Origin: a virus
Virus record (IMG/VR): IMGVR_UViG_3300045988_167582
Strand: one strand, 5' to 3'
DNA: 64,000 nt
Shown: piece by piece, positions 1 to 64,000 of the stretch
Layout of the letters: every line of letters starts with the position of its first letter
Position numbering within the stretch: the stretch's first letter is position 1
Program-made: the position numbers and the translations under genes
Notes under the pieces: model-generated
What the model saw: only the letters and a program-made list of their open reading frames with translations
Databases searched by the model: none
Told to the model about the DNA's origin: nothing

Positions 1-489
1 GCATCCATCGGAAAGATGTGTTTTAATCTTTTGTACTTGCTGAAACAAGATGATGATAACGAATCAAAAGAAAGGGATTTCAAAAGAGAACCAATCAAAA
101 TATATGTAAACTCATATGGTGGAGAAGTGTATGATATGTGGGCTTTGATAGACATTATTGAGAAATCTAAAACACCAATTTATACATACTGTACTGGATA
201 CGCAATGAGTGCAGCATTTAAGATATTTTTAGCAGGGCATAAAAGATTTGGAACGAAACATTCAACATTTATGTATCATCAGATGAATTGTTATAGATAT
301 GGGAAATATCAGGATTTAGTAGAAGACAGAAAAGAAATGGATTTCCTTAATACTGCTAACGAACAATATGTCATTGAAAGAACCAAAATTCCGCAGGAAT
401 ACATAAATGAAATCAGAGAGAAAAAGAGAGATACATATTTTCACGCAGACGAAGCGTTAATGTTCGGAATCATTGACGAAATAATTTAA
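1..489 (+). CDS. ClpP-family serine protease, paralog 1 (5' end cut by window edge)
   Basis: Frame is open from nt 1. Motifs YVNSYGGEV, TGYAMSAAF (Ser), FMYHQMN (His) and RDTYFHADEALMFGIIDEI are present. Aligns with the second copy at 26694-27335. Confidence 0.75.
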   Translation, partial: ASIGKMCFNLLYLLKQDDDNESKERDFKREPIKIYVNSYGGEVYDMWALIDIIEKSKTPIYTYCTGYAMSAAFKIFLAGHKRFGTKHSTFMYHQMNCYRYGKYQDLVEDRKEMDFLNTANEQYVIERTKIPQEYINEIREKKRDTYFHADEALMFGIIDEII

Positions 490-494
490 GGTCA

Positions 495-881
495 TTAAAG
501 AGAGTCGCTACTATTTCCTTCGCGCCTGTTCCATAACTTTGCTACAAAATCGGCAGCAGATTCTTTGCCATCATAGTTACAATCTTGGGGATTGATTGAA
601 CCGTTATTACCAAAAGTCATCTGAGTGGTTCTGGCGCGGCAATTTTTGCACTCAATCCAGATAGCCCATTGAAAGTAGGCGCTTGTGTTTAGTTTTATTA
701 TGGCTGTGCCGTTACAGAATGGGCACGGCAATAGTTGTTTGACTTGGAGTTCCACGTAATACTTTCTTTCACAATAACATTTAAAAATATAATCTGCAGT
801 TAGTTGTGTAATATACGTAATAGTTAGGAGAAATACTTTTATGCTTGATATTATTTTGAAAAGCGGGAAGGATGATGACAA
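495..881 (-). CDS. lar: Lar-family restriction-alleviation-like zinc-ribbon protein (true start probably GTG near 755)
   Basis: LLPCPFCNG...ECKNCRAR...AKLWNRR matches the Lar signature (CPFCG, CxxC, WNRR). It is a lone minus-strand gene among plus-strand genes. Confidence 0.6.
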   Translation of the reverse strand: MSSSFPLFKIISSIKVFLLTITYITQLTADYIFKCYCERKYYVELQVKQLLPCPFCNGTAIIKLNTSAYFQWAIWIECKNCRARTTQMTFGNNGSINPQDCNYDGKESAADFVAKLWNRREGNSSDSL

Positions 882-1732
882 TTGAAGAGGCTGATAAGTC
901 TTTATTTGGAGAAATTATTATGAGCCACAAAATGAATTACATACCGTTTATAAGTTCTTATGACGATATACGAGCAGAGATGAATGACGACCTACAATAT
1001 AGACTGAAAAGCCGAACGTCAAAAACATCCCTTGGACGACCTCTGTATTATCGTATCAATATTCAGTTAATTACGACACAAGAATGCCCATTTCATTGCC
1101 CGTTTTGCTTAGAAAGACAACATCCGATGACAGGGGATAATAATTTTCCAGCTCAAATCGAAGCGCTCAAAAAGGTCTTAGGCGAACATCCGAACGCGCG
1201 ACTAACAATTACCGGCGGCGAGCCCGGGCTGTATCCGAAACATATTGAGGATGTGGTCACGGCGTATAAAGAAAGCGGCAACAACGTATTTTGCTCAATC
1301 AATACCGCAGGATATAGCACAGCCATAAACGATTTAGCTCACATAAATCTTTCACATAACGATTTTGTACATCAAAATCCCAATAAATTTCCGGGGTGTA
1401 CCGTTCAAACAGTCGCGGACAATCTGTCGGTTCGGTTTATTAAGGACTTTATGCGGATGAACGCTTATAGCTTTTCATTTCGATTTATGAGCGGCATGGA
1501 GAAAAAAGACTATCCAATAGACGTATGGAATGAATTGCAAAATGACGTAGAGATAGATGTAGGCACTTTTAGAATAGGAGATTTTTTCGTTTATTCGACG
1601 TTCAGCTATGCAGGCAAACGCGCTCGCATAACACTCGGTGATATGTGGCAGCAACAGCACAACGATTACCGTGACGGTTATTCTAATATCATCATTCATC
1701 CGAACGGTCATATTGCAACGAATTGGAGGTAA
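872..1732 (+). CDS. Radical SAM protein of unknown specificity (likely start ATG 920 after GGAGA)
   Basis: CPFHCPFC is a CX3CX2C cluster motif, followed by LTITGGEPGLYP (SAM-binding GGE motif). No SPASM or other accessory domain is seen. Confidence 0.7.
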   Translation: MMTIEEADKSLFGEIIMSHKMNYIPFISSYDDIRAEMNDDLQYRLKSRTSKTSLGRPLYYRINIQLITTQECPFHCPFCLERQHPMTGDNNFPAQIEALKKVLGEHPNARLTITGGEPGLYPKHIEDVVTAYKESGNNVFCSINTAGYSTAINDLAHINLSHNDFVHQNPNKFPGCTVQTVADNLSVRFIKDFMRMNAYSFSFRFMSGMEKKDYPIDVWNELQNDVEIDVGTFRIGDFFVYSTFSYAGKRARITLGDMWQQQHNDYRDGYSNIIIHPNGHIATNWR

Positions 1733-1737
1733 AAATC

Positions 1738-2016
1738 ATGAATAGCGAAAAGGGGTTTATAGTTTATGAAGATAGCGGAACAAGTTTTAAAAATTGCAAA
1801 ACATCCGAAAAATGGTTCTCGACATATGATGACGCGATGGAATATGCGATAAAGATTGTACAAAGAAGAACAAGCGAGTTCAAAATTGGTATTGGTATTA
1901 ACAGCTCATTGACGGTATATGAAGGAGTAGAAGCAATTCTGCATAAACCGCATTTAGTTCCATGCGGTAAGGTCGCTTTTAGTTGGCATACCTACGCTCA
2001 GATATTCAGAGAATGA
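1738..2016 (+). CDS. hypothetical protein
   Basis: GGAGG 7 nt upstream of the ATG. Tightly packed with co-directional neighbours. Confidence 0.5.
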   Translation: MNSEKGFIVYEDSGTSFKNCKTSEKWFSTYDDAMEYAIKIVQRRTSEFKIGIGINSSLTVYEGVEAILHKPHLVPCGKVAFSWHTYAQIFRE

Positions 2017-2076
2017 GGCGAAAAGCTTGCATATTAGCTGAAAAATTATAGAGTACTACGAGGAGGTTAGATTTGT

Positions 2077-2361
2077 ATGGAGAAAGATAACAAAAGGATT
2101 GTCATAAACTTATCCAATGGCTTTAGGTTGGTAGCGGAGCAGAGCCAAGACCCAGAGTTTCGGAATGAGATTTATGTCGGGATTGAAACTGATGACGGCG
2201 TATATTATCAAGATTTGGCTGTAATAAGAAATGCGTATTCAATCAACGAAAATCTCCGGGTTGTCTGGAACCCAGATATATTGGAAGTCCTCGTTTATGC
2301 AGATAAAAACGATGAGGATTACACAAATAAGTATTCCGTTGGTATCAGGGAAGACACTTAA
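2077..2361 (+). CDS. hypothetical protein
   Basis: GAGGAGG SD upstream. No recognisable motif. Confidence 0.5.
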   Translation: MEKDNKRIVINLSNGFRLVAEQSQDPEFRNEIYVGIETDDGVYYQDLAVIRNAYSINENLRVVWNPDILEVLVYADKNDEDYTNKYSVGIREDT

Positions 2362-2424
2362 ATAATTATGAGAGGTATTAAGGCGAGAAACCCAAGAGTG
2401 TATTGAAGAAACGAGGTATTGAAG

Positions 2425-2841
2425 ATGAGTGTATCTTATTGGATGTGTCAGGGTGTAGGTATCCGCACAAATAAATTATTACCATTTTTAAGCACATATA
2501 AATGTGTTCAGTTTATGAAAACACAGTTACCGGATGAAGATATTCAGGAAGACAAGTTTGATATTGATGACTATCTTTATGGCGAGCCTTTTGATAATCT
2601 TGCCGAGATGTTTACTGTTTGCGATAATACAGACTCATTAACATATGGCGATAATGGTGACGGCGAGTACTACTTTTATTATATGCCTACCTATCCGTGG
2701 GAGCGAACAGATAACGAACCGACAAGTATTGAGGAAGTACATAAACGTATTATTGATGCCGTTCTCTGTTTATGCGATATAACTGAAGAACAGGTTAACG
2801 CATTGATTGATGACGATATTTATGATTTGGGGTGTGGCTAA
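2425..2841 (+). CDS. hypothetical acidic protein
   Basis: ATG preceded by ACGAGGT. D/E-rich sequence. Confidence 0.45.
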   Translation: MSVSYWMCQGVGIRTNKLLPFLSTYKCVQFMKTQLPDEDIQEDKFDIDDYLYGEPFDNLAEMFTVCDNTDSLTYGDNGDGEYYFYYMPTYPWERTDNEPTSIEEVHKRIIDAVLCLCDITEEQVNALIDDDIYDLGCG

Positions 2842-2845
2842 CAAT

Positions 2846-3130
2846 ATGATTACAAATGTAGCTGACGCGTTAGCTCCCTTTTTCTCCGGCGACAAACAGT
2901 TGGACGAGGCAATTGCAGATGTTTGCAAATTGTTTCTCAAAACGTTTGAGGACGAAACCTTTATGTGTAAAGGATGTGGGAAAATCATATTTCCGAAAGT
3001 TACAGTGAATGAGCACGGAATTTTTATTGAAAGCGGTCGTGCTGAGATTAGAGGCGGCAAAGAAAATTACTGCATCGAAAGAGATATATGTGAAGAATGT
3101 GTCAAGAGAGTAAGTGTAATTAGGTGGTGA
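2846..3130 (+). CDS. hypothetical zinc-ribbon protein
   Basis: CKGCG...CEEC cysteine pairs. Starts 5 nt after the previous stop. Confidence 0.45.
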   Translation: MITNVADALAPFFSGDKQLDEAIADVCKLFLKTFEDETFMCKGCGKIIFPKVTVNEHGIFIESGRAEIRGGKENYCIERDICEECVKRVSVIRW

Positions 3131-3195
3131 CATATATGGTCAGTGAAAAGGACTTTATGATTTTTGTAGTTATGGGAACATAAAAGGAGAAAGAA

Positions 3196-3753
3196 ATGAG
3201 ACGAATTAAAACTATAAAAGTAAAGATAGCTACGAAGCCAAATATACATATTGGAGACCACTTTGTTTATAAAGATATTGAATGGATATGTTTAGACATC
3301 ATTAACGGCAACTGCCTTGCAATCACTGCAAAAGTATGGAAGGAACTTCCGTTTAATGTTGGTAACCACAACAACTGGGAGAAGTCATCCTTACGTACAA
3401 TGTTGAATTATATGTTTCTTGACAATCTTTATAAAGGACACCTTGTAATGCAGACATCTGACATGATAGCAGATAACGGAGACAAACAGTACGGCTCTTG
3501 TGAAGATTATGTAACGATACTGTCTTGCGACCAGTATCGTAAATATAGAGACCTTGTGCCGAACTACCCTGAATGTATGTGGACATTAACTCCGTGGAGC
3601 TGTTTCAGCGGCACCGGTTATGTTCGCTTTGTCCGTCCGACGGGTAACATTGATGACGGCAGTGCTTGCCTCTGTTACGGAGTCGCCCCTGTGGTTTTGT
3701 TTTCGTTTGAAATACTTAAGTCACTTAGGTGTTTAAAAAACCAAATCAATTAG
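3196..3753 (+). CDS. hypothetical protein, DUF6273-like
   Basis: AAGGAGA SD. NNWEKSSLRTMLNYMFLDNL resembles the N-W-x-S-LR-x-LN motif of that family, from memory. Confidence 0.45.
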   Translation: MRRIKTIKVKIATKPNIHIGDHFVYKDIEWICLDIINGNCLAITAKVWKELPFNVGNHNNWEKSSLRTMLNYMFLDNLYKGHLVMQTSDMIADNGDKQYGSCEDYVTILSCDQYRKYRDLVPNYPECMWTLTPWSCFSGTGYVRFVRPTGNIDDGSACLCYGVAPVVLFSFEILKSLRCLKNQIN

Positions 3754-3912
3754 GAAAGTAGTTGCAGATGAAACATAAAGTAGAGTTAGTGCATAACTTA
3801 ATGTATAAAGGTTGTGAGCCACATTGGCATTGTACACAGTGTGATATTTACATACCAATTCATTGCTATAGTAAAAAAGAAATAGAAAATATGAATTGTG
3901 AGGGGAATAGGA

Positions 3913-4203
3913 ATGACAAATGAGAAGCTTACAGATGAAGAAGTGCTAAAAGGCTTGAATGAATTAAGTCAATGTGCAGGCTTAAAGATACACGTAATAC
4001 AAATACTTAAGGGAGCAATTGACCTTCTCAATTGTCAAAAGGCAAAGATTATAAAATTAGAATATTACAATGAAGATTTGCTTGCTGAAGTCAGAAAATT
4101 GAAGGGTTCTACAATAGTTAGTAACATTGTAGAACATCAGAGAATTAAAAGCGAAACAGAAGCTGAAGCATACAAAGAACTTATAGACATATTGTTGAAG
4201 TAG
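3913..4203 (+). CDS. coiled-coil protein, paralog A
   Basis: KLTDEEVLKGLNELSQCAGLKI... is duplicated at 4603-4908. Confidence 0.5.
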   Translation: MTNEKLTDEEVLKGLNELSQCAGLKIHVIQILKGAIDLLNCQKAKIIKLEYYNEDLLAEVRKLKGSTIVSNIVEHQRIKSETEAEAYKELIDILLK

Positions 4204-4433
4204 CATAAAAGGAGAATAAACAAAATGGAAGAGTATATTAGAGAAATTAAACAAATTGCAACTAAATACACAGAAAATCGATATGATGGATATTCACAGA
4301 TTATGAGAGTCTGTGATGCTATGAGAGAACAACAGAAATACTGTTTAGGGTATATGTCTAAAGATGAAATAACATCACCTCAGTTTGATTAGACTTAAAA
4401 TAAATTTCTTGATAAAACTGGAGGTAATTAAGA

Positions 4434-4625
4434 ATGACAAACTATGAACAAATTAAGAATATGAGTATTGAAGAAATGTCAGACTATTTTAACGAAATAT
4501 TTGATTGTCGTAATTGTCCAAATGATAGGTTTTTATGTGAAGGTAACGGCTATGTATGCACAAAGTATATTAAGCAATGGCTTGAAAGTGAGGCTAAACA
4601 AAATGCCGAAAGTAATAAAAAATAA
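4434..4625 (+). CDS. small Cys-containing hypothetical protein
   Basis: GGAGG SD. CRNCPNDRFLCEGNGYVC cysteine cluster. Confidence 0.5.
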   Translation: MTNYEQIKNMSIEEMSDYFNEIFDCRNCPNDRFLCEGNGYVCTKYIKQWLESEAKQNAESNKK

Positions 4626-4908
4626 AAAGCTTACAGATGAAAAAGTAATAAAAGGCTTGAATGAATTAAGTCAATACACAGGTTTGAAAATACAAATAGC
4701 ACAAACGCTTAAAGAAGCTATCGACCTTATCAAACGCCAAAAGTCGGAAATTGAGAGGTTGAAATCAGCTAACGATGAAAAATTTCGCCAATGGGATATG
4801 CTTGCAGAAAAGACAAAACAGCATTATGCTGATTTATACAACGAAGCAAAGGATATACTTAAAGCCGAAGCATACAAAGAGTTTGCAGAGGAGTTAAAAA
4901 CATATTAA
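4603..4908 (+). CDS. coiled-coil protein, paralog B
   Basis: KLTDEKVIKGLNELSQYTGLKI... parallels paralog A. The internal ATG 4603 after GTGAGG is preferred over the ORF-track start 4468. Confidence 0.5.
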   Translation: MPKVIKNKKLTDEKVIKGLNELSQYTGLKIQIAQTLKEAIDLIKRQKSEIERLKSANDEKFRQWDMLAEKTKQHYADLYNEAKDILKAEAYKEFAEELKTY

Positions 4909-5231
4909 GAAACATTCCAAAATGGAATGTTAAAAAATTAAACTTTAATAATGTCGGCTTTTCCTATGATGATGTGTTTTTTAGTATCGACAATCTCTTA
5001 AAAGAAATGTTAGGTGAAGAGTGATGAATGAAGGAAAATTAAAGTTTGGTATTGATATTACAAAAAATGATAGAGGAATTTGGTCTTTTGGTGTTTGTTT
5101 ATCACACTACGAAGATGAAACTTATATCTTTGTTAATTTTCATAGATATTCAATAACAATTGGTAAGTTTTATAAGTAAAGAAGTGACAACAATACGGAA
5201 TGAGAATTGAGGAATAAAGGAGAAAAATCTA

Positions 5232-5462
5232 ATGAAAAAGACAATGCTGAAAACAATCAGTAAGGGGGTCGCACAATGGTGTTCATATTATCGAGCCAAT
5301 CCTCATCGTTTCGCAAAGGACTATCTACATCTTAACTTACACTTGTTCCAAAAAATTCTTATTGTAATGATGAACTGGTCTACGACTACTGCATTCAGAG
5401 GTATGACAATGTTCATTTGGCTCACATGTCCGACTATCGGACAGGTACTTGTATGGCTTTAA
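5232..5462 (+). pseudogene. N-terminal fragment resembling a terminase large subunit
   Basis: YYRANPHRFAKDYLHLNLHLFQKILIVMMN resembles the conserved N-terminus of large terminases. The reading frame degenerates where Walker A (RG.GK) is expected, and it lies far from the packaging module. Confidence 0.4.
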
Positions 5463-5475
5463 CAGAGGTGCCCTT

Positions 5476-6498
5476 ATGACAATCGAAGAAATTAAGAACA
5501 TGGTTGAAAAAGAGAAATATGATTTTCTACGAACCAACCCGCATTTATCAGGAAGGTTGGTCTTCCTGACACTTGGCGGAAGTTACGCATACGGAACGAA
5601 CGTAGAAACCTCCGATGTAGATATTCGTGGCTGTGCTCTGAATCGCAAGAGCGATTTGCTTGGGTTATCTAATTTTGAACAGGTGGTTAATACCGAAACG
5701 GATACCACCGTTTATAGTTTTAATAAGTTGGTAAACTTACTGATTAACTGCAACCCGAATACAATTGAGCTCCTTGGATGTAAACCTGAACACTATTTCC
5801 TGCTTACCGATGTTGGCAGACAGATGATTGAAAATAGGGGGCTTTTCTTATCACAGAAGGCAGTTGCGTCTTTTGGCGGTTATGCTACGCAGCAGTTGCG
5901 TAGGCTCCAAAATACTCTCGCCAGAGATAGGGTTTCTCAAGCCCAGACGGAAGAACATATCAAAGGGGCGTTGGAACGTTCCATTAAATCCTTTGAGAAC
6001 AAGTTTACCTCGTTTGAAAATGGTGGAATTAAACTCTTGACCGACAAAAGCCAGCGTGACGACCTTGATTTGGAGGTTTACTGCAACATTCATATTGATA
6101 AATACCCGGCGAGGGAGTTTCAAACATTGCTTAACACACTTTCCTCTGTTATCGGGAACTACGAAAAGTTGAATCATAGAAATCATAAGAAAGACGATGC
6201 ACACCTTAATAAACACGCTATGCATCTTATCAGGTTGTACCTCATGTGCTTAGATATTCTCGAGAAACAAGAAATCTGTACCTATCGTGAAAATGATAGA
6301 GACTTTTTGCTGAGTATCAGAAATGGTGCGTTTCAGAATGAGGATGGAACATACAAACAGGAATTCTTTGAATTGGTTTCTGATTATGAAGCCCGTCTTC
6401 GGTATGCGAAAGAGAATACCAGTCTCCCAGAAAAGCCCAACATGAAACGAATCGAGGAATTTGTGGTGAGTGTAAATGAGAAATCAGTCAATCTCTAA
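5476..6498 (+). CDS. Pol-beta superfamily nucleotidyltransferase, RlaP-like (RNA-repair-associated family)
   Basis: LGGSYAYGTNVETSDVDIRG is the GS-x-YG-x(5)-SDxD motif. NCNPNTIELL is also present. AGAGGTG SD before ATG 5476. Confidence 0.6.
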   Translation: MTIEEIKNMVEKEKYDFLRTNPHLSGRLVFLTLGGSYAYGTNVETSDVDIRGCALNRKSDLLGLSNFEQVVNTETDTTVYSFNKLVNLLINCNPNTIELLGCKPEHYFLLTDVGRQMIENRGLFLSQKAVASFGGYATQQLRRLQNTLARDRVSQAQTEEHIKGALERSIKSFENKFTSFENGGIKLLTDKSQRDDLDLEVYCNIHIDKYPAREFQTLLNTLSSVIGNYEKLNHRNHKKDDAHLNKHAMHLIRLYLMCLDILEKQEICTYRENDRDFLLSIRNGAFQNEDGTYKQEFFELVSDYEARLRYAKENTSLPEKPNMKRIEEFVVSVNEKSVNL

Positions 6499-7840
6499 AA
6501 TCAATATGCCGGTCGGCGCCAAGAGAATCATTGAGAACCTGACAAAACATGGTTTTGAAGCGTATGTGGTCGGAGGGTGTGTTAGAGATAGTTTGCTCGG
6601 CTATTCTCCAAAGGACTGGGATATTTGCACCTCTGCAACTCCTGAAGTTATCAAAGAACTGCATAACCGCACGATTGATACTGGACTAAAGCATGGGACA
6701 GTAAGTGTAGTCGAAAGCGACGGGATTTACGAGGTTACAACATTCAGAGTGGATGGGGTGTACAGCGATAATCGAAGACCGGATACGGTTGAATTTGTGA
6801 CAGACCTGAAAATGGATTTATCCAGACGGGATTTCACCATCAATGCGATGGCATATAACGATGAAGCTGGAATAATCGACTATTACGGCGGGCTTTCGGA
6901 TTTGGCAGAGCACAAAATAAAGTGTGTCGGCAGCGCCGGTGACAGATTTGATGAGGACGCGCTGCGAATTTTACGGGCAATTCGTTTTTCGTCTGTATAT
7001 GGTTTCTCAGTCGAGCACGATACATCAAAAGCCATTCACGATAAGGCGGCGCTTCTCCAGAACATTGCGAGTGAACGAATCCGGAGTGAGCTGTGTAAAA
7101 CAATTGTATTCGGGCAGAGAACAGCGGATGTTCTCTTGGAATATTCCGATGTGGTGTCAATAATAATCCCGGAGATTGAACCCTGTATCGGATTTGTTCA
7201 GAACAACAGATTCCACAAGTACGATGTGTATGAACACATGGTACGAGCGATGGAGGCATACGCAGGTCATGACTTGTCGGTAAAATTTGCTCTGCTTATC
7301 CATGACATCGGAAAGCCGCTGTGCTATACCGAGGATGAAAACGGAGGTCATTTTTATGGTCACTCCGTCCCGTCGCACGATATTGCAGAACAAGTGGTAG
7401 ACAGGTTGAAATTCGATAACAAAACTAAAGATGAGGTTCTTGAACTGGTTTTATATCATGATTCCGCGATAGAGCCTACTGCCAAGACCGTGAAGCGGTG
7501 GCTCAACAGAATTGGAGCAGAAAGACTCTCTCAGCTCTTGGATGTCAAAATGGCTGATATCGCAGCCCACGCAGATAATACACAGACGGAAAGAATCAAT
7601 CAATATCTATCTGTGAGGGAAATTGCTAAAGAGGTTATTGCATCAGAACAATGTTTCCAGCTCAAGGATTTGGAGATTAACGGGCGAGATGTCATGTCTC
7701 TCGGTGTGGAGGAAGGCAGACAGGTCGGCAGAATTCTGAATTATTTGCTCGAAGGCGTAATTGCCGGTGATATTGATAACACATACGGAGCGCTGCTTAA
7801 ATATGCTCGTGAGATAATTGAAAAGGAAGTGACGAAATGA
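6476..7840 (+). CDS. cca: tRNA nucleotidyltransferase (CCA-adding enzyme) with HD domain
   Basis: VVGGCVRDSLLG, DWDICT, RRDFTINAMAY and LIHDIGKP (HD) motifs. Overlaps the upstream gene by 23 nt. Confidence 0.85.
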   Translation: MRNQSISKINMPVGAKRIIENLTKHGFEAYVVGGCVRDSLLGYSPKDWDICTSATPEVIKELHNRTIDTGLKHGTVSVVESDGIYEVTTFRVDGVYSDNRRPDTVEFVTDLKMDLSRRDFTINAMAYNDEAGIIDYYGGLSDLAEHKIKCVGSAGDRFDEDALRILRAIRFSSVYGFSVEHDTSKAIHDKAALLQNIASERIRSELCKTIVFGQRTADVLLEYSDVVSIIIPEIEPCIGFVQNNRFHKYDVYEHMVRAMEAYAGHDLSVKFALLIHDIGKPLCYTEDENGGHFYGHSVPSHDIAEQVVDRLKFDNKTKDEVLELVLYHDSAIEPTAKTVKRWLNRIGAERLSQLLDVKMADIAAHADNTQTERINQYLSVREIAKEVIASEQCFQLKDLEINGRDVMSLGVEEGRQVGRILNYLLEGVIAGDIDNTYGALLKYAREIIEKEVTK

Positions 7841-8400
7841 AATTTTACATTTCAGATACCCATTTTGGTCATCAGAACATCATTCGATATGATAATCGCC
7901 CGTTTAGTACGGCAGATGAAATGGACGAGGTTCTCATTGACCGATGGAATGATGTAGTGTCTGACGAGGATACGGTGTATGTGCTTGGTGATTTTAGCTG
8001 GCATAGAGAAGAGAAAACACTCAAAATCCTCGATAGTCTTTCAGGACACAAGGTTCTGATTAAGGGAAATCACGATAGGGTTTCGCCCAAAATTGCGAGG
8101 AGATTTGATAAGGTTTGCGACTACCTTGAGATTACGGACGGGAAAGAAAGAGTTGTGATGAGCCATTACCCGATGCCGTTTTGGAACGGGCAGTTTAGGA
8201 ACACGGTTCATCTATATGGTCATGTGCATAACTCACATCAGTGGAATGTTTGCGAGAGTTTGCGAAAAGAACTCAAGGCACTGCAGGATATTCCAATGAG
8301 AATGGTTAATGTCGGTTGCATGATGGAATGGATGGACTATACACCTCAGCCTCTCCATGTTTTAACCGATTCTTTAGGGCAGGAGGGTGAGGCGCTATGA
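7837..8400 (+). CDS. calcineurin-type metallophosphoesterase
   Basis: ISDTHFGH, VLGDFSW, KGNHD and YGHVHN motifs. ATGA start/stop overlap with cca. Confidence 0.75.
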   Translation: MKFYISDTHFGHQNIIRYDNRPFSTADEMDEVLIDRWNDVVSDEDTVYVLGDFSWHREEKTLKILDSLSGHKVLIKGNHDRVSPKIARRFDKVCDYLEITDGKERVVMSHYPMPFWNGQFRNTVHLYGHVHNSHQWNVCESLRKELKALQDIPMRMVNVGCMMEWMDYTPQPLHVLTDSLGQEGEAL

Positions 8401-8588
8401 GCAAAATCAACACGAACAAGGAAGTTGAAAAAGCAATTCTAAACGCTGCGGATATCCTGAAAAATAATGCCCTTGCATTAACACATGATATCGATTTGCA
8501 GAAGGTGTCTGGAATCAGTATTTGGATTCGGTTTGACGCCGATAGTATTCCTACGCTTGAAATTGAAAAGGATTACTTTTTGTATTGA
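8397..8588 (+). CDS. hypothetical protein
   Basis: ATGA overlap with the phosphoesterase gene. GGTGAGG SD. Confidence 0.45.
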   Translation: MSKINTNKEVEKAILNAADILKNNALALTHDIDLQKVSGISIWIRFDADSIPTLEIEKDYFLY

Positions 8589-8690
8589 TGTTGAAAAACC
8601 AGAAGCATTGTATTTGGTTGAGAGGCAATCAGATACAGTGCAATTGATGAGGCACTATAGTGTTACATCCTATAAGGGGGTTAGAATACT

Positions 8691-9899
8691 GTGATTTATC
8701 TTGATAATGCTGCAACAACTCAGATTACTCCTGCTGTGGTGGCAGCGATGTTGCCATACTTAACGGATAGCTACGGGAACGCAGGGTCTTTATACAAACT
8801 TGGACGAGATTCTGCTCTCGCTATAGAAAAAGCACGAGCGCAGGTTGCCGGTCTGATGGGTGCAAAGCCGGAACAGATTATTTTCACCTCCGGCGGAAGT
8901 GAGTCAAACAGCTTGGTATTTCATGGACTACGGGATTATCTGCCAAGAATCGGGAAGAAAACGGTGGTGGTTTCTGCTACCGAACATGACTCAGTTCTGA
9001 AGGCAGCAAATGCTCTTCGTATTCCGTTGTGTCGCAACACGGAAATGAATATAAAAGACGACTTTGATATTCGTTTTTTACGTGTTGACCCGTATGGCGA
9101 AGTCGTGCTTGACGACCTTGAAGAAATGCTTGTTTCCTCAGATGTCGGGCTGGTTTCTGTGATGTATGTGAACAATGAAACGGGCGCAATCAATAATGTA
9201 AGAGAAATCGGACGCCTTTGCAAAGAACATGGCGTGCTTTTTCATACCGACTGCGTTCAAGCTGCTGGATGCCATAAAATCGATGTGCGAGAAATGAAGT
9301 GTGATTTCGCCTCAATCTCGTCTCACAAAATTCATGGTTGCAAGGGCGTGGGCGCCTTGTTTGTCAAAGACAAGAATATCCTGTCTCCGATTATCTATGG
9401 AGGCACCGAACAAGAATATGGGTTGCGCGGAGGGACAGAAAATGTTGCAGGAATAGTCGGTTTTGGCGTGGCTGCGGAGATTGCTGCCACGCGGCAAGCG
9501 GAGACCTTAAGCACCGTTACATACTATAAAAAACGATTCTTCCAAAAGGTTTCCGATACACTCCGGAATAATCAAATGCGAGATATTCTAAAAGTCAACG
9601 GGCATTTGTCAAATGCCGGGAAGACACTGAATATCCGGTTTGACGATGTTGACGGTGAGACATTGGTTCTTATGTTGGATTCAAAGGGAATCTGCATTTC
9701 ATCCGGTTCTGCTTGCAGGAGCCACGAATCAGAACCAAGTCATGTCCTAAGAGCAATGGGATTAGAACCGGATGAGGCGAGAGACTCTGTACGAATCTCG
9801 TTTTCAGATTTTAACAGCATCTCTGAAATCGATAACGCTGCAGAAACCATAGCAGAGGTAGTAGTTTTCCTGCGGAAAGGCTTACAAAATGGAAATTAA
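8691..9899 (+). CDS. cysteine desulfurase (NifS/IscS class V aminotransferase)
   Basis: LDNAATT, SSHKIHGCKG (PLP lysine) and SSGSACRS (catalytic Cys) motifs. GTG start after AAGGGGG. Confidence 0.9.
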   Translation: MIYLDNAATTQITPAVVAAMLPYLTDSYGNAGSLYKLGRDSALAIEKARAQVAGLMGAKPEQIIFTSGGSESNSLVFHGLRDYLPRIGKKTVVVSATEHDSVLKAANALRIPLCRNTEMNIKDDFDIRFLRVDPYGEVVLDDLEEMLVSSDVGLVSVMYVNNETGAINNVREIGRLCKEHGVLFHTDCVQAAGCHKIDVREMKCDFASISSHKIHGCKGVGALFVKDKNILSPIIYGGTEQEYGLRGGTENVAGIVGFGVAAEIAATRQAETLSTVTYYKKRFFQKVSDTLRNNQMRDILKVNGHLSNAGKTLNIRFDDVDGETLVLMLDSKGICISSGSACRSHESEPSHVLRAMGLEPDEARDSVRISFSDFNSISEIDNAAETIAEVVVFLRKGLQNGN

Positions 9900-10101
9900 G
9901 TATCCAAAAGGCGAAATGGTATGGGTATCGTACTTCAATTCGCAAAAAGAAACGGTTTGCATATTGACAAGCAAACCGTCACGAGATTTCTACTACTTAT
10001 ATGAGGTTCTTTCGTCAGGAGAAGCGAAAAGGCTTGGAAAAGCTCGTTCTCCTACAGAACTTGAGGAAAAGTTTGATGTAAAGGCGCGGATGAGCCACTA
10101 A
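9889..10101 (+). CDS. hypothetical protein
   Basis: Overlaps the desulfurase 3' end. Weak SD. Confidence 0.35.
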   Translation: MEIKYPKGEMVWVSYFNSQKETVCILTSKPSRDFYYLYEVLSSGEAKRLGKARSPTELEEKFDVKARMSH

Positions 10102-10163
10102 TCATCTTGAAAATTTCGTAAAAATATGATATAATAAAATGTCAAGAAGGGTGTATGTGAAGC

Positions 10164-10568
10164 ATGAGTAAAAACGAAGATTACGGTTTTGATACAGAAT
10201 TTATGACCGATGAAGAGGTTGAACAGATGCTCGACTCTATCGTCACATCCGTTGGCGATGTGGCTTCTGACGATAATAGCAGGACTTCGGTTGTGAATGT
10301 ATATAAAATGCAGCAAGTGTTGTATGTATATAAAGTCATGAAATATCTGGCAAAAGGGCAAAAAGGCGTAAAGGTTGACTGCAAGCTTCATACTCCGTAT
10401 AACAGCATGGGGTATGTGAGTGTGGTTGGGAAGAAACTTGTTTTTCGCAAACCGGAATGGTTTATGAAAGCGGTCGAATTATCGAATAATTTCGAGGTGT
10501 ATCCTAAAACAAACGGAACCGTCCAGATGAATTTCACGTTTCATGGGCTTACGACACCGATTGAATAA
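10164..10568 (+). CDS. hypothetical protein
   Basis: ORF in a co-directional block. The C-terminal half resembles the next ORF. Confidence 0.45.
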   Translation: MSKNEDYGFDTEFMTDEEVEQMLDSIVTSVGDVASDDNSRTSVVNVYKMQQVLYVYKVMKYLAKGQKGVKVDCKLHTPYNSMGYVSVVGKKLVFRKPEWFMKAVELSNNFEVYPKTNGTVQMNFTFHGLTTPIE

Positions 10569-10582
10569 AGGAGGATAATGCT

Positions 10583-10939
10583 ATGGGTAGTTTTGTAAAA
10601 TGTTTTGACACGGTTTCAATGGTCGTAGATGAGGCAACATCTCAGTTCGCACCGATTTGGAAAGAAAATAAAGAAAGCAAAAGAATTTTAGCTCAGTATT
10701 GTGGGGTTATTGATTCTTTGTCAAATGAGTTCGGCGGAGAATCGTTCGAGGTTGATGTAGATGATGTTAAGATGACTATCACTATCAGATTAGAGTGTCA
10801 GGATATGACGCTGGAATCTCAAAAGCATAAGTACTATGACATTGCACAGAGAGCGTTGTCTTTTGGATTTTCGGTATCAGAGTCAGGGAATTTAGTCGTC
10901 GAATTTGTGTTCCCGAGTATTTGGGAAAGAGCTGTTTGA
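10583..10939 (+). CDS. hypothetical protein
   Basis: AAGGAGG SD. Confidence 0.5.
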   Translation: MGSFVKCFDTVSMVVDEATSQFAPIWKENKESKRILAQYCGVIDSLSNEFGGESFEVDVDDVKMTITIRLECQDMTLESQKHKYYDIAQRALSFGFSVSESGNLVVEFVFPSIWERAV

Positions 10940-10952
10940 TTGGAGGAATCCA

Positions 10953-11183
10953 ATGAACAATAAACGACGCGATGTTCTTAAACGTGCTTTGAATTTACTC
11001 GAAAATGCGTCAGAACTCGTCAATCGGGTTCTTGATGAAGAACAGGACAGTCTTGATAACACACCGGAAAATTTGATGGAAAGCGACCAGTATCAAAAAA
11101 GAGAGACTGCCGTCGATAGACTTGAAGAGGCTATTGAACAGATAGAGGAAGCGAAGAATAGCGTAGAGGCAGCGGCAGAATAG
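10953..11183 (+). CDS. hypothetical helical acidic protein
   Basis: GGAGGA SD before ATG 10953. DEEQDSLDNTPENL motif. Confidence 0.5.
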   Translation: MNNKRRDVLKRALNLLENASELVNRVLDEEQDSLDNTPENLMESDQYQKRETAVDRLEEAIEQIEEAKNSVEAAAE

Positions 11184-11195
11184 GGGGAGGTTATT

Positions 11196-11912
11196 ATGTT
11201 TGAGTTTTTTATTGCTCTGTTTGGAGGCTCTTTTTTGGGAGCTAAACTTCATTCAGAGAAGAAGCAACTGAAAGAATTCGATAAGAAACAAGCTGTCATA
11301 AAAGATGCTTACGACTCCGGCGTACAAGCTTGGGAAGCATCTGTAGTTGACAGAAATCTCGAGGACGAATTAACAGAGCGTCTGAATAGCGATATAGAAT
11401 TCAAACAGGCTGCGATTCAGGAAATGCAAGAAGAGCTTGGTGATGACATCCCAGAAACATTGGGTTATCCTACTCCTCGTTCGGCTGTGCTTAGATATTT
11501 GCTTGCAAAGAAAGGAAAATTACTTTCCGCCGATGCTTCGCAATTTGGGATTCGAGTTGTTGCGCCTCAGCCTCACGACAGCAAAGACAAGGCGCGATGG
11601 AAGCAGGAAGTAAAATTTGTTCGTTGGATGGGCTCTAAAATTAAAGATTTTGTTCCTGATGCAACTTTAATGTTTAAGAGCGCTGGGGGTTTTGACAGCA
11701 AACCTCTTTCGGCTAACGCCATCTCTGACTATGACGGCGGAGATTTCTTCTGGGACGTATCTTCTTATGTAACCTACGGCAGTAAGTTTGAACCGACGCA
11801 GGAACAGAAAGAAAAAGAAGCAAGTCTGTCTAACGCCTGTGGGATTTTTGCAGGAATTCTTATTTTGATTTTTGCCTTTGTTATCGCCGTTCTTGCTATT
11901 AAAAGCATTTAA
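11196..11912 (+). CDS. hypothetical protein with C-terminal membrane anchor
   Basis: GGGGGAGG SD. The C-terminus GIFAGILILIFAFVIAVLAI is hydrophobic. Confidence 0.5.
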   Translation: MFEFFIALFGGSFLGAKLHSEKKQLKEFDKKQAVIKDAYDSGVQAWEASVVDRNLEDELTERLNSDIEFKQAAIQEMQEELGDDIPETLGYPTPRSAVLRYLLAKKGKLLSADASQFGIRVVAPQPHDSKDKARWKQEVKFVRWMGSKIKDFVPDATLMFKSAGGFDSKPLSANAISDYDGGDFFWDVSSYVTYGSKFEPTQEQKEKEASLSNACGIFAGILILIFAFVIAVLAIKSI

Positions 11913-12712
11913 TCAAATAAATAATCCGGCAAATCCACTTTGTACCCCAGTAGCACTCTGCCATAGCAGCGGACTTCCGATACGCTATCAGCGCTAACGA
12001 AAACATTCGTGTTTTTTAGCCTCGGGTTTGCAGAAACAAGAGTCAGATTCCTCTTATCATCAACATAGTATTGCTTGCAATATATTGCACCATCAACACA
12101 AAAAATACCAACATCTCCGACAGATAAGTCGCAGTCCTTTTTGACGTAGACAGTGTCGCCATCGTGAATATAGGGTGACATACTGTTGCCTTGAATTCCA
12201 ACAGCAAAGTCTGCGTCGGCAGGGACTGTATCGTCCACGAGAATCATTTCAAAATCATCACCGTCCAAAGGCACGGAATAACCAGCAGCTGACGGCGTTG
12301 AGTATCTCGGGATATATCTGCTCGGGGATTTTCCCTTTTCAAGTGAGACAATCGGCTCGGTGATATTGGAAACTTTAGTTTCGGATTCAACACGGGATTT
12401 TTCCAAGAGGCAGAGGGTTTCTACAGCCTTACGACCATGACGGTCAAGCATTCTATAATTAGACAACAGTATGGATTCTTGCTTGTTAAGCAAAATCGGT
12501 TCCTTTTTAGGTTCGCCACTTATGCCGAGAAGGTAGTCTGTCGAAACACCAAATAACGAAGCCAGAGCAATAATAGCTTTCATGGAAGGGGCTTTAGTAC
12601 CGCTTTCCCAACATCTTACACTTACTTCGGACACACCAAGCCTTTGACTTACATATTTTTGAGTAAGATTTTTTTCAAATCGCAATGAACGAATTCTACT
12701 GCTGAGTTCCAT
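11909..12712 (-). CDS. CI/LexA-type repressor (XRE HTH + S24 self-cleaving peptidase)
   Basis: N-terminal HTH (LTQKYVSQRLGVSEVSVRCWESG), a candidate Ala-Gly cleavage site (PSAAGYS), GNSMSP (Ser) and YCKQY (Lys). GGAGGA SD. Confidence 0.85.
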   Translation of the reverse strand: MELSSRIRSLRFEKNLTQKYVSQRLGVSEVSVRCWESGTKAPSMKAIIALASLFGVSTDYLLGISGEPKKEPILLNKQESILLSNYRMLDRHGRKAVETLCLLEKSRVESETKVSNITEPIVSLEKGKSPSRYIPRYSTPSAAGYSVPLDGDDFEMILVDDTVPADADFAVGIQGNSMSPYIHDGDTVYVKKDCDLSVGDVGIFCVDGAIYCKQYYVDDKRNLTLVSANPRLKNTNVFVSADSVSEVRCYGRVLLGYKVDLPDYLFD

Positions 12713-12750
12713 GATTTATCCTCCAGAGACGATTTTCTTTTAATGGGTGG

Positions 12751-12779
12751 TTGACACCCGGGAAGTTTCGTGGTATTAT
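12751..12779 (+). promoter_or_regulatory. rightward early promoter
   Basis: TTGACA, 17 nt spacer, TATTAT. Confidence 0.6.
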
Positions 12780-12788
12780 TAAGACCGA

Positions 12789-12830
12789 AACAAAAGTTTA
12801 GCATAGACATGATAACACGAACAAAAGTTT
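12789..12830. promoter_or_regulatory. two copies of the 11-mer AACAAAAGTTT (candidate operators)
   Basis: Copies at 12789-12799 and 12820-12830, 31 bp apart. One lies at the two predicted transcription starts and one in the spacer of the leftward promoter. Confidence 0.45.
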
Positions 12831-12837
12831 TTGTCAA
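12809..12837 (-). promoter_or_regulatory. leftward promoter for the repressor
   Basis: On the minus strand: TTGACA (12837-12832), 17 nt spacer, TATCAT (12814-12809). Confidence 0.6.
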
Positions 12838-12865
12838 GTGTTATTGCCAAAGTACACAGCGGTAA

Positions 12866-12998
12866 AAAGAAAACACCCCATTCGAAGATGGGGTGCCGGA
12901 ACGCACCACAAAGCGACCAAACAATGTGATGCAACCACAACAGAGTCGTAGTGTTATCTACAACCCGGATAGGTTGAATAACCACAAACCACCTATCC
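12866..12998 (-). ncRNA. candidate ~130-nt antisense small RNA
   Basis: Own promoter (13005-13033), a 5' hairpin GGATAGGT/ACCTATCC (12967-12998), and a 3' hairpin CACCCCAT/ATGGGGTG (12874-12895) followed by TTTTCTTTTT on the minus strand. Confidence 0.4.
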
Positions 12999-13004
12999 TA
13001 TTGT

Positions 13005-13033
13005 AGTATACCACAAAGATTTGAAAAAATCAA
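13005..13033 (-). promoter_or_regulatory. promoter of the candidate sRNA
   Basis: On the minus strand: TTGATT, 17 nt spacer, TGgTATACT (extended -10). Confidence 0.45.
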
Positions 13034-13050
13034 TGGAGGAGTATCTACAA

Positions 13051-13365
13051 ATGCAGAAAATATCTCTTAGCGAGTTCAGCAAGTGCTGTTCCGCACAATC
13101 ATACACAAGATTCATTTTATCTACGGATAATCAAGCTTGGGATAAAATTGATAACACGATGCGTATGGAATTTGAATTTAACTCTATTAGTGTCAGTTAT
13201 AATCCAAATATAATTAGGTTGAGTCTCGGCAGTAATTATATGAGTTTTGAAAGAGTAAAATACATAAAAATCGAGGAATCTTCGATTCTCGGTATGGTAT
13301 ATACTATCGTTTGCGGTAATCCAATAGTCAAAAGCGATGATTTTTATACCATCATAGCCCGCTGA
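13051..13365 (+). CDS. hypothetical first early protein
   Basis: GGAGGAG SD 8 nt before ATG 13051, so the ORF-track TTG 13021 is unlikely. No clear HTH. Confidence 0.5.
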   Translation: MQKISLSEFSKCCSAQSYTRFILSTDNQAWDKIDNTMRMEFEFNSISVSYNPNIIRLSLGSNYMSFERVKYIKIEESSILGMVYTIVCGNPIVKSDDFYTIIAR

Positions 13366-13395
13366 ATAATTTTTGAAGTAAATTTTATAATTATC

Positions 13396-13424
13396 TTGAC
13401 AAAGAAGATTTTTTGTGCTATACT
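13396..13424 (+). promoter_or_regulatory. near-consensus promoter in front of the MazF-like gene
   Basis: TTGACA, 17 nt spacer, TGcTATACT (extended -10). Confidence 0.6.
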
Positions 13425-13442
13425 GTTGCCGTAAGATGAACT

Positions 13443-13895
13443 ATGGCGAAAGGATGTGGCACCTTGAGTCTCCCTACTATCAGCGGCAGACAGCCCCAAA
13501 TCGGGGATATTTACTTAATGCACTTCGGAGGAAGCGGAAATGAACAAAAAGGCTGGAGACCCGGATTGGTATTTCAAAACAATCTGGGAAATCGGTATAG
13601 CCCTAATATAATAGCATTACCCTTAACGAGTGCAATTAAAAAATCAAACCAACCAACCCATGTATTTATTCCGTCAAGAGACACTGGGCTTGTAAAAGAC
13701 AGTATGGTTCTTTGCGAAAATCCTGAATGTATGTCAAAGGAGAGAATCGGAAACTACCTTACGACTTTACCGAAAGAATACATGAGCAAAATTGCGATTG
13801 CTAATTTATTGGCTTCATCAGCGTTGTCTTATATCGACCCAGATATACTCCTTGCAGTTTGGCAGAAGGCGTTAGCATTAAATGCGATAGCCTAA
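13443..13895 (+). CDS. MazF/PemK-family endoribonuclease-like toxin with a ~40-aa C-terminal extension
   Basis: GDIYLMHFGGSGNEQKGWRPGLVFQNN...IIALPLTS...THVFIP...SMVLCENPECMSKERI follows the PemK/MazF pattern. Confidence 0.7.
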   Translation: MAKGCGTLSLPTISGRQPQIGDIYLMHFGGSGNEQKGWRPGLVFQNNLGNRYSPNIIALPLTSAIKKSNQPTHVFIPSRDTGLVKDSMVLCENPECMSKERIGNYLTTLPKEYMSKIAIANLLASSALSYIDPDILLAVWQKALALNAIA

Positions 13896-13917
13896 TACAT
13901 AGAAGGAGGTTAAGGCT

Positions 13918-14868
13918 ATGTATAACGAAGAATTAAAAGCACGATTTGTTCATGGATATACAAAAAGTATTTCGACTGCAAAGTTGTGCGAAACAATTTT
14001 TAACGCCATTGAACCATATGAAGTCCAGTGGGGCGCAGATATGTGTACCAGAAGCGCAGAGGAACTGCAGCCGGTAATTGAAAATATCACAGGGTTTCGT
14101 CTGAAAAGCAAGTGGAGTCGAATTATTATCCTAAAAGATTACGTGAAGTGGTGTATGACCGTTGCAAATGTCCCGAATGCTTGTGACGGAATGCTTCAAG
14201 TCAATTCTGCTGGGCTTGACAAAATCAGGCGGCAAATGGTAGCGAGTCCACTACATCTTCAAAAATATCTTGACCAATTATACGACAATGAATCCATGCA
14301 TACAACTGATAACATTTATCGTTGTTATTATTGGCTTGCGTATGGCGGTGTAGCAGAAGAGGATATCATCAAGATTAAATGCAAAGATATCGATTTCTCA
14401 AATATGGTTGTTCATTACAACGGGACGGAAGTGCCGATATATCGGGAAGCAATACAGGCTTTTAAAAATTGCGTAGAATTAACGCAGTTTGTTTATAACC
14501 ATCCCAACTATAACAAGACTGTTTGGAAAGATAGGGCAGAAGGAGATACCGTTGTCCGAGGTATTCGTTCAACGGCGTCTGTAAAATATCTTCGTGTTGA
14601 GCTATCCAGAAAGGCAAAATCGAAGGAAGAGCAGACTGGAATTCGCTTAAGTTACTACAGGGCATGGCTTTCAGGGATTTTTTATCGAGCTTACGAGCGA
14701 GAGGCTGTTGGAGAGACGCCGAATTTCAGGGCGGTTGCTTCAGCTCATATGGATGGTAGGGTTTATAAACTCGACAGCGGCAGAAATACTGAGGAAGCAA
14801 AAAAAAGACAGCTTGCAAAAGACTATATGAGCGACTATCAAAGATGGAAACTTGCATTTAAGATTTAG
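13918..14868 (+). CDS. hypothetical; possibly a tyrosine-recombinase-fold regulator (MrpR/YopR-like) lacking a catalytic motif
   Basis: GAAGGAGG SD 23 nt after the mazF-like stop. The N-terminus resembles a core-binding (SAM-like) domain. No HxxR...Y catalytic signature is seen. Assignment is from memory only. Confidence 0.3.
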   Translation: MYNEELKARFVHGYTKSISTAKLCETIFNAIEPYEVQWGADMCTRSAEELQPVIENITGFRLKSKWSRIIILKDYVKWCMTVANVPNACDGMLQVNSAGLDKIRRQMVASPLHLQKYLDQLYDNESMHTTDNIYRCYYWLAYGGVAEEDIIKIKCKDIDFSNMVVHYNGTEVPIYREAIQAFKNCVELTQFVYNHPNYNKTVWKDRAEGDTVVRGIRSTASVKYLRVELSRKAKSKEEQTGIRLSYYRAWLSGIFYRAYEREAVGETPNFRAVASAHMDGRVYKLDSGRNTEEAKKRQLAKDYMSDYQRWKLAFKI

Positions 14869-14878
14869 TTTCAAAAAT

Positions 14879-14910
14879 GAGAACACCCGTGTTACGGGTT
14901 TCTCTTTACA
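14879..14910 (+). terminator. hairpin with a short T tract after the 316-aa gene
   Basis: GAGAACACCCG-tgtta-CGGGTTTCTC followed by TTTACAT. Confidence 0.4.
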
Positions 14911-14941
14911 TATATCAACCTAATTAGAAAAACTGCAATAT

Positions 14942-15016
14942 TGAGGTGTAGCCAAGCGGTAAGGCACAGGACTTTGACTCCTGCATTCGTCAGTTCAAAT
15001 CTGACCATCTCAGCCA
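14942..15016 (+). tRNA. tRNA-Gln (anticodon UUG) with genomically encoded CCA
   Basis: Hand-folded cloverleaf. Acceptor TGAGGTG/CATCTCA, anticodon arm CAGGA-CTTTGAC-TCCTG (TTG at 14974-14976), T arm GTCAG-TTCAAAT-CTGAC, discriminator G, then CCA. Confidence 0.85.
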
Positions 15017-15056
15017 AGGCGAAAGCCTAAAAATCTTTAGTGAAAGGAGAATTCGG

Positions 15057-15617
15057 ATGGATAACAAAGAACGGTTTGTTTCTTTGTGCAGTACAGTTAA
15101 CCGAGAGGGTATGGCAGAGTTAATGAAGTGGCTTGATGATAATGACTTCTACACTTGCCCTGCAAGCAGCAGATTTCATGGCGCGTATCCCGGCGGGTTA
15201 TTAGAACACTCGCTGAATGTTTATGATGAGTTAAAACGACTTTTGAGTGTGTATCCGGAAATCAAGGTTTCCGAAGATAGTGTAGTCGTCGCAGCTCTGT
15301 TTCACGACCTCTGTAAGGTGAATATGTATGCTACGGAGAAAAGAAATCGAAAAAATGAAAACGGTCAATGGGAAAGCTATGACGCATACACGATTAAGGA
15401 GAAGTTTTGCTATGGCGGACATGGCAGCAAGTCGATTTTTCTCGTCCAGCACTTTATTAAGCTTACTCCAGAAGAAGCTGTGGCAATCAATGCTCATATG
15501 AGTTGCTGGGATGGTAACACAAGTGTCGGAAACGCATACGAGCAATTCCCGTTTGCATGGTTACTTCATGTAGCTGACGAGTCAGCGACCTATATCAAGG
15601 AGGGAAAGGTAAACTAA
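15057..15617 (+). CDS. HD-domain phosphohydrolase
   Basis: SSRFHGAYPGGLLEHS and AALFHDLCK motifs. Confidence 0.7.
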   Translation: MDNKERFVSLCSTVNREGMAELMKWLDDNDFYTCPASSRFHGAYPGGLLEHSLNVYDELKRLLSVYPEIKVSEDSVVVAALFHDLCKVNMYATEKRNRKNENGQWESYDAYTIKEKFCYGGHGSKSIFLVQHFIKLTPEEAVAINAHMSCWDGNTSVGNAYEQFPFAWLLHVADESATYIKEGKVN

Positions 15618-16312
15618 TGGCAGGACAGTTAAATCTGGTTCAGAAACTTGCGAAAATTCGAGCAATTTCTGATGTGGTATCCAAAGAAAAGCGTGGCTAC
15701 AACTACACATATGCGGATATTACGACCATTCTGGCGAATATTACAGCCGGAATGAAGAAGTATGGCGTGTCGTTAATCCCGTCGGTTGTACCGGGAACGG
15801 CAGAGGTTTCTCAGAATGTGGTTACAAACACGAAGTTTGATAAGACCGGCAAGGCTTATGATAATACCGCGACAGAGATGTTGGTAAAGGCAGAAATGGT
15901 TTTCAAATGGGTAAACGATGAGAACCCAGAGGAATTTATTGAGGTTCCGTGGTTTGTAACTGGTTCACAGACAGACCCCTCGCAAGCATTTGGTTCCGGA
16001 CTGACCTATTGTACGAGATATTTTCTCTGCAATTATTTTCAGATTGCGCAGTCGGATTCAGATGTTGATACATATCGCAGCAAACAGAAAGCTGCAGAAG
16101 AGTCTGAGGAAAAGGCTATCGCCGAAGAAATCATCAATGGTTTTGATATGCTTGTAAAACAGTTTCTTGCGGACAACTCCGATAAGGTCGATGAGGTTAA
16201 AAAGTTTATTTCCAAATACGCTAAGAACGCTAATTACCTTGCTATCAAAGAGCCGATGCTTGCGTCTAAGCTACTTGCTGATTTCAAGGCAAAATACAAA
16301 GTGGAGGGTTGA
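15617..16312 (+). CDS. erf: ERF-family single-strand annealing protein
   Basis: LVQKLAKIRAISDVVSKEKRGYNYTYADITTILANI is typical of the ERF N-terminus. Adjacent to SSB. Confidence 0.6.
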   Translation: MAGQLNLVQKLAKIRAISDVVSKEKRGYNYTYADITTILANITAGMKKYGVSLIPSVVPGTAEVSQNVVTNTKFDKTGKAYDNTATEMLVKAEMVFKWVNDENPEEFIEVPWFVTGSQTDPSQAFGSGLTYCTRYFLCNYFQIAQSDSDVDTYRSKQKAAEESEEKAIAEEIINGFDMLVKQFLADNSDKVDEVKKFISKYAKNANYLAIKEPMLASKLLADFKAKYKVEG

Positions 16313-16314
16313 TT

Positions 16315-16698
16315 ATGGGTTTTCGTAAAGAGGCATTTGCAACAATTTGGTCAGTAGAGTCCACATCGGATACGCTTACTAAGGCAAGGATTTCTATCAG
16401 TCGTAAGAACAAGCAGACCGGTGAATACGATACCGACTTCAGTGGTTTTGTAAGTTTCGTTGGTACTGCAGCGGCAATAAAGGCTGCTGGTCTTAAAGAA
16501 AAAGACCGTATTCGTCTCGGAGATGTGGATGTTACTAACAAGTATGTCAAAGAGAAGAACATCACCTATACAAACTACAAGATTTTCAGTTTTGCAACGC
16601 AGAATGAGATTGATGGAACGTCGAGAAATACTGAATCTCCTGAGCCGAAGAAACCGGTTGACGACGGTGAGATTGACGACGACCGCCTGCCATTTTAG
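16315..16698 (+). CDS. ssb: single-stranded DNA-binding protein
   Basis: OB-fold-sized protein ending in the acidic tail DDGEIDDDRLPF. Confidence 0.7.
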   Translation: MGFRKEAFATIWSVESTSDTLTKARISISRKNKQTGEYDTDFSGFVSFVGTAAAIKAAGLKEKDRIRLGDVDVTNKYVKEKNITYTNYKIFSFATQNEIDGTSRNTESPEPKKPVDDGEIDDDRLPF

Positions 16699-16707
16699 GG
16701 GTGCTGT

Positions 16708-17508
16708 ATGGGAGAAGTAAGCTATAGACCACTCATCGAAGAAATGGTTTGGAGCTATAGCCGAATCGAATCGTTTGAAGACTGCCCATATCGATGGTTT
16801 TTGAAGTATATTAGCAAGTGTTCGGAAGAACCTAAGTTTTATGCTTCGTTTGGGTCTTTTATGCACAAGCTGATTGAAATGTACTACAGAGGGCAACTTA
16901 CAAAAGAGGATATGCTTACAAAGTATCTTACGGATTTTTCTAAGGAAGTACAAGGCGTGAGACCCTCTGAAAGTATAACAAAAAACTACATCAAATGCGG
17001 GGCAGAATATCTGAGAAGTTTCAAACCATTCAATTTTGAGATGGTTGATGTTGAGAAAAGAGTCCGGTTCGACATAGACGGTATCCCGTTTATCGGGTAT
17101 ATTGATTATCTTGGCTTAAAAGACGGGAAATACTACATCGTTGATAATAAGTCACGGAATCTGCAACCCAAAAGTAAAAGGGCAAAGCCAACAGTCAAAG
17201 ACAGAGAGCTTGATTCAATGCTTAGACAGCTATACATATACTCTGCGGCGATTAAACAAGAATATGGGGTGTTCCCAGAAGCGCTGTGCTTTAACTGCTT
17301 TAGAACAGGAACATTTATCGAAGAGCCTTTTAATGAAGAGGCATATCATTCGGCTATAGATTGGGTTAAGAACATGGTTGAGGATATCAAAAATACGGAT
17401 GAGTTCTATCCCAATAGAGAATTTTTCTCGTGCTACTATATTTGCGGTGTAAGCGGTGATTGCTGTTATGACCAACAAGCACGGAAGGAAAGGAGGCTTA
17501 AGGTATGA
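16708..17508 (+). CDS. PD-(D/E)XK nuclease, Cas4/RecB-like with a 4-Cys cluster
   Basis: N-terminal CPYRWF, the IDYL...IVDNKS nuclease motif, and C-terminal CYYICGVSGDCC. Confidence 0.65.
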   Translation: MGEVSYRPLIEEMVWSYSRIESFEDCPYRWFLKYISKCSEEPKFYASFGSFMHKLIEMYYRGQLTKEDMLTKYLTDFSKEVQGVRPSESITKNYIKCGAEYLRSFKPFNFEMVDVEKRVRFDIDGIPFIGYIDYLGLKDGKYYIVDNKSRNLQPKSKRAKPTVKDRELDSMLRQLYIYSAAIKQEYGVFPEALCFNCFRTGTFIEEPFNEEAYHSAIDWVKNMVEDIKNTDEFYPNREFFSCYYICGVSGDCCYDQQARKERRLKV

Positions 17509-18836
17509 TGAGAGCAGAAGATATAAACAGTATTGAAAGTGAATCCGGCATTATTGCTTCGCTGATTCATAATCCAGAGCTTTCATTCTATTCCGAATAC
17601 TTACTTCCGAACCATTTCACAAACAAGGAGAATCGGTGTATATACACGGCGATTTGTGACCTCGCCAGAAAGGGTATCACAACGATTGACCCGTACAATA
17701 TTATCGAAGACCTGAATTCCTCGGAAGCTACAAGGAAATATGCCGATGAACTTTCTGTGGATAAACTGCAGGAGCTCGTAGAGATGAGTGATGTTCTCGC
17801 GAGAAGTTCAGTAGAAGAATATAAAATGCTTGTCTCGAATGTTATGGATGCGGCATTTCGCAGAGATACATTCCAACGTCTCAAAGAATGTCAGGCACTA
17901 TGCTATGACCGTTCCGAAGAAAATGTAGAACAGAAAATTTATGCAGTCATAGACGATGTTATGACGGAATTCTCAACGGCTAATGAAGTTCCTCCATACA
18001 AGGATGTCATTGATGACTGTTGGGAAGAAATCAAGACGCGACAAGGAAACGGGTTTGCCGGTATTCCGTTTAAGTTTGCAGCTCTTAATGAGTATGCAAC
18101 AATTGAACCCGGTGAACTGTTCATTTTTGCAGCAGAGGCAAAGCAGGGGAAATCAATGATGCTTCTGAATTGCGCTATCGATTTATTAAAGAAAGACCTC
18201 GCCGTTTTATACTTGGATAGCGAGCTCAACACGCGACTGTTTACTGCGAGAGTTCTCGCTCATCTTTCAGGTGTAGAATATAAGCGACTTACATCCGGAA
18301 ATTATACCGAGGAAGAAGCAAACAAGATTGACAAGGCGAGAGAGTGGATGAAAACAAGAAAATTCACGCATATCTACATTCCTATGTTTGACCAGCAAAG
18401 CATTTATACTGCGGTAAAGAAGGTTAAACATACACAGGGACTTGATGTGTTGATTGTTGATTATTTCAAAGGGTCGGGCGACGGTGACGCTTTTGATTCC
18501 TATCAGGAACTCGGCAGGTTTGTTGATATGGTAAAGAATCAGATTTGTGGCGAGATGGGAATTTGCGGAATCGGAGCTGCACAGGCAACTATAAATGGAA
18601 GGGTAGCGGATTCAGCCAAAATCGGACGCAACGCCAGTACAATTGCCCTTATACAGGATAAGTCTCCGGAGGAAGTAGAAGCGGACGGCGCAGAATGCGG
18701 AAATAAAAAGTTGCGCGTAATTCTAAATCGAAACGGTATGCAGATGGCGCCCGGAGAATACATAGATTTGCTGTTTGACGGAAATCATATTCTTTACAAG
18801 GAAGCCAAGCAGCACATCCCACAGAGTCCTTTTTAA
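17505..18836 (+). CDS. dnaB: DnaB-type replicative helicase
   Basis: DnaB-like N-terminus (ESESGIIASLIHNPE...). Walker A AEAKQGKS. Walker B LIVDYF. Confidence 0.8.
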   Translation: MMRAEDINSIESESGIIASLIHNPELSFYSEYLLPNHFTNKENRCIYTAICDLARKGITTIDPYNIIEDLNSSEATRKYADELSVDKLQELVEMSDVLARSSVEEYKMLVSNVMDAAFRRDTFQRLKECQALCYDRSEENVEQKIYAVIDDVMTEFSTANEVPPYKDVIDDCWEEIKTRQGNGFAGIPFKFAALNEYATIEPGELFIFAAEAKQGKSMMLLNCAIDLLKKDLAVLYLDSELNTRLFTARVLAHLSGVEYKRLTSGNYTEEEANKIDKAREWMKTRKFTHIYIPMFDQQSIYTAVKKVKHTQGLDVLIVDYFKGSGDGDAFDSYQELGRFVDMVKNQICGEMGICGIGAAQATINGRVADSAKIGRNASTIALIQDKSPEEVEADGAECGNKKLRVILNRNGMQMAPGEYIDLLFDGNHILYKEAKQHIPQSPF

Positions 18837-18878
18837 CAAATCAGCCTAATTAAAAAAATTGCTATCGGAGGTGATGGT

Positions 18879-19862
18879 GTGGAGCTGGAAGATTTGATTG
18901 AATCAATCGATATTGTGGACTACATATCTCAATTTGTTGACCTCGAAGAGAAAAACGGAGAATATTGGGGATTAAGTCCATTTAAGGATGAAAAAACACC
19001 ATCATTCTCCGTTAGGAGAGAAACAAATAGTTTCTATGATTTTTCAAGTGGTATTGGTGGCAATGTTTTCACATTTGTGAGGTTTTACAATCATTGCACA
19101 AACGCCGAAGCGGTAAGCATTCTCAAAACGTTTGCTGGTTACGACGGTGAAACTGTTGTTCCAAGGAAGAAGATGGCGGCAACATTGATTTGCAAACGTT
19201 TCAAACCGCAAAAGACACGTAAGAAAACCAGTGGGGGAACAATTTACCCCGATAACTGTATGGAGAAGTATGAAAAGCGCGAAGATAAGCTCGCTGTATG
19301 GGAGAACGAAGGCATTTCAAAAGAATCTTTGGATAAATATCAAGTGTATTATGATAGCTTCTCAGATAGACTTGTTTACCCTATACGAAATATCTCCGGA
19401 AGGATTGTAAACATCGGTGGAAGAACGCTTGACCCGAAATGGAAAGAAAAGAAATTGCGGAAATATACCTACTTTTCGGGCTGGGGAGAGATGGATGTAA
19501 TCTATGGTCTTTTTGAAAACATGGATGCCATTCTTTCTGCACACGAAGTTATCCTTTTTGAAGGCTGCAAATCCGTGCTCTTAGCGAATACTTGGGGTAT
19601 TCACAATACAGGAGCTCTTCTGACCTCTCACCTCAATCCGCAGCAGTTGAAAATACTTGTGCGACTTGGTGTCAGAGTTGTATTTGCTCTTGATAAAGAT
19701 GTTAGGGTAAGAGATGACCATAATATCAGCAAGTTAAAGCAGTATGTAAACACCTTTTATCTCTGGGATAAAGAAGATTTGCTTGACGAGAAAGACGCGC
19801 CTGTAGATAAAGGGCAAGAGGTTTTCCAGATACTGTATGAGCAGCGTTTGAGATATAGGTAG
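18879..19862 (+). CDS. dnaG: DnaG-type primase (TOPRIM) with a degenerate zinc-binding domain
   Basis: SPFKDEKTPSFSV...FYDFSSGIGGNVFTF parallels DnaG CPFHNEKTPSF...CFGCG. TOPRIM motifs ILFEGCKS and ALDKD. GTG start. Confidence 0.75.
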   Translation: MELEDLIESIDIVDYISQFVDLEEKNGEYWGLSPFKDEKTPSFSVRRETNSFYDFSSGIGGNVFTFVRFYNHCTNAEAVSILKTFAGYDGETVVPRKKMAATLICKRFKPQKTRKKTSGGTIYPDNCMEKYEKREDKLAVWENEGISKESLDKYQVYYDSFSDRLVYPIRNISGRIVNIGGRTLDPKWKEKKLRKYTYFSGWGEMDVIYGLFENMDAILSAHEVILFEGCKSVLLANTWGIHNTGALLTSHLNPQQLKILVRLGVRVVFALDKDVRVRDDHNISKLKQYVNTFYLWDKEDLLDEKDAPVDKGQEVFQILYEQRLRYR

Positions 19863-19872
19863 GAGAGTGTTT

Positions 19873-20462
19873 ATGGCAAGATTTATTGACTTAACCAATA
19901 ATAAGTTCGGAAGATTAGTCGCTATACGCCCAACCGATAAGAGAGGTGCCGACGGAAGCGTTGTATGGGAATGTATGTGTGAATGCGGAATACTTCTTTA
20001 CGGTCTGTAAACACACTCAGTTGCGGATGCTATGAAATAGATTTGATAAAAATGTGGATAAAGACAAACGAAATCATCAAATCAATAGACGGATATTACA
20101 TAGGAATTACATCTAATACAGGTAATCATTTCCTGTTTGATGAGCAAGATTACAGCATCGTATCAGAACATACTTGGAGAGAGGACGCATATGGGTACAT
20201 CGTTACAGACATTGGCAGTAAGCGTTCGGTTAGGCTTCATAGATTACCGCTAAACAACCCAGACAATATTATAGACCACAAGAACGGAAATCTGAAAGAC
20301 AACAGGCGGTGTAATCTGCAGCTTGCGGATGCACACACGAACCAAATGAATAGGAAATGCAACTCAAATAGTTTAACTGGTATCAAGGGAGTTACGTTCA
20401 GAAAAGAGCGTAACAACTATTTATATCAGTTTAGCAGGGAGGTGAAAAACAATGGGCAATAA
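19873..20462 (+). pseudogene. HNH homing endonuclease, frameshifted near 19986-19992 with a truncated AP2-like C-terminus
   Basis: Frame 1 gives MARFIDLTNNKFGRLVAI...WECMCECG then a stop. Frame 0 continues NTSLRSVNTLSCGC...IDHKNGNLKDNRRCNLQLADAHTNQMN (HNH)...TGIKGVTFRK (AP2 start). Confidence 0.6.
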
Positions 20463-23400
20463 AAGCTATATACCATATCATATGCACACGGAGTATAGTC
20501 TGATAGATAGTTGCTCTAAGTATCCAGAATACATCGAACTTGCCGTCAGAGATGGAGCTAAGGCAATATCTTTCAGCGAACATTCAAAGCCATTAAATTG
20601 GTGCGAAAAATGGAACGCCTGCAAACAAGCGGGAATACGATATATTCATTCAGTTGAGATATATCTGACGGAATCGCTCAAGGAGAAAGTTCGTGACAAT
20701 TACCATACCGTCCTTATGGCACGGAATATGGAAGGGCTTCGTGAGCTGAACGCACTCGTAAGTTTGTCGTGTGACAAAGACCACTTTTACTATACCAATA
20801 GGCTCTCATTCGATGAGTTCCTCGGTATTTCAAAGAATATTATTACCACAAGCGCTTGCTTGGCTTCCCCGCTTAATAAGTTAGACGAGAGCCACCCACG
20901 GTATATGGAGTTAGCGAGAAAGTATGACTTTCTCGAAGTACAGGCGCACAATCATCCAGAACAGATTGAGTTCAACAAAAGGCTTGTGAAACTCGCAAAG
21001 CAGCTTGGGAAACCGCTTATTGCCGGAACAGACACGCATAGTTCCAGCAAATACAAAGCGGAGTGCAGAGCGGTTCTTTTGGCGGCAAAGCATAAGTCAT
21101 ACGGCGACGAAGACGCCTTTGATTTGACATATAAAACATACGATGAACTCGTAGAAATGTTCCGGACGCAGGGAGCCCTGACAGAGAATGAGTACTTAGA
21201 AGCGATTGAAAACACGAATCGGCTTTACGACATGACAGAAGATATCGAGTTGGACACATCTATTAAGTACCCCATCCTATATGGTACAAGAGAGGCGGAC
21301 TCGGAGAAGTTCACAGAAACGGTCGAAAGAAAATTCAAAGAGAAGCTCGAAACCGGCATAATTCCGGCAAGTCAAGAGGCTGCGTTCCGTACCGCAATCG
21401 AGGAGGAAATGCGAGTTTTCCGAAAACTTAAAATGGATGGATTTATGCTCTCGATGTCTGAACTGATTAGTTGGTGCAAAGAGCAGGGAATGGCAATTGG
21501 TACGGCGAGAGGTTCGGTCGGCGGTTCCAGAGTGGCGTATATCACTGATATCATCGACTTGAATCCGGAAACTTGGCAAACTGTTTTCTCGAGATTCTGT
21601 AATGAAGACCGTGTTGAAATCGGAGACATCGATATAGACTGCGTTGAATCTGACAGACCCGCAATTTTCAAACACATTACAGACCGATTCGGGAAGGACA
21701 AAACGGCGCGAGTTGCATCCTTTGGCACAATGCAATCAAAAGGAGTGATTGATGACGTTGGGCGAAGTCTCGCTATCAAATGGGAGAAATCGAACCCCGG
21801 CAGACCAAACGGGGATAACCCTTGGTCATTATCCAATGTTGCTCGTATCAAAACCGAGTTCGAGGCGAATGAAGATAAGACGAAGAAGAAATACCCTGAG
21901 CTGTTCTACTATTATGATGGCTTAATTGATACGAAAATTTCGCAGTCGGTACATCCGGCTGGTATGGTCATCAGCCCAATTACACTCGTCGATAATTTCG
22001 GTGTCTTTGATAAAGACGACGAGAACTGCTTAATGTTGGATATGGAAAACATTCACGACTTCACAGGGCTCGCAAAATACGACTTCCTTATCCTAAAGAC
22101 CGTGCAAGTGATTCGCGATACCTGTCGATATCTGAATAAACCATATCCTAAGACGCACGAAATCGACTGGAATGATAAAGAAGTATGGGCAGATATGATT
22201 CGCAACCCATCAGGCATATTCCAGTTTGAAGGAGCATTTGCTTTCGAGAGCTTAAAGAAATTTGTGCCTCAAAGCATTTTCGATATGTCAATCGTTACAG
22301 CTTGTATTAGACCATCCGGTTCTTCATATAGAGATGTCCTCCTTGCAAGGCAAGTACATAAGAACCCGTCGGAAATGATTGATGATTTGCTCCGAGATAA
22401 TCTCGGGTATCTGATTTACCAAGAAGATACAATTAAGTTTCTTCAGCAGATTTGCGGTTTGTCTGGAAGTGAAGCTGACAACATCAGACGAGCAATCGGA
22501 CGAAAGCAAAAGGAAAGACTGGACAAGGCTATGCCGTCCATTCTTGAAGGGTACTGCAATAAATCTCCAAAACCAAGGGCTGAAGCAGAGCAAGAGGCAA
22601 AAGAGTTTCTTCAGATTATTGAGGACAGTGCCAGTTATCAGTTCGGCTACAATCACTCCGTAGCTTATTGCCTTCTCGGTTATTTGTGTGCTTACTACCG
22701 GTATTACCACCCGATTGAGTTTATCACTTCATTTCTTAACAACGCTGCTAACGAAGACGACATTCGCAATGGTACGGCATATGCAAATCGGGTCGGCATT
22801 AAAATCACGATGCCAAAGTGGGGTCTATCTAAGAGTGAATACTTCTTTGATAAAGATAAAAACATTATTGCCAAAGGGCTTTCCTCTATCAAATATATGA
22901 GTTCAGGGATTGCCGAAGAATTGTATGGTCTTGCACACGAAAAATCACATTGCAGATTTGTTGATGTTCTTCGAGACCTTGACCAAAAGACATCGCTTAA
23001 CACAAGACAGCTTGATATTTTGATTAAGATAGATTTCTTCTCCGATTTTGGAAATCAGAGAGAACTACTGCGAATTACGGATTTGTATTACGAGACATTT
23101 AAGAGAGGTCAGGCAAAGAAAATTAGTAAGGATAAGGTTGACGGTACGCCTCTTGAAGCAATCGTAAGTAAATATGCTGTCGGTGTTACAAAGTCAGGGG
23201 GAGTAGCTAAGAGCTATACATTGCTGGATATCGACTCTATTTTGAACGAGGCAGAAGACGCAGTAATGGCATTACATATGGACGACCTGAGCGACCTACT
23301 TAAAGTAAGAAACTTCGCTGATGTTATGGGCTATGTGGGATATGTTTCAGGTAAGGAAGAAGACCGCAGAAAACTTTATATTCTTGATGTGTATCCCTTG

Positions 23401-23598
23401 GTTCGTCGGAAAGACAATAAGCAATTCGGGTACTCCGTCATTACTAAATCTATAGGAAGCGGGAAAGAAGGAAGATTCACTGTGGTGAATAAGCTATATG
23501 ACGAAACACCGATTAGTAAAGGAGATATTGTCTACTGTAAAAGCTTTGAGCGAAACGGGCAGTATTTCAGACTTACCGGTTATGACAAAGTCTATTAA
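20452..23598 (+). CDS. dnaE: DNA polymerase III alpha subunit (DnaE-type, PHP domain)
   Basis: PHP motif YHMHTEYSLIDS, GTDTHS, and polymerase core GDIDID. 1048 aa. Confidence 0.9.
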   Translation: MGNKSYIPYHMHTEYSLIDSCSKYPEYIELAVRDGAKAISFSEHSKPLNWCEKWNACKQAGIRYIHSVEIYLTESLKEKVRDNYHTVLMARNMEGLRELNALVSLSCDKDHFYYTNRLSFDEFLGISKNIITTSACLASPLNKLDESHPRYMELARKYDFLEVQAHNHPEQIEFNKRLVKLAKQLGKPLIAGTDTHSSSKYKAECRAVLLAAKHKSYGDEDAFDLTYKTYDELVEMFRTQGALTENEYLEAIENTNRLYDMTEDIELDTSIKYPILYGTREADSEKFTETVERKFKEKLETGIIPASQEAAFRTAIEEEMRVFRKLKMDGFMLSMSELISWCKEQGMAIGTARGSVGGSRVAYITDIIDLNPETWQTVFSRFCNEDRVEIGDIDIDCVESDRPAIFKHITDRFGKDKTARVASFGTMQSKGVIDDVGRSLAIKWEKSNPGRPNGDNPWSLSNVARIKTEFEANEDKTKKKYPELFYYYDGLIDTKISQSVHPAGMVISPITLVDNFGVFDKDDENCLMLDMENIHDFTGLAKYDFLILKTVQVIRDTCRYLNKPYPKTHEIDWNDKEVWADMIRNPSGIFQFEGAFAFESLKKFVPQSIFDMSIVTACIRPSGSSYRDVLLARQVHKNPSEMIDDLLRDNLGYLIYQEDTIKFLQQICGLSGSEADNIRRAIGRKQKERLDKAMPSILEGYCNKSPKPRAEAEQEAKEFLQIIEDSASYQFGYNHSVAYCLLGYLCAYYRYYHPIEFITSFLNNAANEDDIRNGTAYANRVGIKITMPKWGLSKSEYFFDKDKNIIAKGLSSIKYMSSGIAEELYGLAHEKSHCRFVDVLRDLDQKTSLNTRQLDILIKIDFFSDFGNQRELLRITDLYYETFKRGQAKKISKDKVDGTPLEAIVSKYAVGVTKSGGVAKSYTLLDIDSILNEAEDAVMALHMDDLSDLLKVRNFADVMGYVGYVSGKEEDRRKLYILDVYPLVRRKDNKQFGYSVITKSIGSGKEGRFTVVNKLYDETPISKGDIVYCKSFERNGQYFRLTGYDKVY

Positions 23599-23610
23599 AA
23601 GGAGTTAGCG

Positions 23611-24033
23611 ATGGACAAATTAACATATGATTCACTTGCTGAGGTTTTCAAGCAATGCCACAGTAAACCGAATTATGCAGCCGGAATTTTCATTCCGGAT
23701 TATAGACGCCAAAAAGAGTTTGCAGATGAAATGATGCAACTGATACGTTCAGATGCACTTCGCGGAGCGAGGATTTGCAACAACCCATACGTTCAGATGC
23801 ACTTCCCAATTGATTTTACATCAAAGATTCTTTTTGAAAATGGTAGCTACATTACAACCAATGTATACGACAGCGACGTTAAATTTAATTCTCTGCTTTA
23901 CGATGGCTTGTGTGTATCCGATGAGACATTAAAGAATCTCGACGCAACCGTGGTGCCATATGGTTGGTTTGCAAGTGACACCGAAGATGAGAGCTCATTA
24001 AACGATTTCCTTAGTAGTTTCAAAATCACATAA
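23611..24033 (+). CDS. hypothetical protein
   Basis: AAGGAG SD. Confidence 0.5.
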   Translation: MDKLTYDSLAEVFKQCHSKPNYAAGIFIPDYRRQKEFADEMMQLIRSDALRGARICNNPYVQMHFPIDFTSKILFENGSYITTNVYDSDVKFNSLLYDGLCVSDETLKNLDATVVPYGWFASDTEDESSLNDFLSSFKIT

Positions 24034-24084
24034 AAGTGTTTATAAAACTACGCTTTTATATTCGTATAGAAAGGAGGACGGTTA

Positions 24085-24282
24085 ATGGCTAAAGAAATCA
24101 TTTGCAATAAATGCGGAAAGAAATTTGATTTCTGGGACACTCAGGAGGACTTCTCGATTGAGAGAAGCTTGGGTTACGGAACGAAATATGATGGTTCAAC
24201 CCTTGAACTCGACCTGTGTTGCGAATGCATGGAGAAGCTCATTGAAGAGTGCGTTATTTCTCCAATATCAGATAATACATAA
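24085..24282 (+). CDS. small zinc-ribbon protein
   Basis: CNKCGKKF...CCECMEK. AAGGAGG SD. Confidence 0.5.
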   Translation: MAKEIICNKCGKKFDFWDTQEDFSIERSLGYGTKYDGSTLELDLCCECMEKLIEECVISPISDNT

Positions 24283-24294
24283 AACAAATCAAAA

Positions 24295-24969
24295 ATGGAA
24301 GGAGGCGATTTTATCAAGTCAAGTACTCGATATAATATTGCTGCATTGGGCGTGGTAATTCTTCTTGTCTTACTTGCTTCGAGAGTTTTAGCAGATAAAA
24401 GGCGGCTTGCTGCGGATACATCCACATTTGAAACATATTCCGAAACAACAATTATTTCTGATTGCTCTTCGGAGCCGGGAACCGAGACGGAAGAAATCCA
24501 GCCCACCACAGAAACAACGAGCGCTACCAATGCGAACGCCACCACAACTAACTCGGAGAGCGATAAGCACACCGTTATTTACTATACAGACAATGACGCA
24601 GTTGACATAGCGAAAGTTTTATACAGGGAATGCCGAGGTGTCCCGAGCGTTACCGAGCAGGCGTGTGTAGCGTGGACAATTCTAAATAGAGTTGATAACA
24701 ATAATGCATCCATCCACGATGTTGTTTCGTCACCGCATCAGTTTGCGTTTTCTGAAAACACACCAGTTGATGAAACGCTCCTGAACCTTGCTTATGATGT
24801 TCTTGAACGTTGGAATAGTGAGAAAAACGGTGAAACTAATGTTGGCAGAGTCTTGCCGGAGTCTTATCTCTGGTTTGAAGGACACAGCGGTCACAACTAT
24901 TTTAGGAACCGATATGACGGCGATTTTACCGTATGGAGCTATTCTTTAGAAAGCCCATATGAAAGTTAA
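24295..24969 (+). CDS. membrane-anchored SleB-type cell wall hydrolase
   Basis: N-terminal TM (AALGVVILLVLLA), a T/E-rich linker, then LYRECRGVPSVTEQACVAWTILNRV...SSPHQFAF (Hydrolase_2-like). Confidence 0.6.
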   Translation: MEGGDFIKSSTRYNIAALGVVILLVLLASRVLADKRRLAADTSTFETYSETTIISDCSSEPGTETEEIQPTTETTSATNANATTTNSESDKHTVIYYTDNDAVDIAKVLYRECRGVPSVTEQACVAWTILNRVDNNNASIHDVVSSPHQFAFSENTPVDETLLNLAYDVLERWNSEKNGETNVGRVLPESYLWFEGHSGHNYFRNRYDGDFTVWSYSLESPYES

Positions 24970-25014
24970 CCTGCCGTATCAAGATAATTAAAAAATATGC
25001 AAAGGAGCTAATAT

Positions 25015-25734
25015 ATGAATCCAAGAGACGCTTGCGAAGTCGCGTATCAGAATGGTTATGCTCAGGGGCTGCTTGATAGCGGTGTCCACCGCGTTGAAAA
25101 TTGCGAATGCGTTTCCAATGCGAAAGTCTTCGGGTTAGAAGACAGTATTCGCGGAGCTAAATTCCCTATGTCAACGGATGTAAGCAAACTTAACACAGAG
25201 ATGACCGATGGAATTAAGGCTTTAGCGCAAAGTAAAAAGGGAGAAGGGCATGACCAATGGCTCACGGGAGTGATTGTCCAGTTTGACCTAACGTTTTCAA
25301 ATAAAGCGTGGGTTGAAGCAGAACGTTATAGCTTTCTCGATTTCGTAAGTTCACAAAGTACAATGCACAGGATTTCAAGATTTAACTTTGAAAAGGTATA
25401 TAACGAGTTTGTTGATGATAGGATTATCGAGATTATCAAAGAAAAGGTTGAGCGGTACAACGATTATTGCGCCTCGATTACCACCGGGCTTACGCCACAG
25501 AGCGTAGAATGCCAGCAAGCCATTGAAGCCAAGAAAAAAGAATTATACCTTGATATCTTATATAACAACCCGGCTGGTTGCCAAATCACTGCGAGAATGT
25601 CAACAAACTATCGTCAGCTGAAAACAATTTATTCTCAGCGGAAAAATCATAGGCTGCCTGAGTGGCGGACATTCTGTAAATGGATTGAGACATTACCCAT
25701 GAGTGAGTTGATTACGGGCAACGATAAGGGGTGA
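25015..25734 (+). CDS. ThyX-like protein with a degenerate RHR/SxRY motif
   Basis: FDLTFSNKAWVEAERYSFLDFVSSQSTMH aligns by eye to the ThyX segment F.F.vSR....el.RHR..S.sqqSqRY. The C-terminal NYRQLKTIYSQR...EWR resembles N.Re....l.lR...AqwEiR. Confidence 0.35.
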   Translation: MNPRDACEVAYQNGYAQGLLDSGVHRVENCECVSNAKVFGLEDSIRGAKFPMSTDVSKLNTEMTDGIKALAQSKKGEGHDQWLTGVIVQFDLTFSNKAWVEAERYSFLDFVSSQSTMHRISRFNFEKVYNEFVDDRIIEIIKEKVERYNDYCASITTGLTPQSVECQQAIEAKKKELYLDILYNNPAGCQITARMSTNYRQLKTIYSQRKNHRLPEWRTFCKWIETLPMSELITGNDKG

Positions 25735-26171
25735 GCACTACGAAGAGCAGGATACAGAACCCATATCGCATGAAACAGCTAATCGATTTTCAGGGGCTTG
25801 ATATAGATGGTTATATCTATCCAACTGATATCGATGGGTTAATTGAGTATAAAGACTCAGAATACATAATCTTTGAAATTAAATATGGCGGCGCAGAAGT
25901 GCCTGTCGGTCAAAAGCTTGCGCTTCAAAGAATGGTAGATGACTTTACTAAGGTCGGTAAGCAGGCGGTAGCACTTGTCTGTGAGCACACAGTACACGAT
26001 GCAGAAAAACCTGTTATAGCCGCTTGGTGCAAGGTGCGTGAAATCTATTACGGTAAGGAGAAACAGTGGCGAGCGCCTGATTCGGAGATAACCGTGAGAG
26101 AAGCCGTCGATAACTTTCAAAGATATTCAAGGCTTGTAGCCGACACAACGAGAGGAGATGATGCGGTTTGA
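25731..26171 (+). CDS. hypothetical, possible PD-(D/E)XK fold
   Basis: DIDGLIEY...IIFEIKYG fits a D...ExK pattern. GTG start overlapping the upstream gene. Confidence 0.3.
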   Translation: MSTTKSRIQNPYRMKQLIDFQGLDIDGYIYPTDIDGLIEYKDSEYIIFEIKYGGAEVPVGQKLALQRMVDDFTKVGKQAVALVCEHTVHDAEKPVIAAWCKVREIYYGKEKQWRAPDSEITVREAVDNFQRYSRLVADTTRGDDAV

Positions 26172-26710
26172 AGGTAATCTTAATTTCTGGCAAAGCACAA
26201 AACGGCAAAGACACGGTAGCAGCATATATGAGAGAAAAACTGACAGAAGATAAACACCGTGTTTTGATTACACATTATGCGGACTTGCTCAAATATATCT
26301 GTCGCAGTTATTTTGGCTGGGACGGAGTGAAGGACGAGAAGGGACGCAAAATGTTACAGTACGTTGGTACTGATGTTATTAGGAAAGAAAACCCGAGCCT
26401 ATGGGTGGATTTCGTGGCACTTATGCTGAAATACTTCCACGAAAACTGGGACTATGTTATTATCCCTGACTGCCGGTTTCCTAATGAGGTATCCACAATG
26501 CGAGATAGTGGGTTTGACACCTTATATCTGCGCATTATCAGAAGCAATTTTGCCAGCCCTCTTACAGAAGAACAGCAGAAACATCCGTCAGAGACAGCCC
26601 TTGACGGGTACGACGCTGACTACTGTATTGATAACAACGGAACGCTTTCGGAGTTAAAAACGAAAGTCGATAATTGGATTAAGGAGAGTTTATATGAGCA
26701 CGAATCATAA
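26168..26710 (+). CDS. deoxynucleoside monophosphate kinase
   Basis: P-loop ISGKAQNGKDT. Overall resembles phage dNMP kinases. TTG start overlapping the upstream stop. Confidence 0.6.
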   Translation: MKVILISGKAQNGKDTVAAYMREKLTEDKHRVLITHYADLLKYICRSYFGWDGVKDEKGRKMLQYVGTDVIRKENPSLWVDFVALMLKYFHENWDYVIIPDCRFPNEVSTMRDSGFDTLYLRIIRSNFASPLTEEQQKHPSETALDGYDADYCIDNNGTLSELKTKVDNWIKESLYEHES

Positions 26711-27335
26711 GGGTTATTACGACATTGACATCGATATCGAAAAAGCACTGATTGATAGTGGAATGATTGATGAAATCTTCTACTTGAAAGACCTTAAACA
26801 GCGAAAGCTTTTCCTGAATACCGATGTCGAACAACTCTCCGTTGGAGAAATCGTAAAACACATCATGCAGTATAACAAAGAGGACATCGGCATTGAACCC
26901 GACAAGAGAACTCCCATCATTCTGTATGTATCTTCTAATGGAGGCGAAGTCGATTCCGGATTTGAACTTATTGATGTGATTATGGCAAGTAAGACACCTG
27001 TTTTTACTGTCAATCTCGGATATCAGTACAGCATGGGCTTTTTAATCGGTCTTGCCGGAACCAAAAGATTTGCTATGCGCAACGCAAAGTTCCTTATGCA
27101 TGACGGTTCAAATTTTGTATATAACTCGGGAGCGAAAGCACAAGACCAGATGGAATTTCAGCGTCGCGTAGAAGACATGATTAAGCAGTACATCCTCTCC
27201 CGAAGCAAAATTACAAGCAAGGAATACGACAGTAAACTTAGAGTTGAGTGGTACCTTTTTGCGGATGAAGCTAAGGACAAGGGGTTCTGTGATTACATTA
27301 TCGGAGACGACTGCGACATCGATGAGGTGATTTAA
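26694..27335 (+). CDS. ClpP-family serine protease, paralog 2
   Basis: YVSSNGGEV, GYQYSMGFLIGLAG (Ser), FLMHDGS (His) and FADEAKDKGFCDYII motifs. Confidence 0.75.
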   Translation: MSTNHKGYYDIDIDIEKALIDSGMIDEIFYLKDLKQRKLFLNTDVEQLSVGEIVKHIMQYNKEDIGIEPDKRTPIILYVSSNGGEVDSGFELIDVIMASKTPVFTVNLGYQYSMGFLIGLAGTKRFAMRNAKFLMHDGSNFVYNSGAKAQDQMEFQRRVEDMIKQYILSRSKITSKEYDSKLRVEWYLFADEAKDKGFCDYIIGDDCDIDEVI

Positions 27336-27346
27336 GGGAGGTTCCT

Positions 27347-28174
27347 ATGGACGAATATCTTGGCTTTAAGGAAGTTGTTTTATCCGATAATGAAATTAAC
27401 TCAATTTTCCAAAATAATATGGCAAACACCTTTGGTTGCCTTCCTAATCAGTACCTGATTGCAAAGGATGGTTGCGACAATAACCTCGAGTTAATGAGGT
27501 GTACGGGAGATAAGATGGTCAAAGTACCGTACAAAACTATTAACAGTAGGTTTTTAGGAAAGGTTAAACCACGAAATACTCAGCAGCAGCTTGCAATCGA
27601 TATGCTTTACAACAACGATATTACCGTCAAGGTAATTGCAGGCAAGTTCGGAACGGGCAAAGACTTCTTGATGTGCTCTGCGGCAATCGACCTTCTTGAA
27701 CACAACAAATTTGAAAAAATCGTTTATATTCGGAACAATATTGAGGTTAAAAACTCAAAACCCATCGGATATCTCCCCGGTTCATACAATGAAAAGCTCC
27801 TTCCGTTCGCAATGCCGCTGGCAGACCATTTAGGAGGAACTGACGGTTTGAGTTTAATGGTCGGACACGGTCAGATTGAGATTGTCCACCTCGGCTTTAT
27901 CAGAGGTCGTGACATTAAGAACTCAATTATCCTTTGCTCCGAGGCAGAAAACATGACAAAGGAACATATCCAGCTACTTCTCGGGCGAGTCGGAGAAGGG
28001 TCTGCGCTCTGGATTAACGGTGATTTTAAGCAGTGTGATGCAGAGGTTTTCAGACAGAATAGTGGGCTTATGGCTGCTGTTGATAAGCTTAAGGGACATC
28101 CGAGATTTGGGTATGTGAAACTATTAAAGACAGAGAGGAGCGAGACGGCAGCCATGGCTGACCTGTTGGATTAA
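27347..28174 (+). CDS. phoH: PhoH-like ATPase
   Basis: GKFGTGKDF Walker A, GYLPGSYNEKLLPFAMPLADHL, and ENMTKEHIQLLLGRVGEGS..INGD. Confidence 0.85.
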   Translation: MDEYLGFKEVVLSDNEINSIFQNNMANTFGCLPNQYLIAKDGCDNNLELMRCTGDKMVKVPYKTINSRFLGKVKPRNTQQQLAIDMLYNNDITVKVIAGKFGTGKDFLMCSAAIDLLEHNKFEKIVYIRNNIEVKNSKPIGYLPGSYNEKLLPFAMPLADHLGGTDGLSLMVGHGQIEIVHLGFIRGRDIKNSIILCSEAENMTKEHIQLLLGRVGEGSALWINGDFKQCDAEVFRQNSGLMAAVDKLKGHPRFGYVKLLKTERSETAAMADLLD

Positions 28175-28177
28175 AAA

Positions 28178-28738
28178 ATGAACAAACTCACAGTTCTTGT
28201 GGATATGGACGACACGCTCGAAAATCTTTGTGAAACGTGGGTTGAATATCTGAACGAGAGGCACGGTACCAATGTACATATCAATGATGTGAAAGAATGG
28301 GATATGACAAAAGCATTCCCAACGCTTTCAAAATCCGAGCTTTTTGCACCATTGTACGAAGAAGAGTTATGGAAGAGGGTAAAACCTCTTCCGGATTCGG
28401 TCAAATATGTTAAAAGACTGCTTGATGACGGACACAAGGTTATCATTGTGACGGCATCGCACCAAGATACTGTTGCGTATAAGCTCAACGATGTTTTGTT
28501 CAGATATTTTCCGTTTCTCACCACAAACGACGTGGTTATCGCATATCAAAAACAACTTATCAGAGGAGACGTTCTAATTGATGACGCCCCTCACAATCTC
28601 ATCGGAGGGGAATACAAAGGAATTCTGATGAACGCTCCTCATAACAAACAGTTTGACGAAAAAGCTACTGGCTTTGTAAGGGTTGCTAATTGGGAAGAGG
28701 CTTACAACGCAGTACGCAATATTGCAGAAGAGAGGTGA
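28178..28738 (+). CDS. 5'(3')-deoxyribonucleotidase (HAD, NT5C-like)
   Basis: VLVDMDDTLE (DxDxT), VTAS, and LIDDAPHN. Confidence 0.7.
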   Translation: MNKLTVLVDMDDTLENLCETWVEYLNERHGTNVHINDVKEWDMTKAFPTLSKSELFAPLYEEELWKRVKPLPDSVKYVKRLLDDGHKVIIVTASHQDTVAYKLNDVLFRYFPFLTTNDVVIAYQKQLIRGDVLIDDAPHNLIGGEYKGILMNAPHNKQFDEKATGFVRVANWEEAYNAVRNIAEER

Positions 28739-28941
28739 ACGATATTTACATCTTATACTCAACAGGATGCCCCAAATGCGAAGTCTTAAAGAAAAAACTC
28801 GCCGAAAAAGGCGTCCAGTACACAGAAAATAACTCAGTGGACGAGATGTTAACGCTCGGCATTGAAGCAGTCCCGGTCTTAAAGGTGAACGACCGACTCC
28901 TTGATTTTAAGGGAGCGGTTGACTGGGTAAATAAACAGTAA
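28735..28941 (+). CDS. nrdH: glutaredoxin-like NrdH-type redoxin
   Basis: YSTGCPKCEVLKKKL CxxC motif and VPVLKVND. GTG start overlapping the upstream stop (GTGA). Confidence 0.7.
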   Translation: MNDIYILYSTGCPKCEVLKKKLAEKGVQYTENNSVDEMLTLGIEAVPVLKVNDRLLDFKGAVDWVNKQ

Positions 28942-28952
28942 GGAGATGGCAA

Positions 28953-30869
28953 ATGAACATTCCATTAAAGATGAATAGAGATTTTGAAAAGGTTATGCAG
29001 TCGATGCTTGAGAAATACGGGGAGGATTTCGAGTATCTTAACGGATTCCACGAAACACAGTTAAATTTCTCGGACTTTATCGACAGCTTTGTTGACAAAA
29101 AGGTTGCAGACGTAACGATTGACGCAAACGCCAATGCGTCAAACAAGGATATTCGCAGTCTTATCAATGAAAAAGGGAAATCTCTCGACAAGCTCTTCGC
29201 TTTCAATAAGATTTTTTACGAACTCAAGAAGAAATACAACCTCAAAACAGCAAAAGAGTGGCTCGAATGCGAATATAATGGTGCTTTTTATCTGCACGAC
29301 GCATCATCGGCAACATATTTACCGTATTGTTATGCATACGACCTCACCAGACTTGCAACAGAGGGCTTATTCTTCCTTAAAAACTATAATAATCAGCCCC
29401 CGAAACACCTTACAACATTTATTGACGACGTAATCGAGTACATTAGCTACATGAGTAACCGGAGTTCCGGCGCTGTGGGTATCCCCAATGTGCTTATTTG
29501 GACTTATTACTTCTGGAAACACGATTGTGAGACCGGTTTTTATATCAAGGACAAGGACTATTACATCAGACAGTCTTTCCAGAAGCTGATTTACCGTCTG
29601 AACCAACCGTTTATGCGCATCGACCAGACTGCATTCGTCAACGTATCGATTTTTGACCGTAACTATATCGAGTCTTTGTTCGGCGGTGTTCAATACCCCG
29701 ACGGAACCTATGTAATCGACTGCGTGGACGAGCTTATTGAACATCAGAAACTGTTTATGGAAGTGGTTTCGCAGATTCGCAGTGAAAATATGTTTACATT
29801 CCCTGTCCTGACATACTCGCTGCTTTATAAAGACGGCAAATTTGTTGACGAGGATTTTGCACGCTGGTGTTCAGACCACAACACAAAATGGAATGACAGC
29901 AATTTCTTCGTAAGCGGAGATGTTACGACTCTTAGTAACTGTTGCCGACTGCTTTCTGATACAACCAAACTCAGCGCTTTCATCAATTCAATCGGCGGCA
30001 CAGCACTCTCCATTGGTTCCGTTAAGGTCAACACGATTAACCTTATGAGAATTGCGCTTGAAACAGAGTGTGACGAGAAAAAGTACCTCGCATTGCTCAA
30101 AAAGCGAGCAACGCTGTGCTGCAAGACACTGGATATCGTAAGACATATTATGCGTCGCAATATTGAAAAGGGTCTTCTCCCGAACTATCAGGACGGTGCG
30201 GTTGAAATGGATAAACAGTATTGCACTATGGGTATTCTCGGTCTCTTCGAGGTCATCGAAGCATTCGGGTATACCAAAGTTGACGAACTGGGCTATACCT
30301 ACTACACGGATGAAGGAATTGAACTTGCCTGCAAAATCTTTGATGTGTTAAACGAGGTCAAGGACGGTTTTACAACGGAGTATTCGTTCAACATCGAGTC
30401 TGTTCCTGCAGAGCGTGCAGCGTGTATTCTCTGCCAGAAAGACAACGCACTGTTCGACCTAAATAATAAGTTCATTTACTCAAATCAGTGGATTCCGCTT
30501 TCAACAAAATGCACCATCAAAGAAAAACTGCGTCTCAGCGCCATTCTTGATGAAAAATGCAGCGGCGGCAGTATCGCACATATCAATCTCGAAGCCAATT
30601 TCCCGAACAATGATATGGCGTGGGAAATGCTCAATAAGATTGCTCAAGCTGGAGTAATTTACTTTGCGTTTAATACAAGAATCAACGAGTGTAAGAACCA
30701 CCACGGTTTTGTTGGAACGGATATCTGCCCGAATTGCGGTGAGCCCGTTTTTGATACATATGTAAGAATTGTAGGGTATTTAGTTCCAACTCGAAGTTTC
30801 TCTAATGATAGGTTTAGAGAGTTTACAACTCGACAGTGGTACGAACTTTCGGAGACTATGCGTGAGTAA
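28953..30869 (+). CDS. nrdD: anaerobic ribonucleoside-triphosphate reductase
   Basis: 638 aa. C-terminal Zn site CKNHHG...CPNCGEP and glycyl-radical motif YVRIVGYLVP. Confidence 0.9.
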   Translation: MNIPLKMNRDFEKVMQSMLEKYGEDFEYLNGFHETQLNFSDFIDSFVDKKVADVTIDANANASNKDIRSLINEKGKSLDKLFAFNKIFYELKKKYNLKTAKEWLECEYNGAFYLHDASSATYLPYCYAYDLTRLATEGLFFLKNYNNQPPKHLTTFIDDVIEYISYMSNRSSGAVGIPNVLIWTYYFWKHDCETGFYIKDKDYYIRQSFQKLIYRLNQPFMRIDQTAFVNVSIFDRNYIESLFGGVQYPDGTYVIDCVDELIEHQKLFMEVVSQIRSENMFTFPVLTYSLLYKDGKFVDEDFARWCSDHNTKWNDSNFFVSGDVTTLSNCCRLLSDTTKLSAFINSIGGTALSIGSVKVNTINLMRIALETECDEKKYLALLKKRATLCCKTLDIVRHIMRRNIEKGLLPNYQDGAVEMDKQYCTMGILGLFEVIEAFGYTKVDELGYTYYTDEGIELACKIFDVLNEVKDGFTTEYSFNIESVPAERAACILCQKDNALFDLNNKFIYSNQWIPLSTKCTIKEKLRLSAILDEKCSGGSIAHINLEANFPNNDMAWEMLNKIAQAGVIYFAFNTRINECKNHHGFVGTDICPNCGEPVFDTYVRIVGYLVPTRSFSNDRFREFTTRQWYELSETMRE

Positions 30870-31398
30870 ACTAATCGATTTGACTTCACAACGCTTCGGT
30901 AGACTGATGGTGCTTTTCTAAGCACCATCTACTGGAGGGCAAGCAGAACGGATTTGTATGTGCAACTAAGGAGATAATTTTAAAGACGAGAACTGTCGAT
31001 TTAACAGGACAATAGATGTGTTCTCTTCATATCTGACAACAGGAGATATAAAGTCCTGTGGATGTATTATGTCTTATAGAGAAACTTTAATTGAACGGTA
31101 TTTGATAAATCATAATATCCAATTTCAAAGACAGTTTACTTTTCAAGACCTCAGAGGAAAGAAATATCCATTAAGATTTGATTTTGCTGTGTTTGAAGAC
31201 GACGGAACCTTACAGTGTTTGATTGAGTATCAAGGCGAGCAGCATTATACTAATATATTCAAAATACCAGAAGATGATTATTTACAATCTATTGCAAGGG
31301 ATGAATTAAAACGAAAATACTGTAATGAGCATAAGATACCGTTATACGAGTTGAATAACGAAGAAACGATAGAAACGGAGCTGAAAAGGATTTTATGA
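30862..31398 (+). pseudogene. homing-endonuclease-like gene (N-terminal module as at 19873; PD-(D/E)XK/Vsr-like C-terminus) with two in-frame TAA stops
   Basis: A single frame reads VSKLIDLTSQRFGRLMVLF-TAA(30919)-...ERICMCN-TAA(30967)-G...GDIKSCGC...RFDFAVFEDDGTLQCLIEYQGEQH. The ORF is intact only from 31018. Confidence 0.5.
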
Positions 31399-31880
31399 AG
31401 ATAAAAACAATTGTGGACGAGGATTTCGTGAATTACAAGGTTCCATCCATGTATATTGGTGCGGCGTATTGCAACGGAAAATGTTGCCGAGAAGCCGGAA
31501 TTCCGTTATCTGTCTGCCAGAACGATGCGTGGCGCGGTAGCGCCACCATCGCAATGGATGACGATGATATTATCCAGAGATATCTATCAAACGATATTAC
31601 AAAGGCTCTTTGCTTCGCGGGTCTGGAACCGTTTGAGCAGTTTGACGAGCTGTTGCGCCTCGTGTCTAAGCTCCGCACAGAGTATCACTGTAATGATACA
31701 GTGGTCATTTACACGGGATACAATATGACTGAAATTGTGTCCGAGGTCGCTACGCTGAGAAAATTTGATAATATTGTTATTAAGTTCGGGCGATATGTCC
31801 CCAACCAGTCAAAACATTTTGATGAGGTTTTGGGTGTATATCTGGCTTCCGATAACCAGTATGCAGAAAGAATCAGTTAA
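31395..31880 (+). CDS. nrdG: anaerobic RNR activating protein (NrdG-like)
   Basis: Position after nrdD, small size, and CFAGLEPF...VVIYTGY resembling GGEP...TGY. The cysteine motif YCNGKCCREAGIPLSVC is non-canonical. Confidence 0.65.
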   Translation: MKIKTIVDEDFVNYKVPSMYIGAAYCNGKCCREAGIPLSVCQNDAWRGSATIAMDDDDIIQRYLSNDITKALCFAGLEPFEQFDELLRLVSKLRTEYHCNDTVVIYTGYNMTEIVSEVATLRKFDNIVIKFGRYVPNQSKHFDEVLGVYLASDNQYAERIS

Positions 31881-31891
31881 GGAGAATACAT

Positions 31892-32164
31892 ATGGGCAAC
31901 AAACTTACAATTTCATTTGGGCTCGTTGATGAGTTCGGAAACGAGTATTCGGCAACATCGAAAACAGAAACCTTTGAAGACCTTGGCGTTGGCAATATTG
32001 AGACAATCGGGGAGCAGCTCAACAACTTCCTCAGACAGTGCGGTTATGTCAGAAAGAACGATTATATCTTCATGGACGATGTAAACGATGATGAGTATGA
32101 AGCGATTGCCGATTTCCTTGTGGACTATCGCCGTGAGCGTGAGAAAGTGGTGGATAGAGAATGA
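31892..32164 (+). CDS. hypothetical acidic protein
   Basis: AAGGAGA SD. Confidence 0.5.
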   Translation: MGNKLTISFGLVDEFGNEYSATSKTETFEDLGVGNIETIGEQLNNFLRQCGYVRKNDYIFMDDVNDDEYEAIADFLVDYRREREKVVDRE

Positions 32165-32268
32165 TTAGTGTATGGAATCTACTTTGGATTGTCCCGCTTT
32201 CATGTTTATTCGGTTTTTGGTTAGCGGCACTGCTTATGGTATCAGAGAATGACGATATGGAGGAATGA
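32161..32268 (+). CDS. 35-aa hydrophobic peptide
   Basis: ATGA overlaps at both ends. MISVWNLLWIVPLSCLFGFWLAALLMV is a single TM segment. Confidence 0.3.
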   Translation: MISVWNLLWIVPLSCLFGFWLAALLMVSENDDMEE

Positions 32269-32456
32269 TAATGAATATTTCCCTTACAATTTCCCAGATT
32301 GAAAATCTTAAAGAGTTTATTGAATTTGAGTTCATCGGCTCCATCCGAGACGATGAGGATATCGATAATATCGACTACATTGTAGATATGATGGATACAT
32401 ACAAAAAACTGAAAGAGGCGCTGGCGAACAGTAATTCAGCAAGAATTAGTGCGTAG
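32265..32456 (+). CDS. hypothetical protein
   Basis: GGAGGA SD and ATGA coupling. Confidence 0.45.
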   Translation: MIMNISLTISQIENLKEFIEFEFIGSIRDDEDIDNIDYIVDMMDTYKKLKEALANSNSARISA

Positions 32457-32525
32457 CCAGTATACAGACATCGGAACATCCAGCGTCACTACCTCAGAGG
32501 AATACTATACTAACGGAGGCTTACA

Positions 32526-32723
32526 ATGACCATTAGACAAAATCCAGACAGGGATTACGCAAAAGAAGTACGTGATAAGCTGAAAAGTAATGGCGGCTAC
32601 TGTCCTTGCCGCCTTGAAAAAACAGCGGACACCAAATGTATGTGCAAAGAATTTCGAGAGCAGATTGAGCGAAACGAGCCCGGCTATTGCCATTGTGGGC
32701 TCTACTGCATTGAGAAGGATTAA
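32526..32723 (+). CDS. ferredoxin-thioredoxin reductase catalytic-subunit-like protein
   Basis: Three CxC pairs, CPC-x9-CMC-x16-CHC, in 65 aa, as in the FTR beta chain (CPC...CPC...CHC). GGAGG SD. Confidence 0.5.
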   Translation: MTIRQNPDRDYAKEVRDKLKSNGGYCPCRLEKTADTKCMCKEFREQIERNEPGYCHCGLYCIEKD

Positions 32724-32725
32724 GT

Positions 32726-33154
32726 ATGCGCAGGGTATTTATTATGCGTAAAGACCTGAATATGTCCGTCGGTAAGCTCTTAACTCAAACCTACCACTGC
32801 GCAGAAGCATATTGGACGCACGGGCTTAGAGCAAACGCAAAGCCGATAGACGACGCCAGAGGATATATTGCCAGCATCAAAATTCCCAAGGATGTGTATG
32901 AGCAGTATGTGTGCGGTATGCTCGTGAAGACCGTATGTGAGGCAAGAAATAAGAACCACCTACTTAAAGCCAAAACAATTGCAGAGAAAATAGGGCTTGT
33001 AGAGGGCGTAGATTTTGGGCTCATATACGATAAATGCTTAACGGAACTTGTTCCCGAGGAAGAGGACGGTACAACGCTGACGGGAATTTGGTTTGCACCG
33101 CTTGATGACGAGCGGGCTCACTCAATCAGCAAGAAATATCAATTATATAAATAA
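32726..33154 (+). CDS. pth2: peptidyl-tRNA hydrolase, PTH2 family
   Basis: VFIMRKDLNMSVGKLLTQTYHCA and KTVCEA...LIYDKCLTELVP...TLTGIWFAP parallel the archaeal/eukaryotic Pth2 pattern (VvR.DL.M.kGK.aAQ..Ha ... DaG.T.l...T.l.i.P). Confidence 0.65.
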   Translation: MRRVFIMRKDLNMSVGKLLTQTYHCAEAYWTHGLRANAKPIDDARGYIASIKIPKDVYEQYVCGMLVKTVCEARNKNHLLKAKTIAEKIGLVEGVDFGLIYDKCLTELVPEEEDGTTLTGIWFAPLDDERAHSISKKYQLYK

Positions 33155-33172
33155 GAAAGGGTTATACATAAT

Positions 33173-33667
33173 ATGACTATCAACTTTATGAAGGTAGATG
33201 ACAAAGCTATTACGCCTACACACGGAAGCGCCTATGCCGCAGGATTTGACTTATACGCCCGCACCAAAACGGGGGTACAGCGTATTCCTGCCGGTAAAAC
33301 AGAAAAAATCGGAACCGGAATTTGTGTTGAAATCCCTGATGGGTACTTCGGAGCAATTTTTGCAAGAAGCGGACTGGCTACCAACCGAGGCTTACGCCCT
33401 GCAAATTGCGTCGGGGTCATTGATTCTGACTACAGGGGAGAGGTCATCGTGGCTCTCCATAATGATACGGATTCCTGCGAGTCTATTCACGAGGGAGACC
33501 GTATCGCACAGCTTGTTATTCTCCCGTATCTGCCTGTAATTCTCAGAGAGGTTGAGAAGCTGACGGATACCGATAGAGGTGCCGGTGGCTTCGGCAGTAC
33601 TGGTGTATCTAATAAGTCTTCTCAGGAGTGCGAACAGCTTTCTTTATTTGATATGACAAACGAGTGA
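33173..33667 (+). CDS. dut: dUTPase
   Basis: AAGFDLYA, ARSGLA, GVIDSDYRGEV, RIAQLVI and RGAGGFGSTG (motifs 1-5). Confidence 0.9.
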   Translation: MTINFMKVDDKAITPTHGSAYAAGFDLYARTKTGVQRIPAGKTEKIGTGICVEIPDGYFGAIFARSGLATNRGLRPANCVGVIDSDYRGEVIVALHNDTDSCESIHEGDRIAQLVILPYLPVILREVEKLTDTDRGAGGFGSTGVSNKSSQECEQLSLFDMTNE

Positions 33668-33683
33668 TAGAACTCGCGAAAAC

Positions 33684-33717
33684 GGGGCGAGAATATCACT
33701 CGTCCCAAATTTCTTTT
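33684..33717 (+). terminator. rho-independent terminator after dut
   Basis: GGGGCGAG-aatatca-CTCGTCCC followed by AAATTTCTTTT. Confidence 0.5.
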
Positions 33718-33731
33718 AAGGAGGAGTGTCG

Positions 33732-33932
33732 ATGAAACCTACAGTTCCAATTTGGCAGAAGTTCACCATTACTGTTGAGGAAGCAGCGGTGTATTTTCGT
33801 ATCGGAGAAAATAAACTGCGCCAACTTATGAGCGAGAATAGAAATGCAGACTTTATTCTGTGGAATGGCAATAGACCGCAAATAAAGCGCCAAAAGTTCG
33901 AGGACTTCATCAACAGTTTACATAACATTTAA
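33732..33932 (+). CDS. xis: Tn916-type excisionase
   Basis: IPIWQKFTITVEEAAVYFRIGENKLRQL...WNGNRPQIKRQKFEDFI closely parallels Tn916 Xis. Confidence 0.75.
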   Translation: MKPTVPIWQKFTITVEEAAVYFRIGENKLRQLMSENRNADFILWNGNRPQIKRQKFEDFINSLHNI

Positions 33933-33951
33933 TCAAAATTGTTGAGCCCAC

Positions 33952-33980
33952 TTGAAAGAGGGTCGAAAATATGTTAAAAT
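33952..33980 (+). promoter_or_regulatory. candidate int promoter embedded in a palindrome
   Basis: TTGAAA, 17 nt spacer, TGtTAAAAT. The -10 lies inside the perfect 16-bp palindrome GTTAAAATATTTTAAC (33973-33988). Confidence 0.45.
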
Positions 33981-34043
33981 ATTTTAACAAAATATACTTG
34001 TTTATACATATCGTAGTGGGCTCTTATCGGAAAGGAGTTTCTT

Positions 34044-35312
34044 ATGTCCGAAAAGAGACGCGACAACAAGGGTAGGTTGCTACAGTCCTGCGAAAGACAA
34101 AGAAGCGACGGTATGTATGAGTTTCGGTACTTAGACAAGCAAGGTAAGAAGCATAGTGTGTATAGTTGGAAGCTGGTTTCCACAGACAAGGTGCCACTGG
34201 GCAAGAGATGTAAAGAGCCTCTGCGTGATACGGAACGCAGGATTATTCGAGACCTTGAGGACGGCATAGATACCATCGAAGCATACAAGACTACGCTCAA
34301 CCATTTCTTTAATGAGTATATCGAAACAAAATATGAACTGAAACAATCTACCCGAACAAACTATAAGTATATGTACCGCAAGTATGTGCGAGATGACTTT
34401 GGCTGTAAGAAGATTGCGAGCATTAAATATAGCGATGTCAAGAAGTTCTATATCTCTTTGATTAGGGATAGAGGTTTCAAGCCCAACAGTTTAGAAACAA
34501 TCCACACAATACTTCATCCTGTTTTCACAGCCGCCATGAGGGACGGTAAAATCAGAGTTAATCCAAGCGACGGGGTGATGGCTGAAATTAAGAAAAGCCA
34601 CGACTGGTCAAAACCAAAACGACACGCACTAACAATTCCCGAACAAGAGGCGTTCGTGAAGTTTTGTAGTAAGAGCAAGCAATACCAGCATTGGATGCCA
34701 TTGTTTACTGTGTTCCTCGGGACTGGATGCAGAGTTGGCGAGGTTATAGGACTTCGATGGGAAGACTGTGATTTTGAACACAACCTTATTTCCATCAATC
34801 ACAACCTTATATACAGGCAACAGGATAGCGGAGTGTGTGAATTCCACATTACAACCCCGAAGACCGAATCTGGTAAGCGTGTGATACCGATGTTGCAAAA
34901 AGTCAAGGACGCACTGCTGCTTGAGTACAAAATCCAATCACGGGGTGGCTTCAATGAAACGGTAATCGATGGTTATAGTGGATTCATATTTAAGAATCGA
35001 TTTGGCTCCGTGGTGTCAGCCCACTGCATAAACAGAGCGATTGAGAGAATATGTAGAGACTATAATAAGGAAGAAAAAGAAAAGGCAAAAGCCGAACAAC
35101 GAGAGCCTGTTTTGATACCTCATTTTACAGTACACCAATTACGACATACATTCTGTACCCGGTTCTGTGAAAACGAGACGAATATCAAAGTCATTCAAGA
35201 AATAATGGGTCACGCTGATATCTCAACGACGATGGATATCTATAATGAAGCAACGATGGCAAAGAAAGTTGAAAGCTTTGCAAACCTTGAAGGCAAGATA
35301 AAAATATGCTGA
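34044..35312 (+). CDS. int: tyrosine integrase, Tn916 Int family
   Basis: N-terminal MSEKRRDNKGRLL...YSWKL arm-binding domain. C-terminal HQLRHTFCTRF...GHADISTTMDIY. Confidence 0.9.
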   Translation: MSEKRRDNKGRLLQSCERQRSDGMYEFRYLDKQGKKHSVYSWKLVSTDKVPLGKRCKEPLRDTERRIIRDLEDGIDTIEAYKTTLNHFFNEYIETKYELKQSTRTNYKYMYRKYVRDDFGCKKIASIKYSDVKKFYISLIRDRGFKPNSLETIHTILHPVFTAAMRDGKIRVNPSDGVMAEIKKSHDWSKPKRHALTIPEQEAFVKFCSKSKQYQHWMPLFTVFLGTGCRVGEVIGLRWEDCDFEHNLISINHNLIYRQQDSGVCEFHITTPKTESGKRVIPMLQKVKDALLLEYKIQSRGGFNETVIDGYSGFIFKNRFGSVVSAHCINRAIERICRDYNKEEKEKAKAEQREPVLIPHFTVHQLRHTFCTRFCENETNIKVIQEIMGHADISTTMDIYNEATMAKKVESFANLEGKIKIC

Positions 35313-35720
35313 TGATTTTACCACTTTTTCTACCACTTTTCAAAGCAAAGTAGTGGTAAAATATAAGAATATATATGAATCGAGGATATCGTGAATCGTT
35401 GTGAGGCAAAGGATTTGAGAAGTTATGAGAGGTTATAATAAAGTCGGATTTCTAATCCCGACAATGAAACCTTTAGATTAAAAAAATGTTGTGAGACAAC
35501 GACTTGCACCGTTATCAGTAGTTGTTTTACCACTTTTTTACCACTTTTGAAATTTTAGATAGCTCACTATGATATGAATGAAAGGCACTGTTGTTATTTA
35601 CAATGGTGTTTTTCTTTTTTTAGAAATCTTTTCAGCAATAACAGCCATTTAGTGCTGAATGATAATGTTTATAATTATTAACACAAATGAGATTTATGTT
35701 TATAATTATTGACATTATGA
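35313..35720. other. candidate attP region (repeat-dense, non-coding)
   Basis: Immediately 3' of int. Contains five TACCAC(T)n motifs, two GTTGTGAGnCAA, a tandem TGAGAnGTTA and two 15-mers ATGTTTATAATTATT. No credible ORF. Confidence 0.5.
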
Positions 35721-35765
35721 CCAAGAAAAGAAAAGCGGGCAGAGTGTATAAAACTCATGCCCGCT
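35720..35765 (-). terminator. rho-independent terminator closing the minus-strand accessory operon
   Basis: On the minus strand: AGCGGGCA, 16-nt loop, TGCCCGCT, followed by TTTTCTTTTCTT. Confidence 0.6.
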
Positions 35766-35958
35766 TAAACGCGTTTAACGCCCCTATATTGGAAAAGAAA
35801 TGGAGGAGTGTAGTTTGGCACTCCTCCGAAATTTGCTTTATAGAGAGTTTTCTGCTGGTTGTCAGCAATCTCTTCCTGCTGCCAACAACTATGGAAGCTT
35901 ATCCTGCCCATATTCAGCCCGACTTTTTACAGTACTTTCACACCAGCGTGTGTAAATA

Positions 35959-36477
35959 TTAGACCGACACACTCTCCTGTAACAGCTTGGAATAGATGAC
36001 TTGCGTTTTTGGAGTACACGCACCAATAACTTTATCCAAGTCGCCCAATGTTTTAATAACAACCATCCGGTCAATATTAGTAAGATACATCAACACATTT
36101 TTGTGTTGCATAATCAGATTGATAGTGTTATTCAGCGTGCCGCGACTCTCGCCATCCCAAATCATAAAGCCGTAATCAGCCTCGTTTGTCATGGCAATGT
36201 CTTTCTGCTTATAGAAATCAAACCCGTGAATGTGTGAGGGAACGGCAACGTTGCGAACGTTCCAACCACCAATGTTATTCCGAGCTTTACCGTTGCTTGC
36301 AAAAATGGTGACATTGCTATACCCCAAGTTGGAATAAAATCTCTGAACAGAAGCATCGACACCGTAACAATCTCCGACAAGGACATCGTAACCCTTTTGA
36401 TAGATTGTCATCATCCTCTGCTGGACAGAAACATCTAATTTTTGCACCGAACGTGCCCCTGCGATAAAAATTTTCAC
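35959..36477 (-). CDS. SLOG-superfamily (DprA/LOG/YpsA-like Rossmann) protein
   Basis: KIFIAGARS...YDVLVGDCYGVDASVQ...ADYGFMIWDGESRGTLN is the pattern of SMF/DprA-LOG folds. GTG start 9 nt after GAGGAG. Confidence 0.55.
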   Translation of the reverse strand: MKIFIAGARSVQKLDVSVQQRMMTIYQKGYDVLVGDCYGVDASVQRFYSNLGYSNVTIFASNGKARNNIGGWNVRNVAVPSHIHGFDFYKQKDIAMTNEADYGFMIWDGESRGTLNNTINLIMQHKNVLMYLTNIDRMVVIKTLGDLDKVIGACTPKTQVIYSKLLQESVSV

Positions 36478-36497
36478 GGTATCACACTCCTCTCAAA

Positions 36498-37067
36498 TTA
36501 TTTTGTTTTGGCAATTGCCAGATAGTATACTTTCGCAACAAGTGGGTCTTCTTTCAATACGGCAACGCATTCGTTTGCAGTGCTTCCTGTGGAATACAAG
36601 TCGTCTATAAGAAGAATATTACACTTGCGTGTTGCGGGCTTTAATTTAATAATAGAGCCGTGCATATCTCTATTGTTCTTATCTATACTCTTGGCGGGTA
36701 TGTTGCTTATCTTTTTCAAAACATCCTCTGCACAAGGAATATGCATTTTAGCTGATATAGTTTCTGCAATCATATAGACTGGCTGAGAAATTCGTTCAAT
36801 GGTAGGCGGTGCGGGAAGAATAATATTGACCTTTTTATCTGAAAGCCAACTATTAAGAAACTCTACACACATTTCGGCGATGGATTCACTTGTATCTAAG
36901 TGACCGTTATATTTCAATGAATGAAGCAGTTTCCCGACGGCAGTGTATGTCGTGTTGAATTGGGGACGACCAAACACATCATTACCAATGTATTCGCTGT
37001 TTTCTACATATTTGTCTATAATAAATCCTTCGTCCCACAAGCCATTAACTTTTATATGCACACTCAT
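36498..37067 (-). CDS. ComF-family type I phosphoribosyltransferase-like protein (no N-terminal zinc finger)
   Basis: PRPP loop NILLIDDLYSTGSTANE. ComF-like LLHSLKYNGH...NIILPAPPT...QPVYMIAE. The ORF-track TTG 37130 is actually the -35 of its promoter. Confidence 0.7.
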   Translation of the reverse strand: MSVHIKVNGLWDEGFIIDKYVENSEYIGNDVFGRPQFNTTYTAVGKLLHSLKYNGHLDTSESIAEMCVEFLNSWLSDKKVNIILPAPPTIERISQPVYMIAETISAKMHIPCAEDVLKKISNIPAKSIDKNNRDMHGSIIKLKPATRKCNILLIDDLYSTGSTANECVAVLKEDPLVAKVYYLAIAKTK

Positions 37068-37101
37068 TGTGGCGTTCACCAACCTATAATTTCTCATCAT
37101 T

Positions 37102-37130
37102 GTTTTAGCATATATCGAGCCGAATGTCAA
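37102..37130 (-). promoter_or_regulatory. promoter of the PRTase-SLOG cassette
   Basis: On the minus strand: TTGACA, 17 nt spacer, TGcTAAAAC. Confidence 0.45.
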
Positions 37131-37209
37131 TATTTCGGTTCAAGTTACCAAAATATTGTGCCGATGTGCTGGTGCAATCTGTATTATCGGGTTCAGACCC
37201 ACTTTTTAC

Positions 37210-37380
37210 TTAGGAACCAGCAGAATCATCAACCCAAGTTAGTGTACCACTGACATTTTTGAGCACCTGAGTCTTCCCGGCGTCATAGCCTTTAACTCTG
37301 GCTAACACTTCGGTAAACATCTTTTTAATGTCATCGGCATGAGTCTTATCCATAGAATTAAAACCACTGTTGTTAATCAT
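37210..37380 (-). CDS. 56-aa hypothetical protein
   Basis: AGAGGT SD 7 nt before ATG 37380. The ORF-track extension to 37503 overlaps the upstream gene. Confidence 0.4.
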   Translation of the reverse strand: MINNSGFNSMDKTHADDIKKMFTEVLARVKGYDAGKTQVLKNVSGTLTWVDDSAGS

Positions 37381-37438
37381 AATAATACCTCTAAAATGTT
37401 CATCAAGATATTTTACACCCACAAAATATCCTCTGAAA

Positions 37439-37837
37439 TTAGTGTTCTTCCTCGTCGGGATGCGAGGACTCATAATCAATTGTCCAGTGCGACATTTCAT
37501 CAAGCATCAACATAGCGAAACTATTCCCGTGCAGTCTGTTAATATACAAATCCTCAACGCACATCAGAGTCTTTTTTTTCGTATAAAGGCGAAATTTTTG
37601 TATCGTTGTACTTGTAAAAATGTTCTTAATAACAGTGCGGCATTGTGTTCGCGTAAATTCCATCATAATGTCGTTTGTTGCGGCAACGCTTTCCTTAAAT
37701 TCCTTATCTTCGTCGATATGCCGCTCCAAAAGCTCTTTGATTTCAGCAATGCTGTCAGAGACTTCGTCAGACTTGCCATATTTCTTAAAGAAGCTGGCAA
37801 TAGCCTGACGAGCGGTCTTTGAAGCAAGTGTAATCAC
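37439..37837 (-). CDS. hypothetical protein; the in-frame upstream segment encodes a TM helix but lacks a canonical start
   Basis: GTG 37837 has no SD. The frame is open to 37900 and encodes NIAAILGAVISAASVITLA. Confidence 0.4.
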   Translation of the reverse strand: MITLASKTARQAIASFFKKYGKSDEVSDSIAEIKELLERHIDEDKEFKESVAATNDIMMEFTRTQCRTVIKNIFTSTTIQKFRLYTKKKTLMCVEDLYINRLHGNSFAMLMLDEMSHWTIDYESSHPDEEEH

Positions 37838-38052
37838 GGAAGCGGCAGAAATAACAGCACCAAGAATGGCAGCTATATTTTTACCACTTCCACAGATTAT
37901 TCACCGTCTTTCTCGTCCTTGGAGCCGTCGATAAAACTGTTATTAAACTCATTAACGGCATCTTCGATGAGCATATGAATCTCAATATCCGTAATAGTGA
38001 TGCCCTTTTCACCGAGCATAGAGGTTACGGACTCAATGCACTTGTTGAGCTT

Positions 38053-38982
38053 TTACACTCTCTTAAGATATTTGCCGGCACACATCCAGTTGCCGCTCTC
38101 GAGTTGACACCAGTTACCCTGACGAGCCACGACATAGAATATCTCGCCTCTTGAGTACTGCCCGACTCGGCGATACCTTACAGACGGACCCTTGCGAACA
38201 TATAACATTTGGCAAGTCATAGTGTAGGCTGTGCCTCTGTGTGACGGAGCAGGTGACGCAGACACATTGTTCACATATGTACCTTTGGTGTTCTGAACGC
38301 CGCAAAACTCGGCAGGATTTATGCGCGTAACCGTGCCTTTACCAGTGCGAACCTCGTAATGAGTATGTGCACCAAAACTGTTGCCGGTGTTACCCATTAT
38401 GCCGACAACATCACCGGCAGAAACCCTCTGACCCTTATGCATAGAGATAGACGCAAGGTGCGCGTAAAAGTGCCGCTTGCCGGTTGAATCGGTTATGACA
38501 ACAAGGTTGCCATAGCTCTGTGTGCCTGTTTTGGTTTTGCCGTCCCAGACGGAAACCATTGATACTGTGCCGCCCTCTACCGCGTGGACGGTTCTATCAT
38601 CATCTCCGACTATGTCTATACCGCCGTGTCCTTGTTTAGTATTGATATTATATGTGTACGGCTGCGTTACGCGGTTACGACCGGAAAAAAGCATTCCTGC
38701 CGCATATCCGCCTGTTTCTTCATTCTGCCTTACATCGTCTTCCGTACCGTATGTGAGAGCTCTTGCGCTATCGTTCAAGCCCTCAGTTGTCGGGTCAACG
38801 AGTATTCCGAGTGCAGACAGAAAATTCACGATAAGCATTAAGACCCCCGTCAGCGTGTCCTCACTCACTTTTGGCACGATTTCAAACATTCCGAGGATTT
38901 GATAAATTGTCGCCAAAATAAGTGTAATCAGCGACACCACGAATGTCTTGTTCTTAAACCTCTGCTTGATGTTGATTTTCAT
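38053..38982 (-). CDS. holin (phiLC3/SPP1 type) fused to an M23 peptidase and an SH3 domain
   Basis: aa 1-80 MKINIKQRFKNKTFVVSLITLIL...GILVDPTTEGLNDS is holin-like. GHGGIDIV...HLASI...GNTGNSFGAHTHYEV carries the M23 HxxxD/HxH motifs. The C-terminus YVRKGPS...GNWCQL is SH3-like. Confidence 0.8.
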   Translation of the reverse strand: MKINIKQRFKNKTFVVSLITLILATIYQILGMFEIVPKVSEDTLTGVLMLIVNFLSALGILVDPTTEGLNDSARALTYGTEDDVRQNEETGGYAAGMLFSGRNRVTQPYTYNINTKQGHGGIDIVGDDDRTVHAVEGGTVSMVSVWDGKTKTGTQSYGNLVVITDSTGKRHFYAHLASISMHKGQRVSAGDVVGIMGNTGNSFGAHTHYEVRTGKGTVTRINPAEFCGVQNTKGTYVNNVSASPAPSHRGTAYTMTCQMLYVRKGPSVRYRRVGQYSRGEIFYVVARQGNWCQLESGNWMCAGKYLKRV

Positions 38983-38988
38983 AATTTT

Positions 38989-39249
38989 TTACACTCCTTT
39001 GTGATAATTTTCAAGGTCGTCAATTCGGTGATTGATAACCTTAATTTTTTGCTCCATTACCGGTATTCGCTCGGCAAAATTGTTATGCATACGCACCTCT
39101 CTCGTAAGTTCTTCAATCTTTGTATCGATAACAGCTTGATTGCGCTCAAGCTGCGTCGTCATATTACGGGAAGTGCTTATCGATGTTATAATAACGCCGA
39201 GAAGAGCAAGACCGCCCGAGATTATAGCAACAGCTACAGCATCACTCAT
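38989..39249 (-). CDS. membrane protein (N-terminal TM plus coiled coil), holin/XhlA-like accessory lysis protein
   Basis: AVAVAIISGGLALLGVIITSI TM segment followed by a heptad-rich tail. Immediately upstream of the lysin. Confidence 0.45.
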   Translation of the reverse strand: MSDAVAVAIISGGLALLGVIITSISTSRNMTTQLERNQAVIDTKIEELTREVRMHNNFAERIPVMEQKIKVINHRIDDLENYHKGV

Positions 39250-39385
39250 TCGCTCCCTCGCTTTCTTTAACTGCCGTTATCAAGCGATTTGCTTCATCCG
39301 GCGTAAGCCATTTCTTAGCGCATTTGGTTAAATTGGCTACCGATATTTTGCCGAGAATATACCGCTGCCAAAGAAATTCATACAT
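39242..39385 (-). CDS. XkdX-like small protein
   Basis: 47 aa: MYEFLWQRYILGKISVANLTKCAKKWLTPDEANRLI. ATGAGTGA overlap with the downstream gene. Confidence 0.45.
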   Translation of the reverse strand: MYEFLWQRYILGKISVANLTKCAKKWLTPDEANRLITAVKESEGANE

Positions 39386-39539
39386 TATTGTTGTCCTCCT
39401 CGATTATAGTGAGCATTATCTCTTGGATTGCTTGAGAATTAGCTTCTATTCGGTCTTCCACCGTCAACGGGATGTGCTCTTCAATAGAAGTTAATTCCTC
39501 GTTGGTCTCAACCAGTTCGCCGTCTACGTATTTTTTCAT
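39378..39539 (-). CDS. 53-aa hypothetical (XkdW-position) protein
   Basis: ATGTATGA overlap with the XkdX-like gene. Follows the tail fibre gene. Confidence 0.4.
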   Translation of the reverse strand: MKKYVDGELVETNEELTSIEEHIPLTVEDRIEANSQAIQEIMLTIIEEDNNNV

Positions 39540-39557
39540 ACAATACACCTACCCTCT

Positions 39558-41603
39558 CTACTTGAAATATACTTGAATTTGGGTTCCTACCGGGAGTAAT
39601 CTGGACGTGCCCCCCGTGGAACTCAGCGTTAACTTTTTAAAATGTTTTTCTTCTTCTGTTTTCCCGGGGAGCTTTATAACGCCATATCCGACTTTAGGAA
39701 ATGCCCCGTAAGGAGAGGAGTTCTTGTTTAGCACCCCCCAAGTAGTACAGCACGCGAAGGGGGCGGACAGCTTAAGTCTAAATCCTCCTAAGAAATTAAG
39801 ACCAGTATCGGGCTTTATAACTGTATTACTGCCGTCACCGCCGCAGGAGATGAAATAATTCTTGTATCCTCCTGCACTTTCAAACTCTGCCTTAACATAT
39901 GCCAAGGTCTGCGTGGGAGGGGGCACAACAAGCGTTACAAGAAGCTCGGTAGGATAAAGGCTTAAAGCACTTGTGGTAAAATTAAATTCTACGCTCGAGA
40001 CCTCGGTTTCCAACGTCTGCTTAGACCACAATTTAAACTCTTTAAGGTCGCTTCGTTCCCATAACGTATTTATACCTAATTCGTGGTCGTATAACGTTTC
40101 AGTTATAACCTTATTTTGCACTGGGTTTTCTGATGTTTCGGACAGTTCGGTGTCAACGTTCTCTTTGATTGTAGCAAGAAATGCATCAATCTCGGCTTTG
40201 GTATATGAGTCTCCACCGATAACTTTGTACTCGCCGTTGATAAGACGATAATGGATGTATGAACCATTGGATTGATTTGTAATGTAGTAATCGGTAAATT
40301 CATTGCCGTCAGAGACACTCGGTAGAGTGGCTGCAACATATGCGAGAGAACCGGCAACCATTTTCCAAGCATTATCAATCCACTTATAGTAGAGACAGCC
40401 GGTGGAAGAGTTCAGAATGTAGTCAACATCCGTTTCGCCACTTTCAGGAAGTGTTTCAACAACGACCGTAGAAGAGGCACCAAATGCATCCCATTGCTTC
40501 TCACCGACCGAGTTCGTAATGTACCAGTATTTGTCGTAGCCGTCGCCTGACTTTTTTGGGATAAGATAAAATGTCTGTGATTCACCGGTAACAGGAAGCT
40601 CGTCTACAATCTTAATTGTAAAAGCCTTATAATCCGCGAGCAAAGCCTGCGTATATGTTTTTGAGAGTTCAACCGCGCCGCGCACTGCGTCGCCAAGCTT
40701 TGAATACTTAACCGTGTCCGTCAGCTTATACGCGTCCGCAATTTCATGTGTTACAGCTAAAAGATTTTCCTGAACAATATCAGCGCGACCCTGTGCATAA
40801 GAGTAAATATCGGCATTGAGCCCCTGCGGGTCATAAACACTTGGTTGCATTGCTGTGTCAGCTTTTTTCAATGTTTCTTCAAATTGTGAATTGACCTTTG
40901 CGCGGGTCAAACTGCCGTCTTCAATGGTCATCTCGGCAAGCTGTCCACTCAGTAAATACTCTGCCATTTCGGCTTTAACGGCTTTTTCAATTTCTTGTGC
41001 AACTACTTCGTTGCTCGCCAGCTCTGTAATTTTTATCTCAAGTTTATCAACTTGCGTCTGATTTGCTTTTGTTGCAATTGCCGCCGCATTTGCATTTTCA
41101 GCAGCTTTTGCACGAATGATTTCCGTCTGTAAGGCAGTAGTGTCCGCCTTTCGATTTACCTGTGCTTGTAAGTCTGCCGTTTTATTTTCAAGGTCAGTTA
41201 CGCTCTGACTATTCCATGAGGTTACAGCCTCAATTTTCGCAACCAACTGGTTGTAAAGTGACTGCGAAATTTCTGTGCTCTGAGCATCAGAAACAAGAAT
41301 GTCGCTGTCAATCTTTAATATAAGATAGTTCGTAGTGGCGATGGTTTTGCCGCCGCTGCCATAGAGCATAAGTGTACAAGTACCGGCTCCGATTTCTGCA
41401 GGCAAAAATACACAGTTATCGTCGTCAAGGTACTGATTATATGCTGTCCCATTCTGACGAAACTGAGCAAATGTCATTAAGCCATTCCATTCATCGCCAA
41501 GGTTGAATTTAAACTTTACAAACTCCTGCGAACCAGATATGATATTGTCAAATGAGGAGGCAATGGATAGCCTCTGGTTGACAACATTAACATATATACT
41601 CAT
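39558..41603 (-). CDS. tail fibre / baseplate upper protein (BppU-like N-terminus, coiled-coil shaft)
   Basis: The N-terminal ~110 aa resemble a BppU_N-type domain, followed by a long coiled coil and a distinct C-terminal domain. Confidence 0.6.
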   Translation of the reverse strand: MSIYVNVVNQRLSIASSFDNIISGSQEFVKFKFNLGDEWNGLMTFAQFRQNGTAYNQYLDDDNCVFLPAEIGAGTCTLMLYGSGGKTIATTNYLILKIDSDILVSDAQSTEISQSLYNQLVAKIEAVTSWNSQSVTDLENKTADLQAQVNRKADTTALQTEIIRAKAAENANAAAIATKANQTQVDKLEIKITELASNEVVAQEIEKAVKAEMAEYLLSGQLAEMTIEDGSLTRAKVNSQFEETLKKADTAMQPSVYDPQGLNADIYSYAQGRADIVQENLLAVTHEIADAYKLTDTVKYSKLGDAVRGAVELSKTYTQALLADYKAFTIKIVDELPVTGESQTFYLIPKKSGDGYDKYWYITNSVGEKQWDAFGASSTVVVETLPESGETDVDYILNSSTGCLYYKWIDNAWKMVAGSLAYVAATLPSVSDGNEFTDYYITNQSNGSYIHYRLINGEYKVIGGDSYTKAEIDAFLATIKENVDTELSETSENPVQNKVITETLYDHELGINTLWERSDLKEFKLWSKQTLETEVSSVEFNFTTSALSLYPTELLVTLVVPPPTQTLAYVKAEFESAGGYKNYFISCGGDGSNTVIKPDTGLNFLGGFRLKLSAPFACCTTWGVLNKNSSPYGAFPKVGYGVIKLPGKTEEEKHFKKLTLSSTGGTSRLLPVGTQIQVYFK

Positions 41604-41700
41604 TTAATTCCTCCATTCTTCGTAATTGCAAAGCAATACAGTATTTGAGAAGTATGTAAGTCAACATTAAGTGCGATACTCATCTTCCGTATTCTTTGTT

Positions 41701-43752
41701 TTACTTCCACTTTCCGATAGCGTGGATGTAAATAGAACGTGTTCCATTATTGCCGTTCGTATTAGTTTGATAATATAACCAACTGCATTTAGAGAGGTCT
41801 TTACTGTCTGGGAATGCGTTAACCCAATTCGCATAATACCATGGGCACGAACCTATCACAACAGGTTTACCGACAAAAGCAAATGGGAAAGAAGCTGAAC
41901 CGCTTGTGTAGTAGATATCTGTGCTGACGGGTTCCAAAGAAATTGTAAAACTTTGTTCTCCCCAGCATTCAGCAATCCCACTATTCCACTTTCTATAGAA
42001 CCATGTTCCACTTAAACCTTGTTCAATGATATAATCCATAACAACGGACTTATTTCCCTTTGCTATATGCACCGCCCCTCCGATGGTTAAATCTCCGTTG
42101 GCATCTAAATTACCATCAATTTCGACGGGTACATGAAAGTTGAAATCATTTTTACCCCAATCGAAAGCCGGAACACCACGTGGTACGATAACAGTTTTGG
42201 TAATAGTACTAAGTTGGTGCTCAGAATTCCCGTCTATCGCTTGAATCTGAAAATGATACTCTTTTTGGTAATTAAACTCATCATCTAAAGAAAAAGTCTG
42301 ACTCGAAGTATAGCTACGTGTTCCGAATACGATTTTGGTAGATTCAATATTTTTCCACGCTCCATATGACCCGTCCGATTCTTTGTATCTATAGCGAATA
42401 GTTAGGGTGTTTGTCATAGCCCCGAAAGAGCCCCTATAAAAATCACCGGAAAAAGACATTGTAATATCACTACCGGTCGGTTTTGGGCGAGACAGGATTG
42501 GGTTAATGGTTAACTGTATATAGGCAATTACCGTTGGGGTTATCGTAACAGAACTTGAATATCCTCTGGAGTCTGTAGTTTTGAAAGCGAATGATGTTTC
42601 GGAGCAATTCTGATAAACTTTTGTATTACCAGAAACCGAATCTCCGTTAATGAATTTTGAAACAATAGACGCAGAATTTTTTGCAGTTGCGGTAATAGTC
42701 GCAGTCGCCGTAGACTTATACCGAATCAGTTTTGAACTATCTCCTGTTAGAGCTACTGTTGCAGTATTTGTATCAATAACGGTTCCGCTTATATCTGGTG
42801 CGCCGGTTGCTGTAACTGTAATTGTGCAGGTGGTCGCATTACCGAGTACGGTTGTGCTTCCTGAGCTACTATATGTACGACAAGTAATAGTACATTTTTC
42901 GGTCGGGGAGTTCGGAATTTCTGCATAGAACGATGTAGGAATCTTAAAGGCAATACTTGTATTACTAAACTTGACCTCAGAGGACTGAACTCCTCCTGAA
43001 CTTGTAATATAACCACTTAAGCTTCCAAAATTATATTGAAGTGAATGATAATATGATGAATTATACTTCGTTACTACGACAGAGGATGAACTTCCTATAT
43101 TTGCGTCCGTTGCACCTACACTTGATGCTAAGACCTGTGCGGTTGCAGCAACTGAAACATTACTTGTAACTGTATATGTGTTTCCGGAATAAAAGGTTGA
43201 ACCGTTAACTGTATGAGTCGATATCGCATAATTCGTACTCGGAGTAAAGGTGATTTTTAGTTTATCGTTGTAATAAAGCCTTGCTCCGTTTGACAGATTC
43301 CCTATTCCGCCATACCCAGAAGAAGTTCTGTTTACGGTTATGTTACTACCGGTTCCAGCTGACACATAAAGGGTGTATGTCGCTATGTTTGAAAGAGTTA
43401 TATAATCATTTGCAAACTCCTGCGACCCATATGAATATATCCTTGTCCTAAAGCTTACATACACATTAGATTTTGTTCCGTCAGCATTATGAACAATTGT
43501 TAGTGTCCCGGATGTGCTTCCTTTTTTAGCTGGGAATTCGCGGCTATCCCAAGGAGTTCTGCCTTTGTAGTATACAGTAGTCCCGTTGATACTAACGGTC
43601 GTTTCGTCGATTGTGTAGTAGTTTACTGCACCACCGGCAGATGTAAGTGTCCATGTTAAGGTTGACGAGTTTGATGCATCATCCGTAGACTCTGTAATGG
43701 TTAATTGTAAATATCGCCCATCGTATTTTGAACTTGTATATGTCCAGCTCAT
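41701..43752 (-). CDS. S/T-rich tail fibre-like structural protein (DUF859-like N-terminus)
   Basis: RYLQLTITE...STLTWTLTSAGG..NYYT..TVSINGTTVY with beta-rich S/T/N composition. Confidence 0.5.
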   Translation of the reverse strand: MSWTYTSSKYDGRYLQLTITESTDDASNSSTLTWTLTSAGGAVNYYTIDETTVSINGTTVYYKGRTPWDSREFPAKKGSTSGTLTIVHNADGTKSNVYVSFRTRIYSYGSQEFANDYITLSNIATYTLYVSAGTGSNITVNRTSSGYGGIGNLSNGARLYYNDKLKITFTPSTNYAISTHTVNGSTFYSGNTYTVTSNVSVAATAQVLASSVGATDANIGSSSSVVVTKYNSSYYHSLQYNFGSLSGYITSSGGVQSSEVKFSNTSIAFKIPTSFYAEIPNSPTEKCTITCRTYSSSGSTTVLGNATTCTITVTATGAPDISGTVIDTNTATVALTGDSSKLIRYKSTATATITATAKNSASIVSKFINGDSVSGNTKVYQNCSETSFAFKTTDSRGYSSSVTITPTVIAYIQLTINPILSRPKPTGSDITMSFSGDFYRGSFGAMTNTLTIRYRYKESDGSYGAWKNIESTKIVFGTRSYTSSQTFSLDDEFNYQKEYHFQIQAIDGNSEHQLSTITKTVIVPRGVPAFDWGKNDFNFHVPVEIDGNLDANGDLTIGGAVHIAKGNKSVVMDYIIEQGLSGTWFYRKWNSGIAECWGEQSFTISLEPVSTDIYYTSGSASFPFAFVGKPVVIGSCPWYYANWVNAFPDSKDLSKCSWLYYQTNTNGNNGTRSIYIHAIGKWK

Positions 43753-43777
43753 AGCTGCTCCTTTCTTTCTATATTAT

Positions 43778-46294
43778 TTAGTTTCCTATATAGAAGCAGG
43801 CAGTCCGATTGGAGTCGGTTCCGTCTGAGTAATCCTCAAGGCGGCTATTTGCCCCAACAATCAGATACTGCCGTGCAGTTAAGTTAATTGCGCTAACACC
43901 TTCGTTGTTAGCTGTAAGAATTTCCGTTCCGGAACGAGTAACATACATTCCGGTGTTGTCCAAAAGATTTTTGATTTCTTCGCCGCTTTTATAAATGGTG
44001 AGACCATCAGCGTTGAAGGTATAGCCTGTGCGAGTCGTAACTTGGTCAACATCTACGCTGTATGTCCCATCAGGGTTCTGAACAGAGATTTGTTCCACGA
44101 TAATATTTATGCCATCAGCCTTTTGTTCAATGGACGAAATTTGTTTGATAATACTTGCGCTGCCATCTGGCTGAAGCTGGTTGTCATCGCCATAAATAAC
44201 TTTATCGACAAATGTTTTTATCTTTCCATCCACAACTGTAAACAGGTCATTACCATCCTTGTCAAGAATACGAACATTGTGTCCGATAAACATATCGCCA
44301 ATGATTGTTTCCGCGTTAATGCCGTATGCCGATGTTTCGTCACCAATAATTAACTCTCCGAGAGCAACTTTGCAGCTTTCCCAAGCATCATCCGTAAAGA
44401 CAAGAGTTCTGCCAGTTAATTTAACCTGTCGGGGGTCAAAAGCTCCGTTACTGAGCCGCTTTTTGCCAGTATAGCCAGAACCATCAATTAAGACTTCCTC
44501 ACTATCAGAGGCTAAAGCCCTGCTCATGGTCAGATTCCTTGAGGTTTGCAGTGACTCCTTCATTGAGTCAAACTCGCCATTTTTGATAGGGTAGAGAATC
44601 TCTTTAATATAGTTTAGCGTATTTGCAGACTTTGAAATATCGCCCAATACATCGTCGAAGAGTGAACGCGGGTCGAATTTATTAAATCTATTTCCGAATG
44701 TCATGCTCAACGCATGGTCATCATAGTTAATGGTAATATTAGAGAGAAACAGGAGGGCTATATCATCTGTCTCAAGTTCCACGTTGATAAGACAGCCTGT
44801 TTCAAGCTGCTCACTCCAATGCTGAAACTCTTTGATGAAAATGAAGTTCTCTGCATCAATGCTGAATTCCTGTGTAGGCTGAGACACTCGCTCTAATCTG
44901 GCTTTTGCTCTGTCGTACAGAATCTTCATCTGCGAAAACTTTTCTGAGTATGACATGATGTCTGTAATGGTTACATATTCATCTGTATAACTACCCTCAA
45001 AAATATAGTGGCTAAGTTCGGAATACTCATCTTCAGTAAAATATTTTGTAATTGATAAAGACCCTTGCATTTTCTTGATTTTTGTTTTCAGGTCATCAAT
45101 TTCTTCATTCACCTTGCCGAGTTCCGTCCCGACATTTTCCTGCTTGCTTTCACACTGTGCAATTAAATTATCGATATACTCTAAGGTGTCGGCTATTTCA
45201 GGATATACTTCAATTGGCGTGCCGCCGTTTTCAACAATTACAGTATTATAGCTACCGACGAGAGAAGTATCTGATTCCGCCACAACGTTATTTCTGCAGC
45301 GGGTATACATTGTGATTTGCATAGCATACTTCTGAAAATCCATCTGTAGCTCATTTGCTTTTTGCAGCTTATCGTAATACTGCAAATTAAGGTCATAATA
45401 CGGTGTCATTGCGTTTTCAACAGCCTGTTCCCACGCCTTGACTTTCTCTCGTAATGCTTCGCTCATCCAATCCAAATAGAAATCAAAGTTGTAAATAACA
45501 TTTGTTCCTGTCGGATTGATGGCTGCGATTGTTACATTTTCATCACCCATAACGCTGATTGCGGTATATAGGTCATCGGCGTTTTCAGTAATGTCCAGCG
45601 AATTGATTAAATCGTCTTTTGTCAGATGTATATCGGTTTGACGAACATAATTGGCTTGGTCATACACATTTATGATGCGGTTGATAATATCGAAAACGAA
45701 GATACATTCATAAGCATCCTGAACATTATCCATAAGAAAGCCTAAGCAGTTAAGAGATGTATCTACGCCTTCAAATGTTCTATAACGTTTTGCAACAGCG
45801 TCGTCAATATATCCGATTGTCCACAGAGGGAGTACCTCGACGATGGTTTCGATAATTCCCTTGTTCGTCCCAGTTTCGTCAGAGGTAAACCTATATGTCC
45901 CGTCCTCAATATATGGAATCATTTTTTGCTGGATTTCAACATCGATAGACTGAGCGCTAACATCCTTATAATGCACGCTTTCTGAGTACCCATCTTCGAT
46001 GTTTGTAATCATAAAATAACCGATGTCGTCCACAAAAATCAGTCTGCGGTTTTGCACGGCACGGTATAGAGCGTAGGTGTGCGCGTTATCTTCTGCGTCT
46101 TCCCTGCGAATCTTATTGACTCTAAAATTGAGTTCGCTGATAGAGTTGAAATTGAATACAATTTCTTCAGCCTCGTGGTCTGTTAAAATGCCAACCGTAT
46201 TGGTAAGCAGTCCATCCTTATAGACACTTCCCGGACTACATAATGTCAGTTTAGGGACTTCGAGGCGGTTGAGAGTACTGTATCGAACAAGCAT
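43778..46294 (-). CDS. tail-associated protein (Tal / prophage-tail endopeptidase family)
   Basis: 838 aa directly after Dit. The N-terminus is typical of siphovirus minor structural/Tal proteins. Confidence 0.65.
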   Translation of the reverse strand: MLVRYSTLNRLEVPKLTLCSPGSVYKDGLLTNTVGILTDHEAEEIVFNFNSISELNFRVNKIRREDAEDNAHTYALYRAVQNRRLIFVDDIGYFMITNIEDGYSESVHYKDVSAQSIDVEIQQKMIPYIEDGTYRFTSDETGTNKGIIETIVEVLPLWTIGYIDDAVAKRYRTFEGVDTSLNCLGFLMDNVQDAYECIFVFDIINRIINVYDQANYVRQTDIHLTKDDLINSLDITENADDLYTAISVMGDENVTIAAINPTGTNVIYNFDFYLDWMSEALREKVKAWEQAVENAMTPYYDLNLQYYDKLQKANELQMDFQKYAMQITMYTRCRNNVVAESDTSLVGSYNTVIVENGGTPIEVYPEIADTLEYIDNLIAQCESKQENVGTELGKVNEEIDDLKTKIKKMQGSLSITKYFTEDEYSELSHYIFEGSYTDEYVTITDIMSYSEKFSQMKILYDRAKARLERVSQPTQEFSIDAENFIFIKEFQHWSEQLETGCLINVELETDDIALLFLSNITINYDDHALSMTFGNRFNKFDPRSLFDDVLGDISKSANTLNYIKEILYPIKNGEFDSMKESLQTSRNLTMSRALASDSEEVLIDGSGYTGKKRLSNGAFDPRQVKLTGRTLVFTDDAWESCKVALGELIIGDETSAYGINAETIIGDMFIGHNVRILDKDGNDLFTVVDGKIKTFVDKVIYGDDNQLQPDGSASIIKQISSIEQKADGINIIVEQISVQNPDGTYSVDVDQVTTRTGYTFNADGLTIYKSGEEIKNLLDNTGMYVTRSGTEILTANNEGVSAINLTARQYLIVGANSRLEDYSDGTDSNRTACFYIGN

Positions 46295-47127
46295 TACAAC
46301 GACCTCCTGTTTTGAAATTCGATTTTCATAGAAGCGACATTACCCATTACTGTAAGTTTATTTTCACCATCAAGCAGCCTGATGAAGTTCTGCTTTGCGA
46401 ACTTTTCATAATACTGACCGCTGACATAGTTCAGCTCGCCTTTCATAACGATAGTTGCATACGGGGATAATCCCACAAACTTAGTAAGGCGTGTACTATC
46501 GTCAGAGTTGTTCGAGATGATGATATCTCCGCCAACGCCACCCATGTTAATGGTGACTTTCGGATATACGTAGTCATCAATATCTGAGTCAACGGTAACG
46601 CTAACTACAGAACTAATATCTTCGTAGGCGTTGCCGACGGAATAGGACTTCTCAATTGCATCCTGCCAAAACATATTACTGTCTGCTTCGAGCGTAGCTT
46701 TATACCCGACAATTCCGCCATTGTATTCAAGCTTCTCCGGATTTACAAATCGGCAATTTAAGTAGTTGCGTTTGCGGACGCCATCAATGTATTCAAAAGT
46801 TTCTCCGTACAAATCGTCAGCTATATCAAAATATAATTTGCAGTACTCTCGCTTGTTAAACAACCATTTTTCAATTGTTCGACGCTCCGACAGTTCCAGC
46901 AATCGCTCGTTATCTGTAACAAATTCGATATCAAATGAAAGTATTGCCCCGGAGTAATCATCATCCATAAGATATTTGCGTTTTGCTTTCTTGCTAAAAA
47001 GAGAAATGCTTTCCTTGGCGCCGCCGAGCTGAAGCATTCTTTCTGTTCCAATCGTAGCGATAATTAAGCCATACTGTCTTGACATCTTTCCAGCATACTC
47101 AAAATGAGAACCATAAATATCAGCCAT
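46294..47127 (-). CDS. distal tail protein (Dit)
   Basis: Position after the TMP, and HFEYAGKMSRQYGLII-type N-terminus. Confidence 0.6.
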   Translation of the reverse strand: MADIYGSHFEYAGKMSRQYGLIIATIGTERMLQLGGAKESISLFSKKAKRKYLMDDDYSGAILSFDIEFVTDNERLLELSERRTIEKWLFNKREYCKLYFDIADDLYGETFEYIDGVRKRNYLNCRFVNPEKLEYNGGIVGYKATLEADSNMFWQDAIEKSYSVGNAYEDISSVVSVTVDSDIDDYVYPKVTINMGGVGGDIIISNNSDDSTRLTKFVGLSPYATIVMKGELNYVSGQYYEKFAKQNFIRLLDGENKLTVMGNVASMKIEFQNRRSL

Positions 47128-47174
47128 CTCATCACGCTCCTTTCTGTGTTAATTTTCTGAAATAAATATTGTTG

Positions 47175-47242
47175 CACCCTTTACCGCAAAGGGTGGGTAG
47201 AAGTGCGTAAATAGAACCGGGCTCCCCTATAATCGGGGAGCC
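47175..47242 (-). terminator. two hairpins between TMP and Dit
   Basis: GGCTCCCC/GGGGAGCC (47220-47242) and CACCCTTT/AAAGGGTG (47175-47195). Only weak T tracts follow on the minus strand. Confidence 0.35.
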
Positions 47243-47249
47243 ACGATTA

Positions 47250-50200
47250 TTACTTATTAAGCTTGTTGAATTCCTTTAACATGGTTTCAACAGCTGAACG
47301 CTGTTCTCTGCGAATCGCAGATACCGTTTGCTGGTCGGCGTTACCACGAACGATAATATCGCCCATATTGATTTCGTTTTGACGAATAACAGGTTGAATA
47401 GTGTCGAGCAAGCTTCCGCCGAGAGCGCTGCGGATAATCTTCTTTAGGATTTCTCCGCCGCCATTTGCAAACTCATAGAGGAAGTCGCTTGCCTTGGCAT
47501 TAAGCACCTTTTCTCCTCCGGTGAAGAGTTTATACCTCACACCATCCTTGGACTCAAAGGTCGTTTCTGTACCAAGTTCGTCGATTGAATGAAGTCCCGC
47601 CGTTGCCTTCTTGGTTCCAGTAGCGTATCCAACGATATCAGATTTGTTAATCCATCCGGTATATACGCCGTTTCTTCCGATAAGAACTTCGTTCCCTTTT
47701 GTTTGATAAACGGTGTATGTTCCGCCCGGTACGAAAGATGCCATACGAACGCCACGGCTCTTTGAACTGAAGTGCGTCGCGGTCTTTTTAACCGTAATCG
47801 AAGAACCTTTAGATAGCGACGGTGCATTGCTCTGTGAGGTTGATGGCTTAGAGGACGAAGAATTGGAGGGCGGTTTCTGACTTTGATTTGAGGGATTTGT
47901 ACCAGACACCGCTGAGGTATCCCATCCGGTATTGGGCTTATATCCCGTCGCATTTGTCAGCTTGACACCCTTATAATCCTTACCGTAAAGTTCCTTATAT
48001 TCAAGAAGTGCCTTATAAGCTTCCTCGTAAGTATCTTTAACATCGTCGTCATTGCCGGTGCCGTACTTACGGTTGTATTCAAGCATTTGCTGATACAGAT
48101 TTCCCGTGTTTTCCTGAATTGCAAGGAGGGCTTTGTTGAACATCATCTCGGGATTGTTCAACTCTGCATCAAGTGCATCAATCTGCTTTTGAAGCTGCTC
48201 TTCCTGTGCGTTATAGGAATCCTCTAATGCGTCAAGAGCAAGGTCGAGAGCGTGCTGCTTTTCAAAATCATCCAGCTCACCCTGTGCGTCAGCAAGGTCT
48301 TTCTGTAATTCTGCTTTACGCTTTTGTGCCCACGCGGAATCGTCAGATTCCAATTGCGCCAGCTGTGCCTGAATATCAGAAACACTCTTTCGTTTTTCTG
48401 ACTGTTCTTTGAGATACTCCTCTTCATCATATTGGTCTTGGAGCATCTCTTTTTGCTTATCATAAAACTCCTTAAGATAATCAAGCTTTTTATCGATAGC
48501 GTCTTTTTGATTTTCGATATCCTGCTTAATCATGTCCTCCTGATAATCGACAAGTTCTTCTAAGGCATCTTTGGCGTTATCCTTGATATCGTCCTCGATG
48601 TCTTTGATTGCATCCTTGTATGATGCCCACTTATCCTGCAGGGACTGGATATAGTCGTCCGTGTCGTCTAACCCTTGGGCGCGGGCGGCTTTGATTTCCT
48701 TTTCAACAGCGCTGATAAGCGTCTTATACATAGAGATGATTTTCTTGCTCTCGCCGTCGTAATTCTTACGCATAGAGATTTCGTGCTCAACATCGTTCAG
48801 ATAGTCCTTAAACAAGTCCCGAAGACCCTTATAGACTTCTTCTTGATATTTATAGAAATCATCAAGAGTAATAATGTTCTCTTTGTATGCCTGTTGATAA
48901 GCGCTATTCAGCCAATTCAGATAGTCCTCGACATTTTCGGCATCCATATCAAGCAAATGATTATGCATCTTATATTGCTTTTCAAACCAGTTTTCCTCGT
49001 CTTTTTTGCTTGAACTTTTGGAACCAGAACCAGAGCCAGACTTAGAGCCAGACTTAGAGCCAGACTTAGAGCCAGACTTAGAGCCAGAACTTGCCTTTTT
49101 GTTGTTTGTGGAAAACTTATTGAGGCTTGTATTCCGAAGTGCTTTTAATGCCGCTATCTGACCGTCAATTTGAGAAATTGCCTGAGTATAGTTGGAGATA
49201 TCCAGTTCAAGGTCTGAGATGAAGTCTTCAAGAGCAATCGTCTTTGATTCGTAAGAATATGATGTTCCCTTGAAATTTCCGCTTGAAACGGTTATATTAC
49301 CCTTACTACCAGAAGAGCCGCCAGCGCCTTCGCCATTTACGTTACTCGAGCCCTGTACCTTACCGCTTCCGATACCCGCAATTGCCAATGCTGCCTGATG
49401 TGCCTGTTTAGCAACTGAAGCAATTGACAATTTTGAGTTCTGCATATTTTTATAGATTGACTGCGCAGCATCATAAGCAGCCTGATTAAAGTTGCCCTGA
49501 ACATCTGTGCATACTTCTGCAGCAACGCGATTAAACTCTTCGGAGTTTTGCGCCATCGCGGCACACGCTAATTGATACGCCGTTGCTTCATCAATGCCAG
49601 CTGCAATCATCGCCTGAACTACAGCGTTACCGGCGTTAACCCTGTATTCTGCAACTTCTTTAGAAATTTGTCCTTCACCAGTACCCACGCTCTTTGCAAG
49701 TTCAAGCTGCGCTTTGGAAAATTCCATTTTTGCAGTGAGGACAGATTTATCCGCTTCGAGCTCTGCAATTTTGGCATCAATTTGAGCTTTAAGTTCGGAT
49801 TCCTTGCCGGAGATAAAGGCGTTAACAACGCCCTCGTTTAGAGTGATTTGACCATCTGCGGCAACTGTAGCGTTGTTCAAAATCTCCGGATATACCTTTG
49901 CAAACTCTAAAGCCTTTTCAAGTGAAATCGTAAAGCCATTTGCAACGGTTTCCTGAAGGTCGGCAACGGTCGTAAGTGCATTAGATACGGATGTAATCGC
50001 ATTTGCGATGTTAGAGAAGTTATTAAGCGCTGCTGAATATGCATCAAGGGAGGTAGCGATTTCGCCGTACAGCGTTTTGTAAATACCAAGCTTTGCTTGA
50101 TTGGCTTCAATTGCAGCCGCGTTCTCATTCATCGCAGAAGTGTTTGCCTCTACAGCAGCAGTGTACTCTGACTGCCTGTAGGCTCCGGGCTCTATTGCAC

Positions 50201-53200
50201 CGACATAATCATCTGCATAAACTTTTGCATTCTGCAGAGCTTCATTTTGCTCTTCAAGGGCTGCCTTTTCGTTTTCAAGTTCAGTAATACTCGCCTCTAT
50301 AGCGCGAATATTTTCCTCCATTTTAGCATTGGCGTATTCTTTCCATGCTTCTGTATTGAGTTTGACGACACCATTTTCTTCGTAAAGGTAGTCCAAATAG
50401 TCTGATGTTGAGTCTGCTAATGCTTTGATTGTATCAGCCGACAGCCCACCTGAAGCCATTTCTTCTTCTGCGGTGGTTAAAATGCTATATGCGTCTTTTA
50501 GGCTTGTCAGTGATTTTGATAAATCAGACAATGAGTCGTTTGATTTATTTGCCTCTTCTCGACTTTCTTGAAGCTTTTTAATCCAATCATCAAGCGTCCA
50601 AGATGTAGTGTCGTTATTTAAGGAGATTTCATATACTAACGAGAAATCGTCGCTATTAAGGGAATTGAGCCAATCCTTGTTCTTATCCTCGACCTTTTTC
50701 AATAATTCGTCATATTGACCCTCGATGTCGTTCTCGTCAAAGCCGAGAGCTAAATATATTTTCTTTTGTGTGTCTTCGTCGAACTGGTCAATGACGCTCT
50801 TAGCGTTTTTAATTCCGTTAATATACTCTTCGATAGTACAGTCGCCGCCATCATACTTTGCCTTCAAATCAAAAGTTGCTGTCAAAGTATTTGCGTCAGC
50901 TGTACTTAGTTTCCCAAATGACCCAAGAAGGTTATTGAGGTAATTGTATAAGTCGTTTAATGAATCAAATTGAGAATAGAAATCTGCATCAAAACCAGAT
51001 ACAATATTACTTACAAGATTTTGAACAGCGGGCGAAATATTAGAATACGACTCCAAAAATGCGTTGCTGATATAAGCGCTAACGATGGATTGCATATTCT
51101 GCGCCGCAGCAGCCATTTCCGTATCAAAATTGCCAACGATACCAGATACGACTTCTTTATTTTCGCGTATAGCCCGAGCAATAAACTCACGACCTGTTTC
51201 ACCGCCAAGTCCAAGAAATCCATCTGTTTGTTGTTCCAACCCGGCATCTTTTAATGCTTGAACAATTTGCACCGCATTCGATGTGCCAGCTCGTGCATAT
51301 TCATCAATTGCCGCTTCAATATCTGTGGCGGATAAAATCTTTTTCAGTGCATCATTTGCTTTTGTTGTGTACTCATTGCCCTTGAAATTGGACTCATCAA
51401 AATCCTTTTTCTTATCTTTGAAATCATCGAGTAATTCAAGAGCTTCCCCAAGAACTTTGTTGTTCTGAGCTTTTACAAGGTTATTATAAGCCTGTGTAAG
51501 TTCTTCAACATTGCCCTTACACGATAAAATAGCTACACCTTCCTCATTATAGCCTTTTATCATAGTTGGGAACATATCGGCAATCTGACCGACTATATCT
51601 TTATACTCTTCATACTGCTCGGCAGAGAGTGAAATACGGTTTCCAAAAGCATCGACACCCTGCGATAATTCCGCATACCTATCGGATATCTTATCCAGTG
51701 TTCCTTTTGAAGATGTCATCTCGGACTGCTGTTCTCTATATGCCTCTGCCGTATCAATTGCGGCTTGACGTGCTTCGTCAGTTTTTTGGTTATATAAAGA
51801 TAACCCGCCGACAAGCGCAGTAAGAGCAGCGAGAACAAGACCGATTACAGGAATCGACGCTTGCATTGCGGCGCTGGCTGACACAGTTCCAGCGGCATAA
51901 GCTTTCCAAGCCGTAACAGCGGTGGGCAAGATGTTAATAACATTCGTTATTCCGCTCTTTAAGCTTCCGAAAAATGAAATTATCTTTTTGACTGCCGCGA
52001 CAGCAAGCAATTGAACTTTACAAGCAATAAGTCCGCCTTTTGTAATTAAAAGAGCAGAAGTAACAGCAAGCAGTATTGTCTTTAATCCGCCGAGCGCTGT
52101 GATAACTTTCGATACTCCATTTAAGAAGTCGAGAATTCCGGTTCCTGCATCAATGAATACTTTTACTAAATCGCTACTAATCACATTATTAGACAGCGTT
52201 TCAAAGCTTGCCTTCATAATGTTGATTTTGCCCTGAATAGACTCTAAAACTTTCTCGTTTTCTTTTAGAGCAGAGCCCGCAGAATTAGCAGATGTTTTCA
52301 ACGCTTCTTCTGCAACTGAAAAGTTATCCAACAGTGCGGCAACAACGTTTGAGTTTCGCTTACCACCGACCATCTCGAGGATATTTGCCTGCGTTAAGTC
52401 GGTTAACTCTCCCCAGACCTCAGAAAGTTCTTTGAGTATCTGATAGGTTGATTTGAATGTATCTTCGTCGATTTGAATATCAACTTTATTATTTGTGAGG
52501 GCTAAAATGTCCTCGCGAAGCTTGGACACGCTGGTCGCCATTCCGTCGGTTGCTTCTCCGGCTTCTTCTGCTTCTGTTTTAGCGGCGCGGAGATACATGG
52601 ACACGGTTTTGAGCGTTGTACCGACTTTTTCAGGGTCTTGAACAATTGTATTTGCAGCCGTGGCGAGTGCAATTGTTTCATCGAGCGAGTTGTTGGCTGC
52701 GTGCATAGCAGCAGCGGAACGGAGGAGTGCCTCTCCAACACCTTCGGATGATATCGCGTAATTGTTACCAACCTCGTTGAATTTATCAACGATAGTCATT
52801 GTGTCATCAGCAGCAATATCGAAAGCTTGCATAGTTGCAATAATGCTTTCCGATGCTTCGCTGATATCCTTAATGCCATCACCAACATTTTTATAAACAA
52901 TCGCAGTATCGGCAAGTTTTTCAGCTTCTTCAATGCTGAACCCAAGTCTTGCAAAATCGGCTGTGGCAGTTACAGTATCTGACAATGCAGCACCAAGTTG
53001 TTTCGCTCTCGAGGCGGCATTGACAAGAAATTTTTCGTAGGTGGCATCCGTCTCATTTGTAACCTTTTTAAGTTCAGTCATTGCCGTGTCAAGTTCGATT
53101 ACAGCAGAAACCATTTGCTTAACGCTGCGGAATGCCGCCATAATTACTCTTGTAATACTAAACCATGTTCCGAACTTACTTGACAAGCTTCCAATTCTCT

Positions 53201-54368
53201 CGGAGAATTTTTGAGTGTTCTCTCCAGCAACACGTATGGCGGTGGATGATTGCACGGTAGTCGTTTTAATTTCGCTAAATTTTTTGTTGAATTCACGCGC
53301 TGACATCTCTCCATTTTGTAGTTCTCTCGAAAGTTTTTCAAGAGCATCAGCTTGCTGCGAGTAAATTTGATAGTCCTTGCTTGAATTACCATGCTTAGCC
53401 GCAGTCCACTTTTCTGTGTTGCTACGGACTGCCGCAAGAAGCGTATTAACTTTGTTTAGTGCGGCATTATATTGCTCTGTCCCCTTTGATAGTTTTACTT
53501 CCTCAAAGGTTGCCCCTGCAACTTCTGCACGGAACGCAGACATGGCTGTTTTTGCCCCTTCAATAGCCGTGCTGCCATCAAGCCCGACTTGTTTAAGGGC
53601 TTCACTTAACGAAATCGACCCAGAGGATGCTAACTGCAACGCATTCGTGAATAAGCGAACCTGTTCTTGTAAAACTGTATACGAACTAAGATTGGCGGCG
53701 TTGCCGTTGGAATTCAGCAAATTCTGCATTTGAGCAATAACAGAATACATTTGGCTCATATTGATAGTGCCGGATGAACCTGTCTGTTCCATCTCAACTC
53801 TGAATGCTGCAAGAGCTGTCTTAGCGTTTTCAATAGCCGTACTGCCATCAAGCCCGACCTGCTTAAGGGCTGCATCAATAGAAATTGCTTTATCCTCGGC
53901 AATTTCCAATGCGCTTCCGAATAAATCAGCTTGCTTAACTAACTCAGAATATGTGGAAGCAACCTGAGCATTTTGATTGGTACGCATTGCCGCAAGTAAT
54001 TCGCGATATGTATTAAGAACCTGCCTTAGAGAGGTTTCATGTTCCTTTTCTGCATTTGCAGCCTTTATGGATGCTGCAGCCTGTGTATCCGCAGCTCTGC
54101 GTGCCTCATTTGCAATATCGGCAATTTCTGCAGTAGCCTTCCGACGCGTACTACCCGAGGAGGTATTCGTGCTGGCAGAGCCCAACTGTTTGTTGATTGC
54201 CGTGATTTGATTTCGTAAACTTTCAACCGCCTTTTGGTCAATATCAAATGCGACTTTTATTTTAGGCGGAGTTTTGTTGAGGTCAGATACCAGATTACTG
54301 ATATCTTTTTTCATCTGTTCGTAACTAAGACCAACATCAACCCCTACTGACAATAAAAAATCAGCCAT
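47250..54368 (-). CDS. tape measure protein (2372 aa)
   Basis: Size, position, coiled-coil content, a central hydrophobic block (ILLAVTSALLITKGGLIACKVQLLAVAAV...) and an SH3-like C-terminal segment. Confidence 0.9.
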   Translation of the reverse strand: MADFLLSVGVDVGLSYEQMKKDISNLVSDLNKTPPKIKVAFDIDQKAVESLRNQITAINKQLGSASTNTSSGSTRRKATAEIADIANEARRAADTQAAASIKAANAEKEHETSLRQVLNTYRELLAAMRTNQNAQVASTYSELVKQADLFGSALEIAEDKAISIDAALKQVGLDGSTAIENAKTALAAFRVEMEQTGSSGTINMSQMYSVIAQMQNLLNSNGNAANLSSYTVLQEQVRLFTNALQLASSGSISLSEALKQVGLDGSTAIEGAKTAMSAFRAEVAGATFEEVKLSKGTEQYNAALNKVNTLLAAVRSNTEKWTAAKHGNSSKDYQIYSQQADALEKLSRELQNGEMSAREFNKKFSEIKTTTVQSSTAIRVAGENTQKFSERIGSLSSKFGTWFSITRVIMAAFRSVKQMVSAVIELDTAMTELKKVTNETDATYEKFLVNAASRAKQLGAALSDTVTATADFARLGFSIEEAEKLADTAIVYKNVGDGIKDISEASESIIATMQAFDIAADDTMTIVDKFNEVGNNYAISSEGVGEALLRSAAAMHAANNSLDETIALATAANTIVQDPEKVGTTLKTVSMYLRAAKTEAEEAGEATDGMATSVSKLREDILALTNNKVDIQIDEDTFKSTYQILKELSEVWGELTDLTQANILEMVGGKRNSNVVAALLDNFSVAEEALKTSANSAGSALKENEKVLESIQGKINIMKASFETLSNNVISSDLVKVFIDAGTGILDFLNGVSKVITALGGLKTILLAVTSALLITKGGLIACKVQLLAVAAVKKIISFFGSLKSGITNVINILPTAVTAWKAYAAGTVSASAAMQASIPVIGLVLAALTALVGGLSLYNQKTDEARQAAIDTAEAYREQQSEMTSSKGTLDKISDRYAELSQGVDAFGNRISLSAEQYEEYKDIVGQIADMFPTMIKGYNEEGVAILSCKGNVEELTQAYNNLVKAQNNKVLGEALELLDDFKDKKKDFDESNFKGNEYTTKANDALKKILSATDIEAAIDEYARAGTSNAVQIVQALKDAGLEQQTDGFLGLGGETGREFIARAIRENKEVVSGIVGNFDTEMAAAAQNMQSIVSAYISNAFLESYSNISPAVQNLVSNIVSGFDADFYSQFDSLNDLYNYLNNLLGSFGKLSTADANTLTATFDLKAKYDGGDCTIEEYINGIKNAKSVIDQFDEDTQKKIYLALGFDENDIEGQYDELLKKVEDKNKDWLNSLNSDDFSLVYEISLNNDTTSWTLDDWIKKLQESREEANKSNDSLSDLSKSLTSLKDAYSILTTAEEEMASGGLSADTIKALADSTSDYLDYLYEENGVVKLNTEAWKEYANAKMEENIRAIEASITELENEKAALEEQNEALQNAKVYADDYVGAIEPGAYRQSEYTAAVEANTSAMNENAAAIEANQAKLGIYKTLYGEIATSLDAYSAALNNFSNIANAITSVSNALTTVADLQETVANGFTISLEKALEFAKVYPEILNNATVAADGQITLNEGVVNAFISGKESELKAQIDAKIAELEADKSVLTAKMEFSKAQLELAKSVGTGEGQISKEVAEYRVNAGNAVVQAMIAAGIDEATAYQLACAAMAQNSEEFNRVAAEVCTDVQGNFNQAAYDAAQSIYKNMQNSKLSIASVAKQAHQAALAIAGIGSGKVQGSSNVNGEGAGGSSGSKGNITVSSGNFKGTSYSYESKTIALEDFISDLELDISNYTQAISQIDGQIAALKALRNTSLNKFSTNNKKASSGSKSGSKSGSKSGSKSGSGSGSKSSSKKDEENWFEKQYKMHNHLLDMDAENVEDYLNWLNSAYQQAYKENIITLDDFYKYQEEVYKGLRDLFKDYLNDVEHEISMRKNYDGESKKIISMYKTLISAVEKEIKAARAQGLDDTDDYIQSLQDKWASYKDAIKDIEDDIKDNAKDALEELVDYQEDMIKQDIENQKDAIDKKLDYLKEFYDKQKEMLQDQYDEEEYLKEQSEKRKSVSDIQAQLAQLESDDSAWAQKRKAELQKDLADAQGELDDFEKQHALDLALDALEDSYNAQEEQLQKQIDALDAELNNPEMMFNKALLAIQENTGNLYQQMLEYNRKYGTGNDDDVKDTYEEAYKALLEYKELYGKDYKGVKLTNATGYKPNTGWDTSAVSGTNPSNQSQKPPSNSSSSKPSTSQSNAPSLSKGSSITVKKTATHFSSKSRGVRMASFVPGGTYTVYQTKGNEVLIGRNGVYTGWINKSDIVGYATGTKKATAGLHSIDELGTETTFESKDGVRYKLFTGGEKVLNAKASDFLYEFANGGGEILKKIIRSALGGSLLDTIQPVIRQNEINMGDIIVRGNADQQTVSAIRREQRSAVETMLKEFNKLNK
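49021..49092. repeat. 12-nt tandem repeat AGAGCCAGACTT x4-5 inside the TMP
   Basis: Encodes (GSKS)n in frame: GSKSGSKSGSKSGSKSGSGSGSKSSSKK. Confidence 0.9.
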
Positions 54369-54385
54369 CTATTTCTCACCTTCCT

Positions 54386-54421
54386 TTTATAAAAGAAAGG
54401 ATTGGCTCAATGCCAATCCTT
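54386..54421 (-). terminator. rho-independent terminator immediately upstream of the TMP RBS
   Basis: On the minus strand: AAGGATTGGC-attga-GCCAATCCTT followed by TCTTTTAT. Confidence 0.55.
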
Positions 54422-54464
54422 AATAGTTCGCTGTGTCAGTAGGGTTGCCGTTCTGACACTAAGC

Positions 54465-55058
54465 TTATTTGTAAATATCATCGACCTCGATGTCCGTCAC
54501 GCCATAATCCGAAGCGTAGTTTCCCATGTAATCACGAATCGCGTTCTCGATGAAATGAGCACCAGAACGGTGCTGGAGGCTGGGAATGTTAAACGGAGAA
54601 TGATGAAGCCATATACCATAGACAACGTGACCTGCATCATATCCACTATTGAGCAACGCGGCAATATTATCAATGCCGTCGTATTCATCAGTGCAAAGTG
54701 AATCCCGTCGTAAGTCATTCTCAAACCATACCGGGATTTGATATTTGTGTTTGCCGACCTTGTACGGGGTACCGTGGTCGAGCTGCGACAACGCCTCAAC
54801 AGCAGTTGCACCAAGTTTCCCGTCTGCAAATCCAGAAGTTGCCTCAAGACTTCTGATTTCATTTCGCAAAACTTCAATAAATTTAGCAGCAGCAAATGCG
54901 GGAGATGTCGGCATACCACCGACAGTATTGGATTTGCCACCGCCGTTGCCGGTCAATGCAAATTCGTCTGTCTTAGCTTCTATTTGCTTTTGAAACTTTG
55001 ATGTATTTGTTGCTTTAACTGCTTTCTCCATGATGGATTTCATGTCGATGTTTGACAT
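54465..55058 (-). CDS. hypothetical protein (second chaperone-position gene)
   Basis: TAATG coupling with the upstream gene. Confidence 0.45.
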   Translation of the reverse strand: MSNIDMKSIMEKAVKATNTSKFQKQIEAKTDEFALTGNGGGKSNTVGGMPTSPAFAAAKFIEVLRNEIRSLEATSGFADGKLGATAVEALSQLDHGTPYKVGKHKYQIPVWFENDLRRDSLCTDEYDGIDNIAALLNSGYDAGHVVYGIWLHHSPFNIPSLQHRSGAHFIENAIRDYMGNYASDYGVTDIEVDDIYK

Positions 55059-55672
55059 TATTTATCTCCACCTTTGGGCGCTGCCTTCTTCTTTGATTTC
55101 GTCTGAGATACATAAGCCTTCACAAGCTTATCCTCGTCGAGCTTGCCACCAGTGATTGCACCGATGAGTTTAACTACATCGTCGGAATTTACATTAGAAA
55201 ATGTGGAAGACAGTTTTTCCTGAAGAGCGTTAAAGCTGGTGTAAAGCTCATTCATCTGCTTGTGAACCATCTCGATATTCGCCTGAGCAAGATTTTTGAG
55301 CTTATCGTTGATTGCCTGACACATTTCGTTAAACTGCTGTTCGTTGACATGGGGGAGAACGCTTTCGATAATATCAGAGCAATAAATCAGGTTGTATTTA
55401 TGTTCCGAATTATCGGGCAGGGAAAGATTCGTATACATATCAACAATGCAGCACTTAATAAAGAAATCCTTGACCTCGGGGATGTACGAAGCATCATCTG
55501 TCGTAAAACAGCCTTTGACAACCGTATTTACAAAGGTCATTACCTCTTTAAGCGTAAGCGTCTTTTTGATGACAAGGTCAACGCCATGCCACTGTAAATT
55601 TTCTGTCGGTGTATAGTTTTCTGCAACAATCTTGTCGAATGTGTTGATTGAAATCTTCTTTGTTTTTGTCAT
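55058..55672 (-). CDS. hypothetical protein, possible tail assembly chaperone
   Basis: AAGGAG SD before ATG 55672. Position upstream of the TMP. The ORF-track start 55840 overlaps the RusA-like gene. Confidence 0.4.
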   Translation of the reverse strand: MTKTKKISINTFDKIVAENYTPTENLQWHGVDLVIKKTLTLKEVMTFVNTVVKGCFTTDDASYIPEVKDFFIKCCIVDMYTNLSLPDNSEHKYNLIYCSDIIESVLPHVNEQQFNEMCQAINDKLKNLAQANIEMVHKQMNELYTSFNALQEKLSSTFSNVNSDDVVKLIGAITGGKLDEDKLVKAYVSQTKSKKKAAPKGGDK

Positions 55673-55685
55673 TGTAAAACTCCTT

Positions 55686-56291
55686 TCATCCTTTGCGAGC
55701 TTTGAATTTTGAACAAACGCAATCCTTAATCTCATCCTGAATACGACCTTCTTTTGCATGTCGTAAAATACTACAATTTCGTGAGTACCTTGTACACCCG
55801 ACGCATCTGGAGACGAAAGCCTCCATTTGAGGCGCGTCATCGAAAACGCCTATATAGTCAACTGGATGAATGATTATTTCCATTCGAGGATTTGTTTGGT
55901 CGTAATATATTGCTTGTACGCGCTCGCAGGTGACATTATCGTCCAGCCATATAAGTTGTGTGTCGGTTATTGCGTCAAGCATTACTTTGAAATAGTTGTT
56001 TCCGTCCAAATTTGTTGCTGGGAAATAAAAAATCGTATCAACATAAAAATGTTGAGTCTTGTTCGGTGTTAAAGACCACCCCTGTCTTTTTACTTCTTGC
56101 CGTACATATTCAGCAAATTCCGTTCTGTATTTAGTTGCCTCTGGCGTTTTATAGGACATTGCCATCGGTCTCCCGTTTTTCACGATTGCCCGATAAGCCA
56201 GATAATGATTTACTGATGGGGGAATAGGGGAGGTAAGCCGTAATTCTGTTATTTTTACCACCTCGTTTATGATAAAAAGGCTGCATCTCAT
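55686..56291 (-). CDS. rusA: RusA-family Holliday junction resolvase with a Cys-rich C-terminal extension
   Basis: SPIPPSVNHY...NLDGNNYFKVMLDAITD..IWLDDNV follows the RusA motifs. The extension is CVGCTRYSRNC...CVC. The listed ATG lies in a terminator loop, so the true start is probably a few codons downstream. Confidence 0.6.
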   Translation of the reverse strand: MRCSLFIINEVVKITELRLTSPIPPSVNHYLAYRAIVKNGRPMAMSYKTPEATKYRTEFAEYVRQEVKRQGWSLTPNKTQHFYVDTIFYFPATNLDGNNYFKVMLDAITDTQLIWLDDNVTCERVQAIYYDQTNPRMEIIIHPVDYIGVFDDAPQMEAFVSRCVGCTRYSRNCSILRHAKEGRIQDEIKDCVCSKFKARKG

Positions 56292-56301
56292 AGATGCAGC
56301 C
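56271..56301 (-). terminator. strong rho-independent terminator after the zinc-ribbon gene
   Basis: On the minus strand: GGCTGCATCT-atg-AGATGCAGCC followed by TTTTTATC. Confidence 0.6.
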
Positions 56302-56308
56302 TTCTGTT

Positions 56309-56617
56309 CTATACCATCGCAGTTTCTTCCGCTTCGTCATCAAAATCGTCTGCGAACCAATCATCCTCGTTATCATATTCATCGAGGTCGCTAAAATCGG
56401 TCACAGTCGGTTTGGCAACAACTGCGTCTTTATCCGCAACTTCATTCTTTGCGGGGATTCCCGCACGAGACGCTTCGATTTGAGCAAGGTAGCTTGCTCC
56501 ACACTCGGGGGAACAAGCTACATCTTGCCAGCGAAAGACTCCTGCGACGCGGCGCACGGTATGACAATACTCGTATTCCTTACCGCACACTCTACATTTT
56601 TTAATCGCAGTCGCCAT
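56309..56617 (-). CDS. zinc-ribbon protein with a highly acidic tail
   Basis: CRVCGKEYEYC...CSPEC, then DFSDLDEYDNEDDWFADDFDDEAEE. AGGAGA SD. Confidence 0.5.
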   Translation of the reverse strand: MATAIKKCRVCGKEYEYCHTVRRVAGVFRWQDVACSPECGASYLAQIEASRAGIPAKNEVADKDAVVAKPTVTDFSDLDEYDNEDDWFADDFDDEAEETAMV

Positions 56618-56634
56618 AATAATTCTCCTAATGA

Positions 56635-57432
56635 TTAGTCAGCGTCAGCAGTGTTGGCACCAAAAATGGTATAAGTCCAAAGCTGACCGCCAGCACCGCA
56701 AGCACCGGCGAGAGCCTCTGCCTCGAACGCATGAACTGTCTGGTTGTCGCCCATCTCGAATGAGAACTCACCAGAGAAGTCAGCCTTCGGAATGAAGAAC
56801 TGAATACGGTACACATTAGCGCACTTATCCTCGCCGAGAGCGTCAATATAAAGAGCGCACTTGGCAGAATAGCTGTCGCTTTCGTTCTCGAGGACATCGG
56901 CAGTGATTTTACGCTTGTAGTAAACAACAACCTCAGAACCGTCGGCAACATCGGTATGGAAACCAAGAGCCTTGGTAGAGGGGTCATATGTAAACTTACC
57001 AGCAGCGGCAGCAGCAGCCTGCTCAAGTTCATCACCGAGCGTACCGTCAGCATTGCGAATATACAGTGCCTCAATTTCCGCACCGGTCGTCCCAACAGCC
57101 TTCCACTGGGTATTCGCAGCCGAAGACTTCACGGTAAGATAGTCAGTCCAAAGCACTTCCGTAGCCTTGTTCTCGAACTTACCGCCAGTCTGCATTTCGA
57201 GCAGACCACCAGACACAAGACCGTTAGTACCGCTGACGGTCACAGCCTTGTTGCGCTTTAACTTAGCAAGCTTACGACCAGCCTTACCGGTGACTTCAGT
57301 AGATTCCTGAGACTGAGCAAGAGATGCGGTCTGGAGCTCATCAAGAGTAAACTTGTAGTTGCCAGTGACAATATCAAACGCAGTGATGGTCTCAAGACTG
57401 GTGATAGTAATATCATTGATATTCATAGACAC
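56635..57432 (-). CDS. putative major tail (tube) protein
   Basis: Position, size, beta-rich G/T/A composition and strong SD. No sheath gene is present. Confidence 0.5.
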   Translation of the reverse strand: MSMNINDITITSLETITAFDIVTGNYKFTLDELQTASLAQSQESTEVTGKAGRKLAKLKRNKAVTVSGTNGLVSGGLLEMQTGGKFENKATEVLWTDYLTVKSSAANTQWKAVGTTGAEIEALYIRNADGTLGDELEQAAAAAAGKFTYDPSTKALGFHTDVADGSEVVVYYKRKITADVLENESDSYSAKCALYIDALGEDKCANVYRIQFFIPKADFSGEFSFEMGDNQTVHAFEAEALAGACGAGGQLWTYTIFGANTADAD

Positions 57433-57447
57433 TTTCCTCCTAATTGA

Positions 57448-58164
57448 TTATTTGTGAGTGAGCCAGTTCAAATCATCTTGGCTCAAATCTTTGGCGTTTA
57501 CCGTACCGGCATATACGCCATACATTCTGTTGTCATAATCGACTTTCTTAATAACCTGTCGAACACTTTCGTTAAATTGATAAATTGAGAGTTCTCTTGT
57601 CCCCTCAAAATCGTATTTGTACTGTTCGGTATTAACCATAGCAATTATGAGAGACTCAAGCTGCGACGCTTCTTTGCGATTTCGATGACGCTTCATTTTG
57701 TCACGTGCCCGCTTGAGCATATATTCTTTCGCCTCTATATTGGCAGGCTTTCTTCGGTTCTTTTCGAGGTGGTGTATTTTCCGAAGGACTCCGGCGATTT
57801 GACTGTGAATTGCACGGTCAATTGTGATATCATGCTCCTCATCAAGCAAAACGATATTACCGTTCTGCTCGTTAACAGCCATCTTGAATTTGGATAGGTC
57901 TAAATCGCCAAAAACGAGACTTGTATTTTGAGATTTCAACCCGGCAAACATTAGCAAGAATAGCTCATATTCATTTATCGATGTGAAGTCGATGCCCGCA
58001 TCCTCCAATTGAACCATTAAGTCCACTGGCATTGCCGTCAGGATGGAGACAAGACCGTAATAGCCATCCTCGTCGTCAAGGATTTGCCCGACGCTCGGGA
58101 TGACAATACTGATAGAGTCGTTGATTGCGTACTGCTTTTTATAGAGGAGATTTTGGGTGGGCAT
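57448..58164 (-). CDS. hypothetical virion morphogenesis protein
   Basis: Tightly packed in the head-tail joining block. Confidence 0.4.
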   Translation of the reverse strand: MPTQNLLYKKQYAINDSISIVIPSVGQILDDEDGYYGLVSILTAMPVDLMVQLEDAGIDFTSINEYELFLLMFAGLKSQNTSLVFGDLDLSKFKMAVNEQNGNIVLLDEEHDITIDRAIHSQIAGVLRKIHHLEKNRRKPANIEAKEYMLKRARDKMKRHRNRKEASQLESLIIAMVNTEQYKYDFEGTRELSIYQFNESVRQVIKKVDYDNRMYGVYAGTVNAKDLSQDDLNWLTHK

Positions 58165-58661
58165 TACCCATCCTTACGATTGGACGGAGTCTTTTTCTTG
58201 GGGTCGTACTGCCTATTGAAATCAACGGCATAGAATGTCATGCACTTTCCCTGATAGTCTGTCATTGGCGCGAAACGCTTTACTGAATAAAGGTTTAACT
58301 CGCCAAGACCATATTCCCGACTTCCGTTAATCGCTTTACAGATTTCCGAGCATAGCTTGTCTGTACGAACACCACCTTCGGGCAAACGAAGTAAGCTCCT
58401 ATGTGTAAATACCCACACATACAGCGTGGGTAAAAGGTATGTTTTATTTGCGGATTTTTGGATATCTACATCGAAACAGATATATGTATCGCCGTGCTCA
58501 ACAGTTTCAGGAACATACTCGCACGGATATACGAGGTTATAAGCAAGACTCTCTGGGCTCTTGAATTTCATGTCCGGGTCGAGTAACCGGACGATAGTAT
58601 CGTTCGTCAGTAAATCTTCCATGAGTTTATTCTTGTAATCATAGAATTCATCAAGCTGCAC
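58164..58661 (-). CDS. putative tail completion/terminator protein
   Basis: Position only. Confidence 0.35.
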   Translation of the reverse strand: MQLDEFYDYKNKLMEDLLTNDTIVRLLDPDMKFKSPESLAYNLVYPCEYVPETVEHGDTYICFDVDIQKSANKTYLLPTLYVWVFTHRSLLRLPEGGVRTDKLCSEICKAINGSREYGLGELNLYSVKRFAPMTDYQGKCMTFYAVDFNRQYDPKKKTPSNRKDG

Positions 58662-59432
58662 TTATAACCACACCTTCTTTCCGCTGGTATCTGTTTTTGA
58701 ATCATCAGATGAACCTGTCCCGTCATTGCCGGTTGAGGAATCGTCTTTTGGGAAATGCTTGTAATAATCGGCGATTCCAAGTTCCATATTATCATCGTCT
58801 GTAGAGACAACTTCCTGCAAAACAAAACTGTAAATGCCGCTGCCCTGATACGACTTGCCGACCTTTAACGGCTTGGTCAAAAGGTATGCAAGTTTATCAT
58901 TTGCATCCGGGTCATCGATTAAAAAGCGATTTTCTCTACCGAATTTTACAGTATGTTCGTTCTTGGCGATTGTCATAGAAATACGAGAGTCACCGCGTGT
59001 AACAATGAAGTTTCTGTCCTCGTATTCACCTGTAAGATACTTGGTACCATCTTCAATAACACACCACTGTTCTCTGATGATATCTTTGTCATCCACCCAC
59101 TTGAGTAAATGGTTACATTGAAGCAACTTGGTACGGGTATACACTTCATTATTCGCGTCCTTCTCGACAACGAGCCAATAGTTTTCTTCCCATTCAACAA
59201 GGGAACCACATCTGATGTCATCACCCGGAAATGATATCATCTTTTTCTCATTCAGATTGTCCGAATTGATAATTGCTACCTCTTGAGGCACACCATCGAT
59301 ATTTACCTGATGATAAGACAGACTGTCTCGAAGATTTGATTCTAAAAAATGAAGTTCTCTTCGGAAGACAGTTTTGCGCTTGGTATCTCCGCGAGCCTCA
59401 ATACGGGTTTTATATGTATCCCAAACACTCAC
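58662..59432 (-). CDS. hypothetical neck/structural protein
   Basis: Position only. Confidence 0.35.
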   Translation of the reverse strand: MSVWDTYKTRIEARGDTKRKTVFRRELHFLESNLRDSLSYHQVNIDGVPQEVAIINSDNLNEKKMISFPGDDIRCGSLVEWEENYWLVVEKDANNEVYTRTKLLQCNHLLKWVDDKDIIREQWCVIEDGTKYLTGEYEDRNFIVTRGDSRISMTIAKNEHTVKFGRENRFLIDDPDANDKLAYLLTKPLKVGKSYQGSGIYSFVLQEVVSTDDDNMELGIADYYKHFPKDDSSTGNDGTGSSDDSKTDTSGKKVWL

Positions 59433-59770
59433 ATAGACACCTCCTCGATATACCGGGACTTCAATTTGTTGCAGATAGAAATTGCCCGAAATACTTCGCG
59501 TTTCACTTCATAAACTGAGCAATCGGGAGTATCAATTAAATACTGCAAAATAGAAAGAAGCGTTAAATACAATGAATCGTCCTTAATCGCTTCAATGAAC
59601 TCTTTGCATCCAAGAAGTTCAATCTGAAGGCTGCGCATATATATTGAGAGAGACTCTTCTCCATTTTCTTTCATAGGGAGAACCTTAAAAAAGCAGTTTA
59701 CAAGGTTCTTGAAATAGCTGTGGAGAAATCTCGCATCAATTTTGCAACCGGCTGCTGTTTCCATCATCAT
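59429..59770 (-). CDS. hypothetical head-tail joining protein
   Basis: 4-nt overlaps with both neighbours. Confidence 0.35.
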   Translation of the reverse strand: MMMETAAGCKIDARFLHSYFKNLVNCFFKVLPMKENGEESLSIYMRSLQIELLGCKEFIEAIKDDSLYLTLLSILQYLIDTPDCSVYEVKREVFRAISICNKLKSRYIEEVSM

Positions 59771-60216
59771 AAATGAAGGTCACTCAGCTTTCCGTTATTG
59801 TAAGAGTACTCTCTAATAGCCTGCGTATAATCTCTCTGAGCTTTTTCATAAGCCTCACCGACTCGATGCAAAAGTTCGGCGGGAGAATAAGTGGTAAAGT
59901 CTCTTGTGTTTAATGTATTCTCGAGCAGTTCCTGCTTGTAGACATATGGTTTTAGCCACTGAACCACCATTCCTTCAGATATAATGTCAATAAGCTCATC
60001 CGCATCTGTTTCGGGGATATCAACAGCGAATTCTCTTGATTCATCATCTGCATTTGAACTTAAGTCATATTTACAATTCTTTTTGAAGGCAGCTACAGCT
60101 CGCTTCATATATCCGTCAACAATTGCATTTCTGTCTTCATCCGGCAGTGAAATGAAATCGTATTCTGAAATTTTAGACAGGAACGCACCCAAGAATGAGT
60201 CGTAGGGGATGCTCAT
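59767..60216 (-). CDS. putative head-tail connector (gp6/gp15-like)
   Basis: Position after the capsid block and size. Confidence 0.4.
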   Translation of the reverse strand: MSIPYDSFLGAFLSKISEYDFISLPDEDRNAIVDGYMKRAVAAFKKNCKYDLSSNADDESREFAVDIPETDADELIDIISEGMVVQWLKPYVYKQELLENTLNTRDFTTYSPAELLHRVGEAYEKAQRDYTQAIREYSYNNGKLSDLHL

Positions 60217-60227
60217 ATAGCGCCTCC

Positions 60228-60770
60228 TTACTTCTCAATCAACTCAGTATCAAGCGCTTCTTCAAGAGCCATGATAGACTTGCGAGAATCGATTTCTCCA
60301 TCAGCAATTAACTTACGGGCGCGATAAGCGACAGATTTCTTTAACCCATCCGACATAGTCGCAGCCAGCTTCTTGATTTCCGCAGGTGTCATGCTAAAGA
60401 TGGAATCAAAATCATCGATATGTAAAGAGTTCTTATAGAACTGACGAACGCCGAGGTAATCAATAACCCATTCCTCATCTTCGTCGAACATAAACCAGTT
60501 GTTTTCAAACATCTTTTTGCATGAACTTTTTGCGTTGCGAAGTTCTCGAAGCTCCATTTCCTGCTCATCACCGAACGCTCCCCAAGAGAACTTTTCGCCT
60601 GTACGGGGACTTTTATAGATTAACCTTCCCTGAAATCCATTACGAACTGTGACGTACTGAGTGGGGTCAACCTCCTTGGGGACGATAGGCATTTCCTTTT
60701 CCTGCACAACGGCGGGAGCAGTCTTGTTTTTATTAGTTGCCGAGGTTGTTTTTGTTTTTGTATTTGCCAT
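60228..60770 (-). CDS. hypothetical head-associated protein
   Basis: Position only. Confidence 0.35.
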   Translation of the reverse strand: MANTKTKTTSATNKNKTAPAVVQEKEMPIVPKEVDPTQYVTVRNGFQGRLIYKSPRTGEKFSWGAFGDEQEMELRELRNAKSSCKKMFENNWFMFDEDEEWVIDYLGVRQFYKNSLHIDDFDSIFSMTPAEIKKLAATMSDGLKKSVAYRARKLIADGEIDSRKSIMALEEALDTELIEK

Positions 60771-60786
60771 AACTCATATCCTTTCA

Positions 60787-60817
60787 TTCAAAATGCGAGG
60801 GCTCTATGAGCCCTCGC
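60787..60817 (-). terminator. hairpin terminator after the major capsid gene
   Basis: On the minus strand: GCGAGGGCTC-ata-GAGCCCTCGC followed by ATTTTGAA. Confidence 0.5.
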
Positions 60818-60833
60818 GAGAGTGGTTTACAGA

Positions 60834-61847
60834 TTAAGCCATTTCGTAACGTCCAATACCAGCGTTGCCACCAGCAAGAACGATACCCATGCCGTATTTC
60901 TCACCGTAGAAATACTCCTGAGTGAAGTCGGCTTTCGTGGTCGGGTCGCCCATGAGAACAATCGGGTTGCCCTCGTAAACAACCTTAATGGGCTTGTCGT
61001 CACCGGCGATAATGGTGAGGACGTCGTCCTTCAGGACAAAATCGGTAGAGCCGACCTTATGACGCTGCGGGGTTACAACAACGGGAGTTCCGTAGAACTT
61101 ACCAGCGTAACCGAGGTTGTAAAGGTCAGACTTGAAACCTTCGCCCTGAATAGAGGGGACGAGGTTACGGATAGCCTTCTTAGTGCCAACGATTGTGGCA
61201 GGCTTGCCGCCCGCAGCAGCCTCAACATGGGCGATGAGGTCTAAGAGGGCTTCCTCATCATAAGTACCTGCGGTGGGGAAGTATGTAACACCACCAAGGT
61301 CTGCAGCGGTAGCACCACTCCAGAGACCGTAAACGTCGTTGAGCAGCTTCTGGCGGAAAGATTCTGCAACCTTATTGATAAAGTCGTTGAAGTCAACGCG
61401 ACCGGAGAGTACGCGATTGAGTTCCTCATAGATTCTCACAGCCTTGAGGGAAGTGGGAATAGAGGTCTCCTTCGCTCCGCCGAGGCGCTGGCGACGAATG
61501 CCCTGAGTGCCATCCGCAGCTTCAGACACAACAAAGAGAGTGTTGTCCTCAACAACGAAAATATTCTGGTCGCCTTCTGCGAGGTTACGGAAGTCAACAA
61601 GCGCGTTGAAATACTCATCGCCCTGAAGACCCTCAACAACAGTACGGCTGAGGATTTCCTCGATGAGAGTGAAAAGACCACTGCACTTACCGTCGCGAAT
61701 AGCCTTATAGTCTAATTTGGTACTGCCGCCATTGGCATCGATAAGTGCCTGACGGAGAACGTCCTGAGACTGCTTAGTAGAGTACTTCTCAACATTACCC
61801 TTATAAGCGTCAACAGCGAGCTTAACAATTTCTTTCATATCAGTCAT
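60834..61847 (-). CDS. major capsid protein
   Basis: 337 aa with a strong GGAGGA SD, followed by a terminator. Sequence resembles Firmicute siphovirus capsid proteins (RVDFNDFINKVAESF...). Confidence 0.7.
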   Translation of the reverse strand: MTDMKEIVKLAVDAYKGNVEKYSTKQSQDVLRQALIDANGGSTKLDYKAIRDGKCSGLFTLIEEILSRTVVEGLQGDEYFNALVDFRNLAEGDQNIFVVEDNTLFVVSEAADGTQGIRRQRLGGAKETSIPTSLKAVRIYEELNRVLSGRVDFNDFINKVAESFRQKLLNDVYGLWSGATAADLGGVTYFPTAGTYDEEALLDLIAHVEAAAGGKPATIVGTKKAIRNLVPSIQGEGFKSDLYNLGYAGKFYGTPVVVTPQRHKVGSTDFVLKDDVLTIIAGDDKPIKVVYEGNPIVLMGDPTTKADFTQEYFYGEKYGMGIVLAGGNAGIGRYEMA

Positions 61848-61870
61848 GATTTGTTTCCTCCTTTCAGTGA

Positions 61871-62377
61871 TTAGTCCACCTTGATGACGTAGTATGTATA
61901 TCTACCAACGACATCAACAGCGATGATACGACCAACTTTGGTGGAGCCAGTAGTAGCCGAAGCCACAAACGCAAGCTTAGTACCGGCGGCTAACTCAACG
62001 ATATTTCCAACGGCGGGAGTGCCGGTACCGGAGAGCGCCTCCGCAGTAACAGAGAAAGTGTCGCCGCTGTGGATGTGATAACCACGGCAAGCCTTGCCAG
62101 CCTCGTTTACGAAGTCATCAAGATTGTGCTTATGCTCGTCATATACCACCTCAGGAGAAGCGATAAGAACGATATCGTCAATTTTGTCATTAGCGGCAAC
62201 CGCACCGCCGATATAGATTTCGCGCTCACCAGTCATGAGAGCGCCAATTTTAAGAACATTACCGTTTTCAATAGCGGTAGGGGTGGCACCATTGGCGCCC
62301 ATATACTTCACGGACACAAGCTGACCACGGACATCGGTGCCAGCCATAGCGTCAGTTCTAACTACTGCATATGCCAT
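61871..62377 (-). CDS. hypothetical head protein (decoration or scaffold-associated)
   Basis: Lies between the scaffold/protease gene and the capsid gene. Confidence 0.35.
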   Translation of the reverse strand: MAYAVVRTDAMAGTDVRGQLVSVKYMGANGATPTAIENGNVLKIGALMTGEREIYIGGAVAANDKIDDIVLIASPEVVYDEHKHNLDDFVNEAGKACRGYHIHSGDTFSVTAEALSGTGTPAVGNIVELAAGTKLAFVASATTGSTKVGRIIAVDVVGRYTYYVIKVD

Positions 62378-62398
62378 AATGTAATTACCTCCTGTTAA

Positions 62399-63937
62399 TT
62401 ATTCAGATTCAATTCCGTACTGACGGAATAATCCGCCATACGGTTCTGTAGTTGTGTCGGTTTTATCGACCTTGATTTTCGGAGCCTTTGTGCTTGCGTC
62501 ATAAGAGAATTTCGCAACAGTGTTTCTGCCACGAATTGCAAAGCATTTTTCCTCCAACGTAGCAACATCATACTTCTCGGCTTCCGCCTTGAGAGCTTCA
62601 AACGCTTCTACGCCTAATAAATCTTCAAACTGAGCGAAGACTTCATCTCGCTCTGTTTTCGCAACGGCTGCATCGGTATCAGCCTTGAACTGACGAAGTG
62701 TGTCAAGCTCAGATTTCATAGATGCAATCGTGTCGGAGGCGCTTTGGTATTTAGCTTCCAAGTCGGTATTGCTATGGATTTTCTCTTCAAGTATTGTGTA
62801 CACAGCGGCAAACGGTGAAGCCTGTTCGCCTTCGTCAAAATCTACGATTTCGTATTTCTTGCGCTTCTTGCTATCGAAATCGATTATTACAGCATCGCCG
62901 TCGATTTTATAGGCGAAACCATATAAGAGCCAGTCATTGCTGTCCCAGCAGAACACCTCATTGGCGTCTTTATCGTAGTCCACAAACCAATACCTTGTGA
63001 CTTCACCCCATTCCCGCTGAACCTTTTCAGCCTCAAGGGCTCTGCAGAGTTCCTCTCTGAAATTACCTTCAAGAGCGAATTTGCTGTCTGCGTCACCGTC
63101 AGTATCGTTATGGTTGTCATCGGACTTGCCTGCCGTGAACTCCTTTAATTTCTCCTCGAGCTCATCTAAAGAGATGTCGTCGATAGAAAAATCTAAAGTT
63201 TCGGCGTCAAGCCCGTACTTTGCGATTAAATCTAACTTATCTTTCAATACCTTTTCTCCTCCTTCCATCGAATAATTTTGTGGGTGTATATTGTCATCCT
63301 CCGCAGAGGTATTGACCTTAGAAAAACTCTCCTTTATCTCAAGCATCATCTCTGAAAGTTGCTGCTTGAAATCCTGCTTTGAAAATTCAAGTGCGGCAGA
63401 CTCAAAACACGGCTCTACGCCAATTAACGCAAAAGCGGTGAACTCGAAATCATAGATTTCATAAACGCCATTCACCATCTTGCCGTCATTAACGGTAATC
63501 TCCATAGACTGTGCGCTACAGCCGTCTTTCTTGATTTTTTGATATGCCTCTTGTCGCTTCCAAAGCAAAGCTTCAGCGCATAGATACTCGTGTACGGTTC
63601 CGTCATCTTCTTCAACTTCTTCCCAGAAAGTTTTGGCGCTCTCAGGGATGCATCCCACCGGGGTGGTGTCATTGACAATTCTTAAACCGCCGTCGCTATC
63701 TCGAACAATTTCCATATCATGTCCGCCGAGCGTGTCTGTCTCTCTGTCGTAATTGCAAACAATAGGACAGTTGTAAATTGTCTTCAGGCACCGTTCAAAG
63801 GTCGCCTTGTCAATTCGGCTCTTGTTTCTGTTTTCGCCGGAATAAGCAATTCTCAAAATTCCAGAGTCGAAGGAAGAATTGACTTCACACAAGTCGGTTA
63901 AAGATGATGCGTATGTCAAATTTAAGACCTTATTCAT
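62399..63937 (-). CDS. putative prohead protease/scaffolding fusion protein
   Basis: Position upstream of the capsid gene. Acidic coiled-coil C-terminal half typical of scaffolds. Confidence 0.4.
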   Translation of the reverse strand: MNKVLNLTYASSLTDLCEVNSSFDSGILRIAYSGENRNKSRIDKATFERCLKTIYNCPIVCNYDRETDTLGGHDMEIVRDSDGGLRIVNDTTPVGCIPESAKTFWEEVEEDDGTVHEYLCAEALLWKRQEAYQKIKKDGCSAQSMEITVNDGKMVNGVYEIYDFEFTAFALIGVEPCFESAALEFSKQDFKQQLSEMMLEIKESFSKVNTSAEDDNIHPQNYSMEGGEKVLKDKLDLIAKYGLDAETLDFSIDDISLDELEEKLKEFTAGKSDDNHNDTDGDADSKFALEGNFREELCRALEAEKVQREWGEVTRYWFVDYDKDANEVFCWDSNDWLLYGFAYKIDGDAVIIDFDSKKRKKYEIVDFDEGEQASPFAAVYTILEEKIHSNTDLEAKYQSASDTIASMKSELDTLRQFKADTDAAVAKTERDEVFAQFEDLLGVEAFEALKAEAEKYDVATLEEKCFAIRGRNTVAKFSYDASTKAPKIKVDKTDTTTEPYGGLFRQYGIESE

Positions 63938-63948
63938 CTCAACCTCCT

Positions 63949-63980
63949 AAAATAAAAACACCGTATACTGCTGTATACGG
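63949..63980 (-). terminator. rho-independent terminator upstream of the scaffold gene
   Basis: On the minus strand: CCGTATAC-agca-GTATACGG followed by TGTTTTTATTTT, then the SD. Confidence 0.5.
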
Positions 63981-64000
63981 GTCAGAATGTAAGAGTGTTT

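Follow-up and report, generated by a model that had tools for sequence, protein, structure and literature searches.

Phage-Encoded RNA Repair Systems and a Candidate Locus

Bacteriophage T4 employs Pnkp and Rnl1 for anticodon-loop repair against PrrC. RNA-repair toolkits of phages were reportedly catalogued by comparative genomics by Burroughs and Aravind in 2016. The toolkits described in phages include RlaP, CCA-adding enzyme, Thg1, PTH2, KptA, Macro, phosphoesterases and RNA ligases, enzymes suggested to mend RNA ends damaged when the host attacks the translation apparatus (Iyer et al. 2021, PMC7824862). Purified RlaP enzymes, all from Pseudomonas, add 1–2 NMP to an RNA 3′-OH and reject 3′-phosphate ends; on a tRNA mimic, an anticodon-loop break was favoured above the native 3′ terminus of the 3′ half, and the crystal structure of PfRlaP features a C-terminal helical domain packed against the nucleotidyltransferase domain (bioRxiv 10.64898/2025.12.29.696909). 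Thg1-like proteins (TLPs) repair tRNA 5′ ends (PMC3061083). Cas12a3 immunity cleaves tRNA tails, removing N73 and CCA, and its discoverers describe the viral escape routes as unknown (PMC12851939).

The locus studied here encodes the same enzyme families as the catalogued toolkits (PMC7824862). There, RlaP stands beside RNA ligases, mostly in jumbo phages, whereas here the phage is temperate, has no ligase found in the window and couples the RlaP-type nucleotidyltransferase (NTase) to a CCA-adding enzyme. Phage RNA-repair kits combining RlaP, CCA-adding enzyme and Thg1 are already on record; the ligase-less coupling of RlaP to the CCA enzyme is a new form of them, and no description of an RlaP→CCA arrangement with an adjacent phosphoesterase was found in the literature searched. 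The Pseudomonas RtcB–RlaP–RtcA operon (PfRlaP/PaRlaP) shares PF10127 and the catalytic Asp triad with the phage NTase, so like chemistry would be expected; however, the similarity is distant and confined to the N-terminal half of that model, and here a CCA enzyme takes the place of RtcB/RtcA as partner. With T4, the phage would share an encoded heal-and-restore logic for damaged tRNA, but it has neither kinase nor ligase in the window nor a Pnkp-type phosphatase, and would add nucleotides at a free end instead of sealing. We put about even confidence in the reading that the locus is the 3′-end branch of a phage-borne tRNA/RNA end-repair island.

Source Phage and Gene Layout

The window (the whole 64-kb stretch of DNA analysed) is part of a 104.5-kb contig of a temperate, SPbeta-like phage from gut Clostridia. 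It is 100% identical to a contig with a Thg1-family gene 0.46–1.3 kb upstream of window base 1. The features relevant to the locus are:

5232–5462, plus strand: 76-aa ORF; good RBS, weak phrog_15503 match, without Pfam match
5476–6498, plus strand: RlaP-family Pol-beta NTase, 340 aa; start ATG 5476; PF10127, phrog_388
6476–7840, plus strand: class II CCA-adding tRNA nucleotidyltransferase with C-terminal HD domain, 454 aa; start ATG 6476; Pfam, NF009814
7837–8400, plus strand: small calcineurin-like metallophosphoesterase (MPE), 187 aa; RBS AAGGAAG; Metallophos_2, phrog_547
8397–8588, plus strand: orf63, a 63-aa orphan ORF; strong RBS AGGAGGG, ATGA overlap with the MPE gene
8691–9899, plus strand: group-I (NifS/IscS/DndA-like) cysteine desulfurase, 402 aa; Aminotran_5, E 5e-76
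9889–10101, plus strand: 70-aa conserved ORF, recurring in other lineages
14942–15016, plus strand: phage-encoded tRNA-Gln(UUG), G73-CCA in the DNA (...CTCAG-CCA); ARAGORN, Rfam 64.8 bits
32726–33154, plus strand: peptidyl-tRNA hydrolase 2 (PTH2); PF01981 in precomputed domain tables

The original prediction had placed four overlapping genes between 5232 and 8588. The genes of 340, 454, 187 and 63 aa were recovered by an independent gene caller on the identical contig, and the junctions read from the sequence confirm overlaps of 23 nt (NTase/CCA), 4 nt (CCA/MPE, ATGA) and 4 nt (MPE/orf63, ATGA). The CCA gene start is preceded by GGTGA 7 nt upstream. The start of the span, however, belongs to a fifth ORF of 76 aa, which does not overlap the NTase gene if the latter starts at ATG 5476. 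This ORF has no Pfam match and phrog_15503 as its sole, weak PHROG match, is confined to near-identical phages and lies outside the conserved module. At the other end, orf63 is predicted to be translationally coupled to the MPE gene; no match was found for it in Pfam, PHROG, NCBIfam or PADLOC, and it is lineage-specific, being restricted to phages whose neighbouring genes are at least 95% identical.

According to the gene tables, short start/stop overlaps are frequent throughout the phage genome, hence those along NTase–CCA–MPE–orf63, which had been treated as a notable feature, are not special in themselves; it is the conserved NTase→CCA adjacency across lineages that exceeds chance. Promoter and terminator scans yielded no more sites than shuffled sequence, and discrete operon boundaries are therefore not demonstrated.

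RlaP-Type Nucleotidyltransferase

The assignment of the NTase to the RlaP type was upheld. PF10127 (RlaP) matched residues 23–146 of 340 with 63.2 bits (cut-off 23, E 4e-17), covering the N-terminal half of the protein only, and phrog_388 matched the full length (E 4.8e-54). The GGS-YG-SDxD motif is unchanged across 20 diverse homologues (35–76% identity), in which G35, S36, Y39, G40, S46, D47, D49 and D76 are invariant. The Pol-beta NTase pattern, hG[GS]...D-x-D with a third carboxylate, is represented by G35-S36, D47-x-D49 and D76, and the catalytic motif is intact. More than 7800 homologues exist, and all among the matches listed carry the PF10127 tag. The phage NTase clade features an insertion of about 80 residues that is missing in a Bacillus phage RlaP. 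In the AF2 model, the C-terminal half is helical, with a mean pLDDT of only 68; a Foldseek search of this poor model against the PDB gave nothing with E <0.5, and sequence and profile searches of the PDB found no RlaP structure. By homology, the phage NTase is predicted to add 1–2 nucleotides to RNA 3′-OH ends.

Such an activity might also be offensive, the NTase tagging host or competitor RNAs by a MenT-like tRNA 3′ extension and the cluster acting as a prophage toxin or defence. Toxins of this kind exist, MenT3 reportedly among them (PMC11541572), and a PemK/MazF-like toxin and a repressor stand beside the module in the prophage accessory region. Nevertheless, the Pfam family is RlaP, not MenT/AbiEii, and a partnership with CCA-rebuilding and Thg1-like repair enzymes speaks for restoring RNA rather than damaging it. 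In PADLOC, NTase, CCA enzyme and MPE obtained motif-level matches only (E >1e-5), the desulfurase matched generic DndA/SspA models whose partner genes were not found, and no defence system was matched by the module. An offensive role is considered highly improbable.

CCA-Adding Enzyme and Phage tRNA

The second gene encodes, as had been predicted, a class II CCA-adding enzyme with an HD domain. Its Pfam domains are PolyA_pol, PolyA_pol_RNAbd, HD (PF01966; 30.1, cut-off 22) and tRNA_NucTran2_2. The NCBIfam CCA equivalog NF009814 scored 305.8 (cut-off 290), and PcnB and A-adding models scored far under their cut-offs. The head and neck align to the solved CCA enzymes 6ibp and 1miv (E 1.8e-57). 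The class II head motifs A–D (GGxVRD, DxD, RRD, EDxxR) are present as VGGCVRD, DWDI, RRDFTINA and EDALRILRAIRF, and at least 95% of 104 homologues retain GGxVRD, DxD, RRDFTINA and EDALRxLRAxRF. At least 80% of homologues share the HD motifs H..H, HDIGK, HxxGH and YHD (HKYDVYEH, IHDIGK, GHFYGH and YHD). Since the protein matches the equivalog and stands close to Bacillus-type enzymes, its activity is probably CCA addition as opposed to CC, A or poly(A) addition.

The E. coli-type CCA enzyme, reportedly described by Yakunin et al. in 2004 as multifunctional and containing an HD domain, likewise combines a class II head with an HD phosphohydrolase with intact H/HD/D motifs. In contrast to it, the phage enzyme has a Bacillus-type head and neck (NF009814 passed; NF008137, the NCBIfam model for the 'multifunctional CCA addition/repair protein', 137.6 against a cut-off of 451) and the additional tRNA_NucTran2_2 at its C-terminus.

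A housekeeping function, in which extra CCA or tailing capacity keeps the tRNA pool charged during rapid phage translation or normal 3′-end turnover, would be in line with the abundance of CCA and tRNA-metabolism genes in large phages without a shown link to defence. However, the phage tRNA-Gln already has CCA in its DNA and so needs no CCA enzyme for its maturation, and Bacillota hosts possess an essential CCA enzyme of their own. Moreover, enzymes that deal specifically with damage (Thg1-like, ligase, KptA, Macro, PTH2) are enriched in the island. We consider such a housekeeping boost rather improbable.

Conservation of the Gene Neighbourhood

Clustering of the NTases of 90 loci at 90% identity gave 28 lineages. 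The CCA gene directly follows the NTase gene in 19 of them, and in a reciprocal search from the CCA gene the NTase gene abutted in 64 of 78 loci (14/15 lineages). The two genes are usually separated by −19 to +20 nt; some loci in two of the lineages have a gap of 970 nt. Phage contigs of 95–160 kb with no other common neighbour within 6 kb still retain the pair at identities as low as 45%/36%, and it was found in 13 of 27 prophage or MAG loci of Clostridia genomes. The NTase→CCA adjacency is conserved across lineages above chance. Nine lineages have no CCA gene adjoining the NTase gene, and within one lineage whose NTases are 95% identical, loci L006–L008 lack the CCA gene while others have it, indicating that the NTase can function without a CCA partner.

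What is conserved as a unit is the NTase→CCA pair rather than the four-gene set proposed initially. The MPE gene accompanies the NTase gene in 6/28 lineages only and in variable order, and orf63 occurs just in near-identical phages. The set was also incomplete: the cysteine desulfurase and Thg1-like genes, both omitted, travel with the NTase at least as often as the MPE (9/28 lineages each). Among the remaining island members, a Macro gene was found in six lineages, and KptA/Tpt1 stands where the NTase would be in some phages. The 70-aa ORF, which has no family match, occurs in 8/28 lineages, immediately 3′ of the CCA gene in the commonest arrangement.

Searches with PHROGs, precomputed Pfam tables and tblastn with a related ligase found no RNA ligase or polynucleotide kinase in the 64-kb window, the domain tables covering part of the structural-gene half (about 36–64 kb, minus strand). 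A complete T4-type heal-and-seal system, which comprises both enzymes, was not recovered in the window. The original prediction had argued from the lack of these enzymes to 3′-end repair; for the source phage this stands, but an RNA ligase lies near the NTase in four related lineages, close relatives of this phage among them, so RlaP may still serve ligation-type repair.

The NTase might accordingly fill anticodon-loop breaks before a host RtcB or other ligase acts, the CCA enzyme being independent and merely co-located or co-regulated. Besides the ligases of the four related lineages, which are of the Rnl type, the very name of RlaP, derived from ligase association, the anticodon-loop preference of PfRlaP and a distribution mirroring that of ligases in jumbo phages (PMC7824862) agree with this canonical role. 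On the other hand, association of the NTase with the CCA gene (19/28 lineages) far outnumbers that with a ligase (4/28), the abutting or overlapping pair persists where all other neighbours have changed, and neither ligase nor kinase was found in the window. Taken together, such a division of labour seems unlikely. The conserved pairing fits a common task of NTase and CCA enzyme on RNA 3′ ends.

Metallophosphoesterase and Variable Accessory Genes

Pfam searches, proposed as a check of the products of 5476–6498 and 7837–8400, returned RlaP (PF10127) and Metallophos_2, respectively. The calcineurin-type assignment of the latter thereby holds (Metallophos_2 32.9, cut-off 27; phrog_547, E 7.9e-48). 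The translation contains the motifs DTH, GD, GNHD, H and GHVH of the DxH/GD/GNH[DE]/H/GHxH pattern, which is intact. Among solved structures, Aquifex aq_1665 (1xm7, E 4.9e-20), of unassigned function, is closest, and the protein is best classed as an aq_1665/phrog_547-type small phosphoesterase. Membership of the lambda-phosphatase clade of C. thermocellum Pnkp, the enzyme that the original prediction had cited, is not supported, no sequence relation being detectable: a phmmer search of all PDB chains (E up to 1) retrieved aq_1665 only, neither Pnkp nor lambda phosphatase, PF00149 did not match, and NCBIfam gave just a sub-threshold PdeM match.

The MPE is a candidate 3′-end healing enzyme and the weakest link of the module. 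Its family is represented in 1805 phage records and has varied neighbours, DNA replication genes among them, and the mycobacteriophage MPE Gp48, of a related class, acts on and damages host DNA (PMC12287305). This wide distribution, the link to the NTase in so few lineages and the location of the module in an accessory block known as a variable insert would suit the view that there is no single module, the MPE and the desulfurase serving separate purposes such as degrading host DNA, hydrolysing cyclic-nucleotide signals or providing the Fe-S that the products of the phage's radical SAM and NrdD/NrdG genes need. Yet MPE–CysDes–NTase–CCA, a frequent desulfurase arrangement, recurs as a contiguous string in several lineages despite reordering, and in three of seven sampled annotated phages, representing three unrelated phage groups, an RNA ligase is encoded no more than about 1.5 kb from the MPE homologue. 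We regard unrelated functions as quite unlikely.

Proposed Role in RNA End Repair

Under the end-repair reading favoured here, whose core is the translationally coupled NTase–CCA pair, the RlaP-type NTase would restore 1–2 nucleotides, e.g., the discriminator base N73, on an RNA 3′-OH trimmed past CCA, and the class II CCA enzyme would next rebuild CCA, making the tRNA chargeable again. Since both enzymes need a 3′-OH, the HD domain of the CCA enzyme, possibly with the neighbouring MPE, would first clear the 2′,3′-cyclic, 3′- or 3′-pyrophosphate groups presumed to be left by nucleases or toxins. We infer tRNA to be the substrate and the steps to run in this order; a counter-defence role, with a benefit against tRNA-targeting defence or toxins, would be a further inference. 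The other recurrent island genes encode RNA-end enzymes (Thg1 family, RNA ligase, Macro, KptA/Tpt1) and were counted for the repair island. The anticodon-loop preference of PfRlaP, the RNA ligase of the relatives and the many contexts of the MPE were counted against the repair reading, as were the nine lineages and loci L006–L008 without an adjoining CCA gene, the Pfam match of the NTase in its N-terminal half only, its poor AF2 model and the presence of the desulfurase in the cluster.

The Thg1-like 3′–5′ polymerase encoded just upstream of the window, outside the module coordinates, may perform the equivalent task on 5′ ends. The recurrence of TLP genes in the island (9/28 lineages) suggests complementary repair of both acceptor-stem strands.

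A more specific function, the dedicated rebuilding of full tRNA tails after immune loss of N73 and CCA of the Cas12a3 kind, is conceivable though improbable; N73 would then be put back by RlaP and the remainder by the CCA enzyme. The ligase-less RlaP–CCA coupling offers a testable candidate for a response to immunity that cleaves tRNA tails (Cas12a3). If true, the RlaP→CCA pair would be the first phage countermeasure to tRNA-tail cleavage and, together with the Thg1-like enzyme, would extend repair to both acceptor-stem strands.

Two further genes deserve mention. The cysteine desulfurase has no place in the repair model. It carries the motifs SSHK and GSACRS and scored under the cut-offs of the NifS, DndA and IscS models; neither PADLOC nor the gene tables revealed Dnd or Ssp partner genes. 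One may guess that it serves tRNA thiolation or Fe-S supply. The PTH2 gene product, for which the NCBIfam Pth2 model gave E 4.9e-9, below its cut-off, would free peptidyl-tRNA; PTH2 is a dispersed member of the phage tRNA/translation rescue set.

Gene organization and enzyme assignments

Five ORFs lie on the plus strand within 5232-8588, and the last of them is separated from a cysteine desulfurase gene by 102 nt.

5232-5462, plus strand: orf76
5476-6498 (start codon ATG at 5476), plus strand: RlaP-family nucleotidyltransferase (NTase), 340 aa
6476-7840, plus strand: class II CCA-adding enzyme with HD domain (CCA enzyme), 454 aa
7837-8400, plus strand: small metallophosphoesterase (MPE), 187 aa
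8397-8588, plus strand: orf63, 63 aa
8691-9899: cysteine desulfurase, 402 aa

The gene calls from the identical public contig are the same, and a plausible Shine-Dalgarno sequence is found at every module start. Reading of the junctions confirmed the predicted overlaps of 23 nt, ATGA and ATGA; short overlaps are common along the whole phage genome, so those of the module are unremarkable by themselves. Scans for promoters and terminators, run over 4300-12000 and over the junction in L085, a 442-kb contig with a related prophage, gave counts no higher than shuffled controls, and operon boundaries could therefore not be set. Since minus-strand genes bracket the repair block, it may have its own promoter, and it may be expressed in the lysogen. 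The S24/HTH repressor gene (minus strand) and orf238 (11196-11912), the last gene of the plus-strand block, are convergent and overlap by 4 nt at 11909-11912. Neither orf63 nor orf76 matched a family, and both are present only in near-identical phages. Rfam searches with gathering and E-value thresholds returned tRNA-Gln alone, outside the module, plus chance-level matches; repeat searches of 4900-10300 likewise gave matches at chance level only. No riboswitch, T-box or structured element was found within the module by these searches.

The NTase scored 63.2 bits against Pfam RlaP (PF10127; cut-off 23) and matched phrog_388 along its entire length. All 20 homologues compared, the most distant at 35% identity, keep its GGS-YG-SDxD motif and a third aspartate, D76, unchanged. 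Residues of about 150-228 form an insertion of ~80 residues (helix/beta-hairpin) in the gut-phage RlaP clade, which is missing in the RlaP (262 aa) of Bacillus phage 0524phi7-1. The PDB yielded no RlaP structure in sequence or profile searches. The AF2 model of the NTase, built from a 33-sequence alignment, was of low confidence (pLDDT 68, pTM 0.59), and a Foldseek search of the PDB with this model had no hit better than E 0.5.

The CCA enzyme contains the PolyA_pol, PolyA_pol_RNAbd, HD and tRNA_NucTran2_2 domains and scores above the cut-off of the NCBIfam CCA equivalog NF009814. Its head and neck align at E 1.8e-57 to two CCA enzymes of the Bacillus type with solved structures, 6ibp and 1miv, and every class II motif is present. 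Among 104 homologues, at least 95% keep the head motifs and at least 80% the HD ligands. The MPE passes Metallophos_2 and phrog_547 with complete metal-binding motifs. These comparisons place the products among the RlaP proteins, class II CCA enzymes, HD proteins and calcineurin-like phosphoesterases, as the original prediction had it. No relation of the MPE to the Clostridium thermocellum Pnkp phosphatase, cited in the original prediction, is detectable, and the protein does not group with Pnkp-type phosphatases by sequence; its one relative with a solved structure is aq_1665 of Aquifex (1xm7), a protein without an assigned function.

Conservation of the NTase-CCA pair

The comparison set comprised 80 NTase-seeded and 78 CCA-seeded IMG/VR loci, 27 genome loci and several GenBank phages, and all ORFs were clustered. 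The CCA gene lies directly downstream of the NTase gene in 19 of 28 NTase lineages (clusters at 90% identity) and is not adjacent in the other nine; one further lineage is mixed, with loci L006-L008 (95% NTase identity) having no adjacent CCA gene. From the CCA side, the NTase gene abuts in 14 of 15 lineages (64 of 78 loci), and the gap usually lies between -19 and +20 nt. Contigs of 95-160 kb keep the pair at 45-58% (NTase) and 36-50% (CCA enzyme) identity and share zero other neighbours with the window.

Gene families within 6 kb of the NTase gene (lineages out of 28; all rarer than the CCA gene)
Cysteine desulfurase: 9
Thg1 family: 9
orf70: 8
GP88: 7
Macro: 6
MPE: 6
Rnl-type RNA ligase with OB domain: 4
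Isochorismatase: 3

The adjacency holds across lineages while other neighbours vary; hence, the conserved unit is the NTase-CCA pair, and around it lies an island of RNA-end enzymes whose genes are shuffled. What was originally proposed as a four-gene operon is one local arrangement of this island, the MPE occurring in only 6 of 28 lineages. The most frequent order elsewhere is MPE-CysDes-NTase-CCA-orf70, where CysDes is the desulfurase. The fullest string, Rnl-GP88-Thg1-NTase-CCA-Macro-CysDes, occupies 1195-10793 of locus L022, and its RNA ligase combines an OB-fold with PF09414. In some 100-160 kb contigs, a homologue of the RNA 2'-phosphotransferase KptA/Tpt1 lies upstream of the CCA gene, at the position of the NTase in sister contigs (loci L129, L145, L146, L151, L152, L154, L157, L158 and L161; ~3.8-4.4 kb in each).

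No cultured phage carrying the adjacent pair was found. Clostridioides phage AR1086-1 has the NTase and KptA but no adjacent CCA gene, Clostridioides phage pCD1602_4 has a CCA gene without an adjacent NTase gene, and in Bacillus phages 0524phi7-1 and G, RlaP has no CCA gene alongside. The NTase-CCA pair is present in the prophage of a cultured bacterium, Oscillospiraceae bacterium 44-5 (L194).

Phosphoesterase and cysteine desulfurase

Homologues of the MPE occur in 1805 phage records, of which seven annotated examples were inspected. In three (Vequintavirus, Pakpunavirus JG004 and Listeria LMSP-25) the gene lies ~0.5-1.1 kb from an RNA ligase gene, and Listeria LMSP-25 additionally carries an RtcB-type ligase. 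The remaining settings were DNA replication/exonuclease genes (one), other phosphatases (one) and hypothetical genes (two). A mycobacteriophage metallophosphoesterase was reported to damage host DNA (PMC12287305). The MPE is a plausible candidate for RNA-end healing.

The desulfurase belongs to group I; its gene lies inside the repair cluster and travels together with it. Partners of the ThiI, MnmA, TtcA, IscU or Dnd kind were not found, and the desulfurase has no step in the model given below. It matches DndA/SspA models; a role in DNA phosphorothioation was rejected, there being no Dnd/Ssp partner. That the MPE and the desulfurase serve roles unrelated to the pair would fit the DNA-related setting of one inspected MPE homologue; set beside the ligase-proximal MPE genes and the co-travelling desulfurase, this explanation appears improbable.

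Predicted tRNA-tail rebuilding and alternative explanations

Inactivation of tRNA is a major theme of antiviral immunity. The known answers of phages are spare tRNAs and, for the anticodon loop, ligation repair of the T4 type. Attacks on the 3' tail include Cas12a3 cleavage, toxSAS pyrophosphorylation, MenT-type extension and CdiA-type acceptor cleavage; the tail is universally conserved, and variant tRNAs cannot evade them. We know of no phage counter to 3'-tail attack, and the RlaP-CCA pair is a concrete, testable candidate for one. If this is true, the RlaP family, with more than 10,000 proteins, gains a second physiological role besides ligase-assisted repair. If the pair is merely co-located, it is still a well-documented case of modular RNA-repair islands in phages of gut Clostridia.

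The comparisons show what the genes are, that their motifs are intact and that they are linked; for the pair and its island, we infer the substrate, the order of steps and the biological benefit as follows. A 3'-OH would be regenerated by the HD domain and perhaps also by the MPE; RlaP would then restore the missing nucleotide(s) upstream of CCA, and the CCA enzyme would complete the tail. The 5' ends would be covered by the Thg1-like enzyme and peptidyl-tRNA by PTH2. We give tail rebuilding by these steps an even chance of being correct.

Pseudomonas RlaP adds one or two NMPs onto an RNA 3'-OH and refuses 3'-phosphate ends; RlaP, a family to which T4 NrdC.11 belongs, was proposed to replace nucleotides taken off by 'smart' ribotoxins (bioRxiv 10.64898/2025.12.29.696909). 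Nucleotide addition of this kind could also serve an offensive tagging function, which we consider very improbable; a PADLOC search gave no defence-system match for the module. Cas12a3 cuts the 3' tail of tRNAs at 2-4 nt from its end and frees NCCA, discriminator base included, and the means of viral resistance to this cleavage are unknown according to its authors (PMC12851939).

RlaP, CCA-adding enzymes, Thg1, PTH2, KptA and Macro are all listed among phage RNA-repair components by Iyer et al. 2021, who also state that the RlaP distribution mirrors that of RNA ligases (PMC7824862). The latter accords with the main rival explanation, that RlaP retains a ligase-assisting role and the CCA gene is merely co-located. 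No RNA ligase or polynucleotide kinase was found in the window, an absence stated in the original prediction too, and the pairing recurs across lineages; we regard this rival as unlikely. As a tail-rebuilding module it would resemble the RNA-repair kits already catalogued in phages; it differs from the T4-type heal-and-seal system in having neither kinase nor ligase. A conserved, ligase-independent RlaP-CCA coupling is unmentioned in the papers compared, which do not include Burroughs & Aravind 2016, and relative to them is new.

Phage genome and other translation-related genes

ENA contig ERZ1743992 NODE_25 matches the window at 100% identity. The phage is temperate, and related prophages occur in both MAGs and isolates from Oscillospiraceae, Butyricicoccus, Lachnospiraceae and other Clostridia. 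No GenBank phage matched the 4.7-kb region in a megablast search. The genome encodes Erf, exonuclease, DnaB, primase, a DnaE-type polymerase and NrdD/NrdG; the structural genes are SPbeta-like (Yom/Yon) and lie on the minus strand. Further features are as follows.

11909-12712, minus strand: S24/HTH repressor
13443-13895: PemK/MazF-like endoribonuclease toxin
32726-33154: PTH2-type peptidyl-tRNA hydrolase, adjoining dUTPase
34-35 kb: tyrosine integrase and Xis
tRNA-Gln(UUG), with G73-CCA genomically encoded
2598-3200 of L084 (locus on the identical contig): GP88/DUF5131-like gene, upstream of window base 1
3217-4068 of L084: Thg1-family gene (tRNA 5'-end repair type), upstream of window base 1

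The Thg1 and GP88 genes lie outside the window, 0.46-1.9 kb upstream of its first base; no KptA or Macro gene was found within it. PTH2 is a translation-rescue gene situated away from the main cluster. We find it quite improbable that the module gives a mere housekeeping boost. Maturation of the phage tRNA was rejected as the task of the CCA enzyme, because tRNA-Gln has its own encoded CCA.

A 114-aa ORF ahead of the PemK/MazF-like gene may encode its antitoxin (region 13021-13895), and the S24 repressor is adjacent; gene and ORF together are a candidate prophage toxin-antitoxin or exclusion system. In L085, where the prophage is 99.9% identical, window positions 1-5140 and the upstream Thg1 block are missing, and packaging-side genes abut window position 5141. 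This accessory block of ~9.6 kb, which holds Thg1, ClpP, radical SAM and numerous small ORFs, is a variable insert. The phage has two genes for ClpP-like proteases (16-489 and 26694-27335), with a mutual identity of about 37%. The radical SAM protein (872-1732) is similar to viperin-, NrdG- and MoaA-type models only in the N-terminal CxxxCxxC region, all matches being far under the cut-offs. Directly after tRNA-Gln lies an HD/HDIG phosphohydrolase gene (15057-15617, phrog_28876), whose product has weak similarity to the 3'-5' exoribonuclease YhaM.

Follow-up and report, generated by a model that had tools for sequence, protein, structure and literature searches.

A toxin-first MazF cassette with an MrpR/SroF-like recombinase-fold partner next to the CI switch of a temperate Clostridia phage

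Organization of the cassette

The window analyzed here is a stretch of 64,000 nucleotides from a viral genome (IMG/VR record IMGVR_UViG_3300045988_167582), in which a compact two-gene unit is composed of a promoter, a mazF gene, an mrpR-like gene and a terminator, with the toxin gene first. The features of this unit and of its immediate surroundings are as follows.

13051–13365, plus strand: ORF104 (104 aa), conserved, fast-evolving, directly 5' of the cassette; candidate third component
13396–13424, plus strand: sigma-70-type promoter, −35 TTGACA (13396–13401), 17-nt spacer, −10 TATACT (13419–13424); 11/12 matches
13448–13454, plus strand: Shine-Dalgarno (SD) sequence GAAAGGA of mazF, 9 nt before TTG 13464
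13464–13895, plus strand: mazF, MazF/PemK-family endoribonuclease gene, 143 aa (PF02452, PHROG 1936, 4mdx alignment)
13839–13892, plus strand: C-terminal extension of MazF, ∼18–20 aa (DPDILLAVWQKALALNAIA), past the last residue aligned with MazF-bs
13896–13901, plus strand: UACAUA motif between the mazF stop and the partner SD; candidate MazF self-cleavage site
13903–13909, plus strand: SD AAGGAGG of the mrpR-like gene, 8 nt before ATG 13918
13918–14868, plus strand: MrpR/YopR/SroF-like gene, 316 aa, tyrosine-recombinase fold (PF22822, PDB profile search, AF2/Foldseek)
14885–14907, plus strand: intrinsic terminator at the end of the cassette, stem-loop ACCCGTGTTACGGGT plus T-rich tail
14907–14936, plus strand: conserved post-terminator element TACATATATCAACCTAATTAGAAAAACTGC; candidate promoter or operator

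MazF toxins normally go with small MazE/PemI antitoxins. In the unit described here, the ORFs of at least 30 aa in 13425–14868 are nested alternative-frame ORFs only, which agrees with the claim of the first-pass annotation that no small antitoxin ORF lies inside it. No MazE/PemI-type antitoxin gene lies directly upstream in the operon either, where a conserved promoter splits ORF104 from mazF. The unit thus shares the PemK/MazF fold and catalytic residues with MazF/EndoA (YdcE) and MazE (YdcD) of B. subtilis and with MazEF of S. aureus, and differs from them in that it is phage-encoded, has the toxin first without a MazE-type gene upstream, and possesses an extra conserved C-terminal helix of ∼20 aa, as predicted, and a 316-aa recombinase-fold partner.

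The near-consensus promoter that had been assigned to the unit was confirmed. It has an extended −10 TG (13416–13417) and an A/T-rich UP-like stretch directly 5' of the −35 (13379–13395), and it is kept in 43 of 46 non-redundant diverged loci in the form TTGAC[AT]-17(±1)-TGnTATACT/TATAAT, with a variable spacer sequence. As a class, sigma-70-like matches were not enriched in the region (11 found versus 9.5 ± 3.3 expected). A CI operator at this promoter was considered and rejected, as no ACAAAAGTTT repeats like those in the CI region lie near 13396.

The mazF ORF was first called from ATG 13443 to 13895 (150 aa). On the basis of the homologue alignment, in which most homologues have 143 aa and begin at the position of TTG 13464, the start was moved to this codon, which is most likely the true one. 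What looked like conservation of 'KGCGT' 5' of it is the nucleotide SD GAAAGGA. The leader, previously described as almost SD-less, is therefore ∼33 nt long and does carry an SD. Nearly all loci with a detected promoter have AAGGA or AAGGAG with a start codon 5–13 nt further on; mazF starts with TTG, ATG or GTG after AAGGA, and the partner with ATG after GGAGG. For a leader hairpin 5' of the mazF SD, the short complementary arms present in some loci have predicted stabilities of just 0 to −2 kcal/mol.

The ATG of the mrpR-like gene follows the mazF stop by 22 nt, so that the earlier view of a close downstream gene with a strong SD (AAGGAGG, 8 nt before the ATG) proved accurate. In 36 of 48 non-redundant loci, the stop codon of the mrpR-like gene is followed by a GC-rich hairpin and a T-tract, and the stem sequence differs between loci. 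This promoter-plus-terminator architecture suggests that the cassette would be expressed in the lysogen. As had been proposed, the unit adjoins the CI switch: a divergent CI-type repressor (HTH_3 plus Peptidase_S24) is encoded on the minus strand at 11909–12712, 680 nt away, and the neighbors of the cassette are CI/S24, ORF104, tRNA-Gln, HD and ERF. No match at E≤0.1 was obtained with PADLOC models for MazF, the MrpR-like protein or ORF104, no informative matches came from NCBIfam, and tRNA was the sole match in the Rfam scan and the only part covered by DNA-level matches to GenBank phages.

The MazF-like protein and its C-terminal extension

The assignment of the first gene to the MazF/PemK toxins is well founded. 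The 13443–13895 ORF matched PF02452 (PemK_toxin; E = 1.5e-22, 80.3 bits versus a cutoff of 23.1) and PHROG 1936 'MazF-like growth inhibitor' (E = 2.9e-25), and the protein could be aligned to B. subtilis EndoA/MazF (MazF-bs; 4mdx) with an E-value of 9e-18. The catalytic R25 and T48 of MazF-bs correspond to R39 and T62 (150-aa numbering), this Arg and Thr are invariant in 19 and in 29 homologues, and the GxRP, QN, SP and PTHV motifs are kept. Judged from these residues, the phage MazF is apparently an active endoribonuclease.

The protein had been thought to be ∼40 aa longer than typical MazF. It is indeed longer, by only ∼27 aa relative to MazF-bs once the TTG start is used (∼8 N-terminal and ∼20 C-terminal residues). 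Similarly, a C-terminal tail does exist, although the first half of the tail quoted previously is the ordinary C-terminal helix of MazF and the real, family-specific extension is about PDILLAVWQKALALNAIA. This extension is strongly conserved and amphipathic, with P126, L129, W133, Q134 and N140 invariant (143-aa numbering), and is predicted to form one extra helix; the MazF monomer model (pLDDT 47) has too low a confidence to place it. Phage-borne genes of the same domain exist in PHROG 1936. However, its GenBank members have neither the tail nor an MrpR-like neighbor, and their tblastn matches span only residues 14–109 (143-aa numbering).

One explanation of the extra helix is that it acts in cis, as an inhibitor sitting in the RNA channel of MazF, so that the toxin would be self-restrained and released by a trigger. 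The strong conservation of an amphipathic tail with an invariant Trp would fit such a role, and MazE, AimX and YosL all inhibit MazF via a short helix (PMC10769878). On the other hand, cis-inhibition leaves the obligatory downstream partner unexplained, and a surface on which that partner docks fits the conservation of the tail equally well. We give this explanation little credence, the least among those considered.

The MrpR-like partner

Recombinase-fold repressors of the MrpR/SroF type have, to our knowledge, been recognized only recently and in Bacillus SPbeta-like phages alone. The 316-aa protein encoded downstream of mazF had been described as having an N-terminus like a tyrosine-recombinase core-binding domain and as reminiscent of SPbeta MrpR/YopR, and both suggestions gained support. 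PF22822 (MrpR_N_CB) matched residues 1–80 (E = 1.1e-13, 52 bits versus a cutoff of 27) and is likewise carried by the homologues listed for this protein, and a profile search against PDB retrieved box I of XerA and the N-terminus of YopR. The AF2 model (pLDDT 85.3) had the phi3T SroF-DNA structure (9rd5) as its top Foldseek match (E = 1.5e-7, TM 0.54, the TM scores being modest because the domain orientation differs), followed by 8bj6 YopR and 8a0a MrpR (top E-values from 1.5e-7 to 4e-7), with Tn1549 Int, XerA and Cre ranking below. Thus, the likeness to MrpR (YopR) of SPbeta and SroF of phi3T (PDB 8A0A, 8BJ6 and 9RD5) extends to PF22822, the fold and the length (316 versus ∼320 aa), although the identity is merely ∼13–15% and the hosts are Clostridia rather than Bacillus. 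This likeness is known from sequence and model, and DNA binding and repression are putative for the present protein.

The earlier statement that an HxxR...Y signature is lacking could be upheld in part. The Arg-I of recombinases aligns to A146 in the XerA profile alignment, at a position that is variable in the family (A/D/S/P/K/E), and is thus lost; yet R248, in an S-Y-Y-R context, and Y303/Y307 remain invariant. Motif position and the model together suggest that His-II is represented by S245, Arg-II by R248 and Tyr by Y303/Y307. The family has no invariant Lys in the beta-hairpin, and the complete R-K-H-R-H/W-Y set is absent from the protein. A search for PF00589 returned nothing with the 316-aa protein, and neither did a profile–profile comparison (hhalign) between its family and the window's own integrase, a bona fide Tn916-type enzyme encoded elsewhere (34044–35312). 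It appears, on the basis of sequence, that the protein is predicted to be catalytically dead. The catalytic residues of MrpR are also partly lost, with Arg-I and His-II gone and Arg-II and Tyr kept (PMC10516654, Table 3), and the phage protein would follow the same pattern if the residues beyond Arg-I are assigned correctly.

These results are consistent with the previous description of a non-catalytic recombinase-fold partner that is co-transcribed with MazF and, according to the model, has a SroF/YopR/MrpR-like fold. We regard this partner as a regulator that putatively binds DNA and keeps MazF in check. Its genetic setting differs from that of MrpR/SroF: it belongs to a two-gene cassette with MazF instead of the six-gene sroA-F/yopM-R operon, and the phage has a separate CI/S24 repressor. 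Further marks of an SPbeta-type setting are the arbitrium genes aimR-aimP-aimX and a Sar anti-repressor downstream; no arbitrium genes came up in the general annotation. The family comprises 742 clusters at 50% identity (E≤1e-30), and tblastn with the 316-aa protein against GenBank phages gave no match at 1e-5.

A conserved UACAUA motif at the gene junction

The short junction between the two genes contains a motif that was, like ORF104, missed by the earlier note. UACAUA occurs in 29 of 46 non-redundant junctions and is the third commonest pentamer there, behind the SD pentamers (GGAGG is present in 36 of the 46). Its distance to the partner ATG is constrained (13–23 nt), whereas its distance to the mazF stop varies (−7 to +11). 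For comparison, TACAT within 40 nt upstream was observed for just 7 of 73 genes in the window. The motif matches UACAU, which PMC10769878 (ref 17 therein) gives as the published cleavage site of MazF-bs, and is here kept inside the phage MazF's own operon. Thus, it might be a site at which MazF cuts its own transcript, and it could also be a DNA-level or some other RNA-level signal. The −10 of an internal promoter was rejected because the sixth base is A and because the motif lies only 3–9 nt from the SD, which would place the transcript start within or after the SD.

We also examined whether the cassette transcript is protected by missing MazF sites. No depletion of UACAU could be observed in the 46 non-redundant operons (103 observed versus 82 expected), the ratio of its frequency in operons to that in downstream genes was 0.8, and no pentamer was strikingly absent from the cassette operons. 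Simple self-protection of the transcript is therefore unsupported and was dismissed, assuming a MazF-bs-like specificity.

Distribution and one-way linkage of the two genes

The cassette occurs in a lineage of temperate phages whose hosts are Clostridia of the human and animal gut, among them Oscillospiraceae and Ruminococcus. Searching with this MazF subfamily yielded 80 viral loci, all with the mrpR-like gene directly downstream, and both genes were present in 17 of 17 complete loci from genomes or MAGs, although these counts do not represent independent events because almost every locus comes from a single syntenic lineage of phages. The gap between the genes is mostly 10–30 nt, and a few loci show an inserted ORF, tandem duplication or overlaps. 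The pair is kept where flanking genes differ (L141, L075, L127 and L059).

Loss of the genes is asymmetric. At least three lineages (L009-11, L055/62 and L177) have the regulator but no MazF, and there the same promoter stands directly before the mrpR-like gene; in L048 this gene lies beside a frameshifted MazF, and the MazF of L140 has no start codon. MazF without the regulator was never seen among the loci found through this MazF subfamily. This strict one-way linkage strengthens both options offered previously for the 316-aa protein, a large antitoxin or regulator and a second repressor, both of which remain live. With regard to linkage, the pair has what is expected of a type II toxin–antitoxin (TA) system, namely adjacent toxin and partner genes, a shared promoter and terminator, and conserved linkage. 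It resembles reverse-order systems (HigBA, MqsRA and HicAB), in which a toxin gene is followed by that of a DNA-binding partner (putative here) in a compact two-gene operon that has a promoter of its own. Unlike in those systems, the family and size of the partner are unprecedented for a MazF toxin, and neutralization by it is presumed here.

The linkage also bears on the view that the two genes are uncoupled, with MazF serving as an early lytic host-takeover RNase, in line with the filing of such genes in PHROG, the MrpR-like protein being an unrelated early regulator, and their adjacency reflecting inherited synteny. Stand-alone MazF-like genes without a recognizable partner are common in phage replication modules, most loci are indeed syntenic, and the cassette would also be read in the early lytic transcript because no terminator separates it from the CI-controlled rightward promoter. 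Nevertheless, the pair stays adjacent while upstream and downstream neighbors change, gene loss runs strictly one way, and the unit's own promoter and terminator are conserved by function rather than by sequence. Moreover, the tail is specific to MazFs with an MrpR-like partner, and the junction motif is positioned relative to the partner start codon. Taken together, these points make an uncoupled pair improbable.

ORF104 and a possible lysogeny circuit

Behind the CI-controlled rightward promoter, ORF104 comes first; it was found at 137 of 143 loci. It evolves fast (mean column identity 27%) and gave no match in Pfam, PHROG or PDB; similarity to MazE/AbrB/RHH/PHD or to Sar/YopT was not detected. 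It is a candidate anti-repressor-like or anti-MazF factor.

A conventional TA pair would be obtained if ORF104 were a novel-fold MazF antitoxin and the MrpR-like gene merely the next gene. Its upstream position is typical of MazE, 104 aa is an antitoxin-like size, its linkage is very high, and fast evolution is seen in many antitoxins. However, the strong conserved promoter between ORF104 and mazF means that MazF can be made without ORF104, which in any case lacks MazE/AbrB/RHH/PHD similarity. In addition, ORF104 went undetected in four loci with intact MazF and partner (L026, L059, L127 and L141), which counts for a two-gene module, and it is kept in all MazF-less lineages. We thus regard an antitoxin role of ORF104 as improbable too.

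Another explanation takes its cue from the arbitrium-MazEF network of phi3T and SPbeta, in which the SroF/MrpR repressor operon and the activity of the host's MazF together control lysogeny (PMC10769878; 10.1101/2025.11.27.690993; PMC10516654). That network and the present phage have in common a MazF and a SroF-type repressor that are, putatively in the present case, tied to the choice between lysis and lysogeny of a temperate Firmicutes phage. In phi3T/SPbeta, host MazF is held by MazE and tuned by small phage proteins (AimX, YosL and phi3T_93), whereas here the phage itself encodes MazF, in one operon with the homologue of the repressor. The phage might have taken over the MazF arm of this circuit in a co-operative lysogeny module without direct neutralization: MazF would degrade lytic transcripts, the MrpR/SroF-like protein would repress lytic promoters, and MazF would be shut off on induction by ORF104, in an AimX/YosL-like or Sar-like manner, or by its own tail. 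Several observations are in line with such a module. MazF acts together with SroF (PMC10769878; bioRxiv 2025.11.27.690993), ORF104 has the position, prevalence and fast evolution described above, and the regulator is kept without MazF. An operator of the MrpR-like protein might be provided by the intergenic element that recurs where gene blocks begin. In mirror-tree analysis, the distance matrices of ORF104 and the partner correlated best (r = 0.78), although this highest value is only slightly above the background (0.4–0.7). On the other hand, if the cassette promoter were on while ORF104 is repressed, lysogens would express an active MazF without restraint; compared with the lytic genes further downstream, the cassette shows no depletion of UACAU; and ORF104 has no detectable Sar/YopT, PDB or Pfam similarity. 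Co-operation without neutralization seems unlikely, yet it is the strongest of the competing explanations.

A proposed mode of action

We tentatively prefer, as a proposal that falls a little short of an even chance, an autonomous toxin-first, TA-like cassette whose keeper is an indispensable phage regulator of the MrpR/SroF type. A strong, constitutive-looking sigma-A promoter would give a bicistronic mRNA, probably in the lysogen too. MazF would be translated weakly from it (TTG, moderate SD) and the partner strongly (AAGGAGG-8-ATG), so that the partner should be in excess. The partner may keep MazF harmless by binding it, probably through the C-terminal helix, and/or by repressing the cassette. 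MazF might cut its own mRNA at UACAUA just 5' of the partner SD, which would leave a stable mRNA of the partner and a mazF fragment that lacks a terminator, and would result in negative feedback. Induction, superinfection or loss of the element could upset the balance; MazF set free in this way would cleave RNA and, by analogy with host MazF in SPbeta/phi3T, would favor lysogeny or abort infection.

Some findings argue against this TA-like proposal. An antitoxin of 316 aa would be unusually large, the mirror-tree correlation between MazF and its partner is at background (r = 0.50; MazF correlates poorly with every other protein), and no MazF::MrpR-like fusions were present among the length-outlier family representatives examined. 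In the longer representatives, either the CB domain is duplicated, or an HTH-like repeat stands at the C-terminus, or the protein is fused to another small phage protein.

In a more far-reaching version, MazF and a SroF/MrpR-type pseudo-recombinase would be hard-wired into a lysis–lysogeny or addiction module, the phage thereby having taken over the host-MazF arm of the SPbeta arbitrium circuit. In this module, the repressor would double as an antitoxin of a new class that docks on the tail helix of MazF, and self-processing of the bicistronic mRNA at conserved UACAUA sites on either side of the repressor cistron would set the toxin-to-keeper ratio. Such a combination is speculative, and we consider it somewhat less probable than co-operation without neutralization. 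The obligatory, one-directional coupling of a phage MazF to a pseudo-recombinase, found in abundant phages of gut Clostridia, would in itself carry the MrpR/SroF repressor class far beyond Bacillus and hint at a new type of antitoxin or keeper for MazF. It would also give a compact, testable model of how a repressor and an RNase work together in superinfection exclusion, addiction or the maintenance of the prophage. The conserved UACAUA offers a directly testable prediction of autoregulatory self-cleavage.

A conserved element beyond the terminator

The element at 14907–14936 heads the next gene block (tRNA-Gln, HD, ERF and others) and holds a second UACAU. In 28 of 46 loci, TACAT was found in the 90 nt that follow the stop codon of the mrpR-like gene, compared with 5–6 of 46 in control windows. 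Related intergenic copies of ∼23–30 nt are located at 18840–18862 and 24978–25000, and also in related loci. In three MazF-less lineages, the post-terminator element has TACAC or TACCA instead of TACAT.

Coupling of mazF to an MrpR-like gene

The cassette is made up of the following features:

13396-13424, promoter-like site
13443-13895, mazF, MazF/PemK-like gene (150 aa from ATG 13443, 143 aa from TTG 13464)
13896-13901, plus strand, TACATA immediately after the mazF stop codon
13918-14868, mrpR-like partner or regulator gene, 316 aa
14885-14907, terminator

To characterize the association between the two genes, related loci were gathered from both sides, by searching with the MrpR-like protein and with the MazF subfamily. 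In the first search, 60 viral contigs were recovered, of which 55 (one frameshifted) carried a MazF gene directly upstream and five lacked it. In the second, the MrpR-like gene lay directly downstream of mazF in 80 out of 80 viral loci, typically after a gap of 10-30 nt and including very divergent partners (58-260 bits). Both genes were also present in all 17 complete loci of genome contigs. The pair was kept where the surroundings changed: in L141 (3986-5179) the flanks are completely different and the partner is a 248-aa protein without the core-binding (CB) domain, L059 has neither CI nor ORF104, and other genes lie downstream in L075 and L127. Rearranged versions include an additional 120-aa ORF between mazF and the partner in L127 (3992-5898), and two MrpR-like genes in tandem, separated by a MazF fragment, in L131 (3989-6467).

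The linkage was asymmetric. At least three lineages (L009-11, L055/62 and L177) carry the regulator but no MazF, and the regulator gene of these MazF-less loci is directly preceded by the same strong promoter. MazF was frameshifted in L048, and L140 (3995-4444) retains a full-length in-frame MazF coding region that has neither a start codon (ATG, GTG or TTG) nor its own promoter. MazF without the regulator was never seen among the 80 viral loci and the 17 complete genome-contig loci. Because loss was found in this direction and never the reverse, the regulator is the constant, presumably essential component and MazF an accessory never seen without it, an asymmetry that is the one expected for a toxin and its keeper. 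It should be noted that most loci come from one phage lineage and hence are not independent. That mazF and the mrpR-like gene are unrelated early genes joined by mere synteny is a less likely explanation; shared descent of most loci bears in its favor, the pairs kept in changed surroundings against it.

The MazF protein

The MazF/PemK-like identity proposed in the first-pass annotation was confirmed by matches to PF02452 (E 1.5e-22; 80 bits, cutoff 23) and PHROG 1936 ('MazF-like growth inhibitor'). The closest solved structures are those of B. subtilis EndoA/MazF (4mdx and 4me7; E 9e-18), and S. aureus and B. anthracis MazF/PemK are further structural relatives. In alignment with B. subtilis MazF, the catalytic Arg25 and Thr48 correspond to R39 and T62 of the phage protein (150-aa numbering), both invariant across the family alignments, and the GxRP, QN..GN, SP and PTHV motifs are retained. 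On the basis of this conservation, the phage MazF is predicted to be an active endoribonuclease and no decayed remnant.

Two details of the earlier description had to be revised. The leader of mazF had been considered almost free of a Shine-Dalgarno (SD) sequence. Most homologues are 143 aa long and start at the position of TTG 13464, and the 'KGCGT' residues upstream of it in longer-called homologues correspond to the nucleotide SD GAAAGGA (13448-13454). In the 43 loci with a recognised promoter, an SD (AAGGA/AAGGAG) was nearly always followed 5-13 nt on by TTG, ATG or GTG. Thus, the start is most likely TTG 13464 and the leader measures ∼33 nt. Likewise, the C-terminal tail had been drawn too long: the HMMER alignment with B. 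subtilis MazF reaches residue 121 out of 150, and part of the supposed tail, YMSKIAIANLLASSALSYID, is the ordinary C-terminal helix of MazF. The family-specific extension comprises ∼18-20 aa, DPDILLAVWQKALALNAIA. It is strongly conserved, with P126, L129, W133, Q134 and N140 (143-aa numbering) invariant, and was not found in other GenBank phage MazF-like genes, for which tblastn matches span residues 14-109 only. The structural model of MazF was of low confidence (pLDDT 47). Inhibition of MazF in cis by this conserved tail is one of the less likely explanations of the cassette.

The MrpR-like partner

The proposed likeness of the 316-aa protein to MrpR/YopR is supported. It contains the N-terminal core-binding domain of MrpR (PF22822; 52 bits, cutoff 27), and its AlphaFold2 model was confident (pLDDT 85.3, pTM 0.74; 22 homologues). 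The best Foldseek match of this model in the PDB was phi3T SroF-DNA (9rd5; E 1.5e-7, TM 0.54), other top matches being YopR (8bj6 and 8bpz), MrpR (8a0a) and the SroF-Sar complex (9rgl); true recombinases (Tn1549 Int, XerA, XerD, Cre and lambda Int) ranked below SroF, YopR and MrpR. Searched against the PDB, the family profile matched box I of XerA (E 0.011) and the YopR N-terminus (E 0.22).

The claim that the HxxR...Y signature is missing was only partly correct. The first catalytic Arg of XerA aligns with A146, a position variable across the MrpR-like family (A/D/S/P/K/E), but S245-Y-Y-R248 and Y303/Y307 are invariant, which suggests that Arg-II and Tyr have been retained and Arg-I and His-II lost. 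MrpR has the same partial catalytic pattern, without recombinase activity (PMC10516654, Table 3). The family is large, comprising 742 clusters at 50% identity (E<=1e-30). Among its representatives, the N-terminal CB domain is duplicated in P0279, a pair of HTH-like repeats is found at the C-terminus of P0297, and P0363 is fused C-terminally to a small 'EEQDSLDN.PENL' protein encoded by a separate gene (10905-11183) in the window.

Expression signals and possible mode of action

The promoter had been described accurately: TTGACA (13396-13401), a 17-nt spacer ending in TGc, and TATACT (13419-13424). TTGAC[AT]-17(±1)-TGnTATACT/TATAAT was present in 43 out of 46 non-redundant loci with differing spacers, and a GC-rich hairpin plus T-tract followed the regulator stop codon in 36 out of 48 loci with differing stem sequences. 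Such a 'moron-like' architecture of promoter plus terminator is expected of accessory genes expressed from a prophage, and we infer that the cassette is expressed in the lysogen. Since no terminator was found to separate the cassette from the CI-controlled rightward promoter (12751-12779), early lytic transcription should also read into it.

In 29 out of 46 non-redundant loci, TACATA lies between the mazF stop codon and the partner SD. Its end lies 13-23 nt (mostly 17-22) ahead of the partner ATG, at -7 to +11 from the mazF stop, and junctions lacking it are mostly shorter than 15 nt. Within this spacer, only the SD pentamers are commoner. TACAT was found upstream of 7 out of 73 genes in the window and is therefore no general feature. 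UACAU is given as the B. subtilis MazF recognition site in PMC10769878, citing Park et al. (2011; its ref 17). Judged from sequence, the UACAUA junction motif is a candidate site at which MazF would cleave its own transcript and disconnect mazF from the mRNA of the partner; a role as some other RNA or DNA signal is equally possible. The operon shows no depletion of UACAU, so the cassette transcript is not simply immune to MazF.

In the best-supported, if tentative, reading, the toxin-first cassette resembles a toxin-antitoxin system, the indispensable MrpR/SroF-type regulator doubling as keeper of an active MazF. The translation signals, weak for the toxin and strong for the partner, fit this reading: MazF would be translated weakly and its partner strongly, MazF might feed back by cleaving its own transcript, and a disturbed balance would release it. 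The main rival, which is less probable, is a lysogeny module in which the two proteins co-operate but MazF is not directly neutralised. It is modelled on phi3T/SPbeta, in which host MazF breaks down transcripts of the phage and lytic promoters are under repression by SroF (PMC10769878; bioRxiv 2025.11.27.690993; PMC10516654). Both readings are compatible with each other.

The cassette lacks MazE, the defining partner of MazEF systems, and thus is no strict member of them; nor is it an SPbeta-type sro operon. The MazF-MrpR-like pairing was not found described in the literature, PADLOC or the GenBank phage collection. Both components belong to known families, and what appears to be new is that their coupling is obligatory, together with the tail and the motif at the junction.

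ORF104

One further gene accompanies the cassette:

13051-13365, plus strand, ORF104, 104 aa, SD GGAGGAG

ORF104 was found in 137 out of 143 loci and retained in every MazF-less lineage; it is missing from L026, L059, L127 and L141, which have both MazF and partner. It evolves fast (mean column identity 27%) and has no relatives in Pfam, PHROG or the PDB. Its distance matrix correlated best with that of the MrpR-like protein (r 0.78 vs 0.4-0.7 for other pairs), a weak indication. ORF104 is the gene immediately downstream of the promoter under control of the SOS-cleavable CI; the LexA-controlled Sar is the anti-repressor of SroF (bioRxiv 10.1101/2025.11.27.690993). By analogy, ORF104 is a candidate anti-repressor or anti-MazF factor. 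Its wide occurrence might also suit a true, classical antitoxin of MazF, which is less likely because a conserved strong promoter lies between ORF104 and mazF.

Genomic setting and additional elements

The window represents a large temperate phage. Rightward from the CI region lie a NifS-like gene, small genes, CI (HTH_3 and Peptidase_S24; minus strand, 11909-12712), ORF104, mazF, the mrpR-like gene, the terminator, tRNA-Gln(UUG), HD phosphohydrolase, ERF, an SSB-like gene, a PD-(D/E)XK gene, DnaB, DnaG and Pol III alpha, an order also seen on long contigs of other samples. Further genes encode ClpP, a radical SAM protein, RlaP, CCA-adding enzyme, metallophosphatase, NrdD, dUTPase, PhoH, dNMP kinase and a true Tn916-type integrase (34044-35312; PF00589 and PF02920). 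Genome and MAG matches came from Ruminococcus, Oscillospiraceae, Flavonifractor, Angelakisella, Roseburia and unclassified Clostridia; some of them lie on 142-426-kb contigs, consistent with integrated prophages.

Upstream of ORF104, the following sites were observed:

12751-12779, plus strand, promoter-like TTGACA-17-TATTAT
12837-12809, minus strand, facing promoter-like TTGACA-17-TATCAT (transcripts of the two would overlap by ∼16 nt)
12786-12799 and 12818-12830, direct repeats CGAA(A)CAAAAGTTT
12865-13005, minus strand, candidate antisense small RNA of ∼135 nt
13033-13005, minus strand, its promoter-like site
12897-12872, minus strand, its strong intrinsic terminator

The two near-consensus promoters and the repeats (12751-12837) probably constitute the CI/early switch with its operators. 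The candidate RNA lies in the early rightward leader, after the CI-controlled promoter and before ORF104. Its predicted folding energy is -56.5 kcal/mol (z = -5.85 vs shuffles), and it has no Rfam match. Sequence similarity is confined to close relatives, but the arrangement recurs in the diverged L001 and L039, which have a minus-strand TTGATT-17-TGnTATACT promoter with a long-stem terminator ∼110-135 nt on.

Directly after the cassette terminator, a conserved ∼30-nt element begins with TACAT (TACATATATCAAsnTAATTAAATAA...TGC). Its TACAT occurred within 90 nt of the regulator stop codon in 28 out of 46 loci, compared with 5-6 out of 46 in control windows. The three MazF-less lineages carry TACAC or TACCA at this position, which is suggestive but limited to n=3. 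A ∼23-nt intergenic repeat, ATCAnCCTAATTAnAAAAAnTGC, occurs at 14914-14936, 18840-18862 and 24978-25000 (weak copy at 4237-4259) and in L001, L022, L025, L039 and other related loci, in every case shortly before the next same-strand gene (tRNA-Gln, DnaG and the gene at 25015). The core ATCAACATAATT is also found in the mazF leader of a second clade of loci and, ∼250 nt upstream, on their leftward transcript. The repeat could be a phage-specific promoter or, by analogy with SPBRE, the operator of the MrpR-like protein.

The tRNA-Gln(UUG) gene (14942-15016) directly follows the terminator in the window, as in 12 out of 46 loci (L001, L002, L012, L014, L016, L019, L050, L053, L116, L117, L125 and L129); L053 has eight tRNA genes behind the cassette. 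In the left arm (872-1732, 5449-8400 and 8691-9899), genes related to RNA/tRNA repair and modification encode RlaP (RNA-repair Pol-beta family), a CCA-adding/poly(A) polymerase-type nucleotidyltransferase with HD domain, a metallophosphoesterase, a radical SAM protein and a NifS-like cysteine desulfurase, and L001 has a Thg1-like enzyme (2131-2949). Such genes are notable beside an RNase toxin in one phage.

Two separate ClpP-family protease genes are present (16-489 and 26694-27335). The 309-aa ORF at 38053-38982 (minus strand) combines Phage_holin_1, Peptidase_M23 and SH3_3, which would be a holin-endolysin fusion architecture. Finally, a 142-nt direct repeat of 77% identity (3909-4050 and 4611-4752; spacing 702 nt), along with another, short pair of repeats also 702 nt apart (4160/4862), suggests a tandem pair of paralogous small genes.

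Follow-up and report, generated by a model that had tools for sequence, protein, structure and literature searches.

A two-gene cassette beside the phage attachment site

Two adjacent genes in the 64,000-nucleotide viral sequence that we analyzed (the window) encode a phosphoribosyltransferase (PRTase) and a small protein with a predicted SLOG fold (Table 1). Both are on the minus strand, separated by a gap of 20 nt from the PRTase stop to the start of the SLOG gene, and the SLOG GTG is preceded, at a distance of 9 nt, by the Shine-Dalgarno sequence GAGAGGAG (36494-36487). An earlier note on this DNA, made from the sequence alone, had described the two genes, their spacing and the separate ribosome-binding site of the second in the same way.

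Table 1. Features of the cassette and its surroundings, in window coordinates.
Feature	Position	Strand	Description and basis
Gene 1, PRTase, predicted toxin	36498..37067	-	189 aa, stand-alone type I PRTase; ORF and family start
Gene 2, SLOG protein, predicted antitoxin/neutralizer	35959..36477	-	172 aa, GTG start; ORF
Cassette promoter	37102..37130	-	Read from sequence; same-position promoters in homologous cassettes
Shine-Dalgarno GAGAGGAG of gene 2	36487..36494	-	In the 20-nt intergenic gap; read from sequence
Intrinsic terminator	35792..35827	-	Terminator scan; hairpin 35827-35802, then T-run
Second hairpin and T-run (terminator of the earlier note)	35720..35765	-	Read from sequence
Approximate attP crossover region	35440..35480	.	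Identity with integrated phage copies ends at ~35456
Tyrosine integrase, convergent with the cassette across attP	34044..35312	+	ORF; Pfam annotation of the identical gene in L059-L061
Lysis module upstream of the cassette	38053..39249	-	ORFs; Pfam annotation in L057-L062

The ORF-finder version of the PRTase gene (36498-37130) begins at a TTG. However, most of the 52 clusters of PRTase homologues are 189 aa long and share a start at the equivalent of the ATG at 37067 (MSVHIKVNG...), which we therefore take as the real start; the gene callers used for other contigs also gave 189 aa. As the earlier note had argued, the TTG belongs to a promoter. The -35 element TTGACA (37130-37125) is followed by a 17-nt spacer and an extended -10 element, TGcTAAAAC (hexamer 37107-37102), leaving a 34-nt leader before the ATG. 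A generic promoter scan did not call this TTGACA/TAAAAC promoter, because its -10 element ends in C. Homologous cassettes in unrelated contexts have sigma-70 promoters 21-34 nt before the ATG that match 10-12 of the 12 consensus bases (all 12 in loci L143, L017 and L034), and the promoter, conserved in position, moves together with the gene pair.

About 130 nt past the SLOG stop, a terminator scan found a hairpin (35827-35802, GGAGGAGTG and CACTCCTCC separated by 8 nt) followed by ATTTCTTTTC. The earlier note had placed the terminator farther on, at 35720-35765. A hairpin does exist there (GCGGGCA, a 16-nt loop and TGCCCGC, followed by TTTTCTTTTCTT), but with a loop of this length it escaped the scan, and the structure at 35827-35802 is the more canonical terminator. 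With a promoter and terminators of its own the cassette is autonomous, as the earlier note had proposed. At Rfam gathering thresholds the only hit in the window was one tRNA, with no known RNA in the cassette or its 190-nt 3' UTR.

In this temperate phage of gut Clostridia, the cassette is the final gene pair ahead of attP. Two other contigs (L057 and L058) contain the same phage in integrated form, and there the cassette abuts the host genes for a class II aminoacyl-tRNA synthetase (aaRS) and GreA. A blastn alignment of the window to L057 (99.4% over 1745 nt) ends at window position 35456 and L057 position 9022, the latter inside the 3' end of the aaRS gene. The integrase has Integrase_DNA, Phage_int_SAM_3 and Phage_integrase domains. 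On the other side, the lysis module includes a 309-aa lysin (38053-38982) with Phage_holin_1, Peptidase_M23 and faint SH3_3 matches, and an 86-aa ORF (38989-39249) that has no Pfam match and may be a holin. The remaining ORFs near the cassette encode proteins of 56-132 aa. The integrated copies thus bear out the proposed location between the lysis genes and attP, a slot typical of morons expressed in the lysogen.

The PRTase is related to those of anti-phage systems

Besides a PRPP loop (NILLIDDLYSTGST) and a PPT..R..QP loop, the PRTase has an N-terminal β-hairpin module of 41 residues that is specific to the family. Across the family D155 and D156 of the LLxDD motif, K52, Y53 and G55 of KYNG, and P88, R92, Q95 and P96 of PPT..R..QP are invariant. 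The equivalent DD is needed for the toxicity of ShosT (PMC11961720), as is D663 for that of RqlH (PMC4670107). In the AF2 model (pLDDT 91), residues 1-41 form the β-hairpins and are followed by the PRTase core.

When this model was searched with Foldseek, the top match was H. pylori ComF (7p0h), with ShosT 8zvb at rank 9 and 8zvd also matched. The resemblance to ComF is at the level of the fold only. The comF model TIGR00201 gave 33.2 bits against a cut-off of 233.55, GntX gave 16 bits against 304, and the N-terminal 66 residues contain no Cys, so that the four-Cys zinc finger of ComFC is missing. A ComF-like PRTase lacking the zinc finger, with the motifs that the earlier note had quoted conserved in the family, is therefore an apt description. 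Searching PDB sequences with the family profile returned generic PRTases only (PurR, OPRT, PurF) and reached neither ShosT nor ComF.

In PADLOC, the window PRTase matched PsyrT (2.6e-12), ShosT (2.2e-6) and the retron III-A PRTase (4e-4). The PsyrT match covers model positions 538-684 of 689, with none to positions 1-537. All 37 family members examined matched both PsyrT (best 3.4e-16) and ShosT (best 8.7e-11), and 35 of the 37 matched the retron type III-A models (PRTase_III-A).

The partner is a SLOG protein recognized by its fold

The product of gene 2 is marked by the motifs IAGARS, VGDCYGVDASVQ, ASNGKARNNIGxW and WDGESRGTLNN, and no family could be assigned to it from Pfam (E <= 1), PADLOC or NCBIfam. 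Against PHROGs there was a single chance-level match, to a tail-fiber family (E 0.047), and phmmer and profile searches of PDB sequences gave only chance-level matches that did not include ShosA. The ThsA model and Pfam DUF1273/YpsA did not match the protein, and none of its 472 homologue clusters has a Pfam domain on record. A fold comparison was therefore required.

The AF2 model (pLDDT 94.9) is a single domain of 172 aa and has no SAM domain. Its best PDB match in Foldseek was ShosA (8zva, E 6.7e-5, TM 0.60), followed by H. pylori DprA, in agreement with the SLOG/DprA-type Rossmann protein that had been proposed. The DprA structures 5mll and 4ljk were matched, and of the LOG structures 2a33 was at rank 4, with 5wq3 and 1t35 also present; YpsA (2nx2) followed at rank 14 and the ThsA SLOG domain (7uxs) at rank 28. 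The top 15 PDB matches comprise ShosA, DprA, LOG, YpsA, a molybdenum-cofactor-binding protein and the TRPM SLOG domain, and matches in BFVD were DprA-like, DUF2493 and YspA SLOG proteins. As modeled, the protein has the Rossmannoid fold of the SLOG superfamily; its N-terminal part bears the Gly-rich/GxD motif and its C-terminal part the GxSxGT-type loop.

Sequence comparisons beyond the window protein pointed the same way, faintly. With hhalign, the first 45 columns of the family aligned to the DprA signature of DprA-type partners (E 6e-4, probability 28%), pairing IAGARS...GDCYGVD with VGSR...GYAKGVD. Two of 38 family members reached the PADLOC ShosA model, marginally (7.7e-4), and at E <= 1 neither the 38 nor the window protein matched PsyrA. 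Among 76 divergent members, seven weakly matched Pfam DprA and three the YAcAr model. Since the window protein matches no sequence model, PDB profile searches miss ShosA and ShosT, and the hhalign probability is only 28%, its probable homology to the DprA and ShosA partners rests mainly on the modeled fold.

The protein is basic (pI 9.0; family median 9.15), like DprA-type partners. In the 76 divergent members G35, D36, G39, D41, Q45, D93, S111 and G113 do not vary, and R66, N67 and N68 hardly do. The family is large (2218 clusters at 50% identity, against 52 at 90% identity for the PRTase), and it also occurs fused to Tpt1/KptA, NADAR, DUF488 (DUF488-N3a) and the PRTase itself.

The gene pair recurs in Clostridia and Bacilli

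Loci were seeded independently from the PRTase or from the SLOG gene. Among 127 distinct non-redundant loci, 79 contain an intact PRTase-SLOG pair, a recurrence from either seed that excludes chance pairing. Gaps between the two genes are mostly -4 to +37 nt, with 4-nt overlaps in many, and in one case (P0177) the two proteins are naturally fused into a single chain. A fragmented PRTase gene with an intact SLOG gene was found at 10 loci and the reverse at three, two of the latter on contigs of only 1.1 and 2.0 kb (coverage 1.4x in one). Such an asymmetry of decay is as expected of a toxin-antitoxin pair.

Two sets of loci (L133/L134 and L139/L140) bridge the cassette to known systems: a PRTase of the window type (A2 profile, E 1e-37) precedes canonical DprA-like proteins that match PsyrA (1.6e-57), ShosA (2.9e-43) and Pfam DprA (3e-48). 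At four distinct loci, no SLOG/DprA gene lies downstream of the PRTase. These PRTases are in housekeeping-looking contexts in L105, in L112-L117 with L138, and in L116, while in L111 other genes follow.

Intact pairs are found in varied surroundings: between tape-measure and tail genes (L145), after a ToxN gene (L147), beside AbiH and an SMEK_N protein (L143), and many in chromosomal, non-phage or defense-island contexts. The hosts are Clostridia and Bacilli. In 50,697 GenBank phage records, tblastn with the SLOG protein gave no match, and with the PRTase only five, at ~25% identity, in unannotated fecal phage contigs. When 12 kb of the window were compared with the phage collection by megablast, no match was returned, hence the collection has no annotated close relative of the phage; scanning IMG/VR with SLOG peptide patterns yielded no confirmed relatives.

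Relation to characterized systems

The earlier note had taken the pairing to be undescribed. As a class, however, a PRTase toxin with a DprA-like SLOG antitoxin is already known and defines ShosTA and PsyrTA/RqlHI, toxin-antitoxin pairs with crystal structures and anti-phage activity (PMC11961720, PMC12961424, PMC4670107); the PADLOC matches, the ShosA fold and the bridge loci link the cassette to them. New in this variant are the toxin consisting of a PRTase only, a SLOG family outside Pfam, NCBIfam and PHROG models, and the Clostridia and Bacilli hosts.

ShosTA (Shewanella prototype; E. coli APEC O1), a type IV toxin-antitoxin abortive-infection defense, shares with the cassette a two-gene operon in which a PRPP-binding PRTase with a DD loop is coupled to a basic partner of SLOG/DprA fold, as modeled for the cassette. 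It also has a prophage-borne example at a P2 hotspot, where a DprA and PRTase pair protects against T7 and lambda (PMC9122126). The two differ in domain content and host. E. coli APEC O1 ShosT is 424 aa long with an N-terminal pyrophosphatase-like domain, whereas the 189-aa cassette PRTase lacks that domain, although it may not be universal in ShosT, since the PADLOC model has only 237 positions. ShosA has SAM and DprA Rossmann domains (residues 1-313) and a disordered C-terminal loop; the cassette partner is a single domain. ShosTA hosts are Proteobacteria. In PsyrTA/RqlHI, the C-terminal PRTase of PsyrT is the best sequence match of the cassette PRTase, and canonical PsyrA partners adjoin the cassette's mini-PRTase family in L133 and L139. 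Unlike the cassette PRTase, PsyrT/RqlH has a RecQ-like helicase fused at its N-terminus, and the cassette SLOG protein is not PsyrA/RqlI by sequence.

Other systems share single components. PRTase effectors of type III-A retrons belong to the same clade of defense-associated PRTases, but the cassette has a SLOG partner instead, and we rejected a retron association because neither a reverse transcriptase nor an ncRNA lies beside it. Thoeris SLOG domains are fused to a SIR2 or TM effector and act with the TIR-domain protein ThsB. A Thoeris-type system was likewise rejected, given a single-domain protein, no ThsA match and ThsA only at rank 28 of the fold search. ComFC and DprA of natural competence have folds in common with the cassette proteins. 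ComFC, however, has the four-Cys zinc finger and passes the comF model, and DprA has Pfam DNA_processg_A, SAM and C-terminal domains, all absent from the SLOG protein, so true orthology to either was rejected; the proteins are not ordinary full-length comFC or dprA products. ComFC and DprA genes are not known to form an autonomous pair of neighbors. A housekeeping salvage enzyme is unlikely, because the pair shifts among prophage moron sites and defense islands.

A gene pair of a YpsA-branch SLOG protein and a PRTase has been noted computationally, with nucleotide-centered conflict systems predicted (PMC6459960). As far as it is described there (Burroughs and Aravind, via Brzozowski et al., 2019), that conserved pair resembles the cassette in coupling a small SLOG protein to a PRTase. 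The cassette protein is set apart from YpsA by the lack of a DUF1273/YpsA match and by the low rank (14) of 2nx2 in the fold search, and only three of the 76 family members weakly match YAcAr.

A probable defense module and its alternatives

The cassette is probably a compact, self-promoted defense module of toxin-antitoxin type that belongs to the ShosTA/PsyrTA class and that the phage carries as a moron at its attP-proximal end. Toxin homology, the fold of the partner, the bridge loci, the linkage of the two genes, the asymmetry of their decay, the genomic context, the promoter and the P2 precedent together make this the probable reading. For the cassette itself we infer toxicity, neutralization, trigger and anti-phage effect along the following lines. 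By analogy with ShosT and RqlH/PsyrT, the PRTase-only toxin would bind PRPP through its invariant DD loop and attach ribose-5-phosphate to a base, or to a target that contains one; the resulting disturbance of nucleotide pools or DNA would damage replication. The SLOG protein would neutralize this toxicity, not necessarily by binding the toxin (type IV-like), through either ssDNA/RecA-linked repair, as reported for ShosA, or action on the PRTase product. The cassette promoter would supply both proteins in a lysogen. Infection with a second phage would then tip the balance toward the toxin, for example if host shut-off depletes a labile partner, or if phage ssDNA or recombination intermediates titrate the SLOG protein. 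The infection would abort, and the pair would also stabilize the prophage.

Several observations argue against a defense module of this kind. The partner is tied to ShosA mainly by its modeled fold, and it lacks the SAM domain of ShosA. A bare 189-aa PRTase may behave differently from ShosT and RqlH, given that the isolated RqlH PRTase domain is insufficient for toxicity (PMC4670107) and that E. coli ShosT has its extra pyrophosphatase domain; the first point alone makes the stand-alone toxicity of the cassette PRTase uncertain. An un-neutralized toxin should not persist at the four loci where the PRTase has no SLOG/DprA gene. The P0177 fusion shows that both activities can coexist in one polypeptide, and in the SLOG family, much larger than that of the PRTase, the Tpt1/KptA, NADAR and DUF488 fusions suggest nucleotide or ADP-ribose chemistry, not ssDNA handling.

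These fusions, whose partners, like the PRTase, all handle ribose or ADP-ribose, bring in a rather unlikely alternative, in which the pair is an enzyme and its antidote. The PRTase would make a toxic or signaling base-ribose-5'-phosphate, free or on nucleic acid, and the SLOG protein would cleave it as a LOG-like N-glycosidase. In that case the toxicity would be undone chemically, as in DarT/DarG, and not by RecA/ssDNA repair, and defense would still follow when the balance is disturbed. LOG-clade SLOG enzymes do hydrolyze the N-glycosidic bond of nucleoside-5'-monophosphates, the reverse of PRTase chemistry (PMC9503650), and LOG structures are among the fold matches. The invariant polar residues (D36, D41, Q45, D93), the near-invariant R66, N67 and N68, and the missing SAM domain are consistent with an enzyme, and RqlI has been proposed to resolve a PRTase-modified nucleotide (PMC4670107). 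However, the catalytic Glu of the LOG motif PGGxGTxxE is a nearly invariant Asn in WDGxSxGTLNN (manual register), the best fold matches, ShosA and DprA, are non-enzymatic, the protein is basic like a DNA binder, and even for ShosT no substrate is known. By the same token it is conceivable, if rather doubtful, that the SLOG family is a portable enzymatic immunity domain, an N-glycosidase or nucleotide binder, and not a DprA-style ssDNA/RecA adaptor. It would then reverse or sequester the ribose-phosphate or ADP-ribose adducts of different partner toxins (mini-PRTase, Tpt1/KptA, NADAR-linked and others), the cassette would be a DarTG-like write/erase pair for phosphoribosylation, and this minimal two-domain system, even naturally fused, would serve to identify the physiological substrate of defense PRTases.

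The remaining alternatives have less to recommend them. The toxin-antitoxin-type architecture, the decay asymmetry and the position of pairs at the ends of mobile elements would also suit pure addiction, which secures a prophage or mobile element without an anti-phage role. We think this quite unlikely: all characterized relatives (ShosTA, PsyrTA and the P2 pair) defend against phages, copies adjoin AbiH and ToxN, and post-segregational killing gains an integrated prophage little. The earlier note had suggested nucleotide-centered immunity or signaling, and while the general idea of immunity is sound, signaling appears very improbable. In such a scheme the PRTase would synthesize a second messenger that the SLOG protein senses, as ThsA does with cADPR isomers; PRTases make N-glycosidic nucleotides, and SLOG domains are the sensors of Thoeris, with that of ThsA among the fold matches. 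Yet neither protein nor any conserved neighbor has an effector domain, nothing but the pair itself is conserved from one context to another, ThsA is placed much lower than ShosA and DprA in the fold search, and the PRTase groups with PRTases that are toxins or effectors, not with signal synthases. We give the least credence to counter-defense or competence interference, in which the SLOG protein would act on immune nucleotides of the host such as cADPR, by degradation or sequestration, or the pair would mimic or hijack the host pathway of ssDNA uptake and RecA loading to the advantage of the phage. Viruses often carry small stand-alone SLOG proteins, of which the BFVD matches are examples, and a role against cADPR signaling has been proposed for them (PMC9503650); the best folds of the two proteins include ComF and DprA. 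But many pairs are in chromosomal, non-phage or defense-island contexts, the searches of 50,697 GenBank phage records and, by peptide pattern, of IMG/VR gave no confirmed SLOG relative, and the slot beside attP is typical of lysogen-expressed morons. The mimicry or hijacking of competence offered by the earlier note found no specific support: the comF score (33 against 233), the missing zinc finger, and the absence of DprA Pfam, SAM and C-terminal domains all speak against it.

Implications

Returning to the defense module, the cassette extends the PRTase/DprA-like class into prophages of uncultured gut Clostridia. A PADLOC scan of the window matches the PRTase to its PsyrT and ShosT models and the SLOG partner to none. 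The v2 models miss this partner, the two marginal matches among 38 family members aside, and a dedicated profile for the mini-SLOG family would improve defense annotation of gut metagenomes. Two questions about the class are served by the cassette: the acceptor substrate of defense PRTases (ShosT, PsyrT/RqlH, retron III-A and Ophion OpnC), and how a DprA-like partner neutralizes them, where decay triggered by shut-off and RecA/ssDNA sensing are debated. Reduced to a PRTase core and one SLOG domain, without helicase, pyrophosphatase or SAM domain, the cassette is the most compact natural version of the pair in the analyzed set. This small size, the existence of a natural fusion and more than 70 diverse orthologous pairs, usable for covariation or co-folding, make it a convenient minimal biochemical model.

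A conserved and autonomous two-gene unit

The PRTase and SLOG genes form a unit. A PRTase gene lay immediately upstream in ~36 of 50 SLOG-seeded loci, which came from species-representative genomes (mostly Clostridia MAGs, plus Virgibacillus and Pseudogracilibacillus), and independent seeding with the PRTase, in metagenomes, gave 73 loci with enough sequence, 62 of which had the SLOG gene directly after the PRTase. After removal of duplicates, the pair was intact at 79 distinct loci, the PRTase occurred without this SLOG gene at eight, and the SLOG gene occurred without a PRTase at 14. Decay is asymmetric: a fragmented PRTase accompanies an intact SLOG gene at 10 distinct loci, and an intact PRTase a fragmented SLOG gene at three. 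Two of these three come from contigs of just 1.1 and 2.0 kb, one of them with an assembly coverage of 1.4x. In one homologue from the representative search, P0177 (404 aa), a PRTase (residues 2-201) and a SLOG domain (210-382) are naturally fused into a single chain, which thereby combines toxin-like and antitoxin-like parts.

Both minus-strand ORFs were present on inspection of the sequence, as the earlier note had claimed. The PRTase ORF is listed as starting at a TTG at 37130, but this is really the -35, as that note recognized, its first base being that of the TTGACA hexamer. The true start is the ATG at 37067, because the majority of 52 PRTase homologue clusters are 189 aa long and begin at an equivalent M-x-x-x-I-x-V-x-G-L-W, and independent gene calls on other contigs give the same length. 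A 34-nt leader separates the promoter from this ATG. A generic promoter scan of the window sequence passed over the cassette promoter on account of the C at the end of its -10. Even so, sigma-70 promoters occupy the corresponding site, 21-34 nt ahead of the ATG, in homologous cassettes from quite unlike genomic surroundings; three of these promoters agree with the consensus at 12/12 positions, and in several a terminator hairpin of the upstream gene precedes the promoter. The proposed promoter and the autonomy of the cassette are therefore supported. The SLOG gene starts at a GTG (36477), 20 nt past the PRTase stop and with GAGAGGAG 9 nt upstream, the pair having operon structure, and it stops at 35959, followed by a 190-nt 3' region. 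The hairpin and T-run previously taken as the cassette terminator exist, but the loop is unusually long, and the canonical terminator is a different hairpin. Three hairpins lie downstream of the SLOG stop, ahead of the att crossover (window 35313-35958), and an additional one right at the crossover; hairpins in 35313-35958 matched no Rfam family and may be tandem terminators, an sRNA or integrase arm sites.

Regulatory elements and hairpins of the cassette region
Feature	Position	Strand	Basis
-35 element, TTGACA	37130 (its first T)	-	read from sequence
TGcTAAAAC, 17 nt downstream of TTGACA	-10 hexamer 37107-37102	-	read from sequence
Hairpin	~35870-35900		
Hairpin, canonical terminator in SLOG 3' region	35827-35802	-	terminator scan
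Hairpin with T-run and long loop	35765-35720	-	
Hairpin at att crossover	35462-35443		

A compact form of a known toxin-antitoxin class

We next asked what the two proteins resemble. Matches of the PRTase to the comF TIGRFAM (33 bits, cut-off 233) and to Pfam models of generic PRTases all stayed below threshold. [quoted passage not shown] Its AF2 model (pLDDT 91) has a 41-residue beta-hairpin module followed by the PRTase core, with H. pylori ComF, generic PRTases and ShosT as best PDB matches. D155 and D156 of the PRPP loop are invariant in the family and correspond to the positions needed for toxicity in known systems, the DD pair of ShosT and D663 of RqlH (PMC11961720, PMC4670107).

The 172-aa SLOG protein had no Pfam, PADLOC or NCBIfam match, one chance-level match in PHROG, and only chance-level matches among PDB sequences. 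Its family is nevertheless large, with 472 clusters at 90% identity and 2218 at 50% (E <= 1e-3), and is basic (median pI 9.15). The top solved structure for its AF2 model (pLDDT 94.9) was ShosA of E. coli APEC O1 (8zva, E 6.7e-5, TM 0.60), followed by H. pylori DprA, LOG proteins, YpsA and TRPM SLOG domains, with the ThsA SLOG domain at rank 28. Both fold assignments made earlier from the sequence were thus right. Weak sequence bridges agree with the ShosA/DprA fold match: the ShosA model was reached by 2 of 38 family members, Pfam DprA by 7 of 76 diverse members and the YAcAr SLOG model by 3 of 76, and hhalign placed IAGARS...VGDCYGVD on DprA VGSR...SGYAKGVD (E 6e-4, probability 28%).

The pairing had been considered uncharacterized. 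This fails, since ShosTA, PsyrTA/RqlHI, a P2 pair and a YpsA-branch pair have already been described; a PRTase toxin with a DprA-like antitoxin defines the ShosTA and PsyrTA/RqlHI class. ShosT binds PRPP, perturbs purine metabolism and causes DNA damage, and ShosA, which binds ssDNA and RecA, neutralizes ShosT but does not bind to it; the triggers proposed are T7 Gp0.7 or cues related to phage ssDNA (PMC11961720, PMC12961424). The genotoxic PRTase domain of RqlH is held in check by the DprA-like RqlI (PMC4670107), and a DprA+PRTase pair located in a P2 prophage hotspot gives protection from T7 and lambda (PMC9122126). A gene pair of a YpsA-branch SLOG and a PRTase had likewise been recognized by computation (PMC6459960). 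The cassette is a new compact form of this defence class and not a new kind of system. Its toxin is the PRTase core alone, without the helicase of PsyrT/RqlH or the pyrophosphatase domain of ShosT; its partner is a single SLOG domain that current ShosA, PsyrA and DprA models miss; and, in contrast to known ShosTA/PsyrTA, its lineage is that of Firmicutes and their prophages. From the PADLOC model results we infer that such tools would not call the cassette as a system. It is useful as a minimal model and also marks an annotation gap.

The most informative of the eight loci with a PRTase but not this SLOG gene are four (L133/L134, L139/L140) at which a member of the same mini-PRTase family is followed by proteins matching PsyrA (1.6e-57), ShosA (2.9e-43) and Pfam DprA (3e-48). 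The mini-SLOG and a canonical DprA-type antitoxin are therefore interchangeable for one toxin family. The pairs at L133:3977-5525 and L139:2006-3309, a mini-PRTase (~32% identity) with canonical PsyrA/ShosA/DprA proteins of 238-335 aa and sometimes an HTH gene ahead, link the window cassette to classical ShosTA/PsyrTA as evolutionary intermediates.

Location in the phage genome

The genome in the window is that of a temperate phage, in attP configuration. Its plus-strand arm (1-35312) is the early/replication arm, ending with NrdD/NrdG-like genes, PTH2, dUTPase, a Tn916-type Xis and a tyrosine integrase, and structural and lysis genes make up its minus-strand arm (35959-63937). Contigs with a 99%-identical SLOG protein show two arrangements: L059-L062 resemble the window, and in L057 and L058 host genes (class II aminoacyl-tRNA synthetase, GreA, FolC-like ligase) directly follow the cassette. 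In blastn the window and an integrated copy are 99.4% identical from 37200 down to ~35456, below which the integrated copy runs on into the 3' end of the host synthetase gene. The attP crossover is therefore near 35456 and the cassette forms, in the lysogen, the terminal gene pair of the prophage, in agreement with the lysis-attP placement in the earlier note and in the slot of prophage morons.

The phage attaches at a site that overlaps the 3' end of this synthetase gene (LysS-like, adjoining greA). Within 33726-35312, Xis is of the Tn916 type (PF09035) and the integrase has a Tn916-like Integrase_DNA N-terminal domain. The early arm (27347-33667 and 14942-15016) is rich in genes of nucleotide metabolism, encoding PhoH, an NT5C 5'-nucleotidase, a thioredoxin-like protein, the anaerobic ribonucleotide reductase NrdD, an activase-like Fer4_12 protein and dUTPase; these may be relevant should the PRTase disturb nucleotide pools. 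It also encodes a PTH2 peptidyl-tRNA hydrolase and tRNA-Gln(UUG). In a 309-aa lysin (38053-38982) the N-terminal membrane domain, Phage_holin_1, is joined to Peptidase_M23, and SH3_3 matches faintly; the protein resembles either a fused holin and endolysin or a lysin of the signal-anchor type. Two small ORFs between lysin and cassette (~56-97 aa, 37210-37503; 132 aa, 37439-37837) had no meaningful Pfam match, and their length or presence varies between near-identical phage copies (L057-L062), so 37210-37837 is itself a variable moron region.

Other copies of the cassette occupy different moron positions: in a related prophage, between its tape-measure and distal-tail genes (L145:8001-9105); after a ToxN toxin gene and a 1551-aa protein in another phage tail module (L147:5387-6486); and, in a region resembling a defence island, next to AbiH and a 1585-aa SMEK_N protein (L143:8001-9133). 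These contexts point to conflict functions.

Possible mechanisms

The best-supported reading, and to us a fairly probable one, is a lysogen-expressed ShosTA-like toxin-antitoxin or abortive-infection module. The PRTase would be toxic, the SLOG protein would neutralize it, and a trigger would release the toxin to protect the lysogen. Toxicity, neutralization, trigger and protection are inferred, whereas homology, folds, the conserved catalytic loop, operon and promoter, synteny, the fusion, the exchange of partners, asymmetric decay and location were established here. There are three main caveats: the SLOG partner is linked to ShosA mostly by fold, the isolated PRTase domain of RqlH was not toxic (PMC4670107), and a few PRTases stand alone in contexts resembling housekeeping (L105, L112).

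Alternatively, the SLOG partner might chemically reverse the PRTase product. PRTase and LOG chemistries are opposite, and the SLOG family includes fusions with Tpt1/KptA, NADAR and DUF488 domains; however, the SLOG protein is basic and, in a manual motif register, has Asn where LOG has its catalytic Glu. Little speaks specifically for signalling, counter-defence or competence mimicry.

Other partners of the SLOG domain

SLOG domains are fused to Tpt1/KptA RNA 2'-phosphotransferase, NADAR, DUF488-N3a, YhfG and C-terminal 'addiction module antidote' HTH domains (dnstrm_HI1420, HTH_37) in P0194, P0250, P0260, P0262, P0287, P0299, P0321 and other members of an alignment of diverse SLOG proteins. 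These fusions suggest a portable module serving several nucleotide- or ADP-ribose-related partners. A divergent SLOG-only subgroup without PRTase (L045, L047, L049, L051-L053; Christensenellales MAGs; GDAYG[AV]D motif, 41-48% identity) neighbours small acidic proteins resembling, by eye, ArdA-type anti-restriction proteins, which suggests that it lies in a mobile element's leading or early region. At L004-L006 (SLOG 58% identical), an unrelated basic protein of 184-186 aa takes the place of the PRTase ahead of the SLOG gene, with two SocA_Panacea antitoxin-domain genes and an RnlB-antitoxin-like gene around it and prophage tail genes upstream; this may be a toxin-antitoxin-rich moron island in which SLOG has a different partner.
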